From positions 3,456,001 through 3,520,000 of the forward strand of contig OZ220696.1 in NCBI GenBank assembly GCA_965116495.1: 64,000 nucleotides of DNA, written 5' to 3'. Position numbers and translations under genes: made by a program. This DNA is from Gammaproteobacteria bacterium (GTDB lineage Bacteria > Pseudomonadota > Gammaproteobacteria > Eutrophobiales > Eutrophobiaceae). Below are positions 1 through 64,000 of this stretch, one piece after another. Under the pieces are notes generated by a model. The model saw nothing but the letters and a program-made list of their open reading frames with translations. It was not told where the DNA came from and did not search any database. Within the stretch, counting starts at the first letter, position 1, and the number at the start of each line of letters is the position of its first letter.

Positions 1-437
1 GGAATATCGTCAACCTTGACCATACCGATAAAACGGCCGGGTTCGGTGAAGTTGTATTCAACATTGAATGAGCCCGTTCTCCTCAACTCTGAGGGGAGGT
101 AATAGACGGTATTCCGTTCTATATCAGTTTCACTGCCCAGGTCGTCTAATGTTGCGTAATTGCCGATATCGTTGACATCTTCAATGATACGGAAATCTAT
201 CGCCATATCCCGTAATTGATTATCGATGTAGTCCAGGACAATAATGGCGCTGCCCACGTTGGGTATGTCCTCGCAGAACTCTTCACTCTGGGTTTGCTCA
301 GGTTGGAAACCGGTAAAATGCATGAGATAAGGACCTGCCTTCAGCACGCACATATCATCCTCGATAGCCACGCCGCCGTGTGCCAGCACGGTCTGGGAGA
401 GAAAACTGCAGCAGAAAATAATCAGTAACAGGCGCAT
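1..437 (-). CDS. pmoD: PmoD/AmoD-family periplasmic copper protein (runs off the window's left edge; missing from the ORF track)
   Basis: Manual translation from ATG at 437: MRLLLIIFCCSFLSQTVLAHGGVAIEDDMCVLKAGPYLMHFTGFQPEQTQSEEFCEDIPNVGSAIIVLD... Signal peptide, HGG start and C..MHFTGxQP..EFCEDIP motif; lies directly downstream of xmoB. Confidence 0.85.
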   Translation of the reverse strand, partial: MRLLLIIFCCSFLSQTVLAHGGVAIEDDMCVLKAGPYLMHFTGFQPEQTQSEEFCEDIPNVGSAIIVLDYIDNQLRDMAIDFRIIEDVNDIGNYATLDDLGSETDIERNTVYYLPSELRRTGSFNVEYNFTEPGRFIGMVKVDDI

Positions 438-453
438 TGTATCTCGAAACTCA

Positions 454-504
454 CCTTGCCCGCCTGCCTGTTAATCGATCCGGATAACAGGCAGACGGTC
501 AAGG
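454..504. terminator. Long imperfect hairpin between xmoB and xmoD (terminator or RNA-stability element)
   Basis: CCTTGCCCGCCTGCCTGTTA ... TAACAGGCAGACGGTCAAGG arms; no clear U-tract. Confidence 0.5.
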
Positions 505-518
505 ATAACAGGGTTTGT

Positions 519-1748
519 TCAAATGGCAGTGAACGTCGGAATTAACGGACCGCCGAATGTCTGCTTATGGCGTTTACCGTTTTCATCATAGAAAAACAGC
601 ATGCCGCCGAAGCGGCTGTCCGGATCGTATATCAGCAACGCGAGGCGTTCCGTCTCCCAGGCGGCATCAGTTGCAACGATATTCAGGGTCCTTGTCTCAC
701 CCGGCTGTATGGGCGTGTCGCTGTCGACTTCCAGTCCGTTCAGGGCGATCAGGTCCTGGGGATACGGACCGACATCCGGGGCAACATCCGCGTTCAACCA
801 GCGGATAGATGCCGTCGCGAATTCACCCAGCCTTACCGGGCTGGTGGCCCCGTTGGTCACATTGACAGTCATCCTGACGCTGCGGCCGGGAATATCATAA
901 TGGGCTTCCTGCAATTCGACCTCAACCACATCCTCGTCGACAGGTAACGGGTTCAGCTCCATCAGGCCCGCCTGCAGGGGAACGGTGATCGGGAATTTAT
1001 CGATGGTGCTGAAGTAACCGTAGAATATTAACGCCAGCGTGAGAATTCCCAGTCCCATTCCTACTTTTCTATCCATGGGCGTAATCAGTTCATCTTCCCG
1101 CCCCTGGCGCAACAGGATATTCCTGCCGGCCAACAACGGTCTGCGCAGCCACCATACCAGCCAGAACGCGGCGAGGAGCGCCCATAATATGTGCCAGTTG
1201 CGTACCCTGCTCCAACCCCAGGTCTCAAGATCCACCGTTTCGCCTGTCAAGGTGGTCACGGGGTTCGTGAAGTCGGCAGCGTCGCCTGTTATCTCGACCC
1301 AGTTGCCCGGGCCGGCATTCGGTCCACCATCTTTTATATTGAGCATGGGATGGAGATGGTGCATGCCGGGACGGCGCGCCTTCATCACAATTTTATACTC
1401 GTAGTCCCGGCCGAGTTCGTAACTGGCGGAGCGCACCATCGGTTTGCCGTTTACCCAGACACCTTTTCGGACAAACACCGGACCGGGGACGTATACGTGC
1501 ATGAAAGCAACGTCGGGTTTGGCGATGGCTTCCGGCCAGCCGGTATGCAGGTGAAATTTACCCGACAGGACCACTTCCTCATTGACAGCCACCTTATCCG
1601 TGGACCATTTCGTATCGTACCATTGGACGCTGAGCATGCGCAGGAATGGTTCCTGGGAGCGTTCACCGTGGGCGTTCACCAGTGATGCAGGCGCAATCGA
1701 CAGCAGGATTAATGAAATAATACCCAGGTTTGTAATTTTACGTCTCAT
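519..1748 (-). CDS. pmoB: Copper membrane monooxygenase subunit B (PmoB/AmoB family)
   Basis: Signal peptide, then mature N-terminus HGERSQEPFLRM; HLHPM (CuB His pair); two central TM helices; C-terminal DPDSRFGGMLFFYD. Confidence 0.97.
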   Translation of the reverse strand: MRRKITNLGIISLILLSIAPASLVNAHGERSQEPFLRMLSVQWYDTKWSTDKVAVNEEVVLSGKFHLHTGWPEAIAKPDVAFMHVYVPGPVFVRKGVWVNGKPMVRSASYELGRDYEYKIVMKARRPGMHHLHPMLNIKDGGPNAGPGNWVEITGDAADFTNPVTTLTGETVDLETWGWSRVRNWHILWALLAAFWLVWWLRRPLLAGRNILLRQGREDELITPMDRKVGMGLGILTLALIFYGYFSTIDKFPITVPLQAGLMELNPLPVDEDVVEVELQEAHYDIPGRSVRMTVNVTNGATSPVRLGEFATASIRWLNADVAPDVGPYPQDLIALNGLEVDSDTPIQPGETRTLNIVATDAAWETERLALLIYDPDSRFGGMLFFYDENGKRHKQTFGGPLIPTFTAI

Positions 1749-1818
1749 TTTATCTTCCTCGTATTTTCATCAACTCAGTTTATTTTTACACTTGTTATTC
1801 AGGTCGCGGCAGGGTGAA

Positions 1819-2565
1819 TCAAACCCTGCCTTTAATGAACTTGACCGAAGCGACAAGTTTTGCAAACTGGTTGAAGACAAAATAAACGAGAATGCAGGCA
1901 AAGGCGCAGAAAAAGGCCGACACCGGTGTCACGTCCTGGCCGAACGTTCGCAGTGTTCCTTTCTCTATTATTCGAATATATTCCGGCGTACCCGTCCGGA
2001 TATATTCAAACCCCTGCACATCAGCAATCGACATCAGGACACCGTGATAATCGACGGGCAAGTGGAACGCGCCCAGCATATACCACTGGGATGGATAAAA
2101 CAGGATGCCCCATGACCAGGCTCCCAGTACGGCAGTCAGCACGTAGCTGTTGGTAAACATCAGGACCAGATCGAGAATGATGGCGCTGGGGAGCAATGTA
2201 CCGGGCCAGACAAAATTCAACGGATAGTACACCCAGCCGGCGAAGTTGTTGACCCTGTCAATCCACTGGCCCAGCAACAGGCACACCACCATCAGGGTGG
2301 CGCCAAAGGGGACACGGCAATGCTGCCACAGGATATACTGGCCCACAACGGGAAAGACAAGGGTGGACAGCGGAACGACGAATAACCACCAGCGGCGGTC
2401 CTTCCAGTCAGTCCAGAAAGTCCAGTCACCGACCGATAACATCTGGTGCAGGTGGTGGATGCCGGTCAGCAGGGTTAAGAAAATAAAAACGAGGATATAG
2501 TCAAATGCTCGGTGTACTCGATAAGCTTCTGCATAGGAATCAACGCCAGGCGCCACTGTTCTCAT
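1819..2565 (-). CDS. pmoA: Copper membrane monooxygenase subunit A (PmoA/AmoA family), divergent
   Basis: GDWTFWTDWKDRRWW and YIRTGTPEYIRIIEKGTLRTFG motifs; multiple TM helices; GGGGGAG RBS. Confidence 0.97.
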   Translation of the reverse strand: MRTVAPGVDSYAEAYRVHRAFDYILVFIFLTLLTGIHHLHQMLSVGDWTFWTDWKDRRWWLFVVPLSTLVFPVVGQYILWQHCRVPFGATLMVVCLLLGQWIDRVNNFAGWVYYPLNFVWPGTLLPSAIILDLVLMFTNSYVLTAVLGAWSWGILFYPSQWYMLGAFHLPVDYHGVLMSIADVQGFEYIRTGTPEYIRIIEKGTLRTFGQDVTPVSAFFCAFACILVYFVFNQFAKLVASVKFIKGRV

Positions 2566-2617
2566 AGCTACTCCCCCTTCGTCAAAAAATCAGCCATAGT
2601 TTACTTCTTTGTTTACG

Positions 2618-2657
2618 AAAAAAAAACCGCCGGCGTGTAACCTAAGCCGGCGGTTTC
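2618..2657 (-). terminator. Rho-independent terminator/attenuator after xmoC
   Basis: AAACCGCCGGC...GCCGGCGGTTT stem followed on the minus strand by a run of about 9 T. Confidence 0.8.
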
Positions 2658-2670
2658 TCACACAGCTACT

Positions 2671-3495
2671 TCAGTCCACCATATCGTGGTGATGCGGCAT
2701 GGGCTCATTCGTTATTTCCTTAGCTTCGAAATTCGTAAGCTGGGTTATACGATACATGAGTTGCAGCATCAAGCCACCCAGGGCAAGACCGGTCCAGGAC
2801 AGAGTCACAAACCCCCAGTGCAACGGGGCGCTGAACAACTCTTCCATAAACCAGAATGTGTGGCCCCATTCATTCAGGCCGACATTCGGCAGAATGAGAA
2901 AGGGTCCGACAACCGCAATGGTATGAGGTAATGAAATACCCTCTGCGAACTGCGGCAGCCTGGTTCTGGCATAGAGCCACGAGCCTACACCCAGGATGAT
3001 ATATACAGGGAAGCTCAAGTAGAACAGAATGATATGGCTGGGCGTGAAATCGGAATCCCGAATCACGGTCTGGTGCCATGCACCGTCCTGCTCCGCGAAG
3101 TAACTGGCAGCCCAATATACAGCATAGGTGTAACAGGCCAGCCACACCAGCAGCTTGAAGTGGCGACGGATCTCTTCCATCGGCTCCAGTTGGTCAAGGT
3201 GGCGATCCCTGGTTTTCCAGAGATAGCCCCAAATGCCAAAAGCAGCTATCGCGCCAACGGCAACTTCCGCATAGAACAGACTCATCCAGTAAGCCTGGAA
3301 ATCCATAGAGAAAGAGTCCAGACCTTTAGTCCATGCGAAGACCTGCTCATAGATTCTGACCGCGACATACATCAAAGTGATGAATGCCACACCAAAAAGC
3401 CAGTGAGCGCCGTTGATGATACCTTTAAAGCTGGTGAGGATCGGCTTTGGCTGATCTGCCTGATATTGAGCAACCGCTTCTGTAGTTGCTGACAT
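2671..3495 (-). CDS. pmoC: Copper membrane monooxygenase subunit C (PmoC/AmoC family)
   Basis: EQDGAWHQTVIRDSDFTPSH (D/H/H CuC ligands) and PNVGLNEWGHTFWFMEELFSAPLH (N/H/H CuD ligands). Start set at ATG 3495 (MSATTE), preceded by a GGAGGA RBS. Confidence 0.97.
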   Translation of the reverse strand: MSATTEAVAQYQADQPKPILTSFKGIINGAHWLFGVAFITLMYVAVRIYEQVFAWTKGLDSFSMDFQAYWMSLFYAEVAVGAIAAFGIWGYLWKTRDRHLDQLEPMEEIRRHFKLLVWLACYTYAVYWAASYFAEQDGAWHQTVIRDSDFTPSHIILFYLSFPVYIILGVGSWLYARTRLPQFAEGISLPHTIAVVGPFLILPNVGLNEWGHTFWFMEELFSAPLHWGFVTLSWTGLALGGLMLQLMYRITQLTNFEAKEITNEPMPHHHDMVD

Positions 3496-3659
3496 AAGAT
3501 ATCCTCCTAACTTAAGGTTAAACAACAATTTGTCGACAAATCATCGTCCTTATCCGAGGCCAGCGGTGCAAAAATACAATCGCCCCCCCGGCGCATAATT
3601 TCCAGAGTTTCAGCCGGTTAAGACTGATTTGGATAACTATGGATAACGACGATTAACAA

Positions 3660-3689
3660 AGTATAGTGTAACGGGTTTGAGAGAGTCAA
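3660..3689 (-). promoter_or_regulatory. Sigma70-type promoter of the xmoCABD operon
   Basis: Minus strand TTGACT-N18-TATACT, about 165 nt upstream of the xmoC start. Confidence 0.6.
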
Positions 3690-3787
3690 GTATTTTTTGC
3701 TATTTTTTTGCCGGTTTTTCCATAACTCCGCAGTTTATTGAACTTATACAGCCGAATCAATGAGTTAATGGGACATAGTGGGGAAAA

Positions 3788-4981
3788 CTACCGATAAACA
3801 ACGCGGTAAACCATGCCGGTATAATCGTCCGAGATGTAAATTTCTCCGCCGATGCCTTGCGCCACGTCGACAGGCCGGCCTATGACGTCCTCATCGATTT
3901 CGAAACCGCTGGCGAATTTGCGTTCCAGTATGCCGCCATCTTCCCGGAAATGCAGGGATACGACTTCGTAGCCCTGGCGTTCGCTCCTGTTCCATGAGCC
4001 GTGCAGCGCCACTAACAGCGCCTGCCGGTAATTTTCCGGTAGTTTGCTGTTACGCAGGAAAGCCATCCCAAGCGGCGCCGTATGTGCGGCAAAGCCGTGG
4101 ACCGGCGCAATACTCCCCCGTATTTCGGCTGTCCTGTTCCCGCCCAAATCAGGATCGGGAACCCTGTCCCCGTTGGCATACGGCCAGCCGTAAAAACCGC
4201 CCCGCTCAAGCAGATTGAGTTCGCACGGTGGATAGTCATCGCCCAGGAGATCACGGCCGTTATCCACGCCGTAAAGTAACCCGGTATCCGGTCGCCAGTC
4301 GAAACCGACCGTATTTCTCAGTCCGGATGCGAAGATTTCACTTCCGGATCCATCCGGGTTGAAGCGTAAAATCGCGGCCCGGCGCGGGTCGTTTTCGATG
4401 CAGACGTTGCAACTTGAACCGACGGACACGTAAATCAGTCCATCCGGACCGATCCTGACGCTGCGGCTCCAGTGATTGCCTCCCCGCGGCAATCCGCTCA
4501 CAATCTGCTCATACTGCCCGGACGTTGAGCGGTTGTCACTGTCAAACCTGATCCTGCCGAGGGCGTCGGTTTCGGCAATAAACAACCAGCCATCGTGAAT
4601 ATCCAGACCGTGGGGGCGGTCGAGGTTCGAGACGAGGTCGATTTGGCCGTCGCTTTTCCCGTCACCGCCGTCATCCCGCTGCAACAGGACAACCCTGCCG
4701 GAGGCCGGTAAACTGACCAGTACATCGCCGTTGTTCGTAACCTCGAGCATGCGCGCGCCGGGCAGTTCTTCTGCAAAGACGTTAATATGGAAACCCTGCG
4801 GCAATACAATCCTGTCGGCCAGCAGTTGATCATCCGGAGAATTTATGCCGGCAGGATTGAACGGCGCGTTTGTAGCAAACCGCTCCGGCAGGAACAGCCA
4901 GAACAGGAGCGCGGCCACACCCAGGAAAAATAAATCTCTTAAAAGCCGTTGCAGTCCCCGCATAAAATCTCTAATGTGCAT
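3788..4981 (-). CDS. PQQ-dependent sugar/L-sorbosone dehydrogenase family beta-propeller protein
   Basis: N-terminal TM segment; GPDGLIYVSVGSSCNVC, ASGLRNTVGFDW, HTAPLG and GRPVDVA motifs. Confidence 0.85.
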   Translation of the reverse strand: MHIRDFMRGLQRLLRDLFFLGVAALLFWLFLPERFATNAPFNPAGINSPDDQLLADRIVLPQGFHINVFAEELPGARMLEVTNNGDVLVSLPASGRVVLLQRDDGGDGKSDGQIDLVSNLDRPHGLDIHDGWLFIAETDALGRIRFDSDNRSTSGQYEQIVSGLPRGGNHWSRSVRIGPDGLIYVSVGSSCNVCIENDPRRAAILRFNPDGSGSEIFASGLRNTVGFDWRPDTGLLYGVDNGRDLLGDDYPPCELNLLERGGFYGWPYANGDRVPDPDLGGNRTAEIRGSIAPVHGFAAHTAPLGMAFLRNSKLPENYRQALLVALHGSWNRSERQGYEVVSLHFREDGGILERKFASGFEIDEDVIGRPVDVAQGIGGEIYISDDYTGMVYRVVYR

Positions 4982-5105
4982 TGATAGGCCGGAGACAGAA
5001 TGTGTCTGTCCCCGCAGGTGTTATACAGCAAAGGCTGCCTAAAATATATTATTCATAATATTACTTTATTATCCTTAATGGTACACTTATAATGTTTGAT
5101 ATCTG

Positions 5106-5193
5106 GGGTCAGAGTAAAAATTGACGGAGACAGCGGGGGACGGACTTAAAATCAGTCCCCGGCATGCCGGGGACTGTGTTTTTACTCTGACCC
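5106..5193. repeat. Nested palindromic intergenic element (GGGG(T/A)CAG family)
   Basis: GGGTCAGAGTAAAAA / TTTTTACTCTGACCC outer inverted repeat enclosing the perfect 24-bp palindrome CAGTCCCCGGCATGCCGGGGACTG (5153-5176). Confidence 0.75.
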
Positions 5194-5235
5194 TGACTTT
5201 TTATTGATAATTTTGTTGCACACAGGAGACAATTC

Positions 5236-5358
5236 ATGGGCGGTATGATTCATTTTCTTGAACTGCTACGCACACCCGTTGGCGCCGCGGTCGGCTTGGT
5301 TGTGGTTGTGATGTTTGTGTTTTATATCAAGTGGCTGCTGGCCGAACCGGAGGACTAA
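5236..5358 (+). CDS. Small single-TM protein (40 aa)
   Basis: AGGAG RBS; MGGMIHFLELLRTPVGAAVGLVVVVMFVFYIKWLLAEPED*; below the ORF-track length cutoff. Confidence 0.6.
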   Translation: MGGMIHFLELLRTPVGAAVGLVVVVMFVFYIKWLLAEPED

Positions 5359-5429
5359 TAAAGCAGTTGCGGTTTATTGTCGACGCCATGAAGGATACCT
5401 GCCCGGTTAAGAGCAGGCAGTTCGGAGAT

Positions 5430-5963
5430 TTACCAGGTATCGTCTATACGCTCTTTTATCATGTTGATAAAAGCTGAAACGCCCGCATCTGCCGGGTCCT
5501 TCGGAATGATAAGTGCGGTGTTCGTATCGATATATACGAATGCATAATCGGGAAGTTCATCAACGCGCATGATTTTATCCCATCCTATCGTCGAGCGCCC
5601 GCCCGGTGAAAATTCAACCAGGGCAGATTCCTTGACATGCATTTTGTGAGTGCCGTACATATCTTTTTTTTCCAGCTCCGAATAGTGTTTTCGCACTGAT
5701 TTGCGGTAAACATCCTTCAGGGTCCGAGGTACGATCAGGCTCCATAACAGTGCGGTGGCAACCATCCCGGCCACAAAGAACGGTTCTCCTCCCCGGTGCC
5801 AGGCATAGCCGGCAAGCAGGACAATACCCACCGGCCACAGGATTCGGTGGCGTTCCATTGCTTTTTTCAGTTTTGGCACATATTGCGCGTGGTGTTCATT
5901 AAAGGCAGTAAGCGATCTTTCCGTGATTTCAAACTCTATTTCTGCCAGGATCGGTTCTTTCAT
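5430..5963 (-). CDS. YcxB-like membrane protein
   Basis: Two TM helices plus C-terminal W.kI..v.e...y.fvy.....ALIIPK pattern. Confidence 0.7.
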   Translation of the reverse strand: MKEPILAEIEFEITERSLTAFNEHHAQYVPKLKKAMERHRILWPVGIVLLAGYAWHRGGEPFFVAGMVATALLWSLIVPRTLKDVYRKSVRKHYSELEKKDMYGTHKMHVKESALVEFSPGGRSTIGWDKIMRVDELPDYAFVYIDTNTALIIPKDPADAGVSAFINMIKERIDDTW

Positions 5964-5983
5964 TTTGGTTTAACGGTATTGTT

Positions 5984-7570
5984 TCATAATCCCAGATTTT
6001 TAAGATGCAGGTCTATATCATCCTGGCTGAACCCAATTCTCTCTGCAACCAGTTCGGCGTGGCTGAACTCTGAAATTCCGTCCGTCAGGATAAACGTCGG
6101 ATTGTCGTTCTCCAGGTAGAATTTATAAAAGACCCCGGCGTCCCGTTGTTCCAGCATCAGGGCAAGGTCGTGATTATGGGAGACAAGGACCGTCGCATTT
6201 CCCAACCTGATGAACCCGTTCAGTATCATTAACGCGATTTTGGTTTCTTCCCGGTGTGAAGTGCCTTCCGACAACTCATCCAGGATCACCAGGCTTTTTC
6301 TGGTTGTTTTGAAAAATATTTCCCTGGTGCGTCGTAGTTCGGTGCCGAACCGGCCTTCTTCCTCCAGTATGGAACCTGCATCAGGGGCCTGGTAACAAAT
6401 TCTGTCTGCAATACTGAGCGTTCCGGAGCGCGCAGGGATGACACTCCCTGATTGCGCCATGATTTGTGTCAGCGCCAGTGTTTTACAGAGCGCAGTTTTG
6501 CCGCCGCTGTTCGGTCCGCTGATGAACACGAGCGACTTCTCCCGGTTATCGAAATCATTCGCAATATATTCCTCGTTATCGAAACCCAGCACCGGGTGAG
6601 TTACCTTGCCCAGGCTGATTGTGCACCACTCTGTGTCGCGGATATCAGGGATACAGGTTTTGTTCCTGTTGGCCGCAAAGTAACGGTAGAAACTCAATAA
6701 TTCATCCAGTTGTCCAAGTCCCTGTACTGCATGTTCAACTTCACCTGCTGCTACCAATGCTTTTCTGAACGGGTAAATCACGTGATCCCGGTCAAGTGAG
6801 CCGACCACCGGCAGGTAAAGGAAAATCGTTATAAACATGAAAAACAGCGTCACGCTTGCCGACATGGGGTTTAACTGGAGATAGATGGGGATGCTGTAAA
6901 ACAGCAACGCCAGCGAAAGGATGATACTGAGCTTGAACGGGGAGGACTTGAAACGAAAGGAAAACAGGCCTCTCTGACTCCTGGGCATGATACGCCCCGG
7001 CAGCAAGTACACGGGAGCAGTCAGCAGTTCATAACTGGTCGTCGATTTGAAGTCTTTCAGCCTGGATATTGCTCCTGTCAGATATGAAGACCTGGTCTCG
7101 GGCAATTCGTCGATTTTTTCAATTACGGATGGCAGAAAACGGATCCCGTAACGAAAACTGGCATAGCCGTAGCCCTGAAATTCCACCCGTGTTCCCGGGT
7201 CGGAGAGCAAGCCTATGAACCTGCCGAACAGCAGGCGGTGGAAGTCATTCTGGTACCTGCTTGCGGCTTCAAATACACGTTCAAGTCCTGAGCGCAATTG
7301 CTCATTTTCGATTATCTCACGGGAGGCAGCCTGCTTGTCCTCGATATGGCCCAGATCGGTGCTTGGGTTTCCCAGGCTGTGGCTCAAGGTAATCCGGCCG
7401 GCCAGGGTTTTAGTGTCGTCCATAAGACGATTCAATTTGTCCAGCTCGATCAGGTCATAGGTCTTGCCGTCTATGTACATCGTATCGGGCTCTTCCGAAT
7501 AGAGATAGTCGCGCGCACTGACCTGCTTTTGTGTCAAGGCATATCTTGCTTTGAGCAATATGGATTTCAT
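5984..7570 (-). CDS. MutS-related ATPase (domain V only) with TM segments
   Basis: GPNSGGKT Walker A, ILDELSEGTS Walker B, SHNHDL; hydrophobic hairpin near aa 215-260; no mismatch-binding domain I. Confidence 0.8.
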   Translation of the reverse strand: MKSILLKARYALTQKQVSARDYLYSEEPDTMYIDGKTYDLIELDKLNRLMDDTKTLAGRITLSHSLGNPSTDLGHIEDKQAASREIIENEQLRSGLERVFEAASRYQNDFHRLLFGRFIGLLSDPGTRVEFQGYGYASFRYGIRFLPSVIEKIDELPETRSSYLTGAISRLKDFKSTTSYELLTAPVYLLPGRIMPRSQRGLFSFRFKSSPFKLSIILSLALLFYSIPIYLQLNPMSASVTLFFMFITIFLYLPVVGSLDRDHVIYPFRKALVAAGEVEHAVQGLGQLDELLSFYRYFAANRNKTCIPDIRDTEWCTISLGKVTHPVLGFDNEEYIANDFDNREKSLVFISGPNSGGKTALCKTLALTQIMAQSGSVIPARSGTLSIADRICYQAPDAGSILEEEGRFGTELRRTREIFFKTTRKSLVILDELSEGTSHREETKIALMILNGFIRLGNATVLVSHNHDLALMLEQRDAGVFYKFYLENDNPTFILTDGISEFSHAELVAERIGFSQDDIDLHLKNLGL

Positions 7571-7608
7571 GAAAGAACGTGACTTTTAATCGTTAGCGGG
7601 ATATGCAG

Positions 7609-8184
7609 TCAGTATTTATCCGGTTTGCCGGTTGTTCTGGTTTTTTTCCACTCCTTGTAGGCTTCCGCTGCCAGGTTATAGTCCAGGTAACCCAGAGTTA
7701 ACCGGTACAGCTCCGCATCTCCTGCGCCAGGTTGTAAGGGCGCCTTCGTACACTCCAAGGAAACGGAGCGTTTCGTATTTCGCTGGAGGACCCATTTATC
7801 ATCGGCATCGTTAATTATTGCTTCACCTTTTGTGTAATATTTCTGCATTAACTCATCCGCCAGGCCATCAACCAGGGTGTCGCAGGCAGAGCGGGTCAGG
7901 TGCGCGCCCGTCATGGCGTTGATCTGGTAGATCCTGTGAGACCCCGGCGTCACGGTATAATAATATTTTTCAAATCGAGTGTCCGGAGAGGGCGGTGTGC
8001 CGGCATCAATACTCTTGAGTTCGGATAAAAAAGTTTCGCCGAGCCCTTCAGGCCGTTCGCCAAATGAGAACCCGAACGCGCCGCTCAGCAAATCGTCACC
8101 CGGCCCGGACTGAGTGCAGGATTGCAGACTCAGGATGGACCACAAAATTAAAAAACACAGGTTGATTTTGTTCGGCTTCAGCAC
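7609..8184 (-). CDS. Putative lipoprotein, function unknown
   Basis: Probable GTG start at 8184, downstream of the yqaA stop; lipobox-like LSLQSC. Confidence 0.5.
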   Translation of the reverse strand: MLKPNKINLCFLILWSILSLQSCTQSGPGDDLLSGAFGFSFGERPEGLGETFLSELKSIDAGTPPSPDTRFEKYYYTVTPGSHRIYQINAMTGAHLTRSACDTLVDGLADELMQKYYTKGEAIINDADDKWVLQRNTKRSVSLECTKAPLQPGAGDAELYRLTLGYLDYNLAAEAYKEWKKTRTTGKPDKY

Positions 8185-8189
8185 TTTTT

Positions 8190-8600
8190 CTATACAAGGA
8201 AATATATCAATACGGAGTAACGTAACGCTTTTCCCGTGATAATGAAAGCCGTTGCCCGCAGCACAGGGAGCCTTAACCAGCCTGCGGCGAAACAGAATGC
8301 GTCGCCGATAACCGGCAGCCAACTGAACAACAGGGTAAAAATTCCCCATTTCTGCAGCAGGCCGGTTGCCCTGGGGTTATGTAGTTTTTCGGCATACCGG
8401 ACTGATAATCCGTGTGCCGGGAAATAGCCGATAATATAAGTGGTCAATGCCCCCAGCGTGTTCCCGATCGTGGCAACAGTCCCCAGCAAATAGTATGAAA
8501 TACCTGAATTTAACACCAGGTATGCCAATACGACCTCAGATCCACCGGGGGCCAGGGTGGATGAGATAAAAGCACTGATGAATAATCCCCAAAGCTCCAT
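8190..8600 (-). CDS. YqaA/DedA (SNARE-associated) membrane protein
   Basis: LFISAFISSTLAPGGSE, GNTLGA, SWLPVIGD and GKALRY motifs. Confidence 0.85.
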   Translation of the reverse strand: MELWGLFISAFISSTLAPGGSEVVLAYLVLNSGISYYLLGTVATIGNTLGALTTYIIGYFPAHGLSVRYAEKLHNPRATGLLQKWGIFTLLFSWLPVIGDAFCFAAGWLRLPVLRATAFIITGKALRYSVLIYFLV

Positions 8601-8621
8601 GTGTGCTGGCCGGAATTGAAA

Positions 8622-9476
8622 TTATTGGACACCGGTAAAAAATGAAATAATCCGGCTATTTCTTTCCGGCCATACAGTATGCCTTCTTTCACCTTCACAA
8701 TAGACAGTCCTGACGCCGTTTTCGCATTCCAGGAATGAGGCGCAACCCGTTCCCAGTGTCCGGACATTATCAGAGCATTGGTTGCACTGTTTCCACCACT
8801 GCATGGTTTCGACACCGTATCCGGGAAATACCTTGTCATTTTTGCTGTGCATGACTAAAACCGGCAATGGCGCCGGGCAGGCAAAAGCTTTTAAATCCTC
8901 TCCGCGGAAGCCCGCGGCGCTGGGCGCAATAGCGGCCGGACTGAGCGGGGATTCCTCCAGCAACGCCAGCGCAGTGGAAATAGTTCCGCCGTTGGAATGG
9001 CCGGTCAGAAATACCCGGTCCAGGTCGATACACCACTGCGTTGCGACCAGTGCAGGTAGCGTGCCCAGTTCCAGGATCCATTCTTTTGCCAGCGGTCTGT
9101 TCAGGGCGGGTAGCTTGCGCGGACGGTTATCGGCGTAGACAACGATGAAGCCCTGGCGGGTGCCCTCAGTTGTAAGCCCGGTAAACCATTCCGTTCCGAG
9201 TCCGCTCCGGTCGCCGGGGGAAAAGACCATCATCAGCGGGTGCGCGATACGGTTGTCGTAATTCAATGGCGTACGGACAGAGTAACGGATACCGCGTTCA
9301 GTCAGCAGTTCATCTGTTTTACCGGTCGCCCCGGCCCTGGTGTCCGGGGCGCAGGCATGCGTTACTTCCTGCGGGTAGGATGTGTTCGACAACTCACTTT
9401 CCGGAAGCGCACAACCTGAAAGGAGAATGGCTGAGAGAAAAATACCGTTCCGAATTTTGCCAATGATACCGTTCAT
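8622..9476 (-). CDS. Exported PHB-depolymerase-like (LpqC/LpqP-type) esterase lipoprotein
   Basis: Lipobox LSGC; GHSNGG nucleophile elbow; PVLVMHSKND. Confidence 0.7.
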   Translation of the reverse strand: MNGIIGKIRNGIFLSAILLSGCALPESELSNTSYPQEVTHACAPDTRAGATGKTDELLTERGIRYSVRTPLNYDNRIAHPLMMVFSPGDRSGLGTEWFTGLTTEGTRQGFIVVYADNRPRKLPALNRPLAKEWILELGTLPALVATQWCIDLDRVFLTGHSNGGTISTALALLEESPLSPAAIAPSAAGFRGEDLKAFACPAPLPVLVMHSKNDKVFPGYGVETMQWWKQCNQCSDNVRTLGTGCASFLECENGVRTVYCEGERRHTVWPERNSRIISFFTGVQ

Positions 9477-9563
9477 CAACAGGTCCCCGCATTGCAAGGA
9501 TGACCAACGATATCGTAAACTATGCTATAAAACATAAGTACTGCGTCACTGCGAGAGATCAGC

Positions 9564-10340
9564 TTGATAACCTTAATCGCCATATTATTTCCGTTAATTT
9601 TATTGGTTATCATCTATCGTTTTTTTTGGTTGATTAGGGAGCCGTTGTTCAAGCTTGCGGAAATCGCCCGGATTGACGCAAGCCGCCTTGAGCACTATCA
9701 AAAGGATATCGGTTTCAAGTACAAAAGTATTTACCTGGTTGTCAGCATCATATCCGGAGTTGTTGTCGGGTTAATCCAGTATGGCCTGTTCAGTCTTTCC
9801 GTCAGTTTCCGGTCCGGATACCTGTTCGAATCCCGCATGTCGGATTCGCTCGGATATTCCCTGATGACCGGCCTGCTATTGGGGTTCCCCCTGGCAGTCA
9901 TTGTCTGCACCGTTTTTATGAGAATGCTGGGCAAGGAACGCTTTGCCGCCTTGCTGAACATGAAAGACGGTGGCATAGCCGTACAAAAGTGGTTCTCGTG
10001 GATTGGCAAAATCAGCATTTCAACCTGTATTTTTGTATTTGTACTGAACCTCATAGCGTACACTACCCATCTTGTCGTAACTGAGGACCAGATCAGCTAT
10101 CGGCGCTGGCGCAGTTTCCCGGCCACAAGTACCGGCATCGACCAGATTCATCACTTGCGCTCATTTTCAATCATTGACATAACCGACTCGGGAAGGATGG
10201 AACGGGAATTCCTGCAAATCGTATTCAAGGACGGGGAGGTACTGAATACCGTTTACCTGGTCAGCGCGGCCAGGACCCGGGAGTTGATTGCGGTTCTGAG
10301 AAGTGTCTACGGCTATGACCTGGAAATAAAGAAAGTGTGA
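9564..10340 (+). CDS. Hypothetical membrane protein
   Basis: 258-aa ORF with about 4 TM helices that fills the intergenic gap. Confidence 0.6.
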   Translation: MITLIAILFPLILLVIIYRFFWLIREPLFKLAEIARIDASRLEHYQKDIGFKYKSIYLVVSIISGVVVGLIQYGLFSLSVSFRSGYLFESRMSDSLGYSLMTGLLLGFPLAVIVCTVFMRMLGKERFAALLNMKDGGIAVQKWFSWIGKISISTCIFVFVLNLIAYTTHLVVTEDQISYRRWRSFPATSTGIDQIHHLRSFSIIDITDSGRMEREFLQIVFKDGEVLNTVYLVSAARTRELIAVLRSVYGYDLEIKKV

Positions 10341-10351
10341 TCACGGGCGTC

Positions 10352-10816
10352 TCACTCGCCGGGGTCTATACCCAGGCGATATTTGTACACCATCACCCCA
10401 CCATACCACCCGCCGATACAAAGACATATCAACCCTGCGCCTGAGATGAGGGCCGGCAGTAACACGGGCGATGCCAGAACCAGATTGTCGGCCAGCCGGG
10501 TATAACCGCTCACCAGGTAAAGGATCCATGCCGTACCGACGAAACCGGCATGTTTGTAAAATGCCAGCATCAACCTGTCTTCATCCGGAAGTTGCATAAA
10601 ATCGTAGACTCCGACGATCATTGCGGGTATGGCAAAAACAACCCCTGTCCATATCAGCAAGCTTGATACGGCCCACCAGTCCAGTCCAAAAAAAACAACC
10701 CCGGTACCAGTCAGCGCGGCCAGGTCCGCCGGATGGGACAGGCCCCAGCAGGCAATTGGGAAGTGAACCAGCGCCGGATGAAAAGGATGCCTCCCGGCGA
10801 CCTCTCTGTCCGGCAT
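10352..10816 (-). CDS. DUF2231-family membrane protein
   Basis: HPFHPALVHFPIA N-terminal motif; GGWYGGVMVY C-terminus. Confidence 0.8.
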   Translation of the reverse strand: MPDREVAGRHPFHPALVHFPIACWGLSHPADLAALTGTGVVFFGLDWWAVSSLLIWTGVVFAIPAMIVGVYDFMQLPDEDRLMLAFYKHAGFVGTAWILYLVSGYTRLADNLVLASPVLLPALISGAGLICLCIGGWYGGVMVYKYRLGIDPGE

Positions 10817-10834
10817 TGAAATCCTGGCCGACGT

Positions 10835-11182
10835 CTAAGACGGACCTGAAAAGAGGGCGATCAGCAGGAGAAGAACTCCGCCTACTCCCGCCATGGCATG
10901 GACAACGACTGCAGGTCTCGGCGCCAGGTCCTTGTCCAGGTGGATGGATGCCAGGTAAAACCCGCCTACGGCTGCGCCAAGCAGGACAATCAAGGCCGTC
11001 ATTAATACTCCCCCACCTATGGTCATGGTTGCAATGCCTGCCAATACCAGGCCGGTGGCGCCCAACAGCATGTGCAGAAGCGATAGCGCCCAGGGCGCCA
11101 TTTTGCCCTTGAAAATCATCAGCGCCATGATTAATCCGCCTACCGCGGCTACCAAGAAGATACCAATTGCATACTCAAGCAT
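10835..11182 (-). CDS. Small 4-TM membrane protein with two intramembrane His
   Basis: Highly hydrophobic; two-fold internal repeat (AAVGG...LLHMLLG / AAVGG...VVHAMAG). Confidence 0.65.
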   Translation of the reverse strand: MLEYAIGIFLVAAVGGLIMALMIFKGKMAPWALSLLHMLLGATGLVLAGIATMTIGGGVLMTALIVLLGAAVGGFYLASIHLDKDLAPRPAVVVHAMAGVGGVLLLLIALFSGPS

Positions 11183-11376
11183 TGCCTGCCCCCTTTGATT
11201 GAAGATGACTTTAAAATTAACCCCGCCATCTTACCAGATGTATGTCCACTGGTGAAATGGCAAAGCGATAGTACAAGTTATTGCCGAAATTTCCGTTTGT
11301 CAAGTTTATCTTTATCTTTGTTTACCATAATTCATCTTTATTTATCTGATTTTAGTTCAAACTGTTTTTCCAGGCA

Positions 11377-11943
11377 TTACTGGCCCGTAGCTTGGAATGA
11401 TTTTGGAGGTATAAAAAATACCTGTGCCAGCCAGGTTGTTCCAAATGCAAATGCCAGAACAATAAGCATATATCCGAGTTGCTGCTGCTCGCCTAACAGG
11501 TAGTTGTTACACAGGCGATCAGGTGAGACCAGGTAGATCCAGCCAAGCCTGAACAACATCGCCAGAAATTCAATTTTTACCACGCCCCTGGCTACCGGGT
11601 GCAGGACTTGCCAGCTCAGCGCCAATGGTATGCCGACTAGCAGGGGAAGAGACAAATATTTTATACATGCAGTGAATTCGTCGCTCAACGATGCGTCCAG
11701 CCACCTGGGTATCATCCAGAATGCAAGGGTAAAACAGGCTAACAGAATTGCCGGGATGCCGATCACGCTGAGCACCCCGGCCATGCGCGCTTTGAGCAGG
11801 CTGCCTGCAAAGATACCGATAGTAATGAGCAGCGGGATTTCAACCAATACGTGATTCAGCAAAGAGGTCTCAAGATATGGTCCTGCAGGGCCAACGGCAA
11901 TGAGCAGCCACAACGCAAATGCTGTTACGATACCCCTGTACAT
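11377..11943 (-). CDS. Membrane protein of the sNOR cluster (orf1; CtaG-like assembly factor)
   Basis: HVLVEIPLL, FWMIPRWLD and RLCNNYL...QQQLG patterns; follows the SCO gene. Confidence 0.65.
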   Translation of the reverse strand: MYRGIVTAFALWLLIAVGPAGPYLETSLLNHVLVEIPLLITIGIFAGSLLKARMAGVLSVIGIPAILLACFTLAFWMIPRWLDASLSDEFTACIKYLSLPLLVGIPLALSWQVLHPVARGVVKIEFLAMLFRLGWIYLVSPDRLCNNYLLGEQQQLGYMLIVLAFAFGTTWLAQVFFIPPKSFQATGQ

Positions 11944-11946
11944 GGT

Positions 11947-12555
11947 TCAGATGAGCGAAGTCAGGTGTTCCATTAATTCCGCGGTGTTGTCGATACCGTA
12001 AATACCAACCACCCGATGGTTCCTGACCAGGTATATCGCAGCATTGTGCACGTATCCCAGGTCCGGTTCCGGTAAAACAATGACACCGAGACTGTCAAGC
12101 AGTTCATCCAGGGATCGCTTATCGGCAACCCTGAGGGCGGACCAGTTGCCGGGTTCGGAAGAAAACCTTTTGAGGTAGGCGGATAATTCTTCGGGACCGT
12201 CATTTTCATGGTCGAAAGAGATGCTTAAAAACTGGATATCTTCAGCGTGTCCGCTTGATGCCAGCAGCGTTTGCAACCGGCTGAACCGGTAGCCCATCAC
12301 CATGCATGCGGTAGTGCAGCGGGAAAAGATAAAGTCTACTACCAGAACTGGTTTTTCAAAGTCGTGGAGGTTGGAAAATACACCTGTCTCACGTTGGACG
12401 TGAATATCCGGCAGGGGTGTCTGTTGGTCCATAACTGCGCGCCGGCGCGCAGACTCGGCTGTCCAGACAGTCCAGCCGTCTGTAGCCCAGCCGAGTGTCG
12501 CCAGGCCGCCTGTAGTAACGCTGAGGGTCAGTACCAGGCTTAGCCACGGTTTCAC
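11947..12555 (-). CDS. senC: SCO1/SenC copper chaperone
   Basis: DFIFSRCTTAC (CxxxC), SISFD..D and distal His (YVHN). Confidence 0.9.
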   Translation of the reverse strand: MKPWLSLVLTLSVTTGGLATLGWATDGWTVWTAESARRRAVMDQQTPLPDIHVQRETGVFSNLHDFEKPVLVVDFIFSRCTTACMVMGYRFSRLQTLLASSGHAEDIQFLSISFDHENDGPEELSAYLKRFSSEPGNWSALRVADKRSLDELLDSLGVIVLPEPDLGYVHNAAIYLVRNHRVVGIYGIDNTAELMEHLTSLI

Positions 12556-13991
12556 GCTGTGCGGGCGTTCCCCATGTGGGTGAGAAATCGTAAGGCGAAT
12601 ACCAGCGCAGACAAGGTGATGCCTGTTGCCAGCACCGAGGCCACTTCACTGTAACCCACCCATTCGGGCAGGTGGACCGCCCAGCGCCGCGCCACGCTGG
12701 CCTGGCCGCCGGCAAGAAAGTTCATGCAAAGACCGGTGCCGGCCACCAGGAATATCCAGAATGCCAGTTTGTCGAGCAGTTTTGGCGCGCCGTTCTGGGC
12801 GATGTAATACATGAAGCCGAACAGCATCGCCACCAGGCCGACAATCAGGTACATGTGGAAATGGCCGGGCACCCACAAGGTGTTGTGCATGACCTGGTTC
12901 GCCGCGATCGTCCCATCGATAACCGCGGGAACCACGCCTACCGCCCAACCGAAAACGGATATAAATAACAGCCCGGATACCATATCCCACTGCAGGTTTG
13001 ACCGATGTACAATTGCCAAAGTGTTATATGCGGTAACCAGCAGAATAGGCAGTCCGCTCAGGTAAGACAGCACCTGTCCCATCAGCAGCATCCAGGTCGG
13101 CATCGCGAAATCCATCAGAAGATGATGCGGGTAGACGAACATAACCATGAAGGTTGAAGCCGTCCAGGCCGCGAGGAATACCTTGTTCACTTTCCAGGGT
13201 CGTCCCGTGTATTCCGGCAGGATCTCGTAAACCGCGATAACGGCCTGGTAGATGGTGGCATTGATAAAGACGTGGCCGAAGAAAAAAATGAGATTTTTTG
13301 TCAGCAGCGCATTAACGGCAAATGCCGGATAAAACAGGTTCACGAGTATCATGGTCAGTACCACGGCGCCGCCCAGGATACCGGCAATATTGATAATTAC
13401 CACCATGGTTGACGCAACCACGCAGGCCGGTGGAAAGTCGGTGCTGTTGCCGAATAGCTGGGGCCAGCCGAGACCGCGCGCCAGGCTGCCGTATTTCGAG
13501 ATGATGGCGCGCCCTGCGTCCAGGTAGAGCAGCAAAAAGCCGACACCTATCAGGAGGAGTCCGATAAGGAAGGACGCCGCGCCGCTTGTACCCCAGACAC
13601 CCATCCCATGGGAAGGCAATGGAAACAGGAATGTCCAGGCGCCACCATATCCTCCCAGGAATATTCCTCCCAGTATCAACACAACGCCGAGCAGGAAGAA
13701 AACCAGGTTAGCCCACAGTATTCCGGTAGTGAGGTTGACGTGCCGGCGCAGGAAATACCACAAGACGGCACTGGCAGCGAGGCCGGAAATGCCGACCATA
13801 CCGGCGCCGTGCGCGGTCATGACCTGGTAAAAAATATGTGGCGGAATACCCAGCCATTGTGCCTGGCCCACGTGCATGAGCAGTCCCAGCAGCATCATTA
13901 ATACGTAAACAAGCGCACCGACCCCGAGATAAGTAATAATGGCGTAGCGTGCAGATTTATTCAGAGGTGGTATTGAAGATTCATTTGCCAT
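12552..13991 (-). CDS. norY: Heme-copper oxidase subunit I, sNOR-type nitric oxide reductase candidate
   Basis: All six His ligands present (TAHG, FGH, PHH, GHFH), but the helix VI motif reads FFFGHVFIN, with Asn where O2 reductases have Tyr. Confidence 0.8.
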   Translation of the reverse strand: MANESSIPPLNKSARYAIITYLGVGALVYVLMMLLGLLMHVGQAQWLGIPPHIFYQVMTAHGAGMVGISGLAASAVLWYFLRRHVNLTTGILWANLVFFLLGVVLILGGIFLGGYGGAWTFLFPLPSHGMGVWGTSGAASFLIGLLLIGVGFLLLYLDAGRAIISKYGSLARGLGWPQLFGNSTDFPPACVVASTMVVIINIAGILGGAVVLTMILVNLFYPAFAVNALLTKNLIFFFGHVFINATIYQAVIAVYEILPEYTGRPWKVNKVFLAAWTASTFMVMFVYPHHLLMDFAMPTWMLLMGQVLSYLSGLPILLVTAYNTLAIVHRSNLQWDMVSGLLFISVFGWAVGVVPAVIDGTIAANQVMHNTLWVPGHFHMYLIVGLVAMLFGFMYYIAQNGAPKLLDKLAFWIFLVAGTGLCMNFLAGGQASVARRWAVHLPEWVGYSEVASVLATGITLSALVFALRFLTHMGNARTA

Positions 13992-14016
13992 GACATAACT
14001 CCTAAATCAGGGTTCA

Positions 14017-14568
14017 TCACTTGACGTTAAATGGAATGATCATCGCGTGATGGGACAGACCGCAATATTCCATACACATTAACCGGTACTGGCCCGGTTC
14101 GCTGAACGTGAATTTCAGTTTGTTCTCATACCCCGGCATTGCCTGGGTCTGGGCCAGTAAACGCAGTTCGCCGTCGTAGATACCCATCCCGTGGTTGACG
14201 TCTTCAGTCGTGACATTGAATATGACGGTAGTACCGGCTTCCACCTCATTTTGACTCAGTTCCCAGAACCATTGTTTGCCTACCGCGTCAATTTCGACGG
14301 CGCCGACAACAACCTCACCGCGCGTCGCCGCGTACGGTAGTACCTGGGTCGTAGCAATGAAGATGATTACCCCGGCTGCGAGCATCAGCCAGAACAACTT
14401 CGCCCTGAAACTCAAGGCGCGGGCCTGCGCCTCTTCGTATTCCGGGATTGTTTTTGACGAGTTGACAGTGACGTAAATAAAGGCAGCCGCAACAACGGCC
14501 ATGAGTGAGAGCGATACAAGCCAGACAGTCTCCTGGATCATCAGTATTCCCCTTTGGGTGATGGACAC
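14017..14568 (-). CDS. norS: Heme-copper oxidase subunit II with CuA site (start may be 14541)
   Basis: Two TM helices, GKQWFW, DVNHG and CMEYCGLSHHAM CuA motif. Confidence 0.85.
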   Translation of the reverse strand: MSITQRGILMIQETVWLVSLSLMAVVAAAFIYVTVNSSKTIPEYEEAQARALSFRAKLFWLMLAAGVIIFIATTQVLPYAATRGEVVVGAVEIDAVGKQWFWELSQNEVEAGTTVIFNVTTEDVNHGMGIYDGELRLLAQTQAMPGYENKLKFTFSEPGQYRLMCMEYCGLSHHAMIIPFNVK

Positions 14569-14634
14569 GACCTAATACATATATTTCACGTACATGATTT
14601 CACTTGAGTTAGCCACCTGTCAAGCTTCATCAGT

Positions 14635-16074
<1,440 letters not shown>

Positions 16075-16095
16075 AGTCATCCTCACTTGACTGGT

Positions 16096-16123
16096 GTCAT
16101 GCCGGCGCAAGCCGGTATCCAGT
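16096..16123. repeat. REP/RPE-like palindrome (GTCAT..CCGGCGCAAGCCGG.ATCCAG family)
   Basis: Related copies at 32543-32597, 60523-60560 and 63650-63674. Confidence 0.7.
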
Positions 16124-16135
16124 CAATACACATTT

Positions 16136-17845
16136 TCATACCCTGTTTTTATCATATTCAGGACGCAAGCCGGTGCCGTAGCGGCGCAGGGCGCCCGCAT
16201 CACTTACCGCGTTGGGCCGCTGGAATATCCAGTTCTGCCAGGCAGTCAGCCGGCCGAAAATCTTGGTCTCCATGGTTTCCGGTCCGGCAAAGCGCAAATT
16301 GGCTTCCATCCCCACCAGGGCATCGGGAGAAAAACTGGCCCGTTCTTCCAGCAGCATCCTGATCTCGTCCTCCCAGTCGATGTCATCGGGTGTAAACGTC
16401 ACCAGGCCCAGGTCCGAGGCTCGCGCCGCGTCAATATTTTGGCCGATAGATTGCCAGGCAGTCGCAACACTATCCGGTTCGCCGAGGAAACGGGTTTCCA
16501 GGCGGGTCAGGCCATTCGCCATCGGCAGCGGGCCGAAGTTGCTCTCTGTCAGGATGATGGCGGCAGGCGCCGTGTCATCGTCTTCAAACTGCCCGTCCAG
16601 CATGTAACTGCGGTCCACGGCGAACAGAAGTTCGGCCAGGAAGCCGGCGAAACAACTGCCGGGCTCAATAAAGGCAAAGCTGGTTCGTGACGTTACATCA
16701 AGCCGTTTCAGGGTGCGCTTCCAGTACAGGATGATTTCCCGTATCAGCCAGTTGTCCCTGTGGCGTTGCAGAAACCTGTCATAGTCCCTGACGGACCCGG
16801 CCGCGCCGGCGCTGGAGATAATGATGGTGCCGATGGCCGGTTCATTGAAACGCAGGTGCAACAGAGCATCGTCCAGTTCCCGGGCCAGGGCCAGGGGCCA
16901 GAACCGGTCTCCCATTGCGACCACGTCCGCCCTACTGTCCGGCACTCCTGCATCAGGGCCTTTGATTTGCAAGGTCACGCTGTTGTTTTTCCTGTCCATG
17001 GTCAGGCTCAGCCAGTCGTAACCGATGCTGTCTGCCTCAATTGTCCGTGTCAAAGGGGTCAATTGCACTCCCGTGGCTGCATCGGGGCGGTCCGACATCA
17101 GGCACATTTCCCGGGCCCGTTCTGCCACCCGGTCTGCAAACCGGGAGCCCGGCACGGTTTCATCCACCAGGCGCCAGTCGACCGCGCGTTGTCCTTTAAC
17201 GCCTTCCTCCACGGTACAGAACACGTCGGCCAGGTCCCGGCGCACCTTTCTTTTATCGACGATCCGGGTCAGGCCGCCGGTGCCGGGCAGCACGGCAAGC
17301 AAGGGGATTTCCGGCAGCGACACGGCGGCATTGCCGTCGTCGATGAGGATCAGGTAATCCATGGCCAGCGCCAGTTCATAGCCGCCACCGGCTGCGGTTC
17401 CGCTCAATGCGCACAGGTAGCGCTGGCCGGAGAATTCCCCGGCATCCTCAATGGCGTTCCGGGTCTCGTTGGTAAATTTACAGAAATTCACCTTGTGCCC
17501 GTGAGACGCCCCCGCCAGCATGCGGATATTGGCGCCGGCGCAGAACATGGTGGGCTTGGCGGAACTGACTACCACGGTTTTCACTTCCGGGTGTTCAAAG
17601 CGCAGCCGTTGCATAGCATCGTAAAGCTCTATATCGACACCGATATCGTAGGAATTCAGCTTGAGTTCATAACCGGAAAACACGCCGCCGTCTTCATCCA
17701 CGTCCATGTCCAGGCTGGCGATGGCGCCACTTGTCGACAGCTTCCAGTGGCGGTAATGATCGGGATGCGTTTGGAAATCCAATTGCAAGGAATCCGTTGC
17801 TATCGGCAGTTCTGACACATTATCAATTTTTCCCGAATCAGGCAT
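16136..17845 (-). CDS. boxC: 2,3-epoxybenzoyl-CoA dihydrolase (crotonase family)
   Basis: YELKLNSYDIGVDIEL, KVNFCKFTNETRN and IFGRLTAWQNWIFQRPNA motifs. Confidence 0.95.
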   Translation of the reverse strand: MPDSGKIDNVSELPIATDSLQLDFQTHPDHYRHWKLSTSGAIASLDMDVDEDGGVFSGYELKLNSYDIGVDIELYDAMQRLRFEHPEVKTVVVSSAKPTMFCAGANIRMLAGASHGHKVNFCKFTNETRNAIEDAGEFSGQRYLCALSGTAAGGGYELALAMDYLILIDDGNAAVSLPEIPLLAVLPGTGGLTRIVDKRKVRRDLADVFCTVEEGVKGQRAVDWRLVDETVPGSRFADRVAERAREMCLMSDRPDAATGVQLTPLTRTIEADSIGYDWLSLTMDRKNNSVTLQIKGPDAGVPDSRADVVAMGDRFWPLALARELDDALLHLRFNEPAIGTIIISSAGAAGSVRDYDRFLQRHRDNWLIREIILYWKRTLKRLDVTSRTSFAFIEPGSCFAGFLAELLFAVDRSYMLDGQFEDDDTAPAAIILTESNFGPLPMANGLTRLETRFLGEPDSVATAWQSIGQNIDAARASDLGLVTFTPDDIDWEDEIRMLLEERASFSPDALVGMEANLRFAGPETMETKIFGRLTAWQNWIFQRPNAVSDAGALRRYGTGLRPEYDKNRV

Positions 17846-17901
17846 GGTTGTTGTCAGTTGTAAGCAGCTTCATTATAAAGCAATCCGGGCTGAGTTTCTC
17901 T

Positions 17902-20900
17902 CTACTCATCTACGTCCAGGATGTCAAAGCGCCCATCTCTCAGAAGGTTTTCCCGCGCACGTTCCACTATTTTACGTACACTCTCATCTTCGCTACGCAG
18001 TCCTGCCACCAGGATGGGCTTGGCTTTTTCTGTTTGAATGTAGAGCCTGTTGCCCTGGTCAATGGCATCAGTTATTTTTGCAAAGCACTGCACGACTTTT
18101 GCGGTGTGGTTTTGCAGCATGTCGTTCAATGAATCGAGTACAATTGAGATACCCACGTCCTTTGCGTGGCCTATCTCAAGCGTTTTGGAATACGCGTCTA
18201 AGCGCCAATCAGGGGCCAGGCATTTCGCCTGCAACCAGAAGGTGAATTCAGCTAGTTCTTTCGGTTCTCTGGTTTCAAGTCGCCAGTTAAAGAAAGCGAT
18301 TATACGTTCTTCCAAGCCTTCATCGAGGTGTGTGCCGCTATTCCTCAACGAGCGTCCGACGTGGTCGAAGAGTCTGGCCCATCGTTCCTGGTCCCCTGTG
18401 GTTTTTTCATAGAATTTTTCCAGCAGGCTGTCATTACCTCTGAGTGGATAGATTTGCCACAGGTAATAGGTGAAAAGATGTTGGCCCAATCTATCAACCA
18501 GTTCCATACGCCGATTTTCGTTTGCTGCCAAATCGGGCAGACGGCCGAGGGAGAATACAAACTCCTGCTTCAGAATTTCAAAAGTCAGTTTGGACGGATG
18601 ATTGAAGCGCAAAAAGTTTCCAAACGCTTCCATCCATGCAGACAGATCTTTTTGAGGAAAAAAGTCTGCTTTGTGCTCGATTGCCCAGGTTTGATTCAAA
18701 ATTCGAAGGTTGCCGAAGTTCATGCCGAGCATTGCGCGCTCGGGCATGGCAAGAGGCCGCTTCGCAGCGGACTTCAAACGTGCTTCGAGGGTTGATGTCA
18801 CCTCAGGCACAGTGTCCTTACTATCGTGCTTGCGTATCCAAAAGCCGAATTTGAACAAGGTTTGCAAAGCGTTGCTCCGGGTATTGTTAATCGCTTCGGT
18901 AATTGGATCATCACGATTCAGGAAGACTGGCTGCTCGCGATCCAACCGCCTGTCAAATTGTGTGCATAGCAATCGGAGAAGCCTAGCCAGTGATTCTCGT
19001 GCAGAGATTGGAACCTTTATATCATCTTCCACACACGTCGCTACGAAATCCTGCACTGCCCGGCGTGAACTTCTCCAGTCCGGGTGTTCCCGCGATTCTT
19101 CGCTCGGCTCCGCACCCTCTTCATGCTCCGCATCGGGATGCGACAACACCCATTCGCAGAAACCGAACCATAGGTCGAGCTGTTCAAAACATTGCTCTTT
19201 CACGTGCCCCTGTATCGCTTGAATAATTGCTTTAACGTAGACCGGACGCTCTATTCGTTCACCGTTGTCCCTGTCCATCCAGAATGCCAGTCGTTCCCTA
19301 CCCTGGATTATTGAGTCTTTGAACACCGTTTGAAATGCGTCAGCTAATGCTCCGACGTTAATTTCGACCAGCCAGTTGTTTTCGTCGGTATGTTCATCTT
19401 GCCATTCGTTGATATATGCGAGCAGATCCTCATTGCCAAGTGTCGCCAGTTCTTCAGATGTGCGAGGACTACGATATGAGACTGTCCCGCCTGTTGACTC
19501 CCCGACGGGCGAATACTCTTCATCAGAAATGGGTTTTTCCTTGAATTCATTTTCGAGTTCATAAAAGTAGCTTTGATATTCTCCGGTCAGTAAGCGTGCA
19601 AAAGGGCGCAGTTGCATTCTGTGAAAATATTGCTGTCGTTGCCAGAATTTCTCGTCAGTGAATTGGTTCCCCATCCATTCGCGGAAATTATCTTTTGATG
19701 GGCCGGTGAGAATGGCGTCGAATATTGCCGTTCTTTCTTCCTCATTAAGCAAATCAGCGCCAAAATGTTCACAGGCCTTGCGAACCATTTGTTGAAACTC
19801 AAAGTGATGGTCCCATTTGGCATAGTCTCGATGTTCGAGGATGAACTCGCGAATCCAGGGTAATGTCTGCTCATTAGGATTCAGAGCATAGAGATGCTGT
19901 CGCAGCCGTTTGAAAACCTTCCAGCGCTGATTTCGTAATGTCTCGTCAAGGGGTTCAACTGATTCTGGTGATTTCTCGTAAACCTTCTCACAGGCGAAGG
20001 TGAGGGTGTGAATCAATGTTGCTTTAATATCTTCGTGGACCGGGTCAGTTTGATGCAGGCGTCGGCACCAGATTTCCGAGAGGTCTCCATCTCTTTCTTC
20101 ATCGAGATCTTCCTGGTGCGTACTTAATCGAAGCATACTCGCCGTGGCATTGATTAGGACCACGGCAACCTGATAAGCCGCCTTGTCTGTCAATGGCCGA
20201 ATGCCATTTTCTAATATTTGCTGGTAGTCCCATTGATCGAAACGAGGCAAGGGTTCAAGAGGTGTTGTCCAATCTTCCGAAGTTTCCGCTCGTCTATCCT
20301 GCTTTTCTTTGGTATTTGGGTCAGGAAGGAAGCCGACCAATTTGCTTAACAGCAATGGGGTGAACTCTGCCAGTGCCTTGTCGAATAGAAAAGGTTTCTT
20401 GAGCAGTTCGATTATCTTGTCGTATCTTCTCCAAATGGAATGGTCTATATAAGATAAAATTTTGGAAGACAATCTATTGACTGCTGCAACCGAATCGGCC
20501 TTCAGAACAACATCCATAATACTTTCTAAAATGTGTGAGTTATTCGTGAGAGGAAGCTTTTCCAACAATTCAAGAACGACATCGGGCTTGGCTTCGTACA
20601 TGCTAACAAGGTAATTTATTGGGCGCCAAAACGGTGTCCGATAGCTACCATCCTTTATTCTTTCTACGGGGGGAGGATTATCGAAATAGCCATTGGATAT
20701 CAAGAGTTCGAGCCAAATACCGTCTTTAGCATGGTCGAAGAAGTATTCATAGTTACTACCCCTGCTTCTTAGGAGGTTCAAGACACGGTCAATCTCAATT
20801 GGTGTGGGCTTGTTGCCGCGGCCAAGGATAGCCTTCAACTCCGTAAGGTCTTCGGTTGTAATTGGTTTGGTGGGGTCAATCTCCGGCAGTTCCAAATTCT

Positions 20901-21498
20901 CGCTTTTAAGTTCTGGTTCAAACGCTTGTACATAGTCATTGAGACTGGAAAAATGCTTAATAAATCGGCGGGTGACACAAGCTTTTTTGAAATCACCATC
21001 GTCACTAACGACAGCGATATTTGCTTTGTGTTCCTTATGATAGTACTCCAATGCACTAAGGATAAATGCATCAGGAAATTCTTTGGATTTTTTTTCGGAA
21101 AACGGTGGTTCTATTCTAAAATACCGATCAACCACATCTTCTAAATTCCCAACAAGCGGCAGTTCCTCCACAATGAAATGTTCCTTAAATGTCCTCCATT
21201 GATCAGCTAATTTTTGATAGCTCTTTGATTTCAGTTCGTCTTTTAGAGGCACATCCATCAGTGACAGAGAATCAATCGGGTGTGTTTTGTGGGCCTTAAT
21301 CAAGGCATCGGTTGCTTTGAACGCTTTCTCATCGAATTTGCGGAGCAACTCCCGTTCCATGATTGCCGGGAGCAGCAGGCGGATTCCACCTTTTACAAAA
21401 GTTTTCCTCAAATGGGTAAATGATTGTGTATCGAACCGTAATCCGTTTTTAACAAAAACTTGGGTATCAATATATAAAGCTGTGGGAGTATGTCTCAT
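17902..21498 (-). CDS. Large PIN-domain protein with ~1000-aa helical C-terminal region
   Basis: N-terminal LYIDTQVF...ERE...EFPDAFIL...VSDDGDF acidic PIN tetrad; start overlaps the hsdS stop (ATGA). Confidence 0.8.
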   Translation of the reverse strand: MRHTPTALYIDTQVFVKNGLRFDTQSFTHLRKTFVKGGIRLLLPAIMERELLRKFDEKAFKATDALIKAHKTHPIDSLSLMDVPLKDELKSKSYQKLADQWRTFKEHFIVEELPLVGNLEDVVDRYFRIEPPFSEKKSKEFPDAFILSALEYYHKEHKANIAVVSDDGDFKKACVTRRFIKHFSSLNDYVQAFEPELKSENLELPEIDPTKPITTEDLTELKAILGRGNKPTPIEIDRVLNLLRSRGSNYEYFFDHAKDGIWLELLISNGYFDNPPPVERIKDGSYRTPFWRPINYLVSMYEAKPDVVLELLEKLPLTNNSHILESIMDVVLKADSVAAVNRLSSKILSYIDHSIWRRYDKIIELLKKPFLFDKALAEFTPLLLSKLVGFLPDPNTKEKQDRRAETSEDWTTPLEPLPRFDQWDYQQILENGIRPLTDKAAYQVAVVLINATASMLRLSTHQEDLDEERDGDLSEIWCRRLHQTDPVHEDIKATLIHTLTFACEKVYEKSPESVEPLDETLRNQRWKVFKRLRQHLYALNPNEQTLPWIREFILEHRDYAKWDHHFEFQQMVRKACEHFGADLLNEEERTAIFDAILTGPSKDNFREWMGNQFTDEKFWQRQQYFHRMQLRPFARLLTGEYQSYFYELENEFKEKPISDEEYSPVGESTGGTVSYRSPRTSEELATLGNEDLLAYINEWQDEHTDENNWLVEINVGALADAFQTVFKDSIIQGRERLAFWMDRDNGERIERPVYVKAIIQAIQGHVKEQCFEQLDLWFGFCEWVLSHPDAEHEEGAEPSEESREHPDWRSSRRAVQDFVATCVEDDIKVPISARESLARLLRLLCTQFDRRLDREQPVFLNRDDPITEAINNTRSNALQTLFKFGFWIRKHDSKDTVPEVTSTLEARLKSAAKRPLAMPERAMLGMNFGNLRILNQTWAIEHKADFFPQKDLSAWMEAFGNFLRFNHPSKLTFEILKQEFVFSLGRLPDLAANENRRMELVDRLGQHLFTYYLWQIYPLRGNDSLLEKFYEKTTGDQERWARLFDHVGRSLRNSGTHLDEGLEERIIAFFNWRLETREPKELAEFTFWLQAKCLAPDWRLDAYSKTLEIGHAKDVGISIVLDSLNDMLQNHTAKVVQCFAKITDAIDQGNRLYIQTEKAKPILVAGLRSEDESVRKIVERARENLLRDGRFDILDVDE

Positions 21499-22832
21499 GC
21501 TGGTATAAACGCTTCTTTCAGTACCGCTCGGAGCAGATTTTCGGTGTGGGAGCGAGATTGCTTGATTTCGGCTTCAAGCATACCGCAGAGTACCATCAGC
21601 GTATCTACACGCTTCAAAATTAGGGTTTGCTCGGTGAGAGATGGGAGGGGGATGGGCAGGGTCGCTACTTTTCCGGTACTCAAATTGTAGAGACCCGTTG
21701 AAGTCCTGGCTTGCTTTCCTATAATTTGACGTCCACTTGGAGATAGAAGCCAGTAAAGTGCCCATTGAGCAATCTTCGGCTCTTGGAGACGCACTTTTAT
21801 TACGTGGTTCTGATGCAGACATGGATCGACTGACCCGTCCCATCGAGCAATGCGTCCAACTTGATCCCTACTTCCATTTCCTTCAACGACAAGCAGGTCA
21901 TTTTCCTTCAGTAAAAGCTTTTCCACTTCCGTATCAGTTACACCGATTTCTCGGACATCGGTTAGATCTAAACGGTTCGCGTAGACGTTGGCGACTCTGA
22001 GATACGGCATGATAAGTTTATGGCCACCTCGCTTTGCAGCATTCTTTGTTAGACCGCTTATTACAATCCCTAAGTCAGTTATTCGACACCATATCCAGCC
22101 CGTTGGAATCTCGAAAGGGATTTCGTCCTGGACAATTTCAGGGAGTGGTTTTTCTTTACGGAGTTTCTTTTCAGCGATTAAGCGCTGCTTTTCTTTACGA
22201 ATGCGCTCCAGAAGTTGGCTTGCAGGTTCGACTTCGGGATTTTCTTTCCGCCAGTCGATGGTCAGTTTTCCTTGAATTGCCTCTTGCAGGATGGCTAGCT
22301 TAAGCTTGGAGAGCAGAGTTTCTTGATGGGTTATTTCGCACATAAGCTTCATGTGCTCGGAGTAGAATCGATTAAGCCGATCAGCAATTCTCAATTGTTC
22401 CGGAAGCCTTGGAAACTTCACCTTGAGTGGCAGTATATGCTTTGGTTTGATCTCGGTTTTAATCCCGCCCGGAACTTGTTCTTTCAGTAAAGCAGCAAAC
22501 TCCGGACTCTTAAAGAACCACTTCAAAAAATCGACAGATATTCGTTCGAAATTGAACTGGTAGGCTGAATAGTGGATAGTCGCAAGAGCATCTTGTTCAC
22601 TCTGATAAATCGCGACTGCGCCTTTTGCTGCATTGATACCTGAAATGACCAGATCACCACACTTCACGCGAATCATGTCGGTCCTGGTGTCGGTCTTGGT
22701 ATCAAGATGAATATTGCCGGAGAAGTCGATTTTTTTGATGCGCTGCAAATCCTGTTGATTAGCGTCGGTGTGTTTTATTCTTCCCTTTCGCTCAATCAGG
22801 ATGTCATCCAACCTGGCGAGTTCCCAATTCAT
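21495..22832 (-). CDS. hsdS: Type I restriction-modification specificity subunit
   Basis: Two TRDs with P.L.EQ..I conserved helices and EIPFEIPTGWIW spacer; start placed at MNWELAR. Confidence 0.92.
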   Translation of the reverse strand: MNWELARLDDILIERKGRIKHTDANQQDLQRIKKIDFSGNIHLDTKTDTRTDMIRVKCGDLVISGINAAKGAVAIYQSEQDALATIHYSAYQFNFERISVDFLKWFFKSPEFAALLKEQVPGGIKTEIKPKHILPLKVKFPRLPEQLRIADRLNRFYSEHMKLMCEITHQETLLSKLKLAILQEAIQGKLTIDWRKENPEVEPASQLLERIRKEKQRLIAEKKLRKEKPLPEIVQDEIPFEIPTGWIWCRITDLGIVISGLTKNAAKRGGHKLIMPYLRVANVYANRLDLTDVREIGVTDTEVEKLLLKENDLLVVEGNGSRDQVGRIARWDGSVDPCLHQNHVIKVRLQEPKIAQWALYWLLSPSGRQIIGKQARTSTGLYNLSTGKVATLPIPLPSLTEQTLILKRVDTLMVLCGMLEAEIKQSRSHTENLLRAVLKEAFIPA

Positions 22833-22872
22833 CTTGCTTCTTTCCAAGGTTACGCCAGCAGTTCGCCAGTCA

Positions 22873-23889
22873 TTATTCTTTTTCCCGCATCTCAATCAGC
22901 CGTTTCTCCCGTTCGATTTCCGCAATAAGTTCTTCCTCACTGGGCAGAACCAGGCGGTATTTGGAGGCAAAAAGTTGTTCGCTGTCCTTGAGAACCGAGA
23001 ACCTGACAATGGTTTCATCTTTGGATGTACAGAGGATCAGTCCGACGGTGGGGTTATCGTCTTCACCGCGTTTGAATTCATCGAACATTCTTACATAGGT
23101 ATCCATTTGCCCTATGTCCTGGTGAGTCAGTTGATCGGTTTTGAGATCAATCAGCACAAAGCACTTGAGCAAGTAATTGTAGAACACCAGGTCGATGTAA
23201 AAGTGGCTGGTTTCCGTGCTGATGCGGTATTGCCTGCCGACGAATGCAAACCCTTTGCCGGCTTCGAGCAAAAACTGAGAAAGGTTATTGATTATAGCTG
23301 CTTCCAGGTCTTTTTCCCTTGTTGCAAAGGGGTCTGGAAGTTGTAGAAATTCAAGCACATACGGGTCTTTTATAAATGATCGCAAGTTGCTTTTCGAGTC
23401 ATCGGTTGGAGACGCAATTTTGACTTTCGACTGCTGTGAAGATAATAGGCGTTCGTAATAGAGAGTGTTGATATTGCGCTCAAGTTGTCTGACGCTCCAA
23501 CCTTGCTCTCTGGCTTCATTACAGTAGTACAGTCGGGCTTCAGGATTATCTATGCGCATCAGGAGGCGGAGATGACTCCAACTTAATTCTCTACACACTG
23601 TGTAGAGAATCTCCTGTTTGGGGTATGTGAGATAAAATTGCCGGAAATTCCATAAGTTAGCATAGGAAAATCCTCTACCGAATTCCTCTGTTAATGTCTT
23701 GGAGAGATTTTCAATGAGTTTCGTACCATATTCTGCCTTCCTCCTGCCTTTTTGTTCTTCCTCCACAATTCGCTTGCCGATCATCCAATAGGCTTCGACC
23801 ATAGCACGATTGATCTCGGTGCGGGCATGGTTACGGGCATTTAGAAGAATTTGCCTGATGTCTGAATAAAACGTAGCCAGCTCTTTCAT
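22873..23889 (-). CDS. yhcG: YhcG/DUF1016 PD-(D/E)XK nuclease-like protein
   Basis: YWMIGKRIVEEEQ, LSWSH, IKDPYVLEFL, FYIDLVFYN..LKCFVLIDLK and DIGQM motifs. Confidence 0.9.
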   Translation of the reverse strand: MKELATFYSDIRQILLNARNHARTEINRAMVEAYWMIGKRIVEEEQKGRRKAEYGTKLIENLSKTLTEEFGRGFSYANLWNFRQFYLTYPKQEILYTVCRELSWSHLRLLMRIDNPEARLYYCNEAREQGWSVRQLERNINTLYYERLLSSQQSKVKIASPTDDSKSNLRSFIKDPYVLEFLQLPDPFATREKDLEAAIINNLSQFLLEAGKGFAFVGRQYRISTETSHFYIDLVFYNYLLKCFVLIDLKTDQLTHQDIGQMDTYVRMFDEFKRGEDDNPTVGLILCTSKDETIVRFSVLKDSEQLFASKYRLVLPSEEELIAEIEREKRLIEMREKE

Positions 23890-25319
23890 TCCTGTAGCCC
23901 TTTTTTGATCTTGGATAGTAGCTCATCGCTTTTAACAAACGACTGGTGAAGCATATCAAGTAGTTCGGCGCTGCTATACTGTTTTTCGGCTTGTGGCTGG
24001 CGCGGATTCTTCACGTCCAGGTCGAATCCCTTCTTTAGATCCTCCACTCTCACGCGCCAGGCTACTTCGTTTTCCTGGCGTTTGTCCCACCACTCGATCA
24101 TGGGCGCAAATTCATCGAACTGTATGGTTTTGGTTTTCGAATAACTTTTCTGCCCTTCCGGCAGGCGATGTTCGTAGTACCAGATTTCTTTTGTGGATGT
24201 CCCTTTCCGGAAAAAGAGCAGGTTGGTTGAGACCGTGGCGGGATGAAAGGTGGATTGCGGGAGTCGAACAATGGTATGCAGGTTGCAGTCGTTGAGGAGT
24301 TTTTCACGAATGCGTTCCTTGTAGCCATCGCCCGTGATGCAGCCATCGGGCAGGACGATGGCGCAACGCCCTCCGGGCTTCAAAAGCTGGATCATGAGAA
24401 TGATGAAAAGATCGGCGGATTCCCGACAACGGAAGGATTGCGGGAAGTTTGTTTCCACCCCATCGGCGATACTGGCGCCGAAAGGTGGATTGGCCAGGAT
24501 GACATCCACCTGTTGCCTCGGACCAATCGTGTTGTATTCAGTCTTGAGACTATCGATGTAGTGCCAGTCAGGTACATCTAGGCCGTGAAGTATCAGGTTG
24601 GTGAGACCGAGGACATAGGCGACTGGTTTCAGCTCCCAACCAGCGATTGATTTCTGCAGGATGGCTTCGTCATCCAGAGTGTGAACTTCATGTTCGCGGA
24701 TATGGTCAATAGCCGCGGTGAGAAATCCACCGGTGCCAGCGGCAGGGTCGAGTATCTTTTCCGCGAGTTTGGGAGCAGTCATCTGCGTCATCAGTTGGGT
24801 AATTGCGCGGGGCGTATAATATTCACCCCTGTTACCCGCGTCACGCAACTCAACGAGGATAGCTTCATAAACGGTGCCGAAAATGTGGCGGTCATTGGAA
24901 TTATTGAAGTCAAAGCCGTTGAGTTGGTTGATCACCCTGCGCATCTCGAAGCCGGACTTCATGTAGTTGTTCGAGCCTTGGAAGACCTCGCGTACGAGTT
25001 CGGCGCGTTGCGGTGCGCCAGGGTTATTGAGATCCTCCAACGCGGCGAAGAGCCCGTTGGCAGGATGGTCGATGAAGACGATCAGTTCCTCGCCAGTAAC
25101 GCCTTCCGAGTCTGCGGCCCAGTTGCGCCAGCGGAATTTTTCGGGGATGACGGATTGGTAGCCAGAGCGGATGAGTTCGAGTTCCTGGTCTTTTTCGTCG
25201 AGGATTTTCAGGAACAGCATCCAACCGAGTTGTTCAAGACGTTGGGCATCGCCCGAAACGCCGCGATCCTGCCGCATGACATTGCGGACATTTTTGATAA
25301 TGGACGAGATATTGGACAT
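23886..25319 (-). CDS. hsdM: Type I R-M N6-adenine methyltransferase
   Basis: GEYYTPR, ILDPAAGTGGFL and ANPPFG motifs. Confidence 0.95.
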   Translation of the reverse strand: MSNISSIIKNVRNVMRQDRGVSGDAQRLEQLGWMLFLKILDEKDQELELIRSGYQSVIPEKFRWRNWAADSEGVTGEELIVFIDHPANGLFAALEDLNNPGAPQRAELVREVFQGSNNYMKSGFEMRRVINQLNGFDFNNSNDRHIFGTVYEAILVELRDAGNRGEYYTPRAITQLMTQMTAPKLAEKILDPAAGTGGFLTAAIDHIREHEVHTLDDEAILQKSIAGWELKPVAYVLGLTNLILHGLDVPDWHYIDSLKTEYNTIGPRQQVDVILANPPFGASIADGVETNFPQSFRCRESADLFIILMIQLLKPGGRCAIVLPDGCITGDGYKERIREKLLNDCNLHTIVRLPQSTFHPATVSTNLLFFRKGTSTKEIWYYEHRLPEGQKSYSKTKTIQFDEFAPMIEWWDKRQENEVAWRVRVEDLKKGFDLDVKNPRQPQAEKQYSSAELLDMLHQSFVKSDELLSKIKKGLQE

Positions 25320-25331
25320 GTACTGCTTTAC

Positions 25332-27722
25332 TCAGGCAGCTTTGTAAAGTTGCGAAATGAGTTTATTAATGGCTTGGTCGTAACCAGGCTTGCCGCCAAA
25401 AGCGCTGATGATTTCAGGTGCAGTGCCCAAGCGCCTGATAGGGTCCAATGTAATGATCTCCGGGTTTTCCAGGTCCAGGGGTCCCTCGTCGGCATATTTG
25501 TCCAGGAGACTGTCAATGACCTTGCGCGCAAGATCACCGTATTCCGTAAAGTAATTACGCTTACGCACGTTTTCAGCGCGCTCGCGCCGGGTAAGGGGTT
25601 CCTGATCATAGGCGACGTGGCAAATCAGGTCGAAGGGGTCGAAGGCCGCGCCGACTTCTTCCTTCAATGCCGCGAAGATGACGCCATGCTTCTCGAGTTC
25701 CTCAATAATGGCTCGTTTTTTATCGGCCTGTTTCCATGAGTTCAGAAATGAGGTGAGAGAGACGTAGTTGGTACGGATGTTCCTGCGGGTAAAATCGCGC
25801 AAATCTTCAGTGATGATCTTCCCGTCATTGTCCATATACTGGACGCGCTCCTTGATTATGGTCACTTCGACGCCGTTGACAACTACTTTACGTCGGGATA
25901 AGTATTTATCATGTTCATCGCTGAGAGAATTATCTGGAACAGGAAAGCCAATTTGGTTTCCGGTTAAATCATCAATGACGGGGGTGTTCTCTATCTCGTT
26001 TTCAGTGTCTGAAATATCGTCGTCCTGTCCCGCTTCTTTGACACGGACGGGGTCTCCGTCAAATTCTTTATCAGCGAAAAGCGAGGTGACGTTACGAAAA
26101 TCCATGATGGTGAAGTAGTATTTCTCGAAATCCTCATTGATACGCGTACCACGACCGATAATCTGCTTGAATTCGGTCATGGAACCGATATTCGAGTCAA
26201 GGACAATGAGCTTGCATGTCTGGGTATCTACTCCGGTGGTCAAAAGCTTTGAAGTAGTGGCGATAACCGGGTAAAGCTCGGCAGGGTTGATGAATGAATC
26301 AAGTTGAAGTTTGCCTTCCTCGTTGTCACCGGTGATCTGCATCACGTATTTATTATTGTGGAAAACAAGGTCGGTATTGGCATTGACGAGTTCCTTACGC
26401 ATTCCTTCGGCATGTTCTATGTCTACACAAAAGACAATGGTTTTCGCGTGGCGATCACTACCTTTGAGGAACTCTGTCACTTTCTGCGCTACAAGGCAAC
26501 GGCGTTCTTCAACAACAAGGTGCTTATCGAAATCAGTACGATTGTAGATTCGGTCCTCGACGACTTCACCCTCTTTGTCTTTAAACCCTCTGGGCGGCCG
26601 CCAGCCTTCGGCGTCGATGTCCAGGGTAACTTTAACGACCTTGTAAGGCGCAAGGAAGCCATCTGCAATACCCTGCTTGAGTGAGTAGGTGTAGAGCGGG
26701 TCGCCGAAATACTCAGAACTGGAGACTTCTTTGGTTTCCTTCGGCGTTGCGGTGAGACCGAGGTGGGTGGCACCTTTGAAGTATTCAAGAATCTCGCGCC
26801 ACTTGCTGTCTTCACGGGCGCTGCCGCGGTGACACTCATCCACTACAACGAGATCGAAGAAATCAGGACTGAACTGTTTATACGCGTCTTCCCGGTCGTA
26901 GTCTGAGAGTCCCTGGTAAAGTGCCAGGTAGATGTTATATGCGGTATCGATTTCTTTGTTTTTGATGACTGTCATCGCCTCTTTGAAAGGTCGGAAATCA
27001 CCTCGCACCGTCTGGTCGATGAGCGCAGTTCGATCCGCCAGAAAGAGAATCCGCTTTTTAAGGCCACTTTTCCACATGCGGTAGATGATCTGGAAGGCAG
27101 CATAGGTTTTTCCCGTACCGGTGGCCATAACGAGCAGATGGCGGTTTCCACTTTTACCTCCTGTCATTGCTTCTTTGGCAATTGCCTCTACCGTGCGATT
27201 GATTGCTATTTGCTGGTAGTAGCGGGGAGACCGATCCGACCCATCGATGAAGTAGTCCTGCGACACAATCGGTTCGGCGGCATCCGGGATGTCTTTAAAG
27301 GCGATATATTTTTCCCAGAGGGATCCCGGAGAAGGGAAGGCACTGAGCGGGAGTTCGGTCTCGATATTCCCCGAATCGACGGTGCAGTCGTGAAACAGAA
27401 ACGCATCGCCGTTGCTGCTGAAGACAAACGGTATATCAAGATTCTCGGCGTAATCCAGCGCTTGTTGAATGCCGGCGCTGACTGAATGTCTGTTATCCTT
27501 CGCCTCAATGATGGCGATAGGAATATTCGGCTTGTAATAAAGAATATAGTCAGCGCGTTTTCTGGAACCTCGCGCATGTAGTTTGCCGCGTACATGGATC
27601 CGGCCATTGGTGAAACTGACTTCTTCTCTCACCTGATTGTTAATATCCCATCCTGCCTTAATGAGACTTGGCGTTATGAACTTGGTGCAAATATCGCGCT
27701 CGCTCAGGTCTTTTTTGTTCAT
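25332..27722 (-). CDS. hsdR: Type I R-M restriction subunit (EcoAI/EcoEI-like)
   Basis: ADYIL..IEAK nuclease motif, MATGTGKT, DECHRGS, FKQIIGRGTR and EcoEI-type C-terminus (DPFDLICHVAYD). Confidence 0.95.
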   Translation of the reverse strand: MNKKDLSERDICTKFITPSLIKAGWDINNQVREEVSFTNGRIHVRGKLHARGSRKRADYILYYKPNIPIAIIEAKDNRHSVSAGIQQALDYAENLDIPFVFSSNGDAFLFHDCTVDSGNIETELPLSAFPSPGSLWEKYIAFKDIPDAAEPIVSQDYFIDGSDRSPRYYQQIAINRTVEAIAKEAMTGGKSGNRHLLVMATGTGKTYAAFQIIYRMWKSGLKKRILFLADRTALIDQTVRGDFRPFKEAMTVIKNKEIDTAYNIYLALYQGLSDYDREDAYKQFSPDFFDLVVVDECHRGSAREDSKWREILEYFKGATHLGLTATPKETKEVSSSEYFGDPLYTYSLKQGIADGFLAPYKVVKVTLDIDAEGWRPPRGFKDKEGEVVEDRIYNRTDFDKHLVVEERRCLVAQKVTEFLKGSDRHAKTIVFCVDIEHAEGMRKELVNANTDLVFHNNKYVMQITGDNEEGKLQLDSFINPAELYPVIATTSKLLTTGVDTQTCKLIVLDSNIGSMTEFKQIIGRGTRINEDFEKYYFTIMDFRNVTSLFADKEFDGDPVRVKEAGQDDDISDTENEIENTPVIDDLTGNQIGFPVPDNSLSDEHDKYLSRRKVVVNGVEVTIIKERVQYMDNDGKIITEDLRDFTRRNIRTNYVSLTSFLNSWKQADKKRAIIEELEKHGVIFAALKEEVGAAFDPFDLICHVAYDQEPLTRRERAENVRKRNYFTEYGDLARKVIDSLLDKYADEGPLDLENPEIITLDPIRRLGTAPEIISAFGGKPGYDQAINKLISQLYKAA

Positions 27723-27849
27723 TGGAGTAAGTTAAGTAAATTGCCGGCAAGACACCATAACGGGGACTGACAAACAGAAAATGACACTTGGGTCGTGAAT
27801 AGCAGGGAGGCTGATAGTTTTCTCGCCAACTATCCTTGGTAGGTCAGCA

Positions 27850-29562
27850 CTATTGCCGCCACCAGTTATCAGCAAATTCATTGACTTCCCGCGCGTGGAA
27901 GCGCGCCACGCGGTTGCTGGGTTCCAGCGGTTCGTTGTAGAAGAACCCGGGCAGTTCATCGTCTGCCTCGGTAAAACCGGCAGCCCGGTTGAATTCCCGT
28001 TCCAGGCGCAAGGTGTCCCGGCCCAGTTCGTCGAAGAAAGATGGGTCGAGTTTGCTGCCGACGGCAGCGTTTATCGCAACGGTTACCCGGTCCAATTCAG
28101 CCGCGGTAACGGTGCGGCCGAAAATACACAAGCCCAGTGAATCCGCCGCTGCGGCCTGTACCTGGGCGGCATGACTGGCTGCCGCAATCTTGTCTATGGA
28201 TTTGTCCGCGGTCTCCATGCGGGGCACGTTCCCCGCCGTGTGGTCGGCGCCCTGGGCGGTGACCATCATGGTGATGCCTGTCGCCTCCACAACGCGGGGG
28301 TCATAGGCGCTGATCGCTTGCCGCTTGATGACCGGCACCCGCCTGACCCGGTAATGTTCTCCGACGGCCGCGGTCCCTTGCGCCCACAGCCGGCCCTGTT
28401 TCGTGCCATTGCGTATCTCTTCCAGTACCTCGGTGATAAACCCGGCGTCACCGAATTTACCGACGCCGGCCTCCATCAGCACACCGACCATGCCCCCGGT
28501 TTCAATGGTGTCGATACCGAGGTCGTTGGCGATGGCATTCAGCCTTGCCAGCTCATCGGGCTCCTTGATGCCGCAGTTGGTGCCCAGCAGGCCCAGTGTT
28601 TCATATTCGACGGGTGATACAACCTCGTTGCCGTCTGCGTCCGCGTAGACGTTGCTGCAGCGGATCAGGCAACCCGGCATGCAGGCATGGGACGGGTCAC
28701 CACCCCGGGCGATATTCTGCTCGCGGATGAAGTCACCGCCCATCTTCATGGTTTCCCGGTCGGTGTCCACCAGCCGTCCTGCGGAAAAATTACGCACCGG
28801 CAGGCCGCCCACGTGATTCATGTAGTCCGCCATCATGGCCGTGCCGAAACGTTTGTAGCTGTCTATCATCTGGTCTTCACCCAGTTTTTCGGCATAGTGG
28901 CGCACCGCGCCGATGACTTTTTTCCGTTCATGCAGTTGCGGCATCCTGTTCAGGTCGGCGACGATGGCCTTTACTTTTTTGCTGCCCAGCACGGCGCCGA
29001 CGCCGCCTCGCGCCGCCAGCCTGGCGGGGCGCCGGTCGGTATCGCTGATGGCGATACCGGCAAGCAGCCCCTGATATTCGCCGACCGGGCCGCACAGGGC
29101 GAGGCTGACCTTTTTCCCGTATTTCTCATGCAGCAATGCGGCCGTCTCGAAATTGCCCTTACCCATGAAACCCGCGGCTGGGTCGAAGCTGCAGTTGCCG
29201 TCTTTGCCGAGATGAATAATCAACCAGTCGTCTGCTGCGCCGTGCAGGGTGAATCCCGACAGGTGCAGTTGGCCCAGCGCCACACCGAACGTACCGCCGG
29301 CATTGGCTTCCTTGATACCGCCCGTCAGCGGACTTTTGCAACCGACACTGGTGCGGTTGGCGTTGGAGAAGTTGGTGCCGGCAAAAGGGCCGGCGGAAAA
29401 AATCAACGGGTTATCCGGTGATAGCGGGTCGACCCCGGCAATGTCATCCTGCACCAGGGTTTTGGCGATGAGGTAGCGGCCGATGCGGACCAGTTCCTCG
29501 CCATCCTGCTTGACGGATTCGACGGTCCTGTTATTCAAATCAATATGTAGGTAGTTACGCAT
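27850..29562 (-). CDS. Aldehyde:ferredoxin oxidoreductase family (tungstopterin) enzyme
   Basis: KSPLTGGIKEANAGG, AARGGVGAVLGSKKVKAI, C..C...C, EYET and LGIDTIE motifs. Confidence 0.9.
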   Translation of the reverse strand: MRNYLHIDLNNRTVESVKQDGEELVRIGRYLIAKTLVQDDIAGVDPLSPDNPLIFSAGPFAGTNFSNANRTSVGCKSPLTGGIKEANAGGTFGVALGQLHLSGFTLHGAADDWLIIHLGKDGNCSFDPAAGFMGKGNFETAALLHEKYGKKVSLALCGPVGEYQGLLAGIAISDTDRRPARLAARGGVGAVLGSKKVKAIVADLNRMPQLHERKKVIGAVRHYAEKLGEDQMIDSYKRFGTAMMADYMNHVGGLPVRNFSAGRLVDTDRETMKMGGDFIREQNIARGGDPSHACMPGCLIRCSNVYADADGNEVVSPVEYETLGLLGTNCGIKEPDELARLNAIANDLGIDTIETGGMVGVLMEAGVGKFGDAGFITEVLEEIRNGTKQGRLWAQGTAAVGEHYRVRRVPVIKRQAISAYDPRVVEATGITMMVTAQGADHTAGNVPRMETADKSIDKIAAASHAAQVQAAAADSLGLCIFGRTVTAAELDRVTVAINAAVGSKLDPSFFDELGRDTLRLEREFNRAAGFTEADDELPGFFYNEPLEPSNRVARFHAREVNEFADNWWRQ

Positions 29563-29569
29563 TATAAAT

Positions 29570-29727
29570 TTAGAAATCTCTGATTAAGTCAGAGGTTCCT
29601 ACGGTACAGGGATGTGCCGTCAAAATCAATGACTGTAGGTCATTGATTTTGGGAGAAAAACAAAAATCGAATTTTTGTTTTGCGTGCTCTGACAAGTCCC
29701 GGACGGACTTGATCAGAGCTTCCTTTA
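29570..29727. mobile_element. MITE-like repeat, copy 1
   Basis: Near-identical to 31283-31439; terminal inverted repeats AGAAATCTCTGAT / ATCAGAGCTTCCT. Confidence 0.8.
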
Positions 29728-31239
29728 TATATCCTGCCATCGGCAGGATTGTTCAAAACCGTGGGCAGCCCGGTAGATGTTCGATTCGTCGAAGTGTTTG
29801 CCTACCAGCATCATGCCGACCGGCAGGCCGTTGCGCATGCCGCACGGCAGCGACAGGGCCGGGTGGCCGGTGATATCGAACTGGCAGGTGTTCAGTACCG
29901 TATTGAATGCGAGGAATACAATGTTGTCGATAGCCGTGTCAGAGGCAGAGCGCGGGTTCTTCTGCGGCTGCATCAACGTCGTCGGCATCAGTAACAGGTC
30001 ATATTGCTGCAGGACATCGTTATAGGCCCTGGTCAGTCCCGGCAAGCAGTTTTTTGCTTTTGCATAATACCTGCCCTGGTACTTCTCCAGGTATTTGCCC
30101 AGCATCAGGATCAGGTGCAGGTTTACGGGAAACCGGTCGAATTTGTCCTGCCAGCCGGACAGGGCCTGCGCCAGTGCCGGTGAATTAATGGCGTTGGTGT
30201 TCACGGCAAGACCGTTATGGCGCATGGTCTGCCACAGCCCGTCAGTGATGATGCTGCCCCATAAGGCGACGCCTTCCAGGTGCATGGGGATGGAGACTTC
30301 ATCCACCCTGGCGCCCAGGTCGGCAAATCTGCCCGCCGCATCCAGCACACAACTGTCGACATCCGGTTCCGACAAGGGGTGGCCGAAGCCTTCCCTGACT
30401 ACGGCGATTTTCATCCCGTCGATATTCTCACCCAGGGACCAGGAATATTTGAATACCCGTAACTGGCGCTGGCGGCTGTCCATCCCGTCGTGACCTGCCA
30501 GGACTTCGAGCAGCAGGGCGTTATCGCTCACGTTTGCCGTCATGGGGCCGACATGGTCCAGCATGGCCTCCATCCCCATAATGCCCGTATAAGGCACCAG
30601 TCCGTGGGTTGGTTTCAGACCGTAGACACCGCAGAAACTGGACGGTATCCGCACCGAACCGGCCTGGTCACAGCCCAGGGCCATGTCCACGTCGCCGTTA
30701 CCCACCAGGGCTGCGCTGCCCGATGAAGAACCGCCGGCAGAGTATTCGTGATTATGCGGGTTGGCGACAATTCCGGAGCTGGCCGTGGCGCTGCCGCCGG
30801 AGACACAGAGAAATTCACACACTGCCTTGCCGGTAATTTCCGCGCCGGCGTCCAGCAGCCGGGTCACGACAGTGGCATCGATATCAGGAACGAACCCTTC
30901 CATTATTGAGGCGCCGTTCATCATGGGGATGTTCGCGACAAGGATATTATCCTTGATGGCGACTGTCCTGCCCTTGAGCGGTCCGCTGTCCCGGCCTTTC
31001 AGGTCGGTCCTGACGTACCATGCACCCAGCGGGTTTTCTTCCGCGCTCGGCGCCCGGTAACTCCTTTGAGGATAGCTGATATCCGGCAGGCGGTCTTCCA
31101 GTTGATCCATGAATTGATAAGTGCTGCCGAACATTGCCAACTGCTCAAGCATGGTTTCCGCCAAGGTGTCGTCCACGGATAAACCCATGGATGCGCCAAG
31201 GGATTTCAGTTCGTCCCTGTCAGGCAGTTTGAATGTCAT
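29725..31239 (-). CDS. Amidase-signature family amidase
   Basis: AIKDNI, AGGSSSGS and DQAGSVRIP (Lys-cisSer-Ser triad). Confidence 0.92.
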   Translation of the reverse strand: MTFKLPDRDELKSLGASMGLSVDDTLAETMLEQLAMFGSTYQFMDQLEDRLPDISYPQRSYRAPSAEENPLGAWYVRTDLKGRDSGPLKGRTVAIKDNILVANIPMMNGASIMEGFVPDIDATVVTRLLDAGAEITGKAVCEFLCVSGGSATASSGIVANPHNHEYSAGGSSSGSAALVGNGDVDMALGCDQAGSVRIPSSFCGVYGLKPTHGLVPYTGIMGMEAMLDHVGPMTANVSDNALLLEVLAGHDGMDSRQRQLRVFKYSWSLGENIDGMKIAVVREGFGHPLSEPDVDSCVLDAAGRFADLGARVDEVSIPMHLEGVALWGSIITDGLWQTMRHNGLAVNTNAINSPALAQALSGWQDKFDRFPVNLHLILMLGKYLEKYQGRYYAKAKNCLPGLTRAYNDVLQQYDLLLMPTTLMQPQKNPRSASDTAIDNIVFLAFNTVLNTCQFDITGHPALSLPCGMRNGLPVGMMLVGKHFDESNIYRAAHGFEQSCRWQDI

Positions 31240-31282
31240 CGGTCTGATGCTCCTTTAACACGGTGAGGGATTGCAGTAAGTC

Positions 31283-31439
31283 AAGGAACCTTTGATTAAG
31301 TCATAGGTTCCTACGGTACAGGGATGTGCCGTCAAAATCAATGACAATAGGTCATTGATTTTGGGAGCAAAACAAAAATCGCATTTTTGTTTTGCGTGCT
31401 CTGACAAGTCCCGGACGGACTTGATCAGAGCTTCCTTAA
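31283..31439. mobile_element. MITE-like repeat, copy 2
   Basis: AAGGAACCTTTGAT ... ATCAGAGCTTCCTTAA, with four internal hairpins. Confidence 0.8.
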
Positions 31440-31441
31440 CG

Positions 31442-31933
31442 TTAACCACTTCGGTAATACTTGGCAAGAGCTTTTGCCGTGCTGTCAACACCCGAGAACT
31501 TCAATAACAATCGCAGAAATTCCTGCCGTTCTTCCATACCCAGGTGAGCCGTCAAATCCTGCTCATGGAGAACGATCTTCTCCAGTACCTGTTCCAGGAA
31601 AACCCTGCCGGATGGCGACAGTGTCAACGCGTAACTGCGCCTGTCCGAATTGGAAGGTTGCCGCTCTACCCAGGATTTGGCCTCCATATCGGTGATGATT
31701 TGTCCCAGGGTAGCCCGTTCCACACCGATTGCGCGGGCCAGTGCAGCCTGGCTGATGGCGGGATTGTTGCGTATCAGAATCAGGATGCCGGCCTGGCCCG
31801 GCGTAATTCCCATTGTACCGACCGTTTTCCGGAAATGGTTGAAAACCTGGAGCTGCGCCTGCCGAACCTGGAAGCCGATTAACCCGTTAAGAGTGGTGTA
31901 ATCAACGACCTGTTCGGTTGTGTTTTTATGCAT
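31442..31933 (-). CDS. MarR-family transcriptional regulator
   Basis: ITPGQ..IL, ISQAALA and DRRSYALTL winged-helix motifs. Confidence 0.9.
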   Translation of the reverse strand: MHKNTTEQVVDYTTLNGLIGFQVRQAQLQVFNHFRKTVGTMGITPGQAGILILIRNNPAISQAALARAIGVERATLGQIITDMEAKSWVERQPSNSDRRSYALTLSPSGRVFLEQVLEKIVLHEQDLTAHLGMEERQEFLRLLLKFSGVDSTAKALAKYYRSG

Positions 31934-31952
31934 ACCTGCTATTATACTAAAA

Positions 31953-31969
31953 TGTAAGGTATCCTTACA
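31953..31969. promoter_or_regulatory. Candidate MarR operator in the divergent marR/hcrC intergenic region
   Basis: Perfect palindrome TGTAAGG-TAT-CCTTACA. Confidence 0.55.
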
Positions 31970-32016
31970 ATACTGATATTCAATCACGCAGCAGAGAATC
32001 TGCCCGGGGATGAATC

Positions 32017-32595
32017 ATGAACCGCGTCACAACGCTGAAACGCAACACACAGGAGAACGCACATATAAGTTGCCGGGTCAATACCGAACCGGTGCAGGTT
32101 TCGGTGGCGCCTTGCAAGACCCTGCTGGAGATGCTGCGCGAAGACCTGCAACTGACCGGCACCAAGCACGGTTGCGAACTGGGCGAATGCGGCGCCTGTG
32201 CGGTGCTGGTCGACGGCGAACCCATACTCTCCTGCCTGTACCTGGCGCTGGACGCGGAAGGTTGTTCCATCGATACCATAGAAGGCATGGCCGTGGACTC
32301 ACAACTGCACCCGCTGCAGGCCGCGTTTGCCGACCTGGGCGGCGCCCAGTGCGGTTATTGCACCCCAGCCATCCTGCTGACTGCCAGGGCCCTGCTTGAC
32401 GAACAACCCAATCCCGGCCGGCAGCAGATCCGGGAGGCGCTGTCCGGCAACCTGTGCCGCTGCACCGGCTACCAGCAGATCTTCGAAGCCGTGGAAGAAG
32501 CCATCCTGCGTCTCAGTACACCATCATCCCGGCAAAAGCCACGTCATTCCGGCGCAGGCCGGAATCCAGTGGATGCCGGGTCCAGCCCGGCATGA
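32017..32595 (+). CDS. hcrC: 4-hydroxybenzoyl-CoA reductase-like 2x[2Fe-2S] subunit
   Basis: GCELGECGAC, QCGYC and NLCRCTGY motifs. Confidence 0.8.
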   Translation: MNRVTTLKRNTQENAHISCRVNTEPVQVSVAPCKTLLEMLREDLQLTGTKHGCELGECGACAVLVDGEPILSCLYLALDAEGCSIDTIEGMAVDSQLHPLQAAFADLGGAQCGYCTPAILLTARALLDEQPNPGRQQIREALSGNLCRCTGYQQIFEAVEEAILRLSTPSSRQKPRHSGAGRNPVDAGSSPA

Positions 32596-35105
32596 CGATA
32601 GCAGACCAGCCAAAACCCCTGATGAGTAACAATCATTCATTCTCCATAATCGGCAAGCCGCGCCGGCGCGTGGACGGCGCCGACAAGGTGACCGGCCGCA
32701 CCTGTTTTGCCGACGATATCATCCTGCCGCGCATGCTGCATTGCAAGCTGCTGCGCTCACACGTACCCCATGCCCGCATCAAATCAGTGGACGTCAGCAG
32801 GGCGGAACGGCATCCCGGCGTGAAGCTGGTGTTGACCGGCAAGGATTTTCCCAACGAGTACGGCATCCTGCCGGTAAGCCAGGATGAACAGCCGTTATGC
32901 CGGGACAAGGTGCGTTTTGTGGGCGACCCCGTCGCCGCGGTCGTTGCCCTGGATGAGTTTGCCGTTGAACAGGCGCTGGATCTGGTCGAGGTCGAGTATG
33001 AACCGTTGGGAACGGTCTCCGACCCCGTCGATGCCCTGAACAATCCCGCTGCGCGACTGCATGATTACAGCGAGGAGGGGAATATCCATAAACGTCTCAG
33101 CTACGAATTCGGCAACGTTGAGGAGAGCCTGGCAAACAGCGCCCATGTGTTCGAGGATATCTTCTTCTTTGAAGGCAATACCCACCTGCCGCTGGAGCAA
33201 CATGCCGCAGTCGGCATGGCAGAGGCCGATGGCCGGGTCACCCTATGGTCGAGCACGCAGTGTCCCCATTACGTGCATCGCGCGGTTGCCAAGGCCCTGG
33301 ATATCCCCATGGCGCGGGTGCGCGTCATTGCCAGTCCCAACGGCGGCGGTTTCGGCGGCAAGACCGACCCGTTCAATCATGAGATAGTCGTTGTCAAGGC
33401 CGCCATGATACTGGGCCGCCCGGTCAAGATCTGCCTGAACCGCGAAGAAGTTTTTTATTGTCACCGCGGCCGCCATCCGGTACTGATGAAATTCAGGACC
33501 GGCGTCGATGAGAACGGCGCCTTGACCGGTATGCACCTGCAAACCCTGCTGGACGGAGGCGCTTACGGTTCCTACGGCGTTGCCAGCACTTTCTATACGG
33601 CCGTGCTGCAACCTGTCACCTACCACCTGCCGCGCTATGCCTTTGACGCATGCCGCATGTTCACCAACAAACCTCCATGCGGCCCCAAACGCGGCCATGG
33701 GACGGTACAGCCGCGTTTCGGCCAGGAAGTACAACTGGACAAGATCGCAGAAAAGCTGGAAATAGATCCTGCCGAGTTACGCCTCAACATCGTCGAGAAA
33801 CCGGGCGCGCTGACGGCTAACTACCTGAAGATAGGCAGTATCGGCCTGGCGCAGTGCATCCGCACGGTAGTGGAGCGTTCCGGGTGGAAGAGTAAATACG
33901 GGAAACTGCCGCAAGGAAAGGGTGTGGGCCTGGCTTGTTCCAGTTACCTGACCGGCGCGGGCAACTCCATTTACTGGAATGCCATGCCCCATTCGGGCGT
34001 ACAGTTGAAACTGGACCGCAGCGGCAAGGTCACCGTGTTCTGCGGGGCTACGGAAATCGGCCAGGGGTCCGATGACGTGCTGGTCGCCACGATAGCAGAG
34101 ATACTGGGCATCGATCCCCTGGATATCCGTTGCGTCACCGGCGATACGGACCTGACCCCCGTTGACCTGGGCTCCTATTCGTCCCGCGTGACCCTGATGA
34201 TGGGAAATGCCGCCATCCAGGCGGCTGAGCGCGCCCGGGCGTTGATCGCGCAGGCCGTTGCGCAAAAATTCGCTACGGATATCGAGTCCATCGCCTTCAG
34301 CGGCGGTCAGGTCTACGCTGCCGGACACCCTGAACAGACCCTGTCGTTTCAAAAAGCGCTGGTTTGCGCGGAGGAGATGCACGGTTCCCTGGGCGCGACA
34401 GGCTCCTATACACCGTCGGCCCCTCCCGGAAAATACAAGGGCGGCGGTGTCGGTCCCTCGCCGGCCTACTCCTATACGGCCGCGGTGATCGAGGTGGAAG
34501 TCGATTCGGACACCGGCTGGCTCACCGTACCCAGGGTCTATATCGCCCATGATCTCGGCCGCGCCATCAACCCGGTGCTCGCCCGCGGCCAGGTGGAAGG
34601 CAGTGTTTACATGGGGCTGGGTGAAGCCTTGATGGAAGAATCTGCATTCCGCCGGCTGCCCCCGCGCCTGTCCGCTGCCCTGGTTCATCGCGAACCGTCC
34701 ATGCTGGAGTACAAGAGTCCCACGTCCCTGGATATGCCGGAAGTGATCACGGACCTGGTTGAACACCCGGATGACAATGGACCGTTCGGCGCCAAGGAAG
34801 CAGGGCAAGGCCCGCTGCTGCCGATCATGCCGGCCCTGGCCAATGCGGTGTATGACGCCGTGGGGGTGCGCATTGATGAAGTGCCGATCGGCGCGGAGAA
34901 AATATTGAAGGCCCTGGATGACAAGGCCAGGGGAGGCGCCGGCCGGGTGGGGCCGGACAGCTTCCCGGCCATCGACTGGCCGGAGCCGTTTCAGGTGCCG
35001 CCACCCTGGGAGGGCGGGGACGGCAACGCGGTGAATAAACCGCAACGCAAACGGGCCGCCAAGATGCACGAAATGGACCGGTTCAAAAAGGCGGCCTCAT
35101 CATGA
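32592..35105 (+). CDS. hcrA: 4-hydroxybenzoyl-CoA reductase-like molybdopterin subunit (xanthine oxidase family)
   Basis: GGGFGGK, EIGQG, GSYSSRVT and GAKEAG motifs; ATGA overlap with the upstream gene (alternative start 32622). Confidence 0.75.
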   Translation: MTIADQPKPLMSNNHSFSIIGKPRRRVDGADKVTGRTCFADDIILPRMLHCKLLRSHVPHARIKSVDVSRAERHPGVKLVLTGKDFPNEYGILPVSQDEQPLCRDKVRFVGDPVAAVVALDEFAVEQALDLVEVEYEPLGTVSDPVDALNNPAARLHDYSEEGNIHKRLSYEFGNVEESLANSAHVFEDIFFFEGNTHLPLEQHAAVGMAEADGRVTLWSSTQCPHYVHRAVAKALDIPMARVRVIASPNGGGFGGKTDPFNHEIVVVKAAMILGRPVKICLNREEVFYCHRGRHPVLMKFRTGVDENGALTGMHLQTLLDGGAYGSYGVASTFYTAVLQPVTYHLPRYAFDACRMFTNKPPCGPKRGHGTVQPRFGQEVQLDKIAEKLEIDPAELRLNIVEKPGALTANYLKIGSIGLAQCIRTVVERSGWKSKYGKLPQGKGVGLACSSYLTGAGNSIYWNAMPHSGVQLKLDRSGKVTVFCGATEIGQGSDDVLVATIAEILGIDPLDIRCVTGDTDLTPVDLGSYSSRVTLMMGNAAIQAAERARALIAQAVAQKFATDIESIAFSGGQVYAAGHPEQTLSFQKALVCAEEMHGSLGATGSYTPSAPPGKYKGGGVGPSPAYSYTAAVIEVEVDSDTGWLTVPRVYIAHDLGRAINPVLARGQVEGSVYMGLGEALMEESAFRRLPPRLSAALVHREPSMLEYKSPTSLDMPEVITDLVEHPDDNGPFGAKEAGQGPLLPIMPALANAVYDAVGVRIDEVPIGAEKILKALDDKARGGAGRVGPDSFPAIDWPEPFQVPPPWEGGDGNAVNKPQRKRAAKMHEMDRFKKAASS

Positions 35106-36121
35106 TGCGGTTGCCCCAGTTCCATTACTACCGGCCCCGGGATATCCGCGAAGCGACCCAGGTCCTGGCCGGTGAGGACAACGCCATGGTCATTGCCGGC
35201 GGCACGGATCTGTTGCCCAATATGAAGCGGCGCCAGCAGACGCCGCGTACCCTGGTAGCCCTGCGCCACCTGGAATCACTGAAGCGCGTCACAAACGGGA
35301 CCGGCCTTGACATCGGCGCCGGGGTGACGCTTACTTCCCTGGTGCAGGACCGGCGTATCAAATCCGCTTACCGGGGATTATGGCAGGCCGCCGCACAGGT
35401 GGCTACACCGCACCTGCGCAACATGGGCACGCTGGGCGGCAACATCTGCCTGGATACCCGTTGCAATTACTACGACCAGAACTATGAATGGCGCAAGGCT
35501 ATCGATTTCTGCATGAAAAAGGACGGCGAGATCTGCTGGGTTTCCACCGGCAGCAGGAAGTGCTTGGCCACCTCATCCACGGATACCGCCCCGGCGCTGA
35601 TCTCACTGGGCGCTGAAGTGGTACTGGAAGCGGCTGACGGGCAGCGGACAATCCCGCTGCAGGACATGTACCAGGACGACGGCATGTATTATCTGACGCG
35701 TAAACACGGCGAGATCCTCACCAGGATCATCGTGCCGGATGCCGGTGGGTCGCGTAGTGTCTACTGGAAATTGCGCCGGCGCGGGTCGTTTGATTTCCCC
35801 GTGTTGTCGGTTGCCGCGGCCATCAGGTTTGCCGGCCCCGGCGAGATCGCCGATGCCCGGATCGTATTGGGTGCGGTAGCGTCCCGTCCCGTCCCGTGTG
35901 CGGACGCCAATGAATTTCTCCGGGGTAAAAGCCTGACGGACGAGGTGATTGAAGAAACCGCGACACTCTGCGCCAGGGCGGCAAAACCGGTAAAGAACAC
36001 GGATTTCGCACCCCACTGGCGTAAACGCGCCGCCGCCCGGCTTGTCGGCTACGCCCTGCAGGAACTGCGCGGCGACAATATGCGCGCAACCAGGGAGAAG
36101 ATCGCGCGCCAGGCGCTCTGA
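35102..36121 (+). CDS. hcrB: 4-hydroxybenzoyl-CoA reductase-like FAD subunit with [4Fe-4S] insertion
   Basis: AGGTDL and RNMGTLGGN motifs, plus the Cys insert RCNYYDQ..WR...FC.K..G..C........C typical of HcrB. Confidence 0.8.
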   Translation: MMRLPQFHYYRPRDIREATQVLAGEDNAMVIAGGTDLLPNMKRRQQTPRTLVALRHLESLKRVTNGTGLDIGAGVTLTSLVQDRRIKSAYRGLWQAAAQVATPHLRNMGTLGGNICLDTRCNYYDQNYEWRKAIDFCMKKDGEICWVSTGSRKCLATSSTDTAPALISLGAEVVLEAADGQRTIPLQDMYQDDGMYYLTRKHGEILTRIIVPDAGGSRSVYWKLRRRGSFDFPVLSVAAAIRFAGPGEIADARIVLGAVASRPVPCADANEFLRGKSLTDEVIEETATLCARAAKPVKNTDFAPHWRKRAAARLVGYALQELRGDNMRATREKIARQAL

Positions 36122-36212
36122 GCGGGGACGCAGCAGTGATAATCATATGCAGGGGTATTATTCACTGTTACAATCGCCGCTCTTTACCTGTAACCTGCTG
36201 AAGGGAGTAATA

Positions 36213-36443
36213 TTGCTCGTCGTGAATAAAACTCTACGTCATGTCATTTCCATAATTGTCGCCTCATCAGCCGCTATCGCCACCGCGCAGGCCCAGGATG
36301 ATAAATGGGAAGTCGCGGTGTACGGGACGAACCTGTTCGATACGGAGTACCTGACCTACATCAATAATATCGGATTCTTCAAGCTGGACATTTTCGGCGA
36401 AAGGCAGACCTTCGGCGCGTCGGTCCGCTATCGATTCCAGTGA
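36213..36443 (+). pseudogene. TonB-dependent receptor remnant: signal peptide joined to the last beta-strands
   Basis: ...SAAIATAQAQD-DKWEVAVYGTNLFDTEY...GERQTFGASVRYRF. Confidence 0.6.
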
Positions 36444-36466
36444 TACTTAACGGGAGGGGGGTAAGA

Positions 36467-36958
36467 ATGAATAGAAGCGTGAGGTTAATTGGTGTTTTTC
36501 TTGCAAGCCTGGTTGTCTATATTGCATCCCAGGCAACAGTATTGGCCGCGGATGACGGGCACCCGGCGGTAACGGGAAGTCTTCCGTTCTTTTACTACAA
36601 CGACCTGCCGGCTGCCGCGGACTGGTACAGGAACAAACTTGGCCTCAAGCCGCTGACCGAAGAAGACTGGGTGGTCATCTTCGAACTCAACGCCTCGTCT
36701 TATATCGGCCTGGTTAAAACCGGCAGCGGCTTATTGGAACCGACCGAGGACAAGGGCGCAATTTTCTCCATTGACACGCCGGAACTGGAAGCCTGGTGGG
36801 ACAGGTTGAAAGACATGGAAGACATCGATATCAAAAACGGTATCAGGACCGGCTCCGACGGGATGATCGAGTCGTTCAGCGTGTACGATCCGGAAGGCTA
36901 CATCGTCGAGTTCTTCCGCTGGAAAGAACACCGGCCTGAAGCGCGGCGTTACCCGTAA
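36467..36958 (+). CDS. Exported VOC/glyoxalase-family protein
   Basis: Signal peptide; DLPAAADWY...LGL and FSVYDPEGYIVEF motifs. Confidence 0.8.
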   Translation: MNRSVRLIGVFLASLVVYIASQATVLAADDGHPAVTGSLPFFYYNDLPAAADWYRNKLGLKPLTEEDWVVIFELNASSYIGLVKTGSGLLEPTEDKGAIFSIDTPELEAWWDRLKDMEDIDIKNGIRTGSDGMIESFSVYDPEGYIVEFFRWKEHRPEARRYP

Positions 36959-37010
36959 ACCGGTACGTCCGATAACGCGGAACCGGATTACACCGTATCC
37001 TTAACCTGAC

Positions 37011-38402
37011 ATGGGCCACTCGCGCGCTGGAGTGTTCGACTTTATGCCGGTAAGGGGTCTGTACGGTTTCATAGCTGTTTTTCTCATATTATTTTCCGGC
37101 ATATCAAATGCGGATGGGCAACACCTGATCATCGAAGACGTCGTCCTCATCGACGGGACCGGCCGCCAACCGCTGCATCAGGCCAGTGTACTGGTGCGGG
37201 AAGAGCGCATTGCCGAAATAAAGAGAGGGAAATTCAGCAGCTCCCTGCGTAACAAGGCACGGGTAATCGATGGCAGGCAGAAATACCTGATCCCCGGACT
37301 GGTGGATGTTCATGTCCATTTGACAGGAAGTATAAAAGTCACTGAAGCAGGCCTGCGCGAGGTAGAACTTGACAGGCAGAAGGGTATCAGGGCGCTGCAC
37401 GGCTATCTTTACAGCGGTGTTACTTCAATCTATGACTCGGGCAATATACCCGATTATATTTTTGCCTTGAGGGAACAGGAACGTACCGGCGCGATTACCA
37501 GTCCGCGTATCTTTGCTACGGGTGGTATCGTGACTTATCCGGGCAGTCACGGCAGCGGTCCCGGCGCTACGCTTGTAGATGACTGGCCCGAAGCGATTCC
37601 ACTACTGGACGAACATATCAGGCGCCAACCTGATATTCTGAAACTCACCCTGGAAGAGCGGGGCTGGGGGGCGCGGCCGTTGATCCCGAAGCTGCCCCTG
37701 CCTCTTATGGAACGGATTATCGAGTATTACAACAACCACGGTATCCGTACCACCGCGCATACCGCCAGCGAAATCCGGGCAAGACAGGCCATCTTTGCCG
37801 GGATAGACGCGTTGTCCCATCCGGTCATTGTCGGTCCCATTTCCGACAGCTTCGCAAAACTCATGGGCGCAAAGAAAATTCCCATGGCTACCACGTTGAC
37901 GATCGGTGAGAACTACAGCCGCCTGGCCGAACATCCTGAATACCTGGACCAGGCACTTTACCGGGCGGTGTTCACAAAAGAGGAAATCACGGATTTGAAA
38001 AATAGGACACGGCAGCAGTACCAGGACAGGACCTGGACCTGGTGGATGAAGCTGATGACCCCGGTTGCACAGGAAAACCTTCGTCAAATACACGCTGCCG
38101 GCGGCATACTGGCGCTGGGGACGGACCAGACCAACGGCCCGGCAGTACATCGCGAGATGGAACTCCTGGTTGCCGCCGGCATACCGGCGCTTGACGTCAT
38201 CCGGATAGCAACATTGAACGGCGCCGGATTTTTAGGAAAAGAACAACAACTGGGATCTGTTGAAGAAGGAAAACTCGCCGATATGGTGTTATTGAACGCC
38301 GATCCGTCACAGGATATCAATAACGCCAAAAATATCCACATGGTCATTAAAAACGGCAGCCTTATCGACAGGGAGAAACTGGAACTGCCTGTCAATCATT
38401 AA
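37011..38402 (+). CDS. Exported metal-dependent amidohydrolase
   Basis: IPGLVDVHVH, ALGTD and GSVEEGKLADMVLL motifs. Confidence 0.88.
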   Translation: MGHSRAGVFDFMPVRGLYGFIAVFLILFSGISNADGQHLIIEDVVLIDGTGRQPLHQASVLVREERIAEIKRGKFSSSLRNKARVIDGRQKYLIPGLVDVHVHLTGSIKVTEAGLREVELDRQKGIRALHGYLYSGVTSIYDSGNIPDYIFALREQERTGAITSPRIFATGGIVTYPGSHGSGPGATLVDDWPEAIPLLDEHIRRQPDILKLTLEERGWGARPLIPKLPLPLMERIIEYYNNHGIRTTAHTASEIRARQAIFAGIDALSHPVIVGPISDSFAKLMGAKKIPMATTLTIGENYSRLAEHPEYLDQALYRAVFTKEEITDLKNRTRQQYQDRTWTWWMKLMTPVAQENLRQIHAAGGILALGTDQTNGPAVHREMELLVAAGIPALDVIRIATLNGAGFLGKEQQLGSVEEGKLADMVLLNADPSQDINNAKNIHMVIKNGSLIDREKLELPVNH

Positions 38403-38625
38403 TGCAGGCTAATTGAGAGCCGGCACCCCCTCCATGACCGGCACACAACATCTGCCGATACGGGTTGTGGATTGCAATTTTCACAATAATCTTAACGCTA
38501 ATCCATCGGGATATTGCCGGTTTACGTGAACGCATGGCCCGCCTGGAGGGACTGCTTGAGGGATTTACCGGCAGAACCTCGCAATAAAGCCCGTCAAGGT
38601 TAAGGAAACACTGCGCCCGGTGGCA

Positions 38626-39993
38626 TCAGGCGCCTTCAATATCAAAGTCATCCAGGTTGACCTCGCGCATGGTGACCCTGTTGTATTTATCCTCCCTCGG
38701 CAGCGGCACGGTGGCGTCGATACCCAGCCGCGTCCACGAGTCGTTCTCCACCATAGGGTTCAGGCGGTGGCCGATGGAATCGGGTATGGGCAGAAGGTCC
38801 CGGTCGAAGCGGCAACGGGTCTGTACCGCCCAGTCCACGTCCGCCAGGCTGTAGAGGTCCACGTCCGTGTCCACCACGGTGACCGTTTTCACGAACGCCA
38901 GGCAGGTAAACGCAGCCATGATGGCGTTGCGCTGGCTGCCTTCGTGCTTCTTATCAACCTGCACCACCAGGTGGTAGGGCACGCTGCCGTCGGAGAAATG
39001 CACGGCTGTCACCTCCGGCACCAGGCTGTGAATCTTATCGTAAGCCCCGGCGCCGGCGATGAGACCGTAGGCATTATAGACTTCCTTGCCGGAGAGGATG
39101 GAATGGAAGATCGGTTGCCGGCGCCGGGTGATGGCGGAGACTTCGAACACCCAGCGGTCATCGACGCCGGCGTAGTAACCCGTCACCTCGGCGTAAGGAC
39201 CTTCCGGTTCCCTGACACCCGGCAGTATTTTCCCTTCGATGACGAACTGGGCATCGGCCCAGGCTTCCACCCCCACGCTCTGCGCTTCGATTAACCTGAC
39301 CGGCGCGCCGTGCATCTGGCAGGCGATACCGACCTCATCCATTTCCATCGGCGCGGCGGAGGCCGGCGATGCGGCCGCCATACTCATGGCGTAGTCCGCC
39401 CCGTTGTTGACGGTGAGTTCCAGGGGCTGTCCCCTGGCCTCGGCCCGTTTGTAATAATCCATCAAATGGCCCAGTTCCTCCAGCAGCAGGGTAAAGCGGT
39501 TTTTCCCGGTCACCATCATGCGATGGATGGACAGGTTGCGGGTTCCCGTGTCCGGGTCTTTTGCAATCACGACGCTGGAAGTGAGGTAGCGGCCGCCGTC
39601 CCCTTCGGCGTGGTGTGGTATCGGCAGGGCGTAGAGGTCGGGGTCGGTCTCGACCACCTCGTTGGCCGGGCCTTGTTTCAGCACGACGGGTTCGATGGGG
39701 TTCCGGCGCCAGGCGCGGATATCGTCTGCCAGCATAAACGGGAGCCGGGCGCTGGTGGTCTGAAATAACTTCGCCATAAAGTCGCGGTTCCAGTACAGGC
39801 CGATCAGGACCGGGTAATCCCGGCCCTTGACGTTCTCGAACAGCAAGGCTTTGCCGCCCTGGAATTTACGCGCGATCCCGGCCAGTTCAAAGTCGGGATC
39901 GACTGCGCTCTTCACCCGGATCAGGTGGTTATGCCGCTGCAGGAATTCAACATAGGATTGCAGGTCGATAAGCTTGCGTTTCGCCAGGTCCAT
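38626..39993 (-). CDS. UbiD-family prFMN-dependent (de)carboxylase
   Basis: NLSIHR, EPEGPYAEVTGYY, VDTDVD and LGIDAT motifs. Confidence 0.9.
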   Translation of the reverse strand: MDLAKRKLIDLQSYVEFLQRHNHLIRVKSAVDPDFELAGIARKFQGGKALLFENVKGRDYPVLIGLYWNRDFMAKLFQTTSARLPFMLADDIRAWRRNPIEPVVLKQGPANEVVETDPDLYALPIPHHAEGDGGRYLTSSVVIAKDPDTGTRNLSIHRMMVTGKNRFTLLLEELGHLMDYYKRAEARGQPLELTVNNGADYAMSMAAASPASAAPMEMDEVGIACQMHGAPVRLIEAQSVGVEAWADAQFVIEGKILPGVREPEGPYAEVTGYYAGVDDRWVFEVSAITRRRQPIFHSILSGKEVYNAYGLIAGAGAYDKIHSLVPEVTAVHFSDGSVPYHLVVQVDKKHEGSQRNAIMAAFTCLAFVKTVTVVDTDVDLYSLADVDWAVQTRCRFDRDLLPIPDSIGHRLNPMVENDSWTRLGIDATVPLPREDKYNRVTMREVNLDDFDIEGA

Positions 39994-40024
39994 AATCGAT
40001 CTCAGTAATGTTTCAATTCAATGT

Positions 40025-40103
40025 ATGTATGGGGTCAGGTCGCACAATGCACAGGGAACGTGTCTGCTAAGAATTGTGCATTGTGCGACCTGACCCCATA
40101 CAT
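40025..40103. repeat. 29-bp perfect inverted repeat (GGGGTCAG family)
   Basis: ATGTATGGGGTCAGGTCGCACAATGCACA / TGTGCATTGTGCGACCTGACCCCATACAT, with a 21-nt loop. Confidence 0.85.
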
Positions 40104-40114
40104 GCGGGCCGGCC

Positions 40115-40642
<528 letters not shown>

Positions 40643-40763
40643 TATAATTTTCTGATTGTTATTGAAACTGCCGGTCGCGTCCCTGACCGTGATGTGATTG
40701 CCGATCATATTAACATGCCCGACAGGTTATTCAGTCTTACTCTGTATAAATCATAATAACGTC

Positions 40764-42098
40764 ATGTCCGAGGCCGGCATCAGGCAACTTATCGACGAGA
40801 AACCCATCAGCGGCCTGCAGTTACGGGTCGTCTTCGGCTGTTTCGCCCTGAACATGCTGGACGGGTTCGACGTCCTGGCCATTGCCTTCACCGCACCCAC
40901 CATCTCCCAGGAATGGCAGTTGACGCCTTACCTGCTTGGTATCATTTTCAGCGCGGGCCTCATCGGCATGACCCTGGGGGCGGCGTTTATTGCCCCGTAT
41001 ACCGACGTCATCGGCCGGCGCGCAATGATATTGTTGTCCCTGGTTGCGATAGGCGCCAGCATGGCCCTGACCGGCATGACCACAAATGCTACACAGATAA
41101 TCATCATGCGCATCATCACAGGTCTGGGCATCGGCAGTATTCTTGCCAGTCTCACCAGCCTGGTTGCCGAATACACCCCGGCCAGGAAGCGCAGCCTGAT
41201 GGTGGGCTTCATGCAGGTGGGCTATCCCCTGGGCGCCACTGCCGGCGGGTTTGCCGCGGTCTGGTTGATCCAGCTGTTCGGTTGGCAGGCGGTATTTTAT
41301 TGCGGCAGCCTGTTGTCGTTTGCCGCGGTCGTCTTTACTTATTTTTTTCTGCCTGAATCCATGGAATTTCTTTCCTCCCGGCAACCCGCAGGCGCCCTGG
41401 ACAAGATCAACCGGATCCTGGCCCGCATGGGCTGGCAACAGTTACAAGCTATGCCGGCGGCGCCACCTTCCGTGGAAAAGCCTTCGGTCAGGAGTATATT
41501 GACACCGGACTATCGCACTTGGACCTTGTTGCTCTGGTGTGGTTTTTTCATGTCGTTCCTGACCCTGTATTTCCTGTTCAGCTGGATTCCCAAGATTACC
41601 GTGGATGCCGGGCTGCCGGTGGATAAGGGAATTTACATCGGCACCGCGCTGAATTTCGGTGCGTTCATCGGCGGTACCTCGCTGGGTTACCTGTCCGACC
41701 GGTTCGGGGTACGTCCCTTGATCATCTTGTTTTTTAGCGCCGGCGTCGTCTTCATGACGATATTCGGATTTTCGCCGGCTGAAGTGGAGTTATTACTGGT
41801 ACTGGCCTTCCTGATAGGCTTCTGCGTACTGGGCGGCTTTGTCGGGTTTTATATCTCAGCCGCGTGCCTGTACCATACGGAGATTCGCACGACCGGCGTA
41901 GGCTGGAGCATCGGCGCCGGACGCACCGGCGCGATCATAGGCCCTTACCTGGGGGGCGTGTTTATCGGCATGGGTTTCTCGACGAGCGTGAATTTCATCA
42001 TCTTCGCCATCCCGCTGGTCCTGGCTTGCGTTGTTATATACCTGTTACGGGCGCCCCAACTGGAGCCGGGGGGGGATCAATTACGAATTAGGAATTAG
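40764..42098 (+). CDS. Aromatic acid:H+ symporter (PcaK/BenK-like MFS)
   Basis: LDGFDV, DVIGRR, AEYTP..R, LPES and R.TGVGW..G.GR motifs. Confidence 0.88.
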   Translation: MSEAGIRQLIDEKPISGLQLRVVFGCFALNMLDGFDVLAIAFTAPTISQEWQLTPYLLGIIFSAGLIGMTLGAAFIAPYTDVIGRRAMILLSLVAIGASMALTGMTTNATQIIIMRIITGLGIGSILASLTSLVAEYTPARKRSLMVGFMQVGYPLGATAGGFAAVWLIQLFGWQAVFYCGSLLSFAAVVFTYFFLPESMEFLSSRQPAGALDKINRILARMGWQQLQAMPAAPPSVEKPSVRSILTPDYRTWTLLLWCGFFMSFLTLYFLFSWIPKITVDAGLPVDKGIYIGTALNFGAFIGGTSLGYLSDRFGVRPLIILFFSAGVVFMTIFGFSPAEVELLLVLAFLIGFCVLGGFVGFYISAACLYHTEIRTTGVGWSIGAGRTGAIIGPYLGGVFIGMGFSTSVNFIIFAIPLVLACVVIYLLRAPQLEPGGDQLRIRN

Positions 42099-42226
42099 GA
42101 ATTAGAAACTGGAGGTGTTGCGTCCCCATCCAGCTTGATCTGGTTTGCGGAGACCTGTACATCATAAAAAAACTGCAGCCGTTGGCGTCACATTCATTCC
42201 TAATTCCTAATTCCTAATTCGTAATT
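42079..42226. repeat. Inverted heptamer tandem repeat (GAATTAG)n / (CTAATTC)n between convergent genes
   Basis: 27-bp perfect inverted repeat, 42079-42105 against 42200-42226. Confidence 0.85.
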
Positions 42227-42234
42227 CTCAATTC

Positions 42235-43071
42235 TCAATTCTCCTCTATCGTGTTTGACAGCGTCCCTATCCCTTCCAGCTCCACCTCGACCCTGTCACC
42301 CGGGAACATGTAGAGCGGCGGCTTGCGTTTATAGCCGACCCCGCCGGGTGTGCCGGAAGCGATGATGTCGCCGGACTCCAGGGTGGTGAACGTGGACAGG
42401 TAGGCCAGCAGTACGGGTATGGGGAACAGCATCAGGTCCGTTGTCGTGCTTTGCACCGTTGCGCCGTTCAGACGGGTCTCAAGCCGGAAACCGGCATTGG
42501 GGTCGGGTATTTCCCCGGCCGGGATCATCCAGGGGCCGCAGGCGCCGGTGCCGTCAAAGTTCTTGCCCGGGATGTACTGGGTTGTATGGTTCTGGTAATC
42601 ACGAATCGAGCCGTCCATGAAACAACTGTAGCCGGCGATGTGGTCCAGCGCCTGTTCGGGACGGATGCGCCGGCCCGGCCTGCCGATAATGATGGCCAGT
42701 TCGCCTTCGTAATCGAAATTGTCGCTTTCCCCGGGTTTGAGCAGGGCCTGGCCATGACCTGAGACCGAGGCCGGGAAGCGAGTAAAGATAAGCGGGTATG
42801 TTGTCTTCGCCCCGCCCATTTCAGCCCGGTGCGCGGCGTAATTCTGGCCGATGCAGAGGATACGGGACGGGTCCGGGATGGGCGGCAGGAAGGTAATTTC
42901 GTCCGACGCCACTGTTTTGCCCGTTGCCGCGGCGCCGGCGCAAGCCGCCAGGTTCTGCTTGCGGATAGCGGCTTTCAGGGAGGGTTCACAATGAGTCAGG
43001 TCCGCAATGACCCCGCCGTCCTCCAGGCCCCAGCCCGGTTTGTTATCGTGCAGGTAAGAGACGAAACGCAT
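42235..43071 (-). CDS. Fumarylacetoacetate hydrolase family protein
   Basis: CIGQNY..H, DYEGEL, GKNFD and GTPGGVG motifs. Confidence 0.9.
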   Translation of the reverse strand: MRFVSYLHDNKPGWGLEDGGVIADLTHCEPSLKAAIRKQNLAACAGAAATGKTVASDEITFLPPIPDPSRILCIGQNYAAHRAEMGGAKTTYPLIFTRFPASVSGHGQALLKPGESDNFDYEGELAIIIGRPGRRIRPEQALDHIAGYSCFMDGSIRDYQNHTTQYIPGKNFDGTGACGPWMIPAGEIPDPNAGFRLETRLNGATVQSTTTDLMLFPIPVLLAYLSTFTTLESGDIIASGTPGGVGYKRKPPLYMFPGDRVEVELEGIGTLSNTIEEN

Positions 43072-43072
43072 G

Positions 43073-44080
43073 TCAGCTTTCATTCCTGACGGTTCGAAAG
43101 CCGATATGCGCCGCACCCAGCGTGGTTTCCTGCGGATGCCTGGCGGCCGGCCGGTAACGCCGGCAATAATTTTCCGCACATAAATAGGATCCGCCCTTGA
43201 TTACCTTGACCGGCACTCCGGGCTGGCGCGGGTCATGGCCTGTCGCGCCGGCGGGCGCCCGCTGCGAGTTCACCGGGAAATACCAGTCGTCAACCCACTC
43301 CCACACATTGCCGATCATATCGTACAGGTCGAAACCGTTGGCGGGGAAACAGCCTACCGGGGCGCTAGCGGGGAAATTGTCTTCATTGTCATTCATTACC
43401 GGGAATACCCCTTGCCAGGTATTGGCCTGGTGCTTTCCGTCGACCAGGTATTCGCTGCCCCAGGCAAAAGGGGCATTGTCCAGGCCGCCCCGGGCCGCGA
43501 ATTCCCACTGCGCCTCCGTCGGCAGGTCATGTCCCAGCCAGTCTGCAAAAGCCCGGGCGTCCTGGTAGGTGATATGCACGACGGGATGATCATCCCTGCC
43601 TTCGATTGAACTGCCGGGCCCGTCCGGTTCGCGCCAGCTTGCCCCGGGGACGAAGCGCCACCACTGGGTCAGCCTGCCGGCTGGGCCCGTGGGCATGGTA
43701 AATACGACGGAGCCGGGTTGCAGCAGGGCAGGGTCGATGTCCGGAAAGTCGTCCGGGTCCGGCCGGCGTTCCGCCACGGTGACGTAACCGGTCGCGCGCA
43801 CGAACTCGCCGAACCTCGCGTTGGTCACTTCATACCTGTCTATCCAGAAGCCGCCGACCTCCATTTCCTGCGGCGGTCCTTCTTCGGGATAAAACTCTGC
43901 CGCGCCCTTGGTGAAGCTGCCGCCTTCGATCCAGACCATATCGTCCTGTCCTGCCGGTTCGCTGCAGCCTGCCTGAGAGTGAGGCGCGTCACTCACTGTT
44001 TGTCTGCCGTCCATGGCTGCAAAATACCCTAGGACCGCAACGATTACCAGGACGAGTACGATGAGCAGGAATTTCTTCAT
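43073..44080 (-). CDS. Formylglycine-generating enzyme (SUMF1/FGE)
   Basis: LPTEAQWEFAARGG, GNVWEW and KGGSYLCAENYCRRYR motifs. Confidence 0.9.
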   Translation of the reverse strand: MKKFLLIVLVLVIVAVLGYFAAMDGRQTVSDAPHSQAGCSEPAGQDDMVWIEGGSFTKGAAEFYPEEGPPQEMEVGGFWIDRYEVTNARFGEFVRATGYVTVAERRPDPDDFPDIDPALLQPGSVVFTMPTGPAGRLTQWWRFVPGASWREPDGPGSSIEGRDDHPVVHITYQDARAFADWLGHDLPTEAQWEFAARGGLDNAPFAWGSEYLVDGKHQANTWQGVFPVMNDNEDNFPASAPVGCFPANGFDLYDMIGNVWEWVDDWYFPVNSQRAPAGATGHDPRQPGVPVKVIKGGSYLCAENYCRRYRPAARHPQETTLGAAHIGFRTVRNES

Positions 44081-44183
44081 CAGGCCATATTACCACTATT
44101 CAGTTTGTAACCGGCGTCCGTCGATAATATAATCCCGGCGGCATATTCTCATCGTCATACTCAGGAAGGAAAGACCCGCCGAC

Positions 44184-45065
44184 ATGCCGTATAAACTCGT
44201 CTTACTGGAAACGGCCAGGAAGCTTGCCGAACAACACGATTTTGACGGGGCATCCCTGAGAGAGGCCATTCCTTACCTGGAGGCCTTCCAGGGAAAGAAG
44301 TTCGTTCTCAAGATCGGCGGTTCGGTATTGCAGGATGAACGCCTGATACCGCGACTGGTCAGTGATGTCATCTTTCTGAAGCGCCTGGATATCAATGTGA
44401 TTCTCGTCCACGGCGGCGCCCGGCAACTGGACCGGCGCATGCAATCACTAGGGATGGAGCCGAGCAAGACGGACGGACTCAGGGTGACTTCCCTTGAAGT
44501 CCTGGAACTGGCGAACGAGGTCTTCCTGGATATCAGTTATAAAATCAGGGACGCGGTCGCCAACCGGGGCTACCGGGGCACCATATTCGACCGTTCCAGC
44601 GGCCTGGTCTGTTCCAGACGGAAACATGCCGACCTGGGTTACGTCGGCGAACCGGTGCGCGTGAATACGCCTTTGCTCGAGCAACTGCCGGCAGAAGCTG
44701 TCCCCATCGTTACGGCGATTACCTCAGGCGAGGAATCTCGGGAGCCCGGTTACAACGTCAATGCCGATGAAGTGGCCAGCGCCATCGCCCGGGAGATCAA
44801 GGCGGAAAAACTGATCCTGATGACCGATGAGGACGGGGTGAAGGACGGCCGCGGCGACTTGTTGCCGTCGCTCACGCAGCAACAGGCGGAAGCCCTTATC
44901 AAATCAGGGGTAATTCATGGCGGAATGATTCCCAAGGTGCAAGCCTGCCTGGAACCGCTGCAACACGGAGTCGGAAAGTCTCATATCATCAAGGGAGACG
45001 TCGATTCCTTTATCAACGAGATACTGACCGATGCCGGCGTCGGCACGGAATTCGTCCGCGAATAG
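44184..45065 (+). CDS. argB: Acetylglutamate kinase
   Basis: LKIGGS, VHGG, GLRVT, NVNAD and GGMIPKV motifs. Confidence 0.9.
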   Translation: MPYKLVLLETARKLAEQHDFDGASLREAIPYLEAFQGKKFVLKIGGSVLQDERLIPRLVSDVIFLKRLDINVILVHGGARQLDRRMQSLGMEPSKTDGLRVTSLEVLELANEVFLDISYKIRDAVANRGYRGTIFDRSSGLVCSRRKHADLGYVGEPVRVNTPLLEQLPAEAVPIVTAITSGEESREPGYNVNADEVASAIAREIKAEKLILMTDEDGVKDGRGDLLPSLTQQQAEALIKSGVIHGGMIPKVQACLEPLQHGVGKSHIIKGDVDSFINEILTDAGVGTEFVRE

Positions 45066-45122
45066 CTGAAAATCGGACTCCCTGTCATGCAGAGAACGCG
45101 CTGAGACTTAATCAGGGGTTCC

Positions 45123-45962
45123 TCAAGTAATTGCATCCGGCGGATAATCAGCCGGGTCGAACTGGGGTTCGGGGAAGCGGGGGTTCATGTCTTCAAGGTT
45201 GTCGACCAGCAGTTGGCTGATTACCAGGTTGCGAAACCAGCGGTTTTCCGAGGGGATAACATACCAGGGCGCATAAGCAGTGGAACAGCGCCGCAGCGCG
45301 AGATTATAGGCTTCCATGTAGTCATCCCAGCGTTCCCGGTCGCGCAGGTCCTCCGGGAAGAATTTCCAGTGCTTGTCAGGGCGCCGCAGCCGCCGTTTCA
45401 AGCGTTTCAACTGGTAGTCTTTTGAAATGTGCAGCATGATCTTGACGATACGGGTGCCGTGGTCGCTGAGCATCCTTTCGAAGTCATTGATATGGCCGTA
45501 GCGTTTGTCGATAAGGTCGAGCGGCGCCAGGTTATGGACGCGCGCGATCAACACATCCTCGTAATGGGAGCGGTTGAATACGCCGATACCGCCTTTGCGG
45601 GGCGCGTGCGAGTGTACACGCCAGAGAAAATCCCGCGCCCGTTCCGCGCTGCTGGGTGACTTGAAGTTCGTTACCCGGCAGGCCATGGGGTTCAGCGGCG
45701 CCATGACGTGGCGGATGACGCTGTCCTTGCCGGCGGTATCCATGGCCTGCAGCACCAGCAGCAGGGACTGTTTTGACTCGGCAAACAGGCGTTGTTGCAA
45801 CTCGTCCAATTGCGCCTGGACCTGTGCCAGTTGTTCACCCACTACCAGTTTGTCGCGCTCTTTTTCCAGTCCCTGGGTGTCCCGGGGGTCGATATTGTCG
45901 AGCGAAAACGAGCCTTTTGTCGGCACGCGGTATTTTTTGTAATCCAATGAGAACCAGGCCAT
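45123..45962 (-). CDS. ppk2: Polyphosphate kinase 2 family (class III-like)
   Basis: QAMDTAGKD, FNRSHYEDV and PWYVIP motifs. Confidence 0.9.
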   Translation of the reverse strand: MAWFSLDYKKYRVPTKGSFSLDNIDPRDTQGLEKERDKLVVGEQLAQVQAQLDELQQRLFAESKQSLLLVLQAMDTAGKDSVIRHVMAPLNPMACRVTNFKSPSSAERARDFLWRVHSHAPRKGGIGVFNRSHYEDVLIARVHNLAPLDLIDKRYGHINDFERMLSDHGTRIVKIMLHISKDYQLKRLKRRLRRPDKHWKFFPEDLRDRERWDDYMEAYNLALRRCSTAYAPWYVIPSENRWFRNLVISQLLVDNLEDMNPRFPEPQFDPADYPPDAIT

Positions 45963-46163
45963 GTATCCCTCCCGGGATGTGATTTTTAAAGCGCCAATAC
46001 GATAACATTAAAGCGGTCGGATAACGAGACGAATGCTATGATTGCATGCTGATTGCTCGTTGAAAAGTGCGCTTATCTCCCTTAGTATCTGTGGGAAAGA
46101 ATAAATATCCCGAAAAAGTCTGAAATTAACGACCTTCCTGCCGATGGAAGTAGACGCCCTGAT

Positions 46164-46967
46164 ATGTTGAATGACGCACAGATCGCCAGAGCCGCCGCAG
46201 CCATCCACGCAGCGGAAACCAATCGCAGGCAGGCACGGGCAATAACCTTTGAACATCCTGACATGAGCCTTGATGATGCCTATCGCATCCAGGCGCAATG
46301 GATGGCAATCAAACAGTCTGAGGGGCGAGAAATAAGAGGATACAAGATCGGCCTGACTTCGCGTGCGATGCAGATGGCCATGCACATTGACGAACCGGAT
46401 TACGGCACCTTGCTGGATGACATGTTTTTTACAGACGGCGCCGTGATAGATGCCGGAAAATTTACCGATCCCAGGATAGAAGTCGAGTTGGCGTTTATCC
46501 TGAAGGACCGGTTGGCAGGTGAAAACGCGACCATCGCTGACGTGCTGGATGCAACGGATTACGTCGTGCCCGCCCTGGAACTGATCGCAGCCCGCACCTA
46601 CCGGGTCGATCCGGATAGCGGTTACGTGCGCAGGATACAGGACACCATTGCCGACAACGCTGCCGGCGCCGGCGTCATCATGGGAGAACAGCGCATTAAA
46701 CCCGGCAATATGGACCTGCGCTGGTGCGGCGCCCTGCTTTACCGCAACGGTGTGGTGGAAGAGACCGGCCTGGCCGCGGGTGTGCTGGATCATCCTGCCA
46801 ACGGGATAGCCTGGATCGCAAAACGCTTTACGCCCCACGGTATCGCGCTGGAACCCGGCCAGGTGCTGCTGTCCGGTTCGTTTACCCGGCCAGTCATCGC
46901 CAGCCCGGGTGATGTGTTCCGTGCCGATTACGGCAACCTGGGAAGTATCGATTGCCGCTTCACGTAA
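46164..46967 (+). CDS. hpaH: 2-oxo-hept-4-ene-1,7-dioate hydratase
   Basis: KIGLTSRAMQ, DTIADNAA and EETGLAAGVLDHPANG motifs. Confidence 0.92.
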   Translation: MLNDAQIARAAAAIHAAETNRRQARAITFEHPDMSLDDAYRIQAQWMAIKQSEGREIRGYKIGLTSRAMQMAMHIDEPDYGTLLDDMFFTDGAVIDAGKFTDPRIEVELAFILKDRLAGENATIADVLDATDYVVPALELIAARTYRVDPDSGYVRRIQDTIADNAAGAGVIMGEQRIKPGNMDLRWCGALLYRNGVVEETGLAAGVLDHPANGIAWIAKRFTPHGIALEPGQVLLSGSFTRPVIASPGDVFRADYGNLGSIDCRFT

Positions 46968-47048
46968 AAAAAGGGGACAGATTTATTTTTCGGAATAATG
47001 AGGCACATGTTAGTGTGATGGAGGAAACATAAATCTGTCCCCTTTTTT
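46967..47048. repeat. 20-bp inverted repeat (GGGGACAG family)
   Basis: AAAAAAGGGGACAGATTTAT / ATAAATCTGTCCCCTTTTTT. Confidence 0.8.
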
Positions 47049-47095
47049 GAATATCCGTTGTCATCTGTGGTAGACACTAAATATTAATCCAGGAG

Positions 47096-47884
47096 ATGAA
47101 AATGGAATTACCCATTAACCGCCTGAAACAGGCCCTGGCAGCCGGCCGCACGCAATACGGCCTGTGGCTGGGTTTGCCGGACACCACCTGCGCCGAGATC
47201 TGTGCCGGGGCTGGCTTTGACTGGCTGGTCATCGACGCGGAGCACGGTCCATTCGACCTGCCTGCGGTACTCAGCCATTTACAGGCCATCGCAGCCTACG
47301 ACGTTGCGGCCGCCGTGCGTCCGGTATCGGATGATCGCAATGTATTGAAACAACTCCTGGATACGGGCGCACAGACCCTGGTGGTGCCGATGGTCGAATC
47401 AGCCGAACAGGCGGCAGAACTGGTCCGGTCGGTGCGCTACCCGCCTGCCGGTGTGCGCGGTCTCGGTACATCCCTGGCAAGGGCGGCGCGCTGGGCCAGG
47501 ATACCCGGATACCTGCACAAGGCGAACGAGCAGATCTGCCTGTTCGTACAGGTTGAGACCCTGCGCGCGGTACAGGCGTTACCCGGCATACTGCAAGTCA
47601 GCGGTGTTGACGGCGTATTTATCGGACCGTCCGACTTGTCAGCTTCCATGGGGCATACCGGCAACGCCCGCCACCCGGACGTCGTCAAGGTGATCCGGGA
47701 TATCCTGCACAAGACCCGCGCGGCAGGCAAGGCAGCGGGCATACTCGTCCTTGACCCGGCCCAGGCACAGGAATACCGGGACTGCGGCGCCAACATGATC
47801 GGCATCGGCACGGATACCTTGCTGCTCGCCAACAGCGCGCAGCGTCTTGCCGGCAGCGTCAGAGATGAAAAAGATCAGGATTAA
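47096..47884 (+). CDS. hpaI: 4-hydroxy-2-oxoheptanedioate aldolase
   Basis: GFDWLVIDAEHGP, QVET and FIGPSDLSASMG motifs. Confidence 0.9.
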   Translation: MKMELPINRLKQALAAGRTQYGLWLGLPDTTCAEICAGAGFDWLVIDAEHGPFDLPAVLSHLQAIAAYDVAAAVRPVSDDRNVLKQLLDTGAQTLVVPMVESAEQAAELVRSVRYPPAGVRGLGTSLARAARWARIPGYLHKANEQICLFVQVETLRAVQALPGILQVSGVDGVFIGPSDLSASMGHTGNARHPDVVKVIRDILHKTRAAGKAAGILVLDPAQAQEYRDCGANMIGIGTDTLLLANSAQRLAGSVRDEKDQD

Positions 47885-48635
47885 TACCGATGGAACGTTG
47901 CGGGTGGCTACAGTCGATGAGCGGGCCTGTCTCCACCTGGACGGCAGGACAATGGCGCTGGCAGAGACCAGGTTGCTGCCCGTTACCGATCAACCGGTCA
48001 TCTGCGTCGCGCTGAATTACGCTGATCATTACGCCCGACTCGAACACACATTTCATCAACCTCCGCACCAACAGCCGCCGCGCCAACCCGTATTTTTCAT
48101 CAAACCCCCGAATACGCTGGCGGGACACTTGAGTGACGTGCCGTACCCGGACGCCGTTGACCATATATACACCGGTGCGGGCCTGGCTTTCGTGATCGGC
48201 CGGCGGGCTTCCCGGGTCGACCGGGAGCAGGGGTTGGACTATGTCAGCGGCTATACCATCTTCAATGATTTCAGCCTTGCCGAGGAAAGCTACCTGAGGC
48301 CGCCCATCGCCGGCAAGTGCCATGACGGCTTCGGTCCGGCAGGGCCCTATATCGTTGACCGGGGCGAAATCACCGATCCCCATAACCTCACGATCTCGAC
48401 ATATGTGAACGGAGAACCGCGGCAAACTGCCAGTACGGCGGACCTGAGGGTCCCCATCCCCGCCATCATCGAGTCCCTGACCGAATTTATGACTCTGTCC
48501 CAGGGCATGGTGGTCGTGAGCGGTTTTCCCGACGGGCGGGTTGCGGTGAAGCCGGGGGATGAGGTCAGGGTCGAGATAGAACAGATTGGTTCGTTGGTGA
48601 ATCATGTTGTAGCAGCAACGGAATTTTACTCCTGA
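47865..48635 (+). CDS. hpaG: HpaG isomerase/decarboxylase, N-terminal-type subunit
   Basis: FAH fold; PVFFIKPPNT and RPPIAGKCHDGF motifs. Confidence 0.8.
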   Translation: MKKIRINTDGTLRVATVDERACLHLDGRTMALAETRLLPVTDQPVICVALNYADHYARLEHTFHQPPHQQPPRQPVFFIKPPNTLAGHLSDVPYPDAVDHIYTGAGLAFVIGRRASRVDREQGLDYVSGYTIFNDFSLAEESYLRPPIAGKCHDGFGPAGPYIVDRGEITDPHNLTISTYVNGEPRQTASTADLRVPIPAIIESLTEFMTLSQGMVVVSGFPDGRVAVKPGDEVRVEIEQIGSLVNHVVAATEFYS

Positions 48636-48686
48636 CACGGTCCAAACCCATCCATAGCTATGTGGCCCCCATGATTTGAATATAAG

Positions 48687-49469
48687 ATGAAAACGGCAAG
48701 AGTGAAAATTGATAACCGGGTAGAGTTGGTGGGCGTGAACGACGATTACAGCGTTGTCGGCGCGGACGGCAGGACCTGGCAGGAGGATGAAGTGACGTGG
48801 CTGCCGCCGCAGCACGGTACCGTGTTCGCGCTGGGATTGAATTACGCCGACCATGCGTCCGAACTGGCATTCAAGGCGCCCAAGGAGCCCCTGGTTTTTT
48901 TGAAAACGCCCAATACGTTTGTCGGGCACAGGCAGCGCAGCTACCGGCCCGACCATGTCGATTACATGCACTACGAGGCGGAACTGGTCGCCGTGATCGG
49001 GACCACGGCGCGTAAGGTGAGACAGCAGGATGCCATGGATTACGTGGCCGGTTATACCCTGTGCAACGATTACGCGGTGCGGGATTACCTGGAAAACTAT
49101 TACCGGCCGAACCTGCGGGTCAAGTGCCGGGATTCATTGTCCCCGTTAGGGCCGTATGTCATTGGCCGGGACGACATTGGCGACCCCCACGATTTGAGGC
49201 TCCGCACCCGGGTCAACGGGGAGGTGCGGCAGGAAGGGACGACTGCCGACATGTTATTCAGGATCCCTTTTTTAATCGAATACCTGTCCGCATTCATGAC
49301 CCTGCAAGCGGGGGACATGATATCGACCGGCACGCCGAAAGGACTCGCGGACGTGCAACCGGGAGATGAGGTGGTGATTGAAGTTGAACAAGTGGGTCGT
49401 TTGATCAATTATGTGGTCAGCGAGCGGGAGTATTTCAGTGGCCAGGGATCAGGGGCTGGGGATTATTGA
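48687..49469 (+). CDS. hpaG: HpaG isomerase/decarboxylase, C-terminal-type subunit
   Basis: LGLNYADH, MHYEAEL and DYLENYYRPNLRVK motifs. Confidence 0.88.
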   Translation: MKTARVKIDNRVELVGVNDDYSVVGADGRTWQEDEVTWLPPQHGTVFALGLNYADHASELAFKAPKEPLVFLKTPNTFVGHRQRSYRPDHVDYMHYEAELVAVIGTTARKVRQQDAMDYVAGYTLCNDYAVRDYLENYYRPNLRVKCRDSLSPLGPYVIGRDDIGDPHDLRLRTRVNGEVRQEGTTADMLFRIPFLIEYLSAFMTLQAGDMISTGTPKGLADVQPGDEVVIEVEQVGRLINYVVSEREYFSGQGSGAGDY

Positions 49470-49492
49470 AAACTGGGTAACTGTAAGAATTG

Positions 49493-51013
49493 ATGACCAG
49501 ACAATTAGAAGAAAACCTGAAAAAGGCCGAAGGCTATTTACAGCGCTTCAGGGAGAACGTCAGCGCGCACTATATTAACGGAGAAGCATGTCCGGCCGTT
49601 TCCAGTGAGACTTTTGAGAACCTGACGCCGGCGGATAATACCTCGCTCGGACTCGTTGCCGCAGGTTCGGCTGCCGATGTCGACCACGCCTGCCGGGCTG
49701 CCCAGGAAGCCTTTCCCGGCTGGTCCCGTACCTCCGGGAAAGATCGCAGGAAAATCCTCAACCGCTTTGCCGGCCTGGTCGAACAGCGGGCCGAGGAGAT
49801 TGCCCTGGTGGAAAGCATGGACTGCGGCCAGCCGATCCGCTTCATGCGCGCGGCCGCGGCGCGCGGCGCCGATAACTTCCGTTTCTTCGCCGACAAGGCG
49901 CCGGAGGCCGGCAACGGCCTGTCATTGCACCAGGATGAACACCTTAATTACACGAAACGGACACCCATCGGGCCGGTAGGCGTGATCACGCCGTGGAATA
50001 CGCCGTTCATGTTGTCTACCTGGAAGATCGCGCCGGCCTTGGCCGCCGGGTGCACCGTGGTGCACAAGCCGGCGGAATTCAGCCCCCTGTCAGCCATGAT
50101 CCTGGCGGAAATAAGCAGCGAGGCCGGCTTGCCGGACGGGGTATGGAACACCGTCAACGGCTTCGGTGAGGTTGCCGGTAAAGCGTTGACCGAGCATCCT
50201 GCCATCAAGGCCATCGGGTTCGTGGGAGAAACGGTGACCGGAACCCACATCATGCGCCAGGCCGCGGCCACACTGAAAAGAATACACGTGGAACTGGGCG
50301 GCAAGAACCCTGTTATCGTATTTGACGACACAGATTTCGACCGGGCCCTGGATGCGGTCGTATTCATGATCTACAGCCTGAACGGTCAACGCTGTACCTC
50401 CAGCAGCCGCCTGCTGATACAACACGGTATCGCTGACCGGTTCCTGGCTGCGCTGGAACAGCGGGTTAACAGTATCAGGGTGGGTCACCCGCTGGATCCA
50501 GCCACCGAGATAGGGCCGCTGATCCATCCGAGCCACCTGGAAAAGGTGCTGGGTTACGTGGATGCGGCACGGCAGGAGCACGCGACGCTTGCCGCGGGGG
50601 GCGTATTGGTGAATGAACTCGGCCCCGGCAATTATCTCCGGCCCACCCTGTTTACCGGCGCAACCAGCGAGATGAAGATCGCGCGGGAAGAGATCTTCGG
50701 CCCGGTACTGACGGTGATCCCCTTTGCCACGGAACAGGACGCGGTAACCCTGGCCAATGATACCCCGTACGGTCTGGCAGGTTATGTCTGGACCGCTGAC
50801 TCCGGGCGCGGTATCCGCATGGCGGAGGCCCTGGAAGCGGGCATGGTCTGGGTGAATTCGGAGAATAACCGCAACCTACCGTCGCCATTCGGCGGGATGA
50901 AGCAGAGCGGGATCGGTCGGGATGGTGGTGACTACAGTTTTGATTTTTATATGGAAACCAAAAACATCTGTATCGCACATGGGACGCACAGGATTCCTGT
51001 GCTTGGTAGGTAG
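49493..51013 (+). CDS. hpaE: 5-carboxymethyl-2-hydroxymuconate semialdehyde dehydrogenase
   Basis: ITPWNTPFMLSTWK, ELGGKNP, NGQRC and EEIFGPV motifs; operon context. Confidence 0.92.
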   Translation: MTRQLEENLKKAEGYLQRFRENVSAHYINGEACPAVSSETFENLTPADNTSLGLVAAGSAADVDHACRAAQEAFPGWSRTSGKDRRKILNRFAGLVEQRAEEIALVESMDCGQPIRFMRAAAARGADNFRFFADKAPEAGNGLSLHQDEHLNYTKRTPIGPVGVITPWNTPFMLSTWKIAPALAAGCTVVHKPAEFSPLSAMILAEISSEAGLPDGVWNTVNGFGEVAGKALTEHPAIKAIGFVGETVTGTHIMRQAAATLKRIHVELGGKNPVIVFDDTDFDRALDAVVFMIYSLNGQRCTSSSRLLIQHGIADRFLAALEQRVNSIRVGHPLDPATEIGPLIHPSHLEKVLGYVDAARQEHATLAAGGVLVNELGPGNYLRPTLFTGATSEMKIAREEIFGPVLTVIPFATEQDAVTLANDTPYGLAGYVWTADSGRGIRMAEALEAGMVWVNSENNRNLPSPFGGMKQSGIGRDGGDYSFDFYMETKNICIAHGTHRIPVLGR

Positions 51014-51016
51014 GGT

Positions 51017-51258
51017 ACAGGTTTGAATATGCATTTTAAGACACGCTGTGAATACATCCCTGTACGCTTGGTCCATCCGCTGTCCCTGCGGATGACAGTC
51101 TTAAAATGCACATCCAAACCTGTCGGCATCCTGCGATTACTGGTTCCTGGTCAGGCTGTGGAGGAAAGGATGGGTGCGTTCTTGAAAATGCTATGCCAAC
51201 CTGTCGGTATTCTGTGATTACGGGTTTCCAGTCTGGCTGGGGAGGGAAGTATGGGTGA
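51017..51258. repeat. Structured palindromic element followed by an ~80-bp imperfect tandem duplication
   Basis: Inverted repeat 51017-51042 / 51098-51123; duplicated unit 51101-51177 against 51182-51258. Confidence 0.75.
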
Positions 51259-52099
51259 AATCGTATTAGCCGCAAAGATTACGCATGTGCCGTCGATGTA
51301 CCTGTCGGAGTTGCCCGGGCCGCACCAGGGATGCCGGGAGGATGCCATTGAAGGCCACCGGGAGCTTAGCCGGCGGGCGCGGGAGCGGGGCGCGGATACG
51401 GCGCTGGTGTTTGACGTGCACTGGCTGGTGAACAGCGGTTACCACATTAACAGCGGCGAACATTTCGAGGGGGTGTATACCAGCCATGAACTGCCCCATT
51501 TCATCAAGGACATGGCCTATGAGTATGACGGCAACCCCGCCCTGGGCGACCTGGTTGCCGAGTGCGCCAATGCCCGGGGGATCAATACCCGGTCACACCA
51601 CATCGAGAGCCTGGCGCTTGAGTACGGCACCCTGGTGCCGATGCGCTACATGAACCAGGACCGGCATTTCAAGGTGGTCTCCGTCGCGGCCTGGTGCGCC
51701 TGGCACGACCTGAACGATTCCAGGGTCTTCGGCGAGGCGGTGAGGACCGCCATAGAAAAAAGCGACAGTAAGGTCATGGTGTTGGCCAGCGGGTCCTTAT
51801 CGCACCGTTTCAACGACAACTCCAACGCCGGCGACAGGATATTCCAGATCAGCGACGAATTTTACCAGCAGACGGACCTGCGCGTGGTGGATTTATGGAA
51901 ACAGGGAGATTTCAAGACGTTTACGGAAATGTTCCACGAGTACGCCTACCGCTGTCATGGCGAGGGCTGGATGCACGACACCGCGATGTTGCTGGGCATG
52001 CTGGGCTGGGACGCCTACGACAGACCGGTGGAAATCATCAGTGATTATTTCCCCAGTTCCGGCACCGGCCAGATCAACGCGGAATTTCCGGTAATCTGA
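51251..52099 (+). CDS. hpaD: Homoprotocatechuate 2,3-dioxygenase (LigB-type)
   Basis: AAKITHVPSM, FDVHW, LEYGTLVP, SGSLSH and SSGTGQ motifs. Confidence 0.93.
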   Translation: MGEIVLAAKITHVPSMYLSELPGPHQGCREDAIEGHRELSRRARERGADTALVFDVHWLVNSGYHINSGEHFEGVYTSHELPHFIKDMAYEYDGNPALGDLVAECANARGINTRSHHIESLALEYGTLVPMRYMNQDRHFKVVSVAAWCAWHDLNDSRVFGEAVRTAIEKSDSKVMVLASGSLSHRFNDNSNAGDRIFQISDEFYQQTDLRVVDLWKQGDFKTFTEMFHEYAYRCHGEGWMHDTAMLLGMLGWDAYDRPVEIISDYFPSSGTGQINAEFPVI

Positions 52100-52109
52100 G
52101 GATATTGAT

Positions 52110-52517
52110 ATGCCCCATTTCATCCTGGAGTATTCAGCCAATATCAAGGACGACCTGGACCTGGACGGGTTATTCAGGTCCCTGCATGAAACCGCGCTGG
52201 AGACCGGTGTCTTTCCCCTGGGCGGTATCCGCTTTCGCGCCGTTCGTTGCGATGATTACCTGATCGCCGACGCCGACCCGCAAAACGCCTTTGTGCATTT
52301 AACCGCCAAAATAGGCCGCAGGCGGGAGCCTGACGTCAGGCAGTCTGTCGCTGAGAAGATATTCGATACCCTGGTCGAATACCTGGATTCCCTCTACCGG
52401 CAACGGCCGTTGGCCATCTCGTTCGAACTGACCGAACTGGCCATGGGGCTGAGTTTCAGAAAGAACAACATCCACGAGAAGATAAAGCAGAAGCAAAGCG
52501 CAGATCAGGCCCAGTAA
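52110..52517 (+). CDS. hpaF: 5-carboxymethyl-2-hydroxymuconate isomerase
   Basis: N-terminal MPHFILEYSAN (Pro1) and FPLGGIR motifs. Confidence 0.92.
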   Translation: MPHFILEYSANIKDDLDLDGLFRSLHETALETGVFPLGGIRFRAVRCDDYLIADADPQNAFVHLTAKIGRRREPDVRQSVAEKIFDTLVEYLDSLYRQRPLAISFELTELAMGLSFRKNNIHEKIKQKQSADQAQ

Positions 52518-52574
52518 ACCGCCAGACCGTCATTCCTGTAAAAATCAAAACGCCGCCCCGGGCGGCGCATTGAA

Positions 52575-53261
52575 TTATTTTACCGCCCTGAAATTAACCC
52601 AGTAACCGGTGCGCCAGCCCGTATCGACATGGCGGAAGCCGGCGGAGTGTAACCAGGCTTTCTGATCGGTATAATCGTCAGGCCAGTCGTAAGCGTCATG
52701 ATGTTCGGCCATCCACGCCCATTTTTCACCATCGGGATAGCTGGCATTGATGAACGTCCGCCATTCCCCGACCAGTCGTGTGTGTTCAGCGGAATTCTTT
52801 TTGACCATCATATCCGAGCAGGTGAAAATACCTCCCTGTTTCAGCGCATTGCAGAGCAGGGGAAAAATCCACTGTTTTTCCCCACTGTCGAGGTGGTGCA
52901 GGCTGAAATTTGCTGCAATAAGATCAAAATAGTCCTCGGGGAAGGTATAATCCCGGAAGTAACTCCTGACGCAGTTCATATTTATGCCGGAAAATCTTTC
53001 CCGGCATATGGCCAGCATGTCCGGCGAGACATCCAGCAAGGTATATTCGGCGTCGGGAAATTTTTCCAGAAGCAGGGCTGTCACATTGCCGTTGCCGCAC
53101 CCCAGGTCCAGGATTTTAGCCGCAGAAAAGCTGTCCGGCAGGCATTCACTGAGACTGGACAGCAACCGCAGGTAATGCGGGACAATGCGGATGATATCTT
53201 CCGTATAGTTATCGGAGAACCGGTCAAACTCGTCGGCAAGGGTTGCTTTAATTTTCATCAT
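52575..53261 (-). CDS. Class I SAM-dependent methyltransferase
   Basis: ILDLGCGNG and FSLHHL motifs. Confidence 0.85.
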   Translation of the reverse strand: MMKIKATLADEFDRFSDNYTEDIIRIVPHYLRLLSSLSECLPDSFSAAKILDLGCGNGNVTALLLEKFPDAEYTLLDVSPDMLAICRERFSGINMNCVRSYFRDYTFPEDYFDLIAANFSLHHLDSGEKQWIFPLLCNALKQGGIFTCSDMMVKKNSAEHTRLVGEWRTFINASYPDGEKWAWMAEHHDAYDWPDDYTDQKAWLHSAGFRHVDTGWRTGYWVNFRAVK

Positions 53262-53290
53262 GGTATTTTACCCGATTAGTACACACTGAT

Positions 53291-54025
53291 ATGTCTTTGC
53301 TTGAACCGGTTGCAATCCTGATCGTATTCGGGTCGTTTTTTTCATCATTCATCAGCGCGACCTTTGCGGTGGGGGGCGGCTTCATCATGCTTGCCATCCT
53401 CTCCAGCGCATTGCCGATTACCTCGGCGGTGCCGCTGCACAGCTGGATGATGCTGGGCCTGTCGCTGGGCAGGTTCTGGTATTTCCGCAAGGATATAAAC
53501 TGGCCCATCGTATTACCGTTTATACTGGGCGCCTGTATCGGTGTGTTTGCCGGGGGCCGGGTCTATTTTGACCTTTCGGAATTTCTGTTGAGCCTGGTTA
53601 TCGGCTTGTTGATCCTGGGCGCGGTGTGGATGCCGCAACGGGTAAGGTGGGGGTCGCAGCTACCCACGCCGTTTTTCTGGGTCGGCATTATCCATTCCTT
53701 CATATCGACCCTGTTTTCCTTTGGCGGGCTGTATCAGCCGCTGATGCTGCGCGCAGCATTAACCAAGCTGCAAATCGTGGGGACACTGGCTGCGGGCCTG
53801 TTGCTCATGAACCTGCTCAAGCTGGGCGCATACAGTTATTACGGGTTTGATTACGGCCCCTATTTCGGCGTCATCCTGGCCGCTGTCCTGGTCGCCATCC
53901 CCGGCGCTTTCCTGGGGAAAAAGGTATTGCATCGAATCTCCGAAGACAGGTTCCGGCTCATATTCAAGATCATCATGACATGCTTTGCCCTGAGACTATT
54001 GTACAGGGCCTGGATTCTCCTCTGA
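53291..54025 (+). CDS. TauE/SafE-family (TSUP) permease
   Basis: About 8 TM helices; FAVGGG and GAFLGKKVL..ISEDRF motifs. Confidence 0.8.
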   Translation: MSLLEPVAILIVFGSFFSSFISATFAVGGGFIMLAILSSALPITSAVPLHSWMMLGLSLGRFWYFRKDINWPIVLPFILGACIGVFAGGRVYFDLSEFLLSLVIGLLILGAVWMPQRVRWGSQLPTPFFWVGIIHSFISTLFSFGGLYQPLMLRAALTKLQIVGTLAAGLLLMNLLKLGAYSYYGFDYGPYFGVILAAVLVAIPGAFLGKKVLHRISEDRFRLIFKIIMTCFALRLLYRAWILL

Positions 54026-54796
54026 GACCGGCCTGCCGGCGACCAGCCAGTAACCGTATCCCATCAGGATTGCTCCGGAGCAGGCATTGCCCAGCGTCAC
54101 CCAGACCAGATTGCGAACTGCCCCGGCCAACGAAATGCCCGCGCCATGTTCTGACAACAAGGCGACTGAGAACAGGGTCATATTGGCAACGGAGTGCTCA
54201 AAACCGGCAGCAATAAAAGCGAACAGGCACCAGAAGATGATGATGCACTTCGCGGCGTCGTCATCAGTTCGCGCCGCGCCCCAGATCGCAAGGCAGACCA
54301 ACCAGTTACACAGCACGGCGCGCATGAACAACTCCATGCCCGGGGCCGTCATTTTCTTCAGCGCGACGGTATGGATCAGGTCCTGGCCTCCGTCCTGAAG
54401 CACCACGCCACCACCGCCGAGCACAAATAACAGACCGAGCAGCGCCGATCCGAGCAGGTTGCCGGACCAGGTAGTGCCCCATGCGCGCGCCAGGTCGCCG
54501 GTCCTGATCCTGCCGGTCAAACGCCCTATGGTCATGTACATCGCATGGCCTGTGAACAGTTCCGACCCGGCAAAGATAACCAGCGTCAGCGCGATTCCGA
54601 AGCTGACACCCATCACCAGGTTGCGAATTGCCGGATCCGCCGTCTGCCCGACCGAAAAAATCAACAATATACCCATCCCGACGTAAACTCCGGCCATCAT
54701 TGAGGCTACCCAGAAACCAGGCGGATTGCTGGAAAGGAATCGGGTTTTCAGCGCGGCAAGCTCGGCGAATTCATTGATCGTATTATCAGGTTTCAT
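53996..54796 (-). CDS. nirC: Formate/nitrite transporter (NirC-like)
   Basis: AGSELFTG, LCNWLVCLA, GFEHSVANM and VTLGN motifs. Start placed at MKPDNT; the longer ORF reads into the MITE. Confidence 0.85.
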   Translation of the reverse strand: MKPDNTINEFAELAALKTRFLSSNPPGFWVASMMAGVYVGMGILLIFSVGQTADPAIRNLVMGVSFGIALTLVIFAGSELFTGHAMYMTIGRLTGRIRTGDLARAWGTTWSGNLLGSALLGLLFVLGGGGVVLQDGGQDLIHTVALKKMTAPGMELFMRAVLCNWLVCLAIWGAARTDDDAAKCIIIFWCLFAFIAAGFEHSVANMTLFSVALLSEHGAGISLAGAVRNLVWVTLGNACSGAILMGYGYWLVAGRPVSEENPGPVQ

Positions 54797-54798
54797 GA

Positions 54799-55029
54799 TT
54801 AAGGAACCTCTGATAAAAACAGAGGTTCCTACGGTACAGGGATGTGCCGTCAAAATCAATGATAGTATGTCATTGATTTTGCGAGGGAAACAAAAATCGC
54901 ATTTTTGTTTTCACTCGCTACATCCTGGTAGCTCGCCGCAAGGCGGCAACAAGTTGTGCAAATCGGCTATCCTGCCGATTTGTGCGTACTCTGACAAGTC
55001 CTGGACGGACTTGAGCAGAGCTTCCTTAA
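54799..55029. mobile_element. MITE-like repeat, copy 3 (with ~70-bp internal insert)
   Basis: TTAAGGAACCTCTGAT ... AGCAGAGCTTCCTTAA; extra segment at about 54912-54982. Confidence 0.8.
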
Positions 55030-55033
55030 TTCC

Positions 55034-56029
55034 TCAAATCACGGTAATCTGGCTGGATTTGCAACTGACCCATACCGTGGCGCCAAGTTGCAGGTTCAAC
55101 TCTTCCATTGCCGTGCGGGTGATCACGGCGTTGAACACCACGTCCGATTTTATCTTCAGGTGGATTTCTCCATTGACCGCGCTCATTGCCGTCACAGTAC
55201 CGGAAAAGTTATTGCGCATGCTGGATGACAGGCGCTCGGGGGAAATAACGAGATGCCTTGGATCGATGAACAGTTTATGGCCGGACCTGACGCTTTCCGG
55301 TACCGAAAAGCGTGCCTTGCCGCTGGTGAACGTGTTGCCGTTCACGTCCACCGTTCCGCTGAACAGGTTCCCGGACGAAACAGGATGTATGCGGCCGTTG
55401 ATCAGGTTGAGAATATTATCGGACAACGACAGCGCCCGCAGCCGGTCATGGGTGCTGAACAGTATCGTTTTCGACCGGTTCGCCCGTTGCGCGGCGATCC
55501 ACTCCTCAATGTCGTGGACGGTCACCTCATCCAGGTAGGTGAACGGTTCATCCATGATAACCACCTCCGGTTGCAAAGCCAGGGCGCGGGCCAGCGCAAC
55601 TTTCTGTATTTCACCACCTGACAGCTTGCCGGCGTCCCGGTCCAGCAGCGTCGCCAGGCCCAGTTCACCGGCAACGGTATTAACCGCAGCATTGATGGCG
55701 GCATGGGTTTCACCGCGGAATTTCAGCCCCAGGCCGATGTTGTCCCGGACCGACATCTTCATCAGGTAGGGTTTTTGCTGTACGTAGCCGACCTGGCGCC
55801 GCAGCAGGGCGGCAGTTATCCCGGCGGTCGGTTTGCCGCGCAACAGTATCCTGCCGGTATCGGGTTTGCGCAGGAAGGCCAGGATGTCGAACAGCGTGCT
55901 TTTACCGGAACCGTTGGGTCCGACCACTGCCGTTACCCGGTTGCGGCCGATGAGAAGTTCATCCAGGTCCAGTACATTCCGTGCGGAATAGGAAAACGTC
56001 AGGTCGGAGATTTTGTATAGGTGCTCCAT
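55034..56029 (-). CDS. tupC: Tungstate ABC transporter ATPase with C-terminal TOBE domain
   Basis: GPNGSGKST, LSGGE, MDEP and SSMRNNFSG...ITR...L.L..G TOBE motifs. Confidence 0.8.
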   Translation of the reverse strand: MEHLYKISDLTFSYSARNVLDLDELLIGRNRVTAVVGPNGSGKSTLFDILAFLRKPDTGRILLRGKPTAGITAALLRRQVGYVQQKPYLMKMSVRDNIGLGLKFRGETHAAINAAVNTVAGELGLATLLDRDAGKLSGGEIQKVALARALALQPEVVIMDEPFTYLDEVTVHDIEEWIAAQRANRSKTILFSTHDRLRALSLSDNILNLINGRIHPVSSGNLFSGTVDVNGNTFTSGKARFSVPESVRSGHKLFIDPRHLVISPERLSSSMRNNFSGTVTAMSAVNGEIHLKIKSDVVFNAVITRTAMEELNLQLGATVWVSCKSSQITVI

Positions 56030-56718
56030 CAGCCCATGGCCTGGAAACGCTGTACGATGAAATTCACCAGGAAGGCCGTAACCAGCAATAATATTCCCAG
56101 GGCCAGGGCGAACTCGAATTCACCCTTGCTGGTCTCCAGCGCAATTGCCGTTGTCATGGTGCGGGTAAAACCTTCGATGTTGCCACCCAGCATCATGGCA
56201 ATGCCTACCTCGCCTATGGCCCGGCCGAAGCCGGCGACCATGGCGGCCGCCAGGGCAAACTTCACCTCGTTCACGTACATAATCCCCTGTTGCAGGGTGG
56301 ATGCACCCAGGGCCTGGCTGGTGGGGAGCAGGCGCGGGTCGGCGCTGGACGCCGCGGCGATGGAGAGGTTCCAGATGATCGGTAATATCAACACTGTCTG
56401 GCCGATGATGATGGCGCCGGTTGTGTACAGCAGGCCCAGGTCGCCCAGGACTCCCTTCCGGGTCAGCACGCCGTATAACAACAGGCCTACCACCACCGTC
56501 GGCAGGGCCATCAGGGTATTCAGTGTCTGTTGCAGCAGGCGCTTGCCCGGAAAGTCCCGCAGCACCACCATGATACCCAGGGGGATGCCGGCCAGCGCGG
56601 CCAGCGTGACCGCCACAACGGAAATGTGTAACGAGGTCCAGACTACCGTGTAGACTTCCCGGTCAAAACTGAATATGAGTGACAGCGCCGCGCCGGCCGC
56701 CGCGGAAAAATAATCCAT
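56029..56718 (-). CDS. tupB: Tungstate ABC transporter permease
   Basis: LMALPTVVVGL and GFGRAIGEVG..MMLGGNI.G.TRT.TTAIALET.KG motifs. Confidence 0.88.
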   Translation of the reverse strand: MDYFSAAAGAALSLIFSFDREVYTVVWTSLHISVVAVTLAALAGIPLGIMVVLRDFPGKRLLQQTLNTLMALPTVVVGLLLYGVLTRKGVLGDLGLLYTTGAIIIGQTVLILPIIWNLSIAAASSADPRLLPTSQALGASTLQQGIMYVNEVKFALAAAMVAGFGRAIGEVGIAMMLGGNIEGFTRTMTTAIALETSKGEFEFALALGILLLVTAFLVNFIVQRFQAMG

Positions 56719-56728
56719 CCGGCCCGGC

Positions 56729-57091
56729 CTAGCCCGCCGCGAGGCCCACTATCGCCAGCAGTAGCGCAGCCAGCGCCAGGAAGAAAGCAAAACCGGAACG
56801 CTGCTGTTCCCGCTGCAGCGAACCGGCCAGCGCCTCGTTCTGGCGGGCCAGTTGCTCGATGAGTTTGATCTGCTCGACGCTGGCTTCATCCATTGCATCC
56901 AGGCGCGCCTCCAGCCTGTCGATGACCTGTTCCAGGTTGTCCGCCGTGACCGGGAGTTTTTCGGTGCGAGCGGGGGCATCCTGGTTCCGCTCCTTGATCA
57001 AATCGATTAGTTTGCCTGCGCCCTGAATGATCAGGGGGGCGGAATTGAGCAGTGTTTTGATGGTAAACGGGTTCATGAGTTTTTTAATCAC
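56729..57091 (-). CDS. Hypothetical coiled-coil protein with C-terminal TM anchor
   Basis: 120-aa ORF with heptad pattern and hydrophobic tail. Confidence 0.55.
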   Translation of the reverse strand: MIKKLMNPFTIKTLLNSAPLIIQGAGKLIDLIKERNQDAPARTEKLPVTADNLEQVIDRLEARLDAMDEASVEQIKLIEQLARQNEALAGSLQREQQRSGFAFFLALAALLLAIVGLAAG

Positions 57092-57125
57092 TGTAGTATT
57101 CGCGTGCCGATATAGCGCGTCCGCG

Positions 57126-57153
57126 CTTGAAAAATTCTATCTCATCCCCATTT
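57126..57153 (+). promoter_or_regulatory. Sigma32 (RpoH) heat-shock promoter
   Basis: CTTGAAA-N13-CCCCATTT upstream of the hsp20 pair. Confidence 0.85.
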
Positions 57154-57203
57154 TTTCTACCAGTAACACTTTTTACTCGCATATATAAATCTGGAGGTGA
57201 AAC

Positions 57204-57629
57204 ATGGTCAGATTATTTACAAGTCCCATTGACGGTCTATTGACCCTGCAAAAAGCGTTGTCGGACACGATGACGAGCGACTGGTTCGGATCAGGACTCA
57301 GCAGCCGCGGCGGGTTTCCACCGATCAACATATTCCAGGCGGACGGCGAATACGCAATTATTGCGGAACTGCCCGGGGTCAATCGTGAGGATATTGATGT
57401 CGACGTCCAGCGCAACCGCGTCAGGATTTCAGGAAAAAAGCAGGTGGACTACGGAGAGGGATCAAGCGTACACCGGCGCGAGCGGCAAACGGGCGCGTTC
57501 GACCGTACCTTCGCCACGCCGTTTGAGATAGACGCAGAGCGGGTCAATGCAGAATACCATGACGGTATACTGGCTTTGTCCCTGCCGCGGGCCGAGCAGG
57601 ACAAGCCCCGTTCCATCAATATTTCCTGA
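57204..57629 (+). CDS. Hsp20/alpha-crystallin small heat-shock protein
   Basis: FPPINI, AELPGV, RRER..G.F.R and AEYHDGIL motifs. Confidence 0.92.
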   Translation: MVRLFTSPIDGLLTLQKALSDTMTSDWFGSGLSSRGGFPPINIFQADGEYAIIAELPGVNREDIDVDVQRNRVRISGKKQVDYGEGSSVHRRERQTGAFDRTFATPFEIDAERVNAEYHDGILALSLPRAEQDKPRSINIS

Positions 57630-57673
57630 ACTATTCAAGCGAACATTCAGCCATTCACAGGCAGGAGGTTATC

Positions 57674-58072
57674 ATGTCAAAGAATCAAGATTTAACTCCC
57701 CAGGAGAAGAAAGAACTGGATGCAAAGGAAGAGAAGACCTATGCCGGAAAATTCTATCTGCCCGGCACGGATATCTTCGAGACCGGTGATGCGATCACCA
57801 TGGCGCTGGAAATGCCCGGTGTCAGCAAGGAAAATATCGATATCAAACTGGAGCAGCGCCAGCTTTCGATCCAGGGCCATATCGATTTCGATAATTACGA
57901 AAACTTCAAGCCGGTCTATACGGAATATAACGTCGGCCACTACAGCCGCAGTTTTAACCTGTCCAGTGAGGTCGACACGGATAATATCAAGGCCAGTGTT
58001 GCCGACGGCGTATTGACCCTGATGTTGCCGAAAGCGAAGGAAACCCGGCTCAGGAAGATCCAGGTCCACTGA
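57674..58072 (+). CDS. Hsp20/alpha-crystallin small heat-shock protein (second paralog)
   Basis: TDIFET, EMPGV, YSRSF and DGVLTL.LPK motifs. Confidence 0.92.
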   Translation: MSKNQDLTPQEKKELDAKEEKTYAGKFYLPGTDIFETGDAITMALEMPGVSKENIDIKLEQRQLSIQGHIDFDNYENFKPVYTEYNVGHYSRSFNLSSEVDTDNIKASVADGVLTLMLPKAKETRLRKIQVH

Positions 58073-58104
58073 CGGACGCGTTGTCTGCCGGCGCAACAAA
58101 GAGC

Positions 58105-58129
58105 GGGGACGGATTTTAAATCCGTCCCC
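58105..58129. repeat. GGGGAC palindrome, probably also acting as the hsp20 terminator
   Basis: GGGGACGGATTT-T-AAATCCGTCCCC; a near-identical copy lies at about 5136-5160. Confidence 0.7.
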
Positions 58130-58198
58130 CATCCCACTATGCTGCGCCGTTTAATTATTTCACAAAGGATATCCGTTTATCCGTACAATAACCGGTAA

Positions 58199-59161
58199 AT
58201 GTCAAACCGATCCGAGATTCTCCGCCTTAAATCATTCATCTCCCGGCATATCATCGGCCAGCACACGCTGGTGGACAGGCTGCTGCTGGCGTTGCTGGCT
58301 GATGGTCATTTACTGGTCGAGGGCGCGCCGGGCCTGGCCAAGACCCGGGCCATCAAGGTCCTGGGTGACGGCGTCGAAGCGGATTTTCACCGGGTTCAAT
58401 TCACCCCTGACCTGCTGCCTGCCGACTTGACCGGCACCGAGATCTACCGCCCCCAGGACGGTACTTTCCAGTTCCAGCGCGGGCCGCTGTTTCATAACCT
58501 GATCCTGGCGGACGAAGTAAACCGGGCGCCGGCAAAAGTCCAGTCGGCGTTGCTCGAAGCAATGGCCGAGAGGCAGATTACCGTCGGCAGGGAAACCTAC
58601 CCGTTGCCGCAACTTTACCTGGTCATGGCAACGCAGAACCCGATCGAGCAGGAAGGCACTTACCCGTTACCGGAGGCGCAGCTTGACCGGTTTCTGTTGC
58701 ACGTCCGTATCACCTACCCGGAGGCGGAAGATGAACTGGCAATCCTGGGACTGGCCCGGCAGGAAGCCCGGCAGGGGTATGACCCGGCGCAACTGTCACC
58801 GGTGACCCAGGAAGCCGTGTTTGCTGCCCGCAACGAAGCGCTGGACACCTACATGGCCGCGAACCTCGAGCAATACCTGATCCAGCTGGTGCTGGCGACC
58901 CGCAGTCCCGGCGCTTATGGCGACGACCTAGCCCAGTGGCTGCAATACGGGGCCAGCCCGCGCGCAACCATCGCCCTGGACCGTTGCGCCCGGGTGCACG
59001 CGTGGCTGAATGACCGGGATTTTGTCGGGCCGGAGGACGTGCAGGCGGTGGTCTACGACGTTCTGCGCCACCGCCTGATATTGAACTATGAAGCGGAAGC
59101 CGAAGGGATCACCACGGACCACGTGATCGGTGAACTGATTACCCGCATCGCAGTACCCTGA
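58199..59161 (+). CDS. moxR: MoxR-family AAA+ ATPase
   Basis: EGAPGLAKT, DEVNRAPAKVQSALLE and TQNPIEQEGTYPLPEAQLDRF motifs. Confidence 0.95.
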   Translation: MSNRSEILRLKSFISRHIIGQHTLVDRLLLALLADGHLLVEGAPGLAKTRAIKVLGDGVEADFHRVQFTPDLLPADLTGTEIYRPQDGTFQFQRGPLFHNLILADEVNRAPAKVQSALLEAMAERQITVGRETYPLPQLYLVMATQNPIEQEGTYPLPEAQLDRFLLHVRITYPEAEDELAILGLARQEARQGYDPAQLSPVTQEAVFAARNEALDTYMAANLEQYLIQLVLATRSPGAYGDDLAQWLQYGASPRATIALDRCARVHAWLNDRDFVGPEDVQAVVYDVLRHRLILNYEAEAEGITTDHVIGELITRIAVP

Positions 59162-59168
59162 GGGCAGT

Positions 59169-60125
59169 ATGCAGGCCAACATCTCCAGCGCCGTTACTGA
59201 TCCGGTCCGGGTTTCCGTACCGGCCCTGGTCGGATTGAACCGGGCGGCCGCCTCGATCCGCCTGGGCAGCGGCAGGATATTCTCCAGGCAGGGCGGTGAC
59301 TACCAGTCCCCTTTCCGTGGCAGGGGAATGGAGTTTGATGAATCGAGGCTATACCAGCCGGGAGATGATATCCGCAATATAGATTGGCGCGTGACGGCCA
59401 GAACCGGCAAGACCCATACGAAACTTTTTCGGGAGGAACGCGAACGCCCGGTATTTGTCTGGATCGACCTGCGCAGGGCCATGCACTTCGCGACGCGCGG
59501 CAGGTATAAATCGGTCCTGGCCGCAGAACTGGCCGCATTGATCGGTTGGAGCGCACTGCATAACGGCGACCGGGTAGGGGGAGTGGTGTTTTCCGAAGAG
59601 GAACACCATGAGTTGAGACCCCAGCGCGGCAAGACTGCGGTATTGCGCCTGATCAACAGGATAGTCAAGGACGCCGGCTGGTCACATCCGGCGCTTTCCA
59701 CAAACGGCAGACAGTCCCTTGAACATGCCTTGCAGCGCCTGCGGCGCGTCGCCAGGCCGGGCAGCCTGATATTTTTAATCAGTGACTTCCGGCGCCTGGA
59801 CGCCCAGGCTGAGATAACGCTGACCAGATTGTCCCGGCATAACGAGGTCGCCATGTTGTTTGTTTATGACCAGCTTGAACAGGCATTGCCTCCGCCCGGG
59901 CGTTACAAGGTCAGTGACGGCGCCAGGGAGTTCCTGGTGGATAGCTCGGATAATCACCGGGTCAGGGAATACCGGCAGCAGTTCCGGGCGCGCCTGGGCC
60001 GGTTACAGCAGCTGTCCAGGTCAAACCGGATGATCTTGCTCCCGTGCAGAACCGATGCCGAACCGCTGCAACTGTTGCTCAGCGGCCTGAAATCCGGGGC
60101 AGGGGACGGGATTCGGGAACCATAG
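59169..60125 (+). CDS. DUF58 protein (bat operon)
   Basis: GRGMEF...R.YQPGDDIR.IDWRVTAR and ISDF motifs. Confidence 0.9.
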   Translation: MQANISSAVTDPVRVSVPALVGLNRAAASIRLGSGRIFSRQGGDYQSPFRGRGMEFDESRLYQPGDDIRNIDWRVTARTGKTHTKLFREERERPVFVWIDLRRAMHFATRGRYKSVLAAELAALIGWSALHNGDRVGGVVFSEEEHHELRPQRGKTAVLRLINRIVKDAGWSHPALSTNGRQSLEHALQRLRRVARPGSLIFLISDFRRLDAQAEITLTRLSRHNEVAMLFVYDQLEQALPPPGRYKVSDGAREFLVDSSDNHRVREYRQQFRARLGRLQQLSRSNRMILLPCRTDAEPLQLLLSGLKSGAGDGIREP

Positions 60126-60137
60126 AGTATCCGGGAA

Positions 60138-60791
60138 ATGCAGGCTGGTACATTGAACACGGATCCGGCAGCCTTGCCGCTCAGGGAAATCCACCTGCCG
60201 GACGCTGTCGGCTGGTGGCCCCCGGCGCCCGGATGGTGGATTTTGCCGATCCTCGTTTTACTTGCCGCAGGCATAATCTGGTATAGCCGGCTCCTGTACA
60301 AGCGGCGCAGGTATTCCGCCATTAACATGGCAAGAAAGGAACTGGTCCGGATCAAATCCCGCTATGCCGTTGACCGCGATGCCGGACACTGCGTCCGGTC
60401 CGTTTCCGGGTTATTGAGGCGTCTTTGCATCAGTGTTTTCCCAAGGGCCGAGAGCGCCGGGTTGACCGGCGCCGAATGGCTGGCATTTTTGCAGTCAGGT
60501 AACAGGCATTCCGCCTCTATTCGTCATACCGGACAGGGATTGTCCGGTATCCAGTCACAGGGAAGTAGATCTGGTATCCAGTCACAGGAAGGTGAACTTG
60601 GTGGCCGGGAACAGTGTCCGAAAAATAAGGAACCGGGCGTGGACGGCGTTATGCCGGAGAACATCGGCAGGTTATTGCTCGAAGCGCCGTACCGCCGGCA
60701 GGTCGCCCGTGAAGAAGTTGAAGACCTCATGGGCTTTTGCTCGGACTGGATCGAATCCGTAGCCCGGAATTCCCGTCAGGTGATGCGATGA
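60138..60791 (+). CDS. DUF4381 protein with an apparent repeat-derived insertion
   Basis: LREIHLP..VGWWPPAPGWW and GLTG.EWL.FL motifs. Confidence 0.85.
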   Translation: MQAGTLNTDPAALPLREIHLPDAVGWWPPAPGWWILPILVLLAAGIIWYSRLLYKRRRYSAINMARKELVRIKSRYAVDRDAGHCVRSVSGLLRRLCISVFPRAESAGLTGAEWLAFLQSGNRHSASIRHTGQGLSGIQSQGSRSGIQSQEGELGGREQCPKNKEPGVDGVMPENIGRLLLEAPYRRQVAREEVEDLMGFCSDWIESVARNSRQVMR

Positions 60792-61840
60792 TAGGATTTG
60801 AATGGCCCTGGCTGGCGCTGATACTGCCGTTGCCGTACTTCGTTTACCGCTACGCGCGGCCCTTCAATGTTGCCATGAGTTCCGCCCTGCGGGTCCCGTT
60901 CCTGGATGACTTTGCCGAGGCTGAACCTGACATCAGGCGCAAATCCCGGCCCTGGCCGTTATGGATTGCAATATTTGCCTGGTGCCTGCTGGTTGTCTCC
61001 GCCATGCGGCCGCAATGGCTGGGTGACCTGGTCGATATCCCCGTAACCGGCCGGGAACTGATGCTGGCGGTTGACCTGTCCGGCAGCATGGAGCAGCAGG
61101 ACTTCTCCCTCGGTGGCAGGCGCATTGACCGACTTGCCGCGACGAAACTGGTCGCCGGTGATTTTATCGAACGCCGTGTCGGCGATCGGATCGGCCTGAT
61201 CCTGTTCGGTGAGCAGGCTTACCTGCAGGCGCCCCTGACATTCGATCGTGAAACGGTCAGGACCTTGTTGTCCGAGGCCGTGATCGGGCTTGCCGGCAAA
61301 GCGACCGCCATCGGCGATGCCATCGGCCTGGCGGTAAAACGCCTGCGCGAGCGGGATGAAAGCCAGCGTGTGCTGGTCCTGTTGACGGACGGCGCGAATA
61401 CGGCCGGCGTCGTAGACCCGCTTTCCGCGGCACAACTGGCGAGCCGGGAAGGATTGAAGATATACAGCATCGGCATCGGCGCGACTGAACTGGTCGAACG
61501 CAGCCTGTTCGGCGCCAGGAAGATTAACCCGTCGGCGGACCTTGACGAGGCCGCCCTGAAGGAGATCGCCAACCTGACCGGCGGCGCCTATTTTCGCGCC
61601 CGCGACCTGGGTGAACTGGAGCAGGTGTATGCGCTGATCGATGAACTGGAACCCGTTGAACAGGACCCGAAAAAGTTCAGGCCGCAGATATCCCTGTATT
61701 ACTGGCCCCTGGCCGCGGCGCTGTTGCTGGGTGCCCTGTTGACCCTGATGTACAGGGGGGGTCAGGCCGCAGATCAACTACGACCGGCCGGTTTGGGACA
61801 GATCCCGGGTCTGTCCCCTGCAACTATGCGGTTGCCCTGA
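60788..61840 (+). CDS. batA: vWA-domain protein BatA
   Basis: DLSGSM MIDAS, TAIGDAIG and LLTDGAN motifs; ATGA overlap with the upstream gene. Confidence 0.9.
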   Translation: MIGFEWPWLALILPLPYFVYRYARPFNVAMSSALRVPFLDDFAEAEPDIRRKSRPWPLWIAIFAWCLLVVSAMRPQWLGDLVDIPVTGRELMLAVDLSGSMEQQDFSLGGRRIDRLAATKLVAGDFIERRVGDRIGLILFGEQAYLQAPLTFDRETVRTLLSEAVIGLAGKATAIGDAIGLAVKRLRERDESQRVLVLLTDGANTAGVVDPLSAAQLASREGLKIYSIGIGATELVERSLFGARKINPSADLDEAALKEIANLTGGAYFRARDLGELEQVYALIDELEPVEQDPKKFRPQISLYYWPLAAALLLGALLTLMYRGGQAADQLRPAGLGQIPGLSPATMRLP

Positions 61841-61849
61841 GTTGAATAA

Positions 61850-63619
61850 ATGATTGACCTGGAATTATTTCATTTTTTACGGCCGCAGTGGTTTTTTGCC
61901 GTGCTACCCCTGGGGTTGCTGACCTGGTTCCTGTTTTTCAGGAAGGGTGCGCAGAGCAACTGGGAAGCGCTGGTCGATGAACCGTTATTGCCGCATATAT
62001 TGATCAGGGGCGTACGCAGGAACCGGCGTTTTGCACTTCTGTCGACGGCCGCAGGCGGGTTGCTGGGAATTGTTGCACTGGCGGGTCCGGTCTGGGAGAA
62101 ACTGCCGCAACCCGTGTTTACCACCCACGATGCCCTGGTTATCGCCCTGGACCTCACACGTTCCATGGAAGCCGCCGACGTGTCGCCCAGCAGGCTGGAA
62201 CGGGCCCGCTACAAGATCAGGGACATCCTGGACCAGCGTCATGAAGGCCAGACGGCTTTGCTGGTCTATGCCGGGCAAGCCTTTACGGTCACGCCGCTGA
62301 CCGACGATAGCGAGACCATCAAGTCGCAGTTGAACGCCCTGGACAGCAATATCATGCCGGTGGCAGGCAATCGAACCGACCGGGCGCTGGAGCGGGCGCT
62401 GGAACTGCTCAAGCAGGCCGGCATGAGACGCGGCCACGTCCTGCTGATTACCGATGAGGCGGACCCGGACCGGGCGGGAGTAAGCGTGCGCCGCTTGCGT
62501 AACGAGGGCTACCGGCTCTCCGTATTGGGCGTCGGCACGCGCCACGGTGCGCCTGTGTTATTGCCTGATGGCGGTTTCCTGCAGGGGAAAGACGGTGAGA
62601 TCGTGATACCCGTCCTGGATGAGAGCGCATTGCGCCGGCTTGCAGCGGCAGGCGGCGGCATGTACGTGCGTTTGACAAAAGACGACCGGGACACCAGGTT
62701 GTTGACCGACAATTTCTCCGCCGCCCGGACCGACGCCGGGCAGGCCGGTAGCGGGACAACGGCGGATGTCTGGCGCGAACAGGGGCCGTGGTTGGTTTTG
62801 TGCCTGCTTCCCCTGGCTGCCTTGCTGTTCCGGCGCGGTTATATCTTCGTACTGGCGGCAGTGCTGCTTGCTCCGGCGGACCCGGCTCACGCATTGGACT
62901 GGGAGGATCTGTGGTCACGCAAGGATCAGCGTGGACAGCGGGCGATGGATGAGCGGGATTATGAAGCGGCGGCTGAGTGGTTTGATGACCCCGCCTGGAA
63001 AGCGGCAGCGCAACATCGCGCCGGCAATTACCAGGCGGCCGTCGATAACCTGGAAAAACTCGATGACGCGCAAAGCAACTACAACAGGGGAAACTCACTG
63101 GCCCGCCTGGGACGATACCATGAGGCCATCGCCGCGTATGACCGGACCCTGGCCGAACTGCCGGACCATGCCGATGCAAAATTCAACCGGGAATTACTGG
63201 AACAGGAACTGGAACGGCAGCAGTCGCAGCAGCAGCCACAGGACAGGGAGCAGCAACAGGACGGGGAACAGCAACAGGAGCAGAAGCAGCAACAAGTGGG
63301 GGAACAACCGCAGGAGCGGCAACCCTCCCAATCCCCGCAGGCTGATGATCGGCAGGAACAGGCAAATCGTAATCAAACGTCCGAACAGGACCAAACAGAA
63401 CGGGCGCAACAGCAGGAGCGAAAAGAACAGGGAAGACAGCAACAGGCTGAGCAACAAACCGCGCAAACTGACGACCTGAAAAGCGCTGAGGAACAACAGG
63501 CTACGGAACAATGGCTGCGGCGCATCCCCGACGACCCCTCAGGACTGCTCAGGAGGAAGTTCCTTTATCAATACCAGCAACGCAACTATGAAACCGATCG
63601 CAATGACCAGACCTGGTAA
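61850..63619 (+). CDS. batB: vWA + TPR protein (BatB/BatC fusion) with Q-rich linker
   Basis: DLTRSM, YNRGNSLA TPR and WLRRIPDDPSGLLRRKF motifs. Confidence 0.88.
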   Translation: MIDLELFHFLRPQWFFAVLPLGLLTWFLFFRKGAQSNWEALVDEPLLPHILIRGVRRNRRFALLSTAAGGLLGIVALAGPVWEKLPQPVFTTHDALVIALDLTRSMEAADVSPSRLERARYKIRDILDQRHEGQTALLVYAGQAFTVTPLTDDSETIKSQLNALDSNIMPVAGNRTDRALERALELLKQAGMRRGHVLLITDEADPDRAGVSVRRLRNEGYRLSVLGVGTRHGAPVLLPDGGFLQGKDGEIVIPVLDESALRRLAAAGGGMYVRLTKDDRDTRLLTDNFSAARTDAGQAGSGTTADVWREQGPWLVLCLLPLAALLFRRGYIFVLAAVLLAPADPAHALDWEDLWSRKDQRGQRAMDERDYEAAAEWFDDPAWKAAAQHRAGNYQAAVDNLEKLDDAQSNYNRGNSLARLGRYHEAIAAYDRTLAELPDHADAKFNRELLEQELERQQSQQQPQDREQQQDGEQQQEQKQQQVGEQPQERQPSQSPQADDRQEQANRNQTSEQDQTERAQQQERKEQGRQQQAEQQTAQTDDLKSAEEQQATEQWLRRIPDDPSGLLRRKFLYQYQQRNYETDRNDQTW

Positions 63620-63682
63620 AGTCAACGCCATCATGCCTGTAGCAGCCACCATTCCTGCGCAAGCGGGAATCCAGGGGTATTC

Positions 63683-64000
63683 ATGATTGCCGGCAGCTAT
63701 AACCTGCTGTTCACGACAGTTGCCGTCCTGGCGTTGCTTCCCGGTTTCACCAAAGCCGCGACCATCACGGTCAAAACTGATCGCAACCCGGTCGTATTGC
63801 AGGAATCCTTCCAGATGGTATTTGAAGCTGCCGGAGACGTGGATGGCGATCCCGACTTCTCTCCGCTGGAAAAGGATTTCCAGGTACTGTCCACCAGCAC
63901 CAGTACCAGCATGAGTATCGTCAACGCAAAAATTACCCGAACCAGGCAATGGCAGTTGACCCTGTTGCCGCTGACTGCCGGCAACGTGGTTATTCCCGCC
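63683..64000 (+). CDS. batD: BatD-family protein (truncated by the window end)
   Basis: Manual translation: MIAGSYNLLFTTVAVLALLPGFTKAATITVKTDRNPVVLQESFQMVFE...PDFSPLEKDFQVL...; operon position. Confidence 0.8.
   Translation, partial: MIAGSYNLLFTTVAVLALLPGFTKAATITVKTDRNPVVLQESFQMVFEAAGDVDGDPDFSPLEKDFQVLSTSTSTSMSIVNAKITRTRQWQLTLLPLTAGNVVIPA

Follow-up and report, generated by a model that had tools for sequence, protein, structure and literature searches.

The window analysed here is a 64,000-nucleotide stretch of a gammaproteobacterial genome (G000), at the left end of which we confirmed four minus-strand open reading frames that make up an intact, single-copy xmoCABD operon, as a preliminary description had proposed. 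The first gene, xmoC (2671..3495, minus strand, 274 aa), has an ATG start with AGGAGG and encodes the CuC ligands D137, H141 and H154 and the CuD ligands N208, H212 and H226; xmoA (1819..2565, minus strand, 248 aa) differs from pMMO by D49T, E100Q and N160Q; and xmoB (519..1748, minus strand, 409 aa) encodes the CuB ligands H27, H131 and H133. The window holds the 5' part of xmoD/pmoD (1..437, minus strand), which runs past base 1 (whole gene G000:3455823-3456437, 204 aa) and whose product matches PmoD 6CPD (E = 6e-15); beyond it, outside the window, lie genes for a membrane-anchored multicopper oxidase and then a cupredoxin-like protein. With xmoC, xmoA and xmoB homologues in one operon and all CuB, CuC and CuD ligands retained, as had been claimed, the system is a member of the superfamily of copper membrane monooxygenases (CuMMOs), and the computed selection on the operon is purifying. 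The reported differences from Methylococcus (GDWTFW, GQWIDRVNNFAGW and YPSQWY) are real. Among 150 other XmoA rows, T49 occurs in none and Q160 in 1, whereas Q100 is less special (23/150). The Gln reported at the PmoB H48 position is also present but fails as a distinguishing mark, as AmoB 9LEG likewise has Q.

Upstream of xmoC, a sigma70-type promoter, TTGACT-18-TATACT (3660..3689, minus strand), is the top of 5 promoter-like matches. The proposal that the operon has its own promoter gains from the hexamers, which are unchanged in 5/5 genomes carrying the operon while the spacer varies, but not from the number of matches, which is no excess over chance (shuffle mean 4.2). RNA contigs extend to window positions 3632-3653, which fits the promoter, although contigs are unable to show a start. 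Between xmoC and xmoA lies an intrinsic-terminator-like hairpin with a U-run (2618..2656, minus strand; −23.7 kcal/mol, z = −2.66), the G+C stem core of which is unchanged in 5/5 carriers and the loop variable. Primers A189f and A682r each have 3 mismatches to xmoA, so that amplicon surveys would likely miss it.

Sequence comparisons support the suggestion of a new CuMMO clade whose host appears to be neither a canonical methanotroph nor a canonical nitrifier. No sequence from outside its clade exceeds 58% identity to XmoA, which occupies a long branch by itself (0.49), outside the starred gamma-pMMO clade; it is 50-53% identical to named PmoA and finds no high-identity place inside any characterised pMMO or AMO clade, in a reference set among whose rows no verrucomicrobial or NC10 sequences were identified. 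The nearest named XmoA in the tree is from Binataceae (53.5%; a 10-row clade at 95/90); one tree was built after removal of 18 rows that were fragmentary, degenerate or redundant. In the CAB tree, from which locus G063 was left out as it was from the metagenome locus comparison, the query is sister to gamma-pMMO (86/95, unstarred), an AU test did not reject grouping of XmoA with pMMO/Nitrosococcus (p = 0.229), and XmoA bit scores are 303 for gamma-pMMO vs. 226-239 for beta-AMO. The gene order is CAB, not the ABC of pxm, as had been noted, and XmoA is 50% identical to Methylomagnum PxmA, which falls in a separate clade; actinobacterial HMO/BMO proteins are 41-46% identical, and XmoC has Asp, not Ala, at the HmoC 151 site. 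Indirect bit scores, obtained with no named Haliea or ET-HIRO sequence in the comparison, argue against membership in the Haliea ethene CuMMO/group X. A sixth CuMMO in the order (G517) belongs to a different clade (44% identity). Nearest relatives of XmoC and of the alkene monooxygenase alpha subunit described below were drawn from plasmids and a 400-genome sample of the class. A literature search at the level of main texts found no paper on this CuMMO clade or its island.

That the operon encodes an ammonia monooxygenase for nitrification is very improbable and already largely refuted. NCBIfam bacterial AmoA/B/C models match the Xmo proteins above cut-off, though Methylomonas PmoA receives the same AmoA-type names, and XmoA is only about 51% identical to Nitrosococcus AmoA. 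RuBisCO is absent from the host genome in a search with a positive control, and 0 of 10,953 ORFs have three or more CxxCH motifs, which indicates that there is no HAO; this absence rests on the haem-motif count, the HAO HMM search having had no positive control.

The operon lies within a 45.2-kb island (G000:3425412-3470634), mostly left of the window, with a GC content of 52.7% vs. 54.7% for the genome. The right third (1..14634) is in the window and comprises, beyond xmoCABD, a GSDH-family beta-propeller dehydrogenase (3788..4981, minus strand), which is island-restricted; cargo encoding a YcxB-like protein, a MutS-domain protein, a weak alpha/beta hydrolase, a DUF2231 protein and hypotheticals (5430..11943), with no DNA match in 5/5 non-carriers except a repeat of about 70 bp; and, at the right end, an SCO1/SenC copper chaperone with a divergent haem-copper oxidase (COX1 479 aa, COX2 183 aa; 11947..14568, minus strand). 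The remaining left 30.6 kb, outside the window, encodes FadL, an acylating aldehyde dehydrogenase, an HTH-MEDS regulator, an R-HPC dehydrogenase, 2-KPCC, an alkene monooxygenase, EaCoMT, a second SDR, a CoA transferase, XcbA-E, an acyl-CoA ligase, a CoA-disulfide reductase and a TRAP transporter. The island ORFs scanned included no recognisable integrase, and the sole tRNA in the 80 kb scanned sits 11 kb left of the island.

The alkene cluster is 24 kb from the xmo operon within the one island. The order of its monooxygenase genes (beta-coupling-alpha-reductase) is common to group 7, so that identity decides the assignment to group 4 of the SDIMOs: the alpha subunit is 67.5% identical to the copy on pMYCCH.01 of Mycolicibacterium chubuense NBB4 and 55% to that of JS614, the criterion given in the available text of a 2025 review being at least 50% to members (PMC11825192). 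EaCoMT, the R- and S-HPC dehydrogenases, 2-KPCC and the xcb genes together constitute a CoM-dependent epoxide carboxylase pathway. EaCoMT is 45-48% identical to the JS614/NBB4 genes, 2-KPCC scores 806 bits against Py2 2-KPCC, the R-HPC dehydrogenase matches the Xanthobacter Py2-type enzyme (E = 1e-102), and xcbA-E exceed NCBIfam cut-offs; PDB 4GH5 we take to be an S-HPC dehydrogenase.

Genes for XmoA, the alkene monooxygenase alpha subunit (94-100%), EaCoMT (89-100%), FadL and the GSDH-family protein occur in the same 5/23 congeners, with identical gene order in 3/3 contiguous relatives, whereas 5/5 non-carriers tested lack the island and have an empty site. Because the five carriers are relatives with one insertion site, this 5/5 co-occurrence may be a single event. 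Compared with G015/G016, dS is 0.11-0.15 for xmoA/B and monooxygenase alpha/beta vs. 0.58-0.68 (boxBC) and 0.85 (rpoB, G015), a pattern that would fit joint movement of the two enzymes' genes; compared with G014, dS is 0.34 for xmoA and 0.81 for the alpha gene, which indicates that they do not always travel together. Simple vertical inheritance was discarded: in the RpoB tree, which took in 4/5 carriers (RpoB was not found in G016), the carriers are unresolved and G001, the starred sister of G000, has no island; either gain or loss would fit. At 78 other metagenome CuMMO loci, most of them short, neither EaCoMT nor an alkene monooxygenase was found beside the CuMMO.

The preliminary description had treated box, hcr and hpa neighbours as an informative, aromatic-degrader setting. 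The genes boxBC (boxB-boxC at 14635..17845, minus strand) and hpaDE exceed profile cut-offs, but the 'hcr' genes fall below the HcrA/B cut-offs, and the role of this context was misread: box, hcr and hpa are all located beyond the island, and boxBC belongs to its conserved chromosomal flank and is present in 5/5 non-carriers tested, and on these grounds the link to aromatic degradation was rejected. Phenol/toluene-type SDIMO alphas (25-27% matches), found in 20/22 congeners, were also counted against it. The informative context is instead the alkene monooxygenase and CoM genes, immediately beyond the window's left end.

The host probably belongs to lineage UBA4486 and is likely sponge-dwelling, close relatives occurring in sponge RNA. 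Its genes include an XoxF-type dehydrogenase with a D-x-D motif (best PDB match 6DAM, E = 3e-213), moxJ, fae, mch, fhc, fch, ftfL and glyA, a glycerate kinase gene, a cluster resembling sga-mcl-mtkAB-hpr-ppc, icl and a malate synthase gene; the H4MPT pathway and a serine-cycle-like cluster are represented, and RuMP is absent from the genome. The steps expected downstream of a pMMO (methanol dehydrogenase, oxidation of formaldehyde and assimilation of C1 units) are covered, and gene content makes the host a near-complete methylotroph as well as an aromatic degrader.

The same genes bear on a possible but less likely reading, that the operon encodes a new type of methane monooxygenase and that the island made a serine-cycle methylotroph a facultative methanotroph, its CoM cluster clearing co-oxidation epoxides and supporting alkene use. 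The C1 background is, however, shared by the family and genus (fae and xoxF in 23/24 family relatives, mtkA in 23/23 of the genus) and does not track the CuMMO, which makes it weak evidence for methane, and several serine-cycle genes fall below equivalog cut-offs and were assigned by clustering. The copper module matches one beside a pMMO-type operon (L106), the XmoC CuD loop is near-identical to that of pMMO, and Asp at the A151 site and the unrejected placement near pMMO point the same way, whereas XmoC is present in one copy only and has A/L/S/W at four positions at which 62/90 comparison rows, like Methylococcus, have the pMMO pattern T/E/V/Y (0/4 matches). In the available text of PMC11507031, about 9% of methanotroph genomes have a similar etnE/CoM cluster for detoxification, but the Methylohalobius crimeensis cluster lacks the dedicated alkene monooxygenase seen here; methane cycling has been proposed in oxic sponges (PMC9999580, in part). 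A new facultative-methanotroph lineage of shallow-water sponges, in which serine-cycle, XoxF-bearing UBA4486 acquired methane oxidation with a 45-kb trace-gas island that holds an undescribed CuMMO clade, exchange this island between species and escape standard pmoA primers, is a slightly less probable proposal.

We favour, with modest confidence, the reading that xmoCABD encodes a divergent CuMMO for C2-C4 hydrocarbon gases within an alkene/CoM island: its pairing with a full propene-type alkene-degradation set suggests small hydrocarbon gases as the host's likely food, and methane might be oxidised as well. Given the observed gene content, intact ligands, linkage, island boundaries and purifying selection, gases would pass the outer membrane, possibly through FadL, and the CuMMO, with XmoD, the multicopper oxidase, the cupredoxin and SCO as its copper suppliers, would hydroxylate ethane- to butane-sized alkanes and/or epoxidise small alkenes. 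The group-4 diiron enzyme would convert propene-type alkenes to epoxides, and epoxides from either enzyme would be captured on CoM (from XcbA-E) by EaCoMT, the R/S-HPC dehydrogenases and 2-KPCC and yield acetoacetate or acetyl-CoA; alcohols would be handled by periplasmic PQQ dehydrogenases of the host, and C2 units would enter the glyoxylate shunt. With XoxF and the C1 pathways in place, the host could also make use of methane co-oxidation.

This C2-C4 assignment is favoured by the island linkage, the XmoC residues, the position outside the starred gamma-pMMO clade, and D49T with E100Q in XmoA, which parallel D49S with E100Q in NBB4 HmoA. The pMMO-like CuD loop, the CAB tree and the AU test would argue against it. 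Since the xmo operon, with a promoter of its own, faces the alkene genes, the two need not be co-regulated; nor do alkenes call for the CuMMO, given that epoxides already come from the diiron enzyme. HmoC A151D lowered butane activity more than ethane activity, according to the available text of PMC13058606; Asp at the XmoC site therefore argues against a C4 preference, though 80/90 rows have Asp. The 4 RNA runs mapped, of 18 listed, barely cover the alkene/CoM genes, with pieces of 87-164 nt only, on the aldehyde dehydrogenase, monooxygenase alpha and fadL; as the runs were picked by xmo and are contigs, genes cannot be ranked by expression. Runs X2 and X3 appear to stem from a single data set. 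Another small organic substrate of the host environment, for example a ketone or a volatile compound that is halogenated or methylated, with the alkene link reflecting common island cargo, is improbable: the unique XmoA substitutions, the unexplained cargo and ketone-adapted CuMMOs reported in PMC11507031 (in part) would fit it, but the island yielded no recognisable gene for a dehalogenase or for acetol processing.

Among known systems, gamma pMMO (Methylococcus, Methylomicrobium) and Nitrosococcus AMO are the best solved-structure matches and share CAB order, PmoD, copper ligands and the CuD loop, but the query lacks PmoA D49/E100 and XmoC T/E/V/Y, and its host RuMP, RuBisCO and HAO. NBB4 likewise combines a CuMMO (HmoCAB) with a group-4 alkene monooxygenase/CoM pathway, on plasmids, with parallel D49S/T and E100Q changes and a KPCC-like gene adjoining the pMYCCH.01 alpha copy; it differs in phylum, in HmoA (only 41-43% identical), in Ala at HmoC 151 and in the distance from hmo to the pMYCCH.01 alkene cluster (about 445 kb). 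Haliea ETY-M/ETY-NAG, as described in parts of PMC4036023 and PMC6440738, have a marine gammaproteobacterial CuMMO linked to EaCoMT but no soluble alkene monooxygenase detected; as a precedent for the C2-C4 reading, they use ethene for growth and break down C2-C3 gases, though not methane, with a pmo-like gene (PMC4036023), and the ETY-M EaCoMT gene is said, from unpublished data, to be co-transcribed with the emo cluster (PMC6440738). Compared by description only, their pmoA-like genes are nearer Nitrosomonas/Nitrosospira, whereas the query XmoA is nearer gamma-pMMO by score. Halieaceae PE-TB08W, also compared by description only, has the only gammaproteobacterial group-4 alkene monooxygenase in the 2025 review's available text (PMC11825192) and Py2-type epoxide carboxylase and CoM genes, but belongs to a different order and had no pmo-like gene detected (PMC6440738, in part). 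The M. crimeensis island shares etnE, SDR, CoA transferase, CoM synthesis, acyl-CoA synthetase, aldehyde dehydrogenase and a MEDS regulator in a CuMMO-bearing genome, which has, in that text, a canonical pMMO and no glyoxylate shunt (PMC11507031). Binatota, the nearest named by XmoA, are serine-cycle methylotrophs, some from sponges (PMC8262859, in part), but of a different phylum and off the query's long branch.

CuMMO substrate choice has so far been unreadable from sequence, as the preliminary description held for this enzyme; here the alkene/CoM genes and host methylotrophy narrow it to short-chain hydrocarbons or methane. With a pMMO-like CuD loop, HMO-like changes and two complete downstream routes (C1 and alkene/CoM), the enzyme is a sharp test case, for which natural carrier and empty-site non-carrier species exist for comparison. 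Beside the one exception named in the review's available text (PMC11825192), the host would be the second lineage of Gammaproteobacteria to have a group-4 alkene monooxygenase, and it would locate CoM-based catabolism of alkenes in a likely symbiont of sponges, possibly an overlooked marine sink for ethene, propene, light alkanes or methane.

The copper membrane monooxygenase (CuMMO) operon lies on the minus strand, with xmoC at window 2671-3495, xmoA at 1819-2565, xmoB at 519-1748 and xmoD from 437 on (204 aa at full length in the genome). All three core subunits (XmoC, XmoA and XmoB) passed the NCBIfam CuMMO cut-offs, XmoD matched the PmoD structure 6CPD, and the ligands of CuB (H27, H131 and H133), CuC (D137, H141 and H154) and CuD (N208, H212 and H226), located in XmoB and XmoC, were intact, which bears out the preliminary description of a complete C-A-B-D operon with every copper ligand kept. 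The promoter it had assigned to the operon also held up, as the hexamers at 3689-3660 were identical across all 5 carriers, as was the core of a terminator-like hairpin in the xmoC-xmoA gap. A tandem TTATCCA-n2-TTATCCA (3635-3652, minus strand), immediately 3' of the -10 hexamer and likewise invariant in 5/5 carriers, is a possible regulator site and resembles DnaA boxes. The operon is present in one copy in the genome, and dN/dS of xmoA, xmoB and xmoC was 0.03-0.09 (vs. 4 relatives). RNA-library contigs, mostly 94-99% identical, spanned parts of xmoC, xmoA and xmoB in all 4 runs examined of the 18 listed (2 of the 4 labelled sponge metagenome; X2 and X3 seem to be a single data set), which is consistent with, though no proof of, transcription in close relatives.

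Among the best 120 of 158 XmoA homologues, the top match was the clade's own 50-member cluster (98%) and the next reached 57%; of 79 metagenome loci, one encoded an XmoA at 98% and all others were at or below 58%. Identities were 53.5% to Binataceae, 52% to Methylomicrobium and Methylomonas, 51% to Nitrosococcus, 50% to PxmA, 48-49% to Cycloclasticus and 43% to HmoA of Mycolicibacterium chubuense NBB4. In the XmoA tree (56 rows), the pMMO/Nitrosococcus clade (98/95) did not include the query, which had a long branch and grouped loosely with unnamed and Binataceae-type sequences (95/90). In the concatenated tree (39 rows), the query fell outside the gamma-pMMO clade (100/100), yet as its sister (86/95, unstarred), and joining XmoA to pMMO/Nitrosococcus was not rejected by the AU test (p = 0.229). 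Taken together, these identities, trees and test place XmoA, as judged from sequence, within no characterised clade among the references compared (tree sets without named Haliea, ET-HIRO, NC10 or verrucomicrobial sequences), with a tentative deeper placement, and agree with the earlier suggestion of a possible new CuMMO clade. Separately, residues 671-904 of the 985-aa protein P0121 match XmoA, and this protein may be a fusion of CuMMO subunits.

The neighbourhood had been described as of an aromatic type (box, hcr, hpa); the informative context is instead a set of alkene/coenzyme M (CoM) genes left of the window, at 3425.5-3456 kb of the query genome G000. These begin with fadL, genes for an acylating aldehyde dehydrogenase and an HTH-MEDS regulator, an SDR that matches R-hydroxypropyl-CoM dehydrogenase (E 1e-102) and 2-KPCC (806 bits to 1MO9). 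Next come a diiron monooxygenase of four genes (MO; beta, coupling, alpha, reductase), EaCoMT and another SDR with best match 4GH5 (which we take to be the S-specific counterpart). A CoA transferase, xcbA-E (all five above cut-off), genes for an acyl-CoA ligase and a CoA-disulfide reductase, and a TRAP transporter follow, and downstream of xmoD lie a cupredoxin-like protein and a multicopper oxidase (L002:17306-19751, minus strand). The oxidase is membrane-anchored and its partner has an N-terminal EG-x-CG repeat; the pair also adjoins unrelated CuMMOs at loci L106 and L214 (50-60% identity). Between MO alpha and reductase, G000 has a ~320-bp repeat (L001:19017-19337) that gives 38 BLAST hits genome-wide; the gap holding it is absent in G014. 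MO alpha shares 67.5% identity with the enzyme on NBB4 pMYCCH.01, which adjoins a KPCC-like gene and is probably the propene enzyme of NBB4, and 55% with JS614 EtnC; these values exceed the 50% cut-off for group 4 (PMC11825192), and the sequence points to the propene subgroup. That review includes one gammaproteobacterial member, PE-TB08W, in which a pmo-like gene was not detected according to PMC6440738. A search of 400 further genomes from the class gave a single MO alpha match, at 39-42% identity.

Of 23 genomes from the genus, the same 5 carry high-identity copies of xmoA, MO alpha, EaCoMT, fadL and the GSDH gene (right of xmoC). The only other CuMMO in the order (126 genomes) was of a different clade (44% XmoA identity); this independent CuMMO, at L214 (G517:C30) in a different genus of this family, has the same copper module. 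Gene order and flanks in G014, G015 and G016 were as in G000, and G007 was fragmented. Five of the 18 non-carriers were examined, and in all 5 window 1-14634 and the queried alkene genes (fadL to MO reductase) returned only short repeats among the matches listed (21 minor matches were unlisted). In the non-carrier G022 the left flank stops 74 bp before boxB, thus delimiting an island of 45.2 kb (G000:3425412-3470634). Its cargo also includes SCO and a divergent second haem-copper oxidase (window 11947-14568, minus strand), 25% identical to the host's main COX1 and possibly of high-affinity type. Beside boxC is inserted a type I restriction-modification locus with YhcG and a 1198-aa PIN_12 protein (window 17902-27722, minus strand). 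In the RpoB tree, carriers formed no resolved clade, and G001, the sister of G000, is without the island. Against G015 and G016, dS was 0.11-0.19 for both monooxygenases and 0.58-0.68 for boxBC (rpoB 0.85, G015); against G014, xmoA (0.34) and MO alpha (0.81) differed. These values suggest that the island has been exchanged patchily, by homologous recombination, at one fixed site; codon bias may also have a share in them. MtkA (L052:10538-11719) is 97-99% identical in G014, G015, G016 and G022 and 86-93% in other congeners, hinting that serine-cycle genes were exchanged too.

The host is a gammaproteobacterium of an order with one family. Locus L013 (XmoA 97%) has WGS prefix JAAXHV01, which in PMC13200403 is the placeholder genus, within family UBA4486, of a deep-sea sponge symbiont; this would place G000 in UBA4486. 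The whole-genome screen proposed earlier found, in G000 (completeness 99.5%), an XoxF-type dehydrogenase together with moxJ, fae, mch, fhc, fch, ftfL, glyA and glycerate kinase, and a serine-cycle-like sga-mcl-mtkAB-hpr-ppc cluster. Isocitrate lyase and malate synthase are also encoded, as are four more PQQ dehydrogenases that score above cut-off. At L050:2164-6522 (plus strand), XoxF (679 aa, insertions vs. 6DAM) precedes a gene for a small periplasmic protein, then moxJ and a probable cytochrome gene, and two fhc gene sets adjoin. Two adjoining clusters for aromatic diiron monooxygenases, one toluene-type and one phenol-type to judge from gene layout, lie at L056:8318-19402 with a likely catechol dioxygenase. 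Because 23/24 relatives in the family have fae and xoxF, and 23/23 genomes of the genus have mtkA, methylotrophy is, by gene content, the background on which the island arrived. RuBisCO, hexulose-phosphate synthase and ORFs with at least 3 haem motifs were not found in the G000 genome, and ammonia is a very improbable CuMMO substrate.

XmoA T49/Q100 parallels S49/Q100 of NBB4 HmoA (Asp49 in 138/150 other XmoA rows), and XmoC has A/L/S/W at four positions where 62/90 rows have the pMMO-type T/E/V/Y; these residues would argue for a non-methane enzyme, but are lineage marks rather than proven substrate determinants. XmoC has Asp at the HmoC A151 site, where A151D hurt butane oxidation more than ethane oxidation (PMC13058606), and its CuD loop nearly matches the pMMO loop, both suggesting a small substrate. 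We consider it most likely, with moderate confidence, that the CuMMO activates C2-C4 gases, for which Haliea ETY strains are a functional precedent (PMC4036023): epoxides would enter a CoM route common to CuMMO and diiron enzyme, PQQ dehydrogenases would take up the alcohols, and growth would be possible through the glyoxylate shunt. Methane is less likely, but remains a serious candidate because every downstream module exists in the host and a CoM cluster of comparable content can serve detoxification in methanotrophs; M. crimeensis, however, is without an alkene monooxygenase, unlike the island here (both from PMC11507031). Another small organic molecule is improbable.

We found no description of the xmo clade or island in the main texts of the open full-text literature searched, and the sole paper naming JAAXHV01 has neither 'pmo' nor 'alkene' in its main text. 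Each component family is already known; what is new is a deep CuMMO branch whose genes are physically coupled to those of a CoM pathway and a group-4 alkene monooxygenase, in a methylotrophic and probably sponge-associated gammaproteobacterium.
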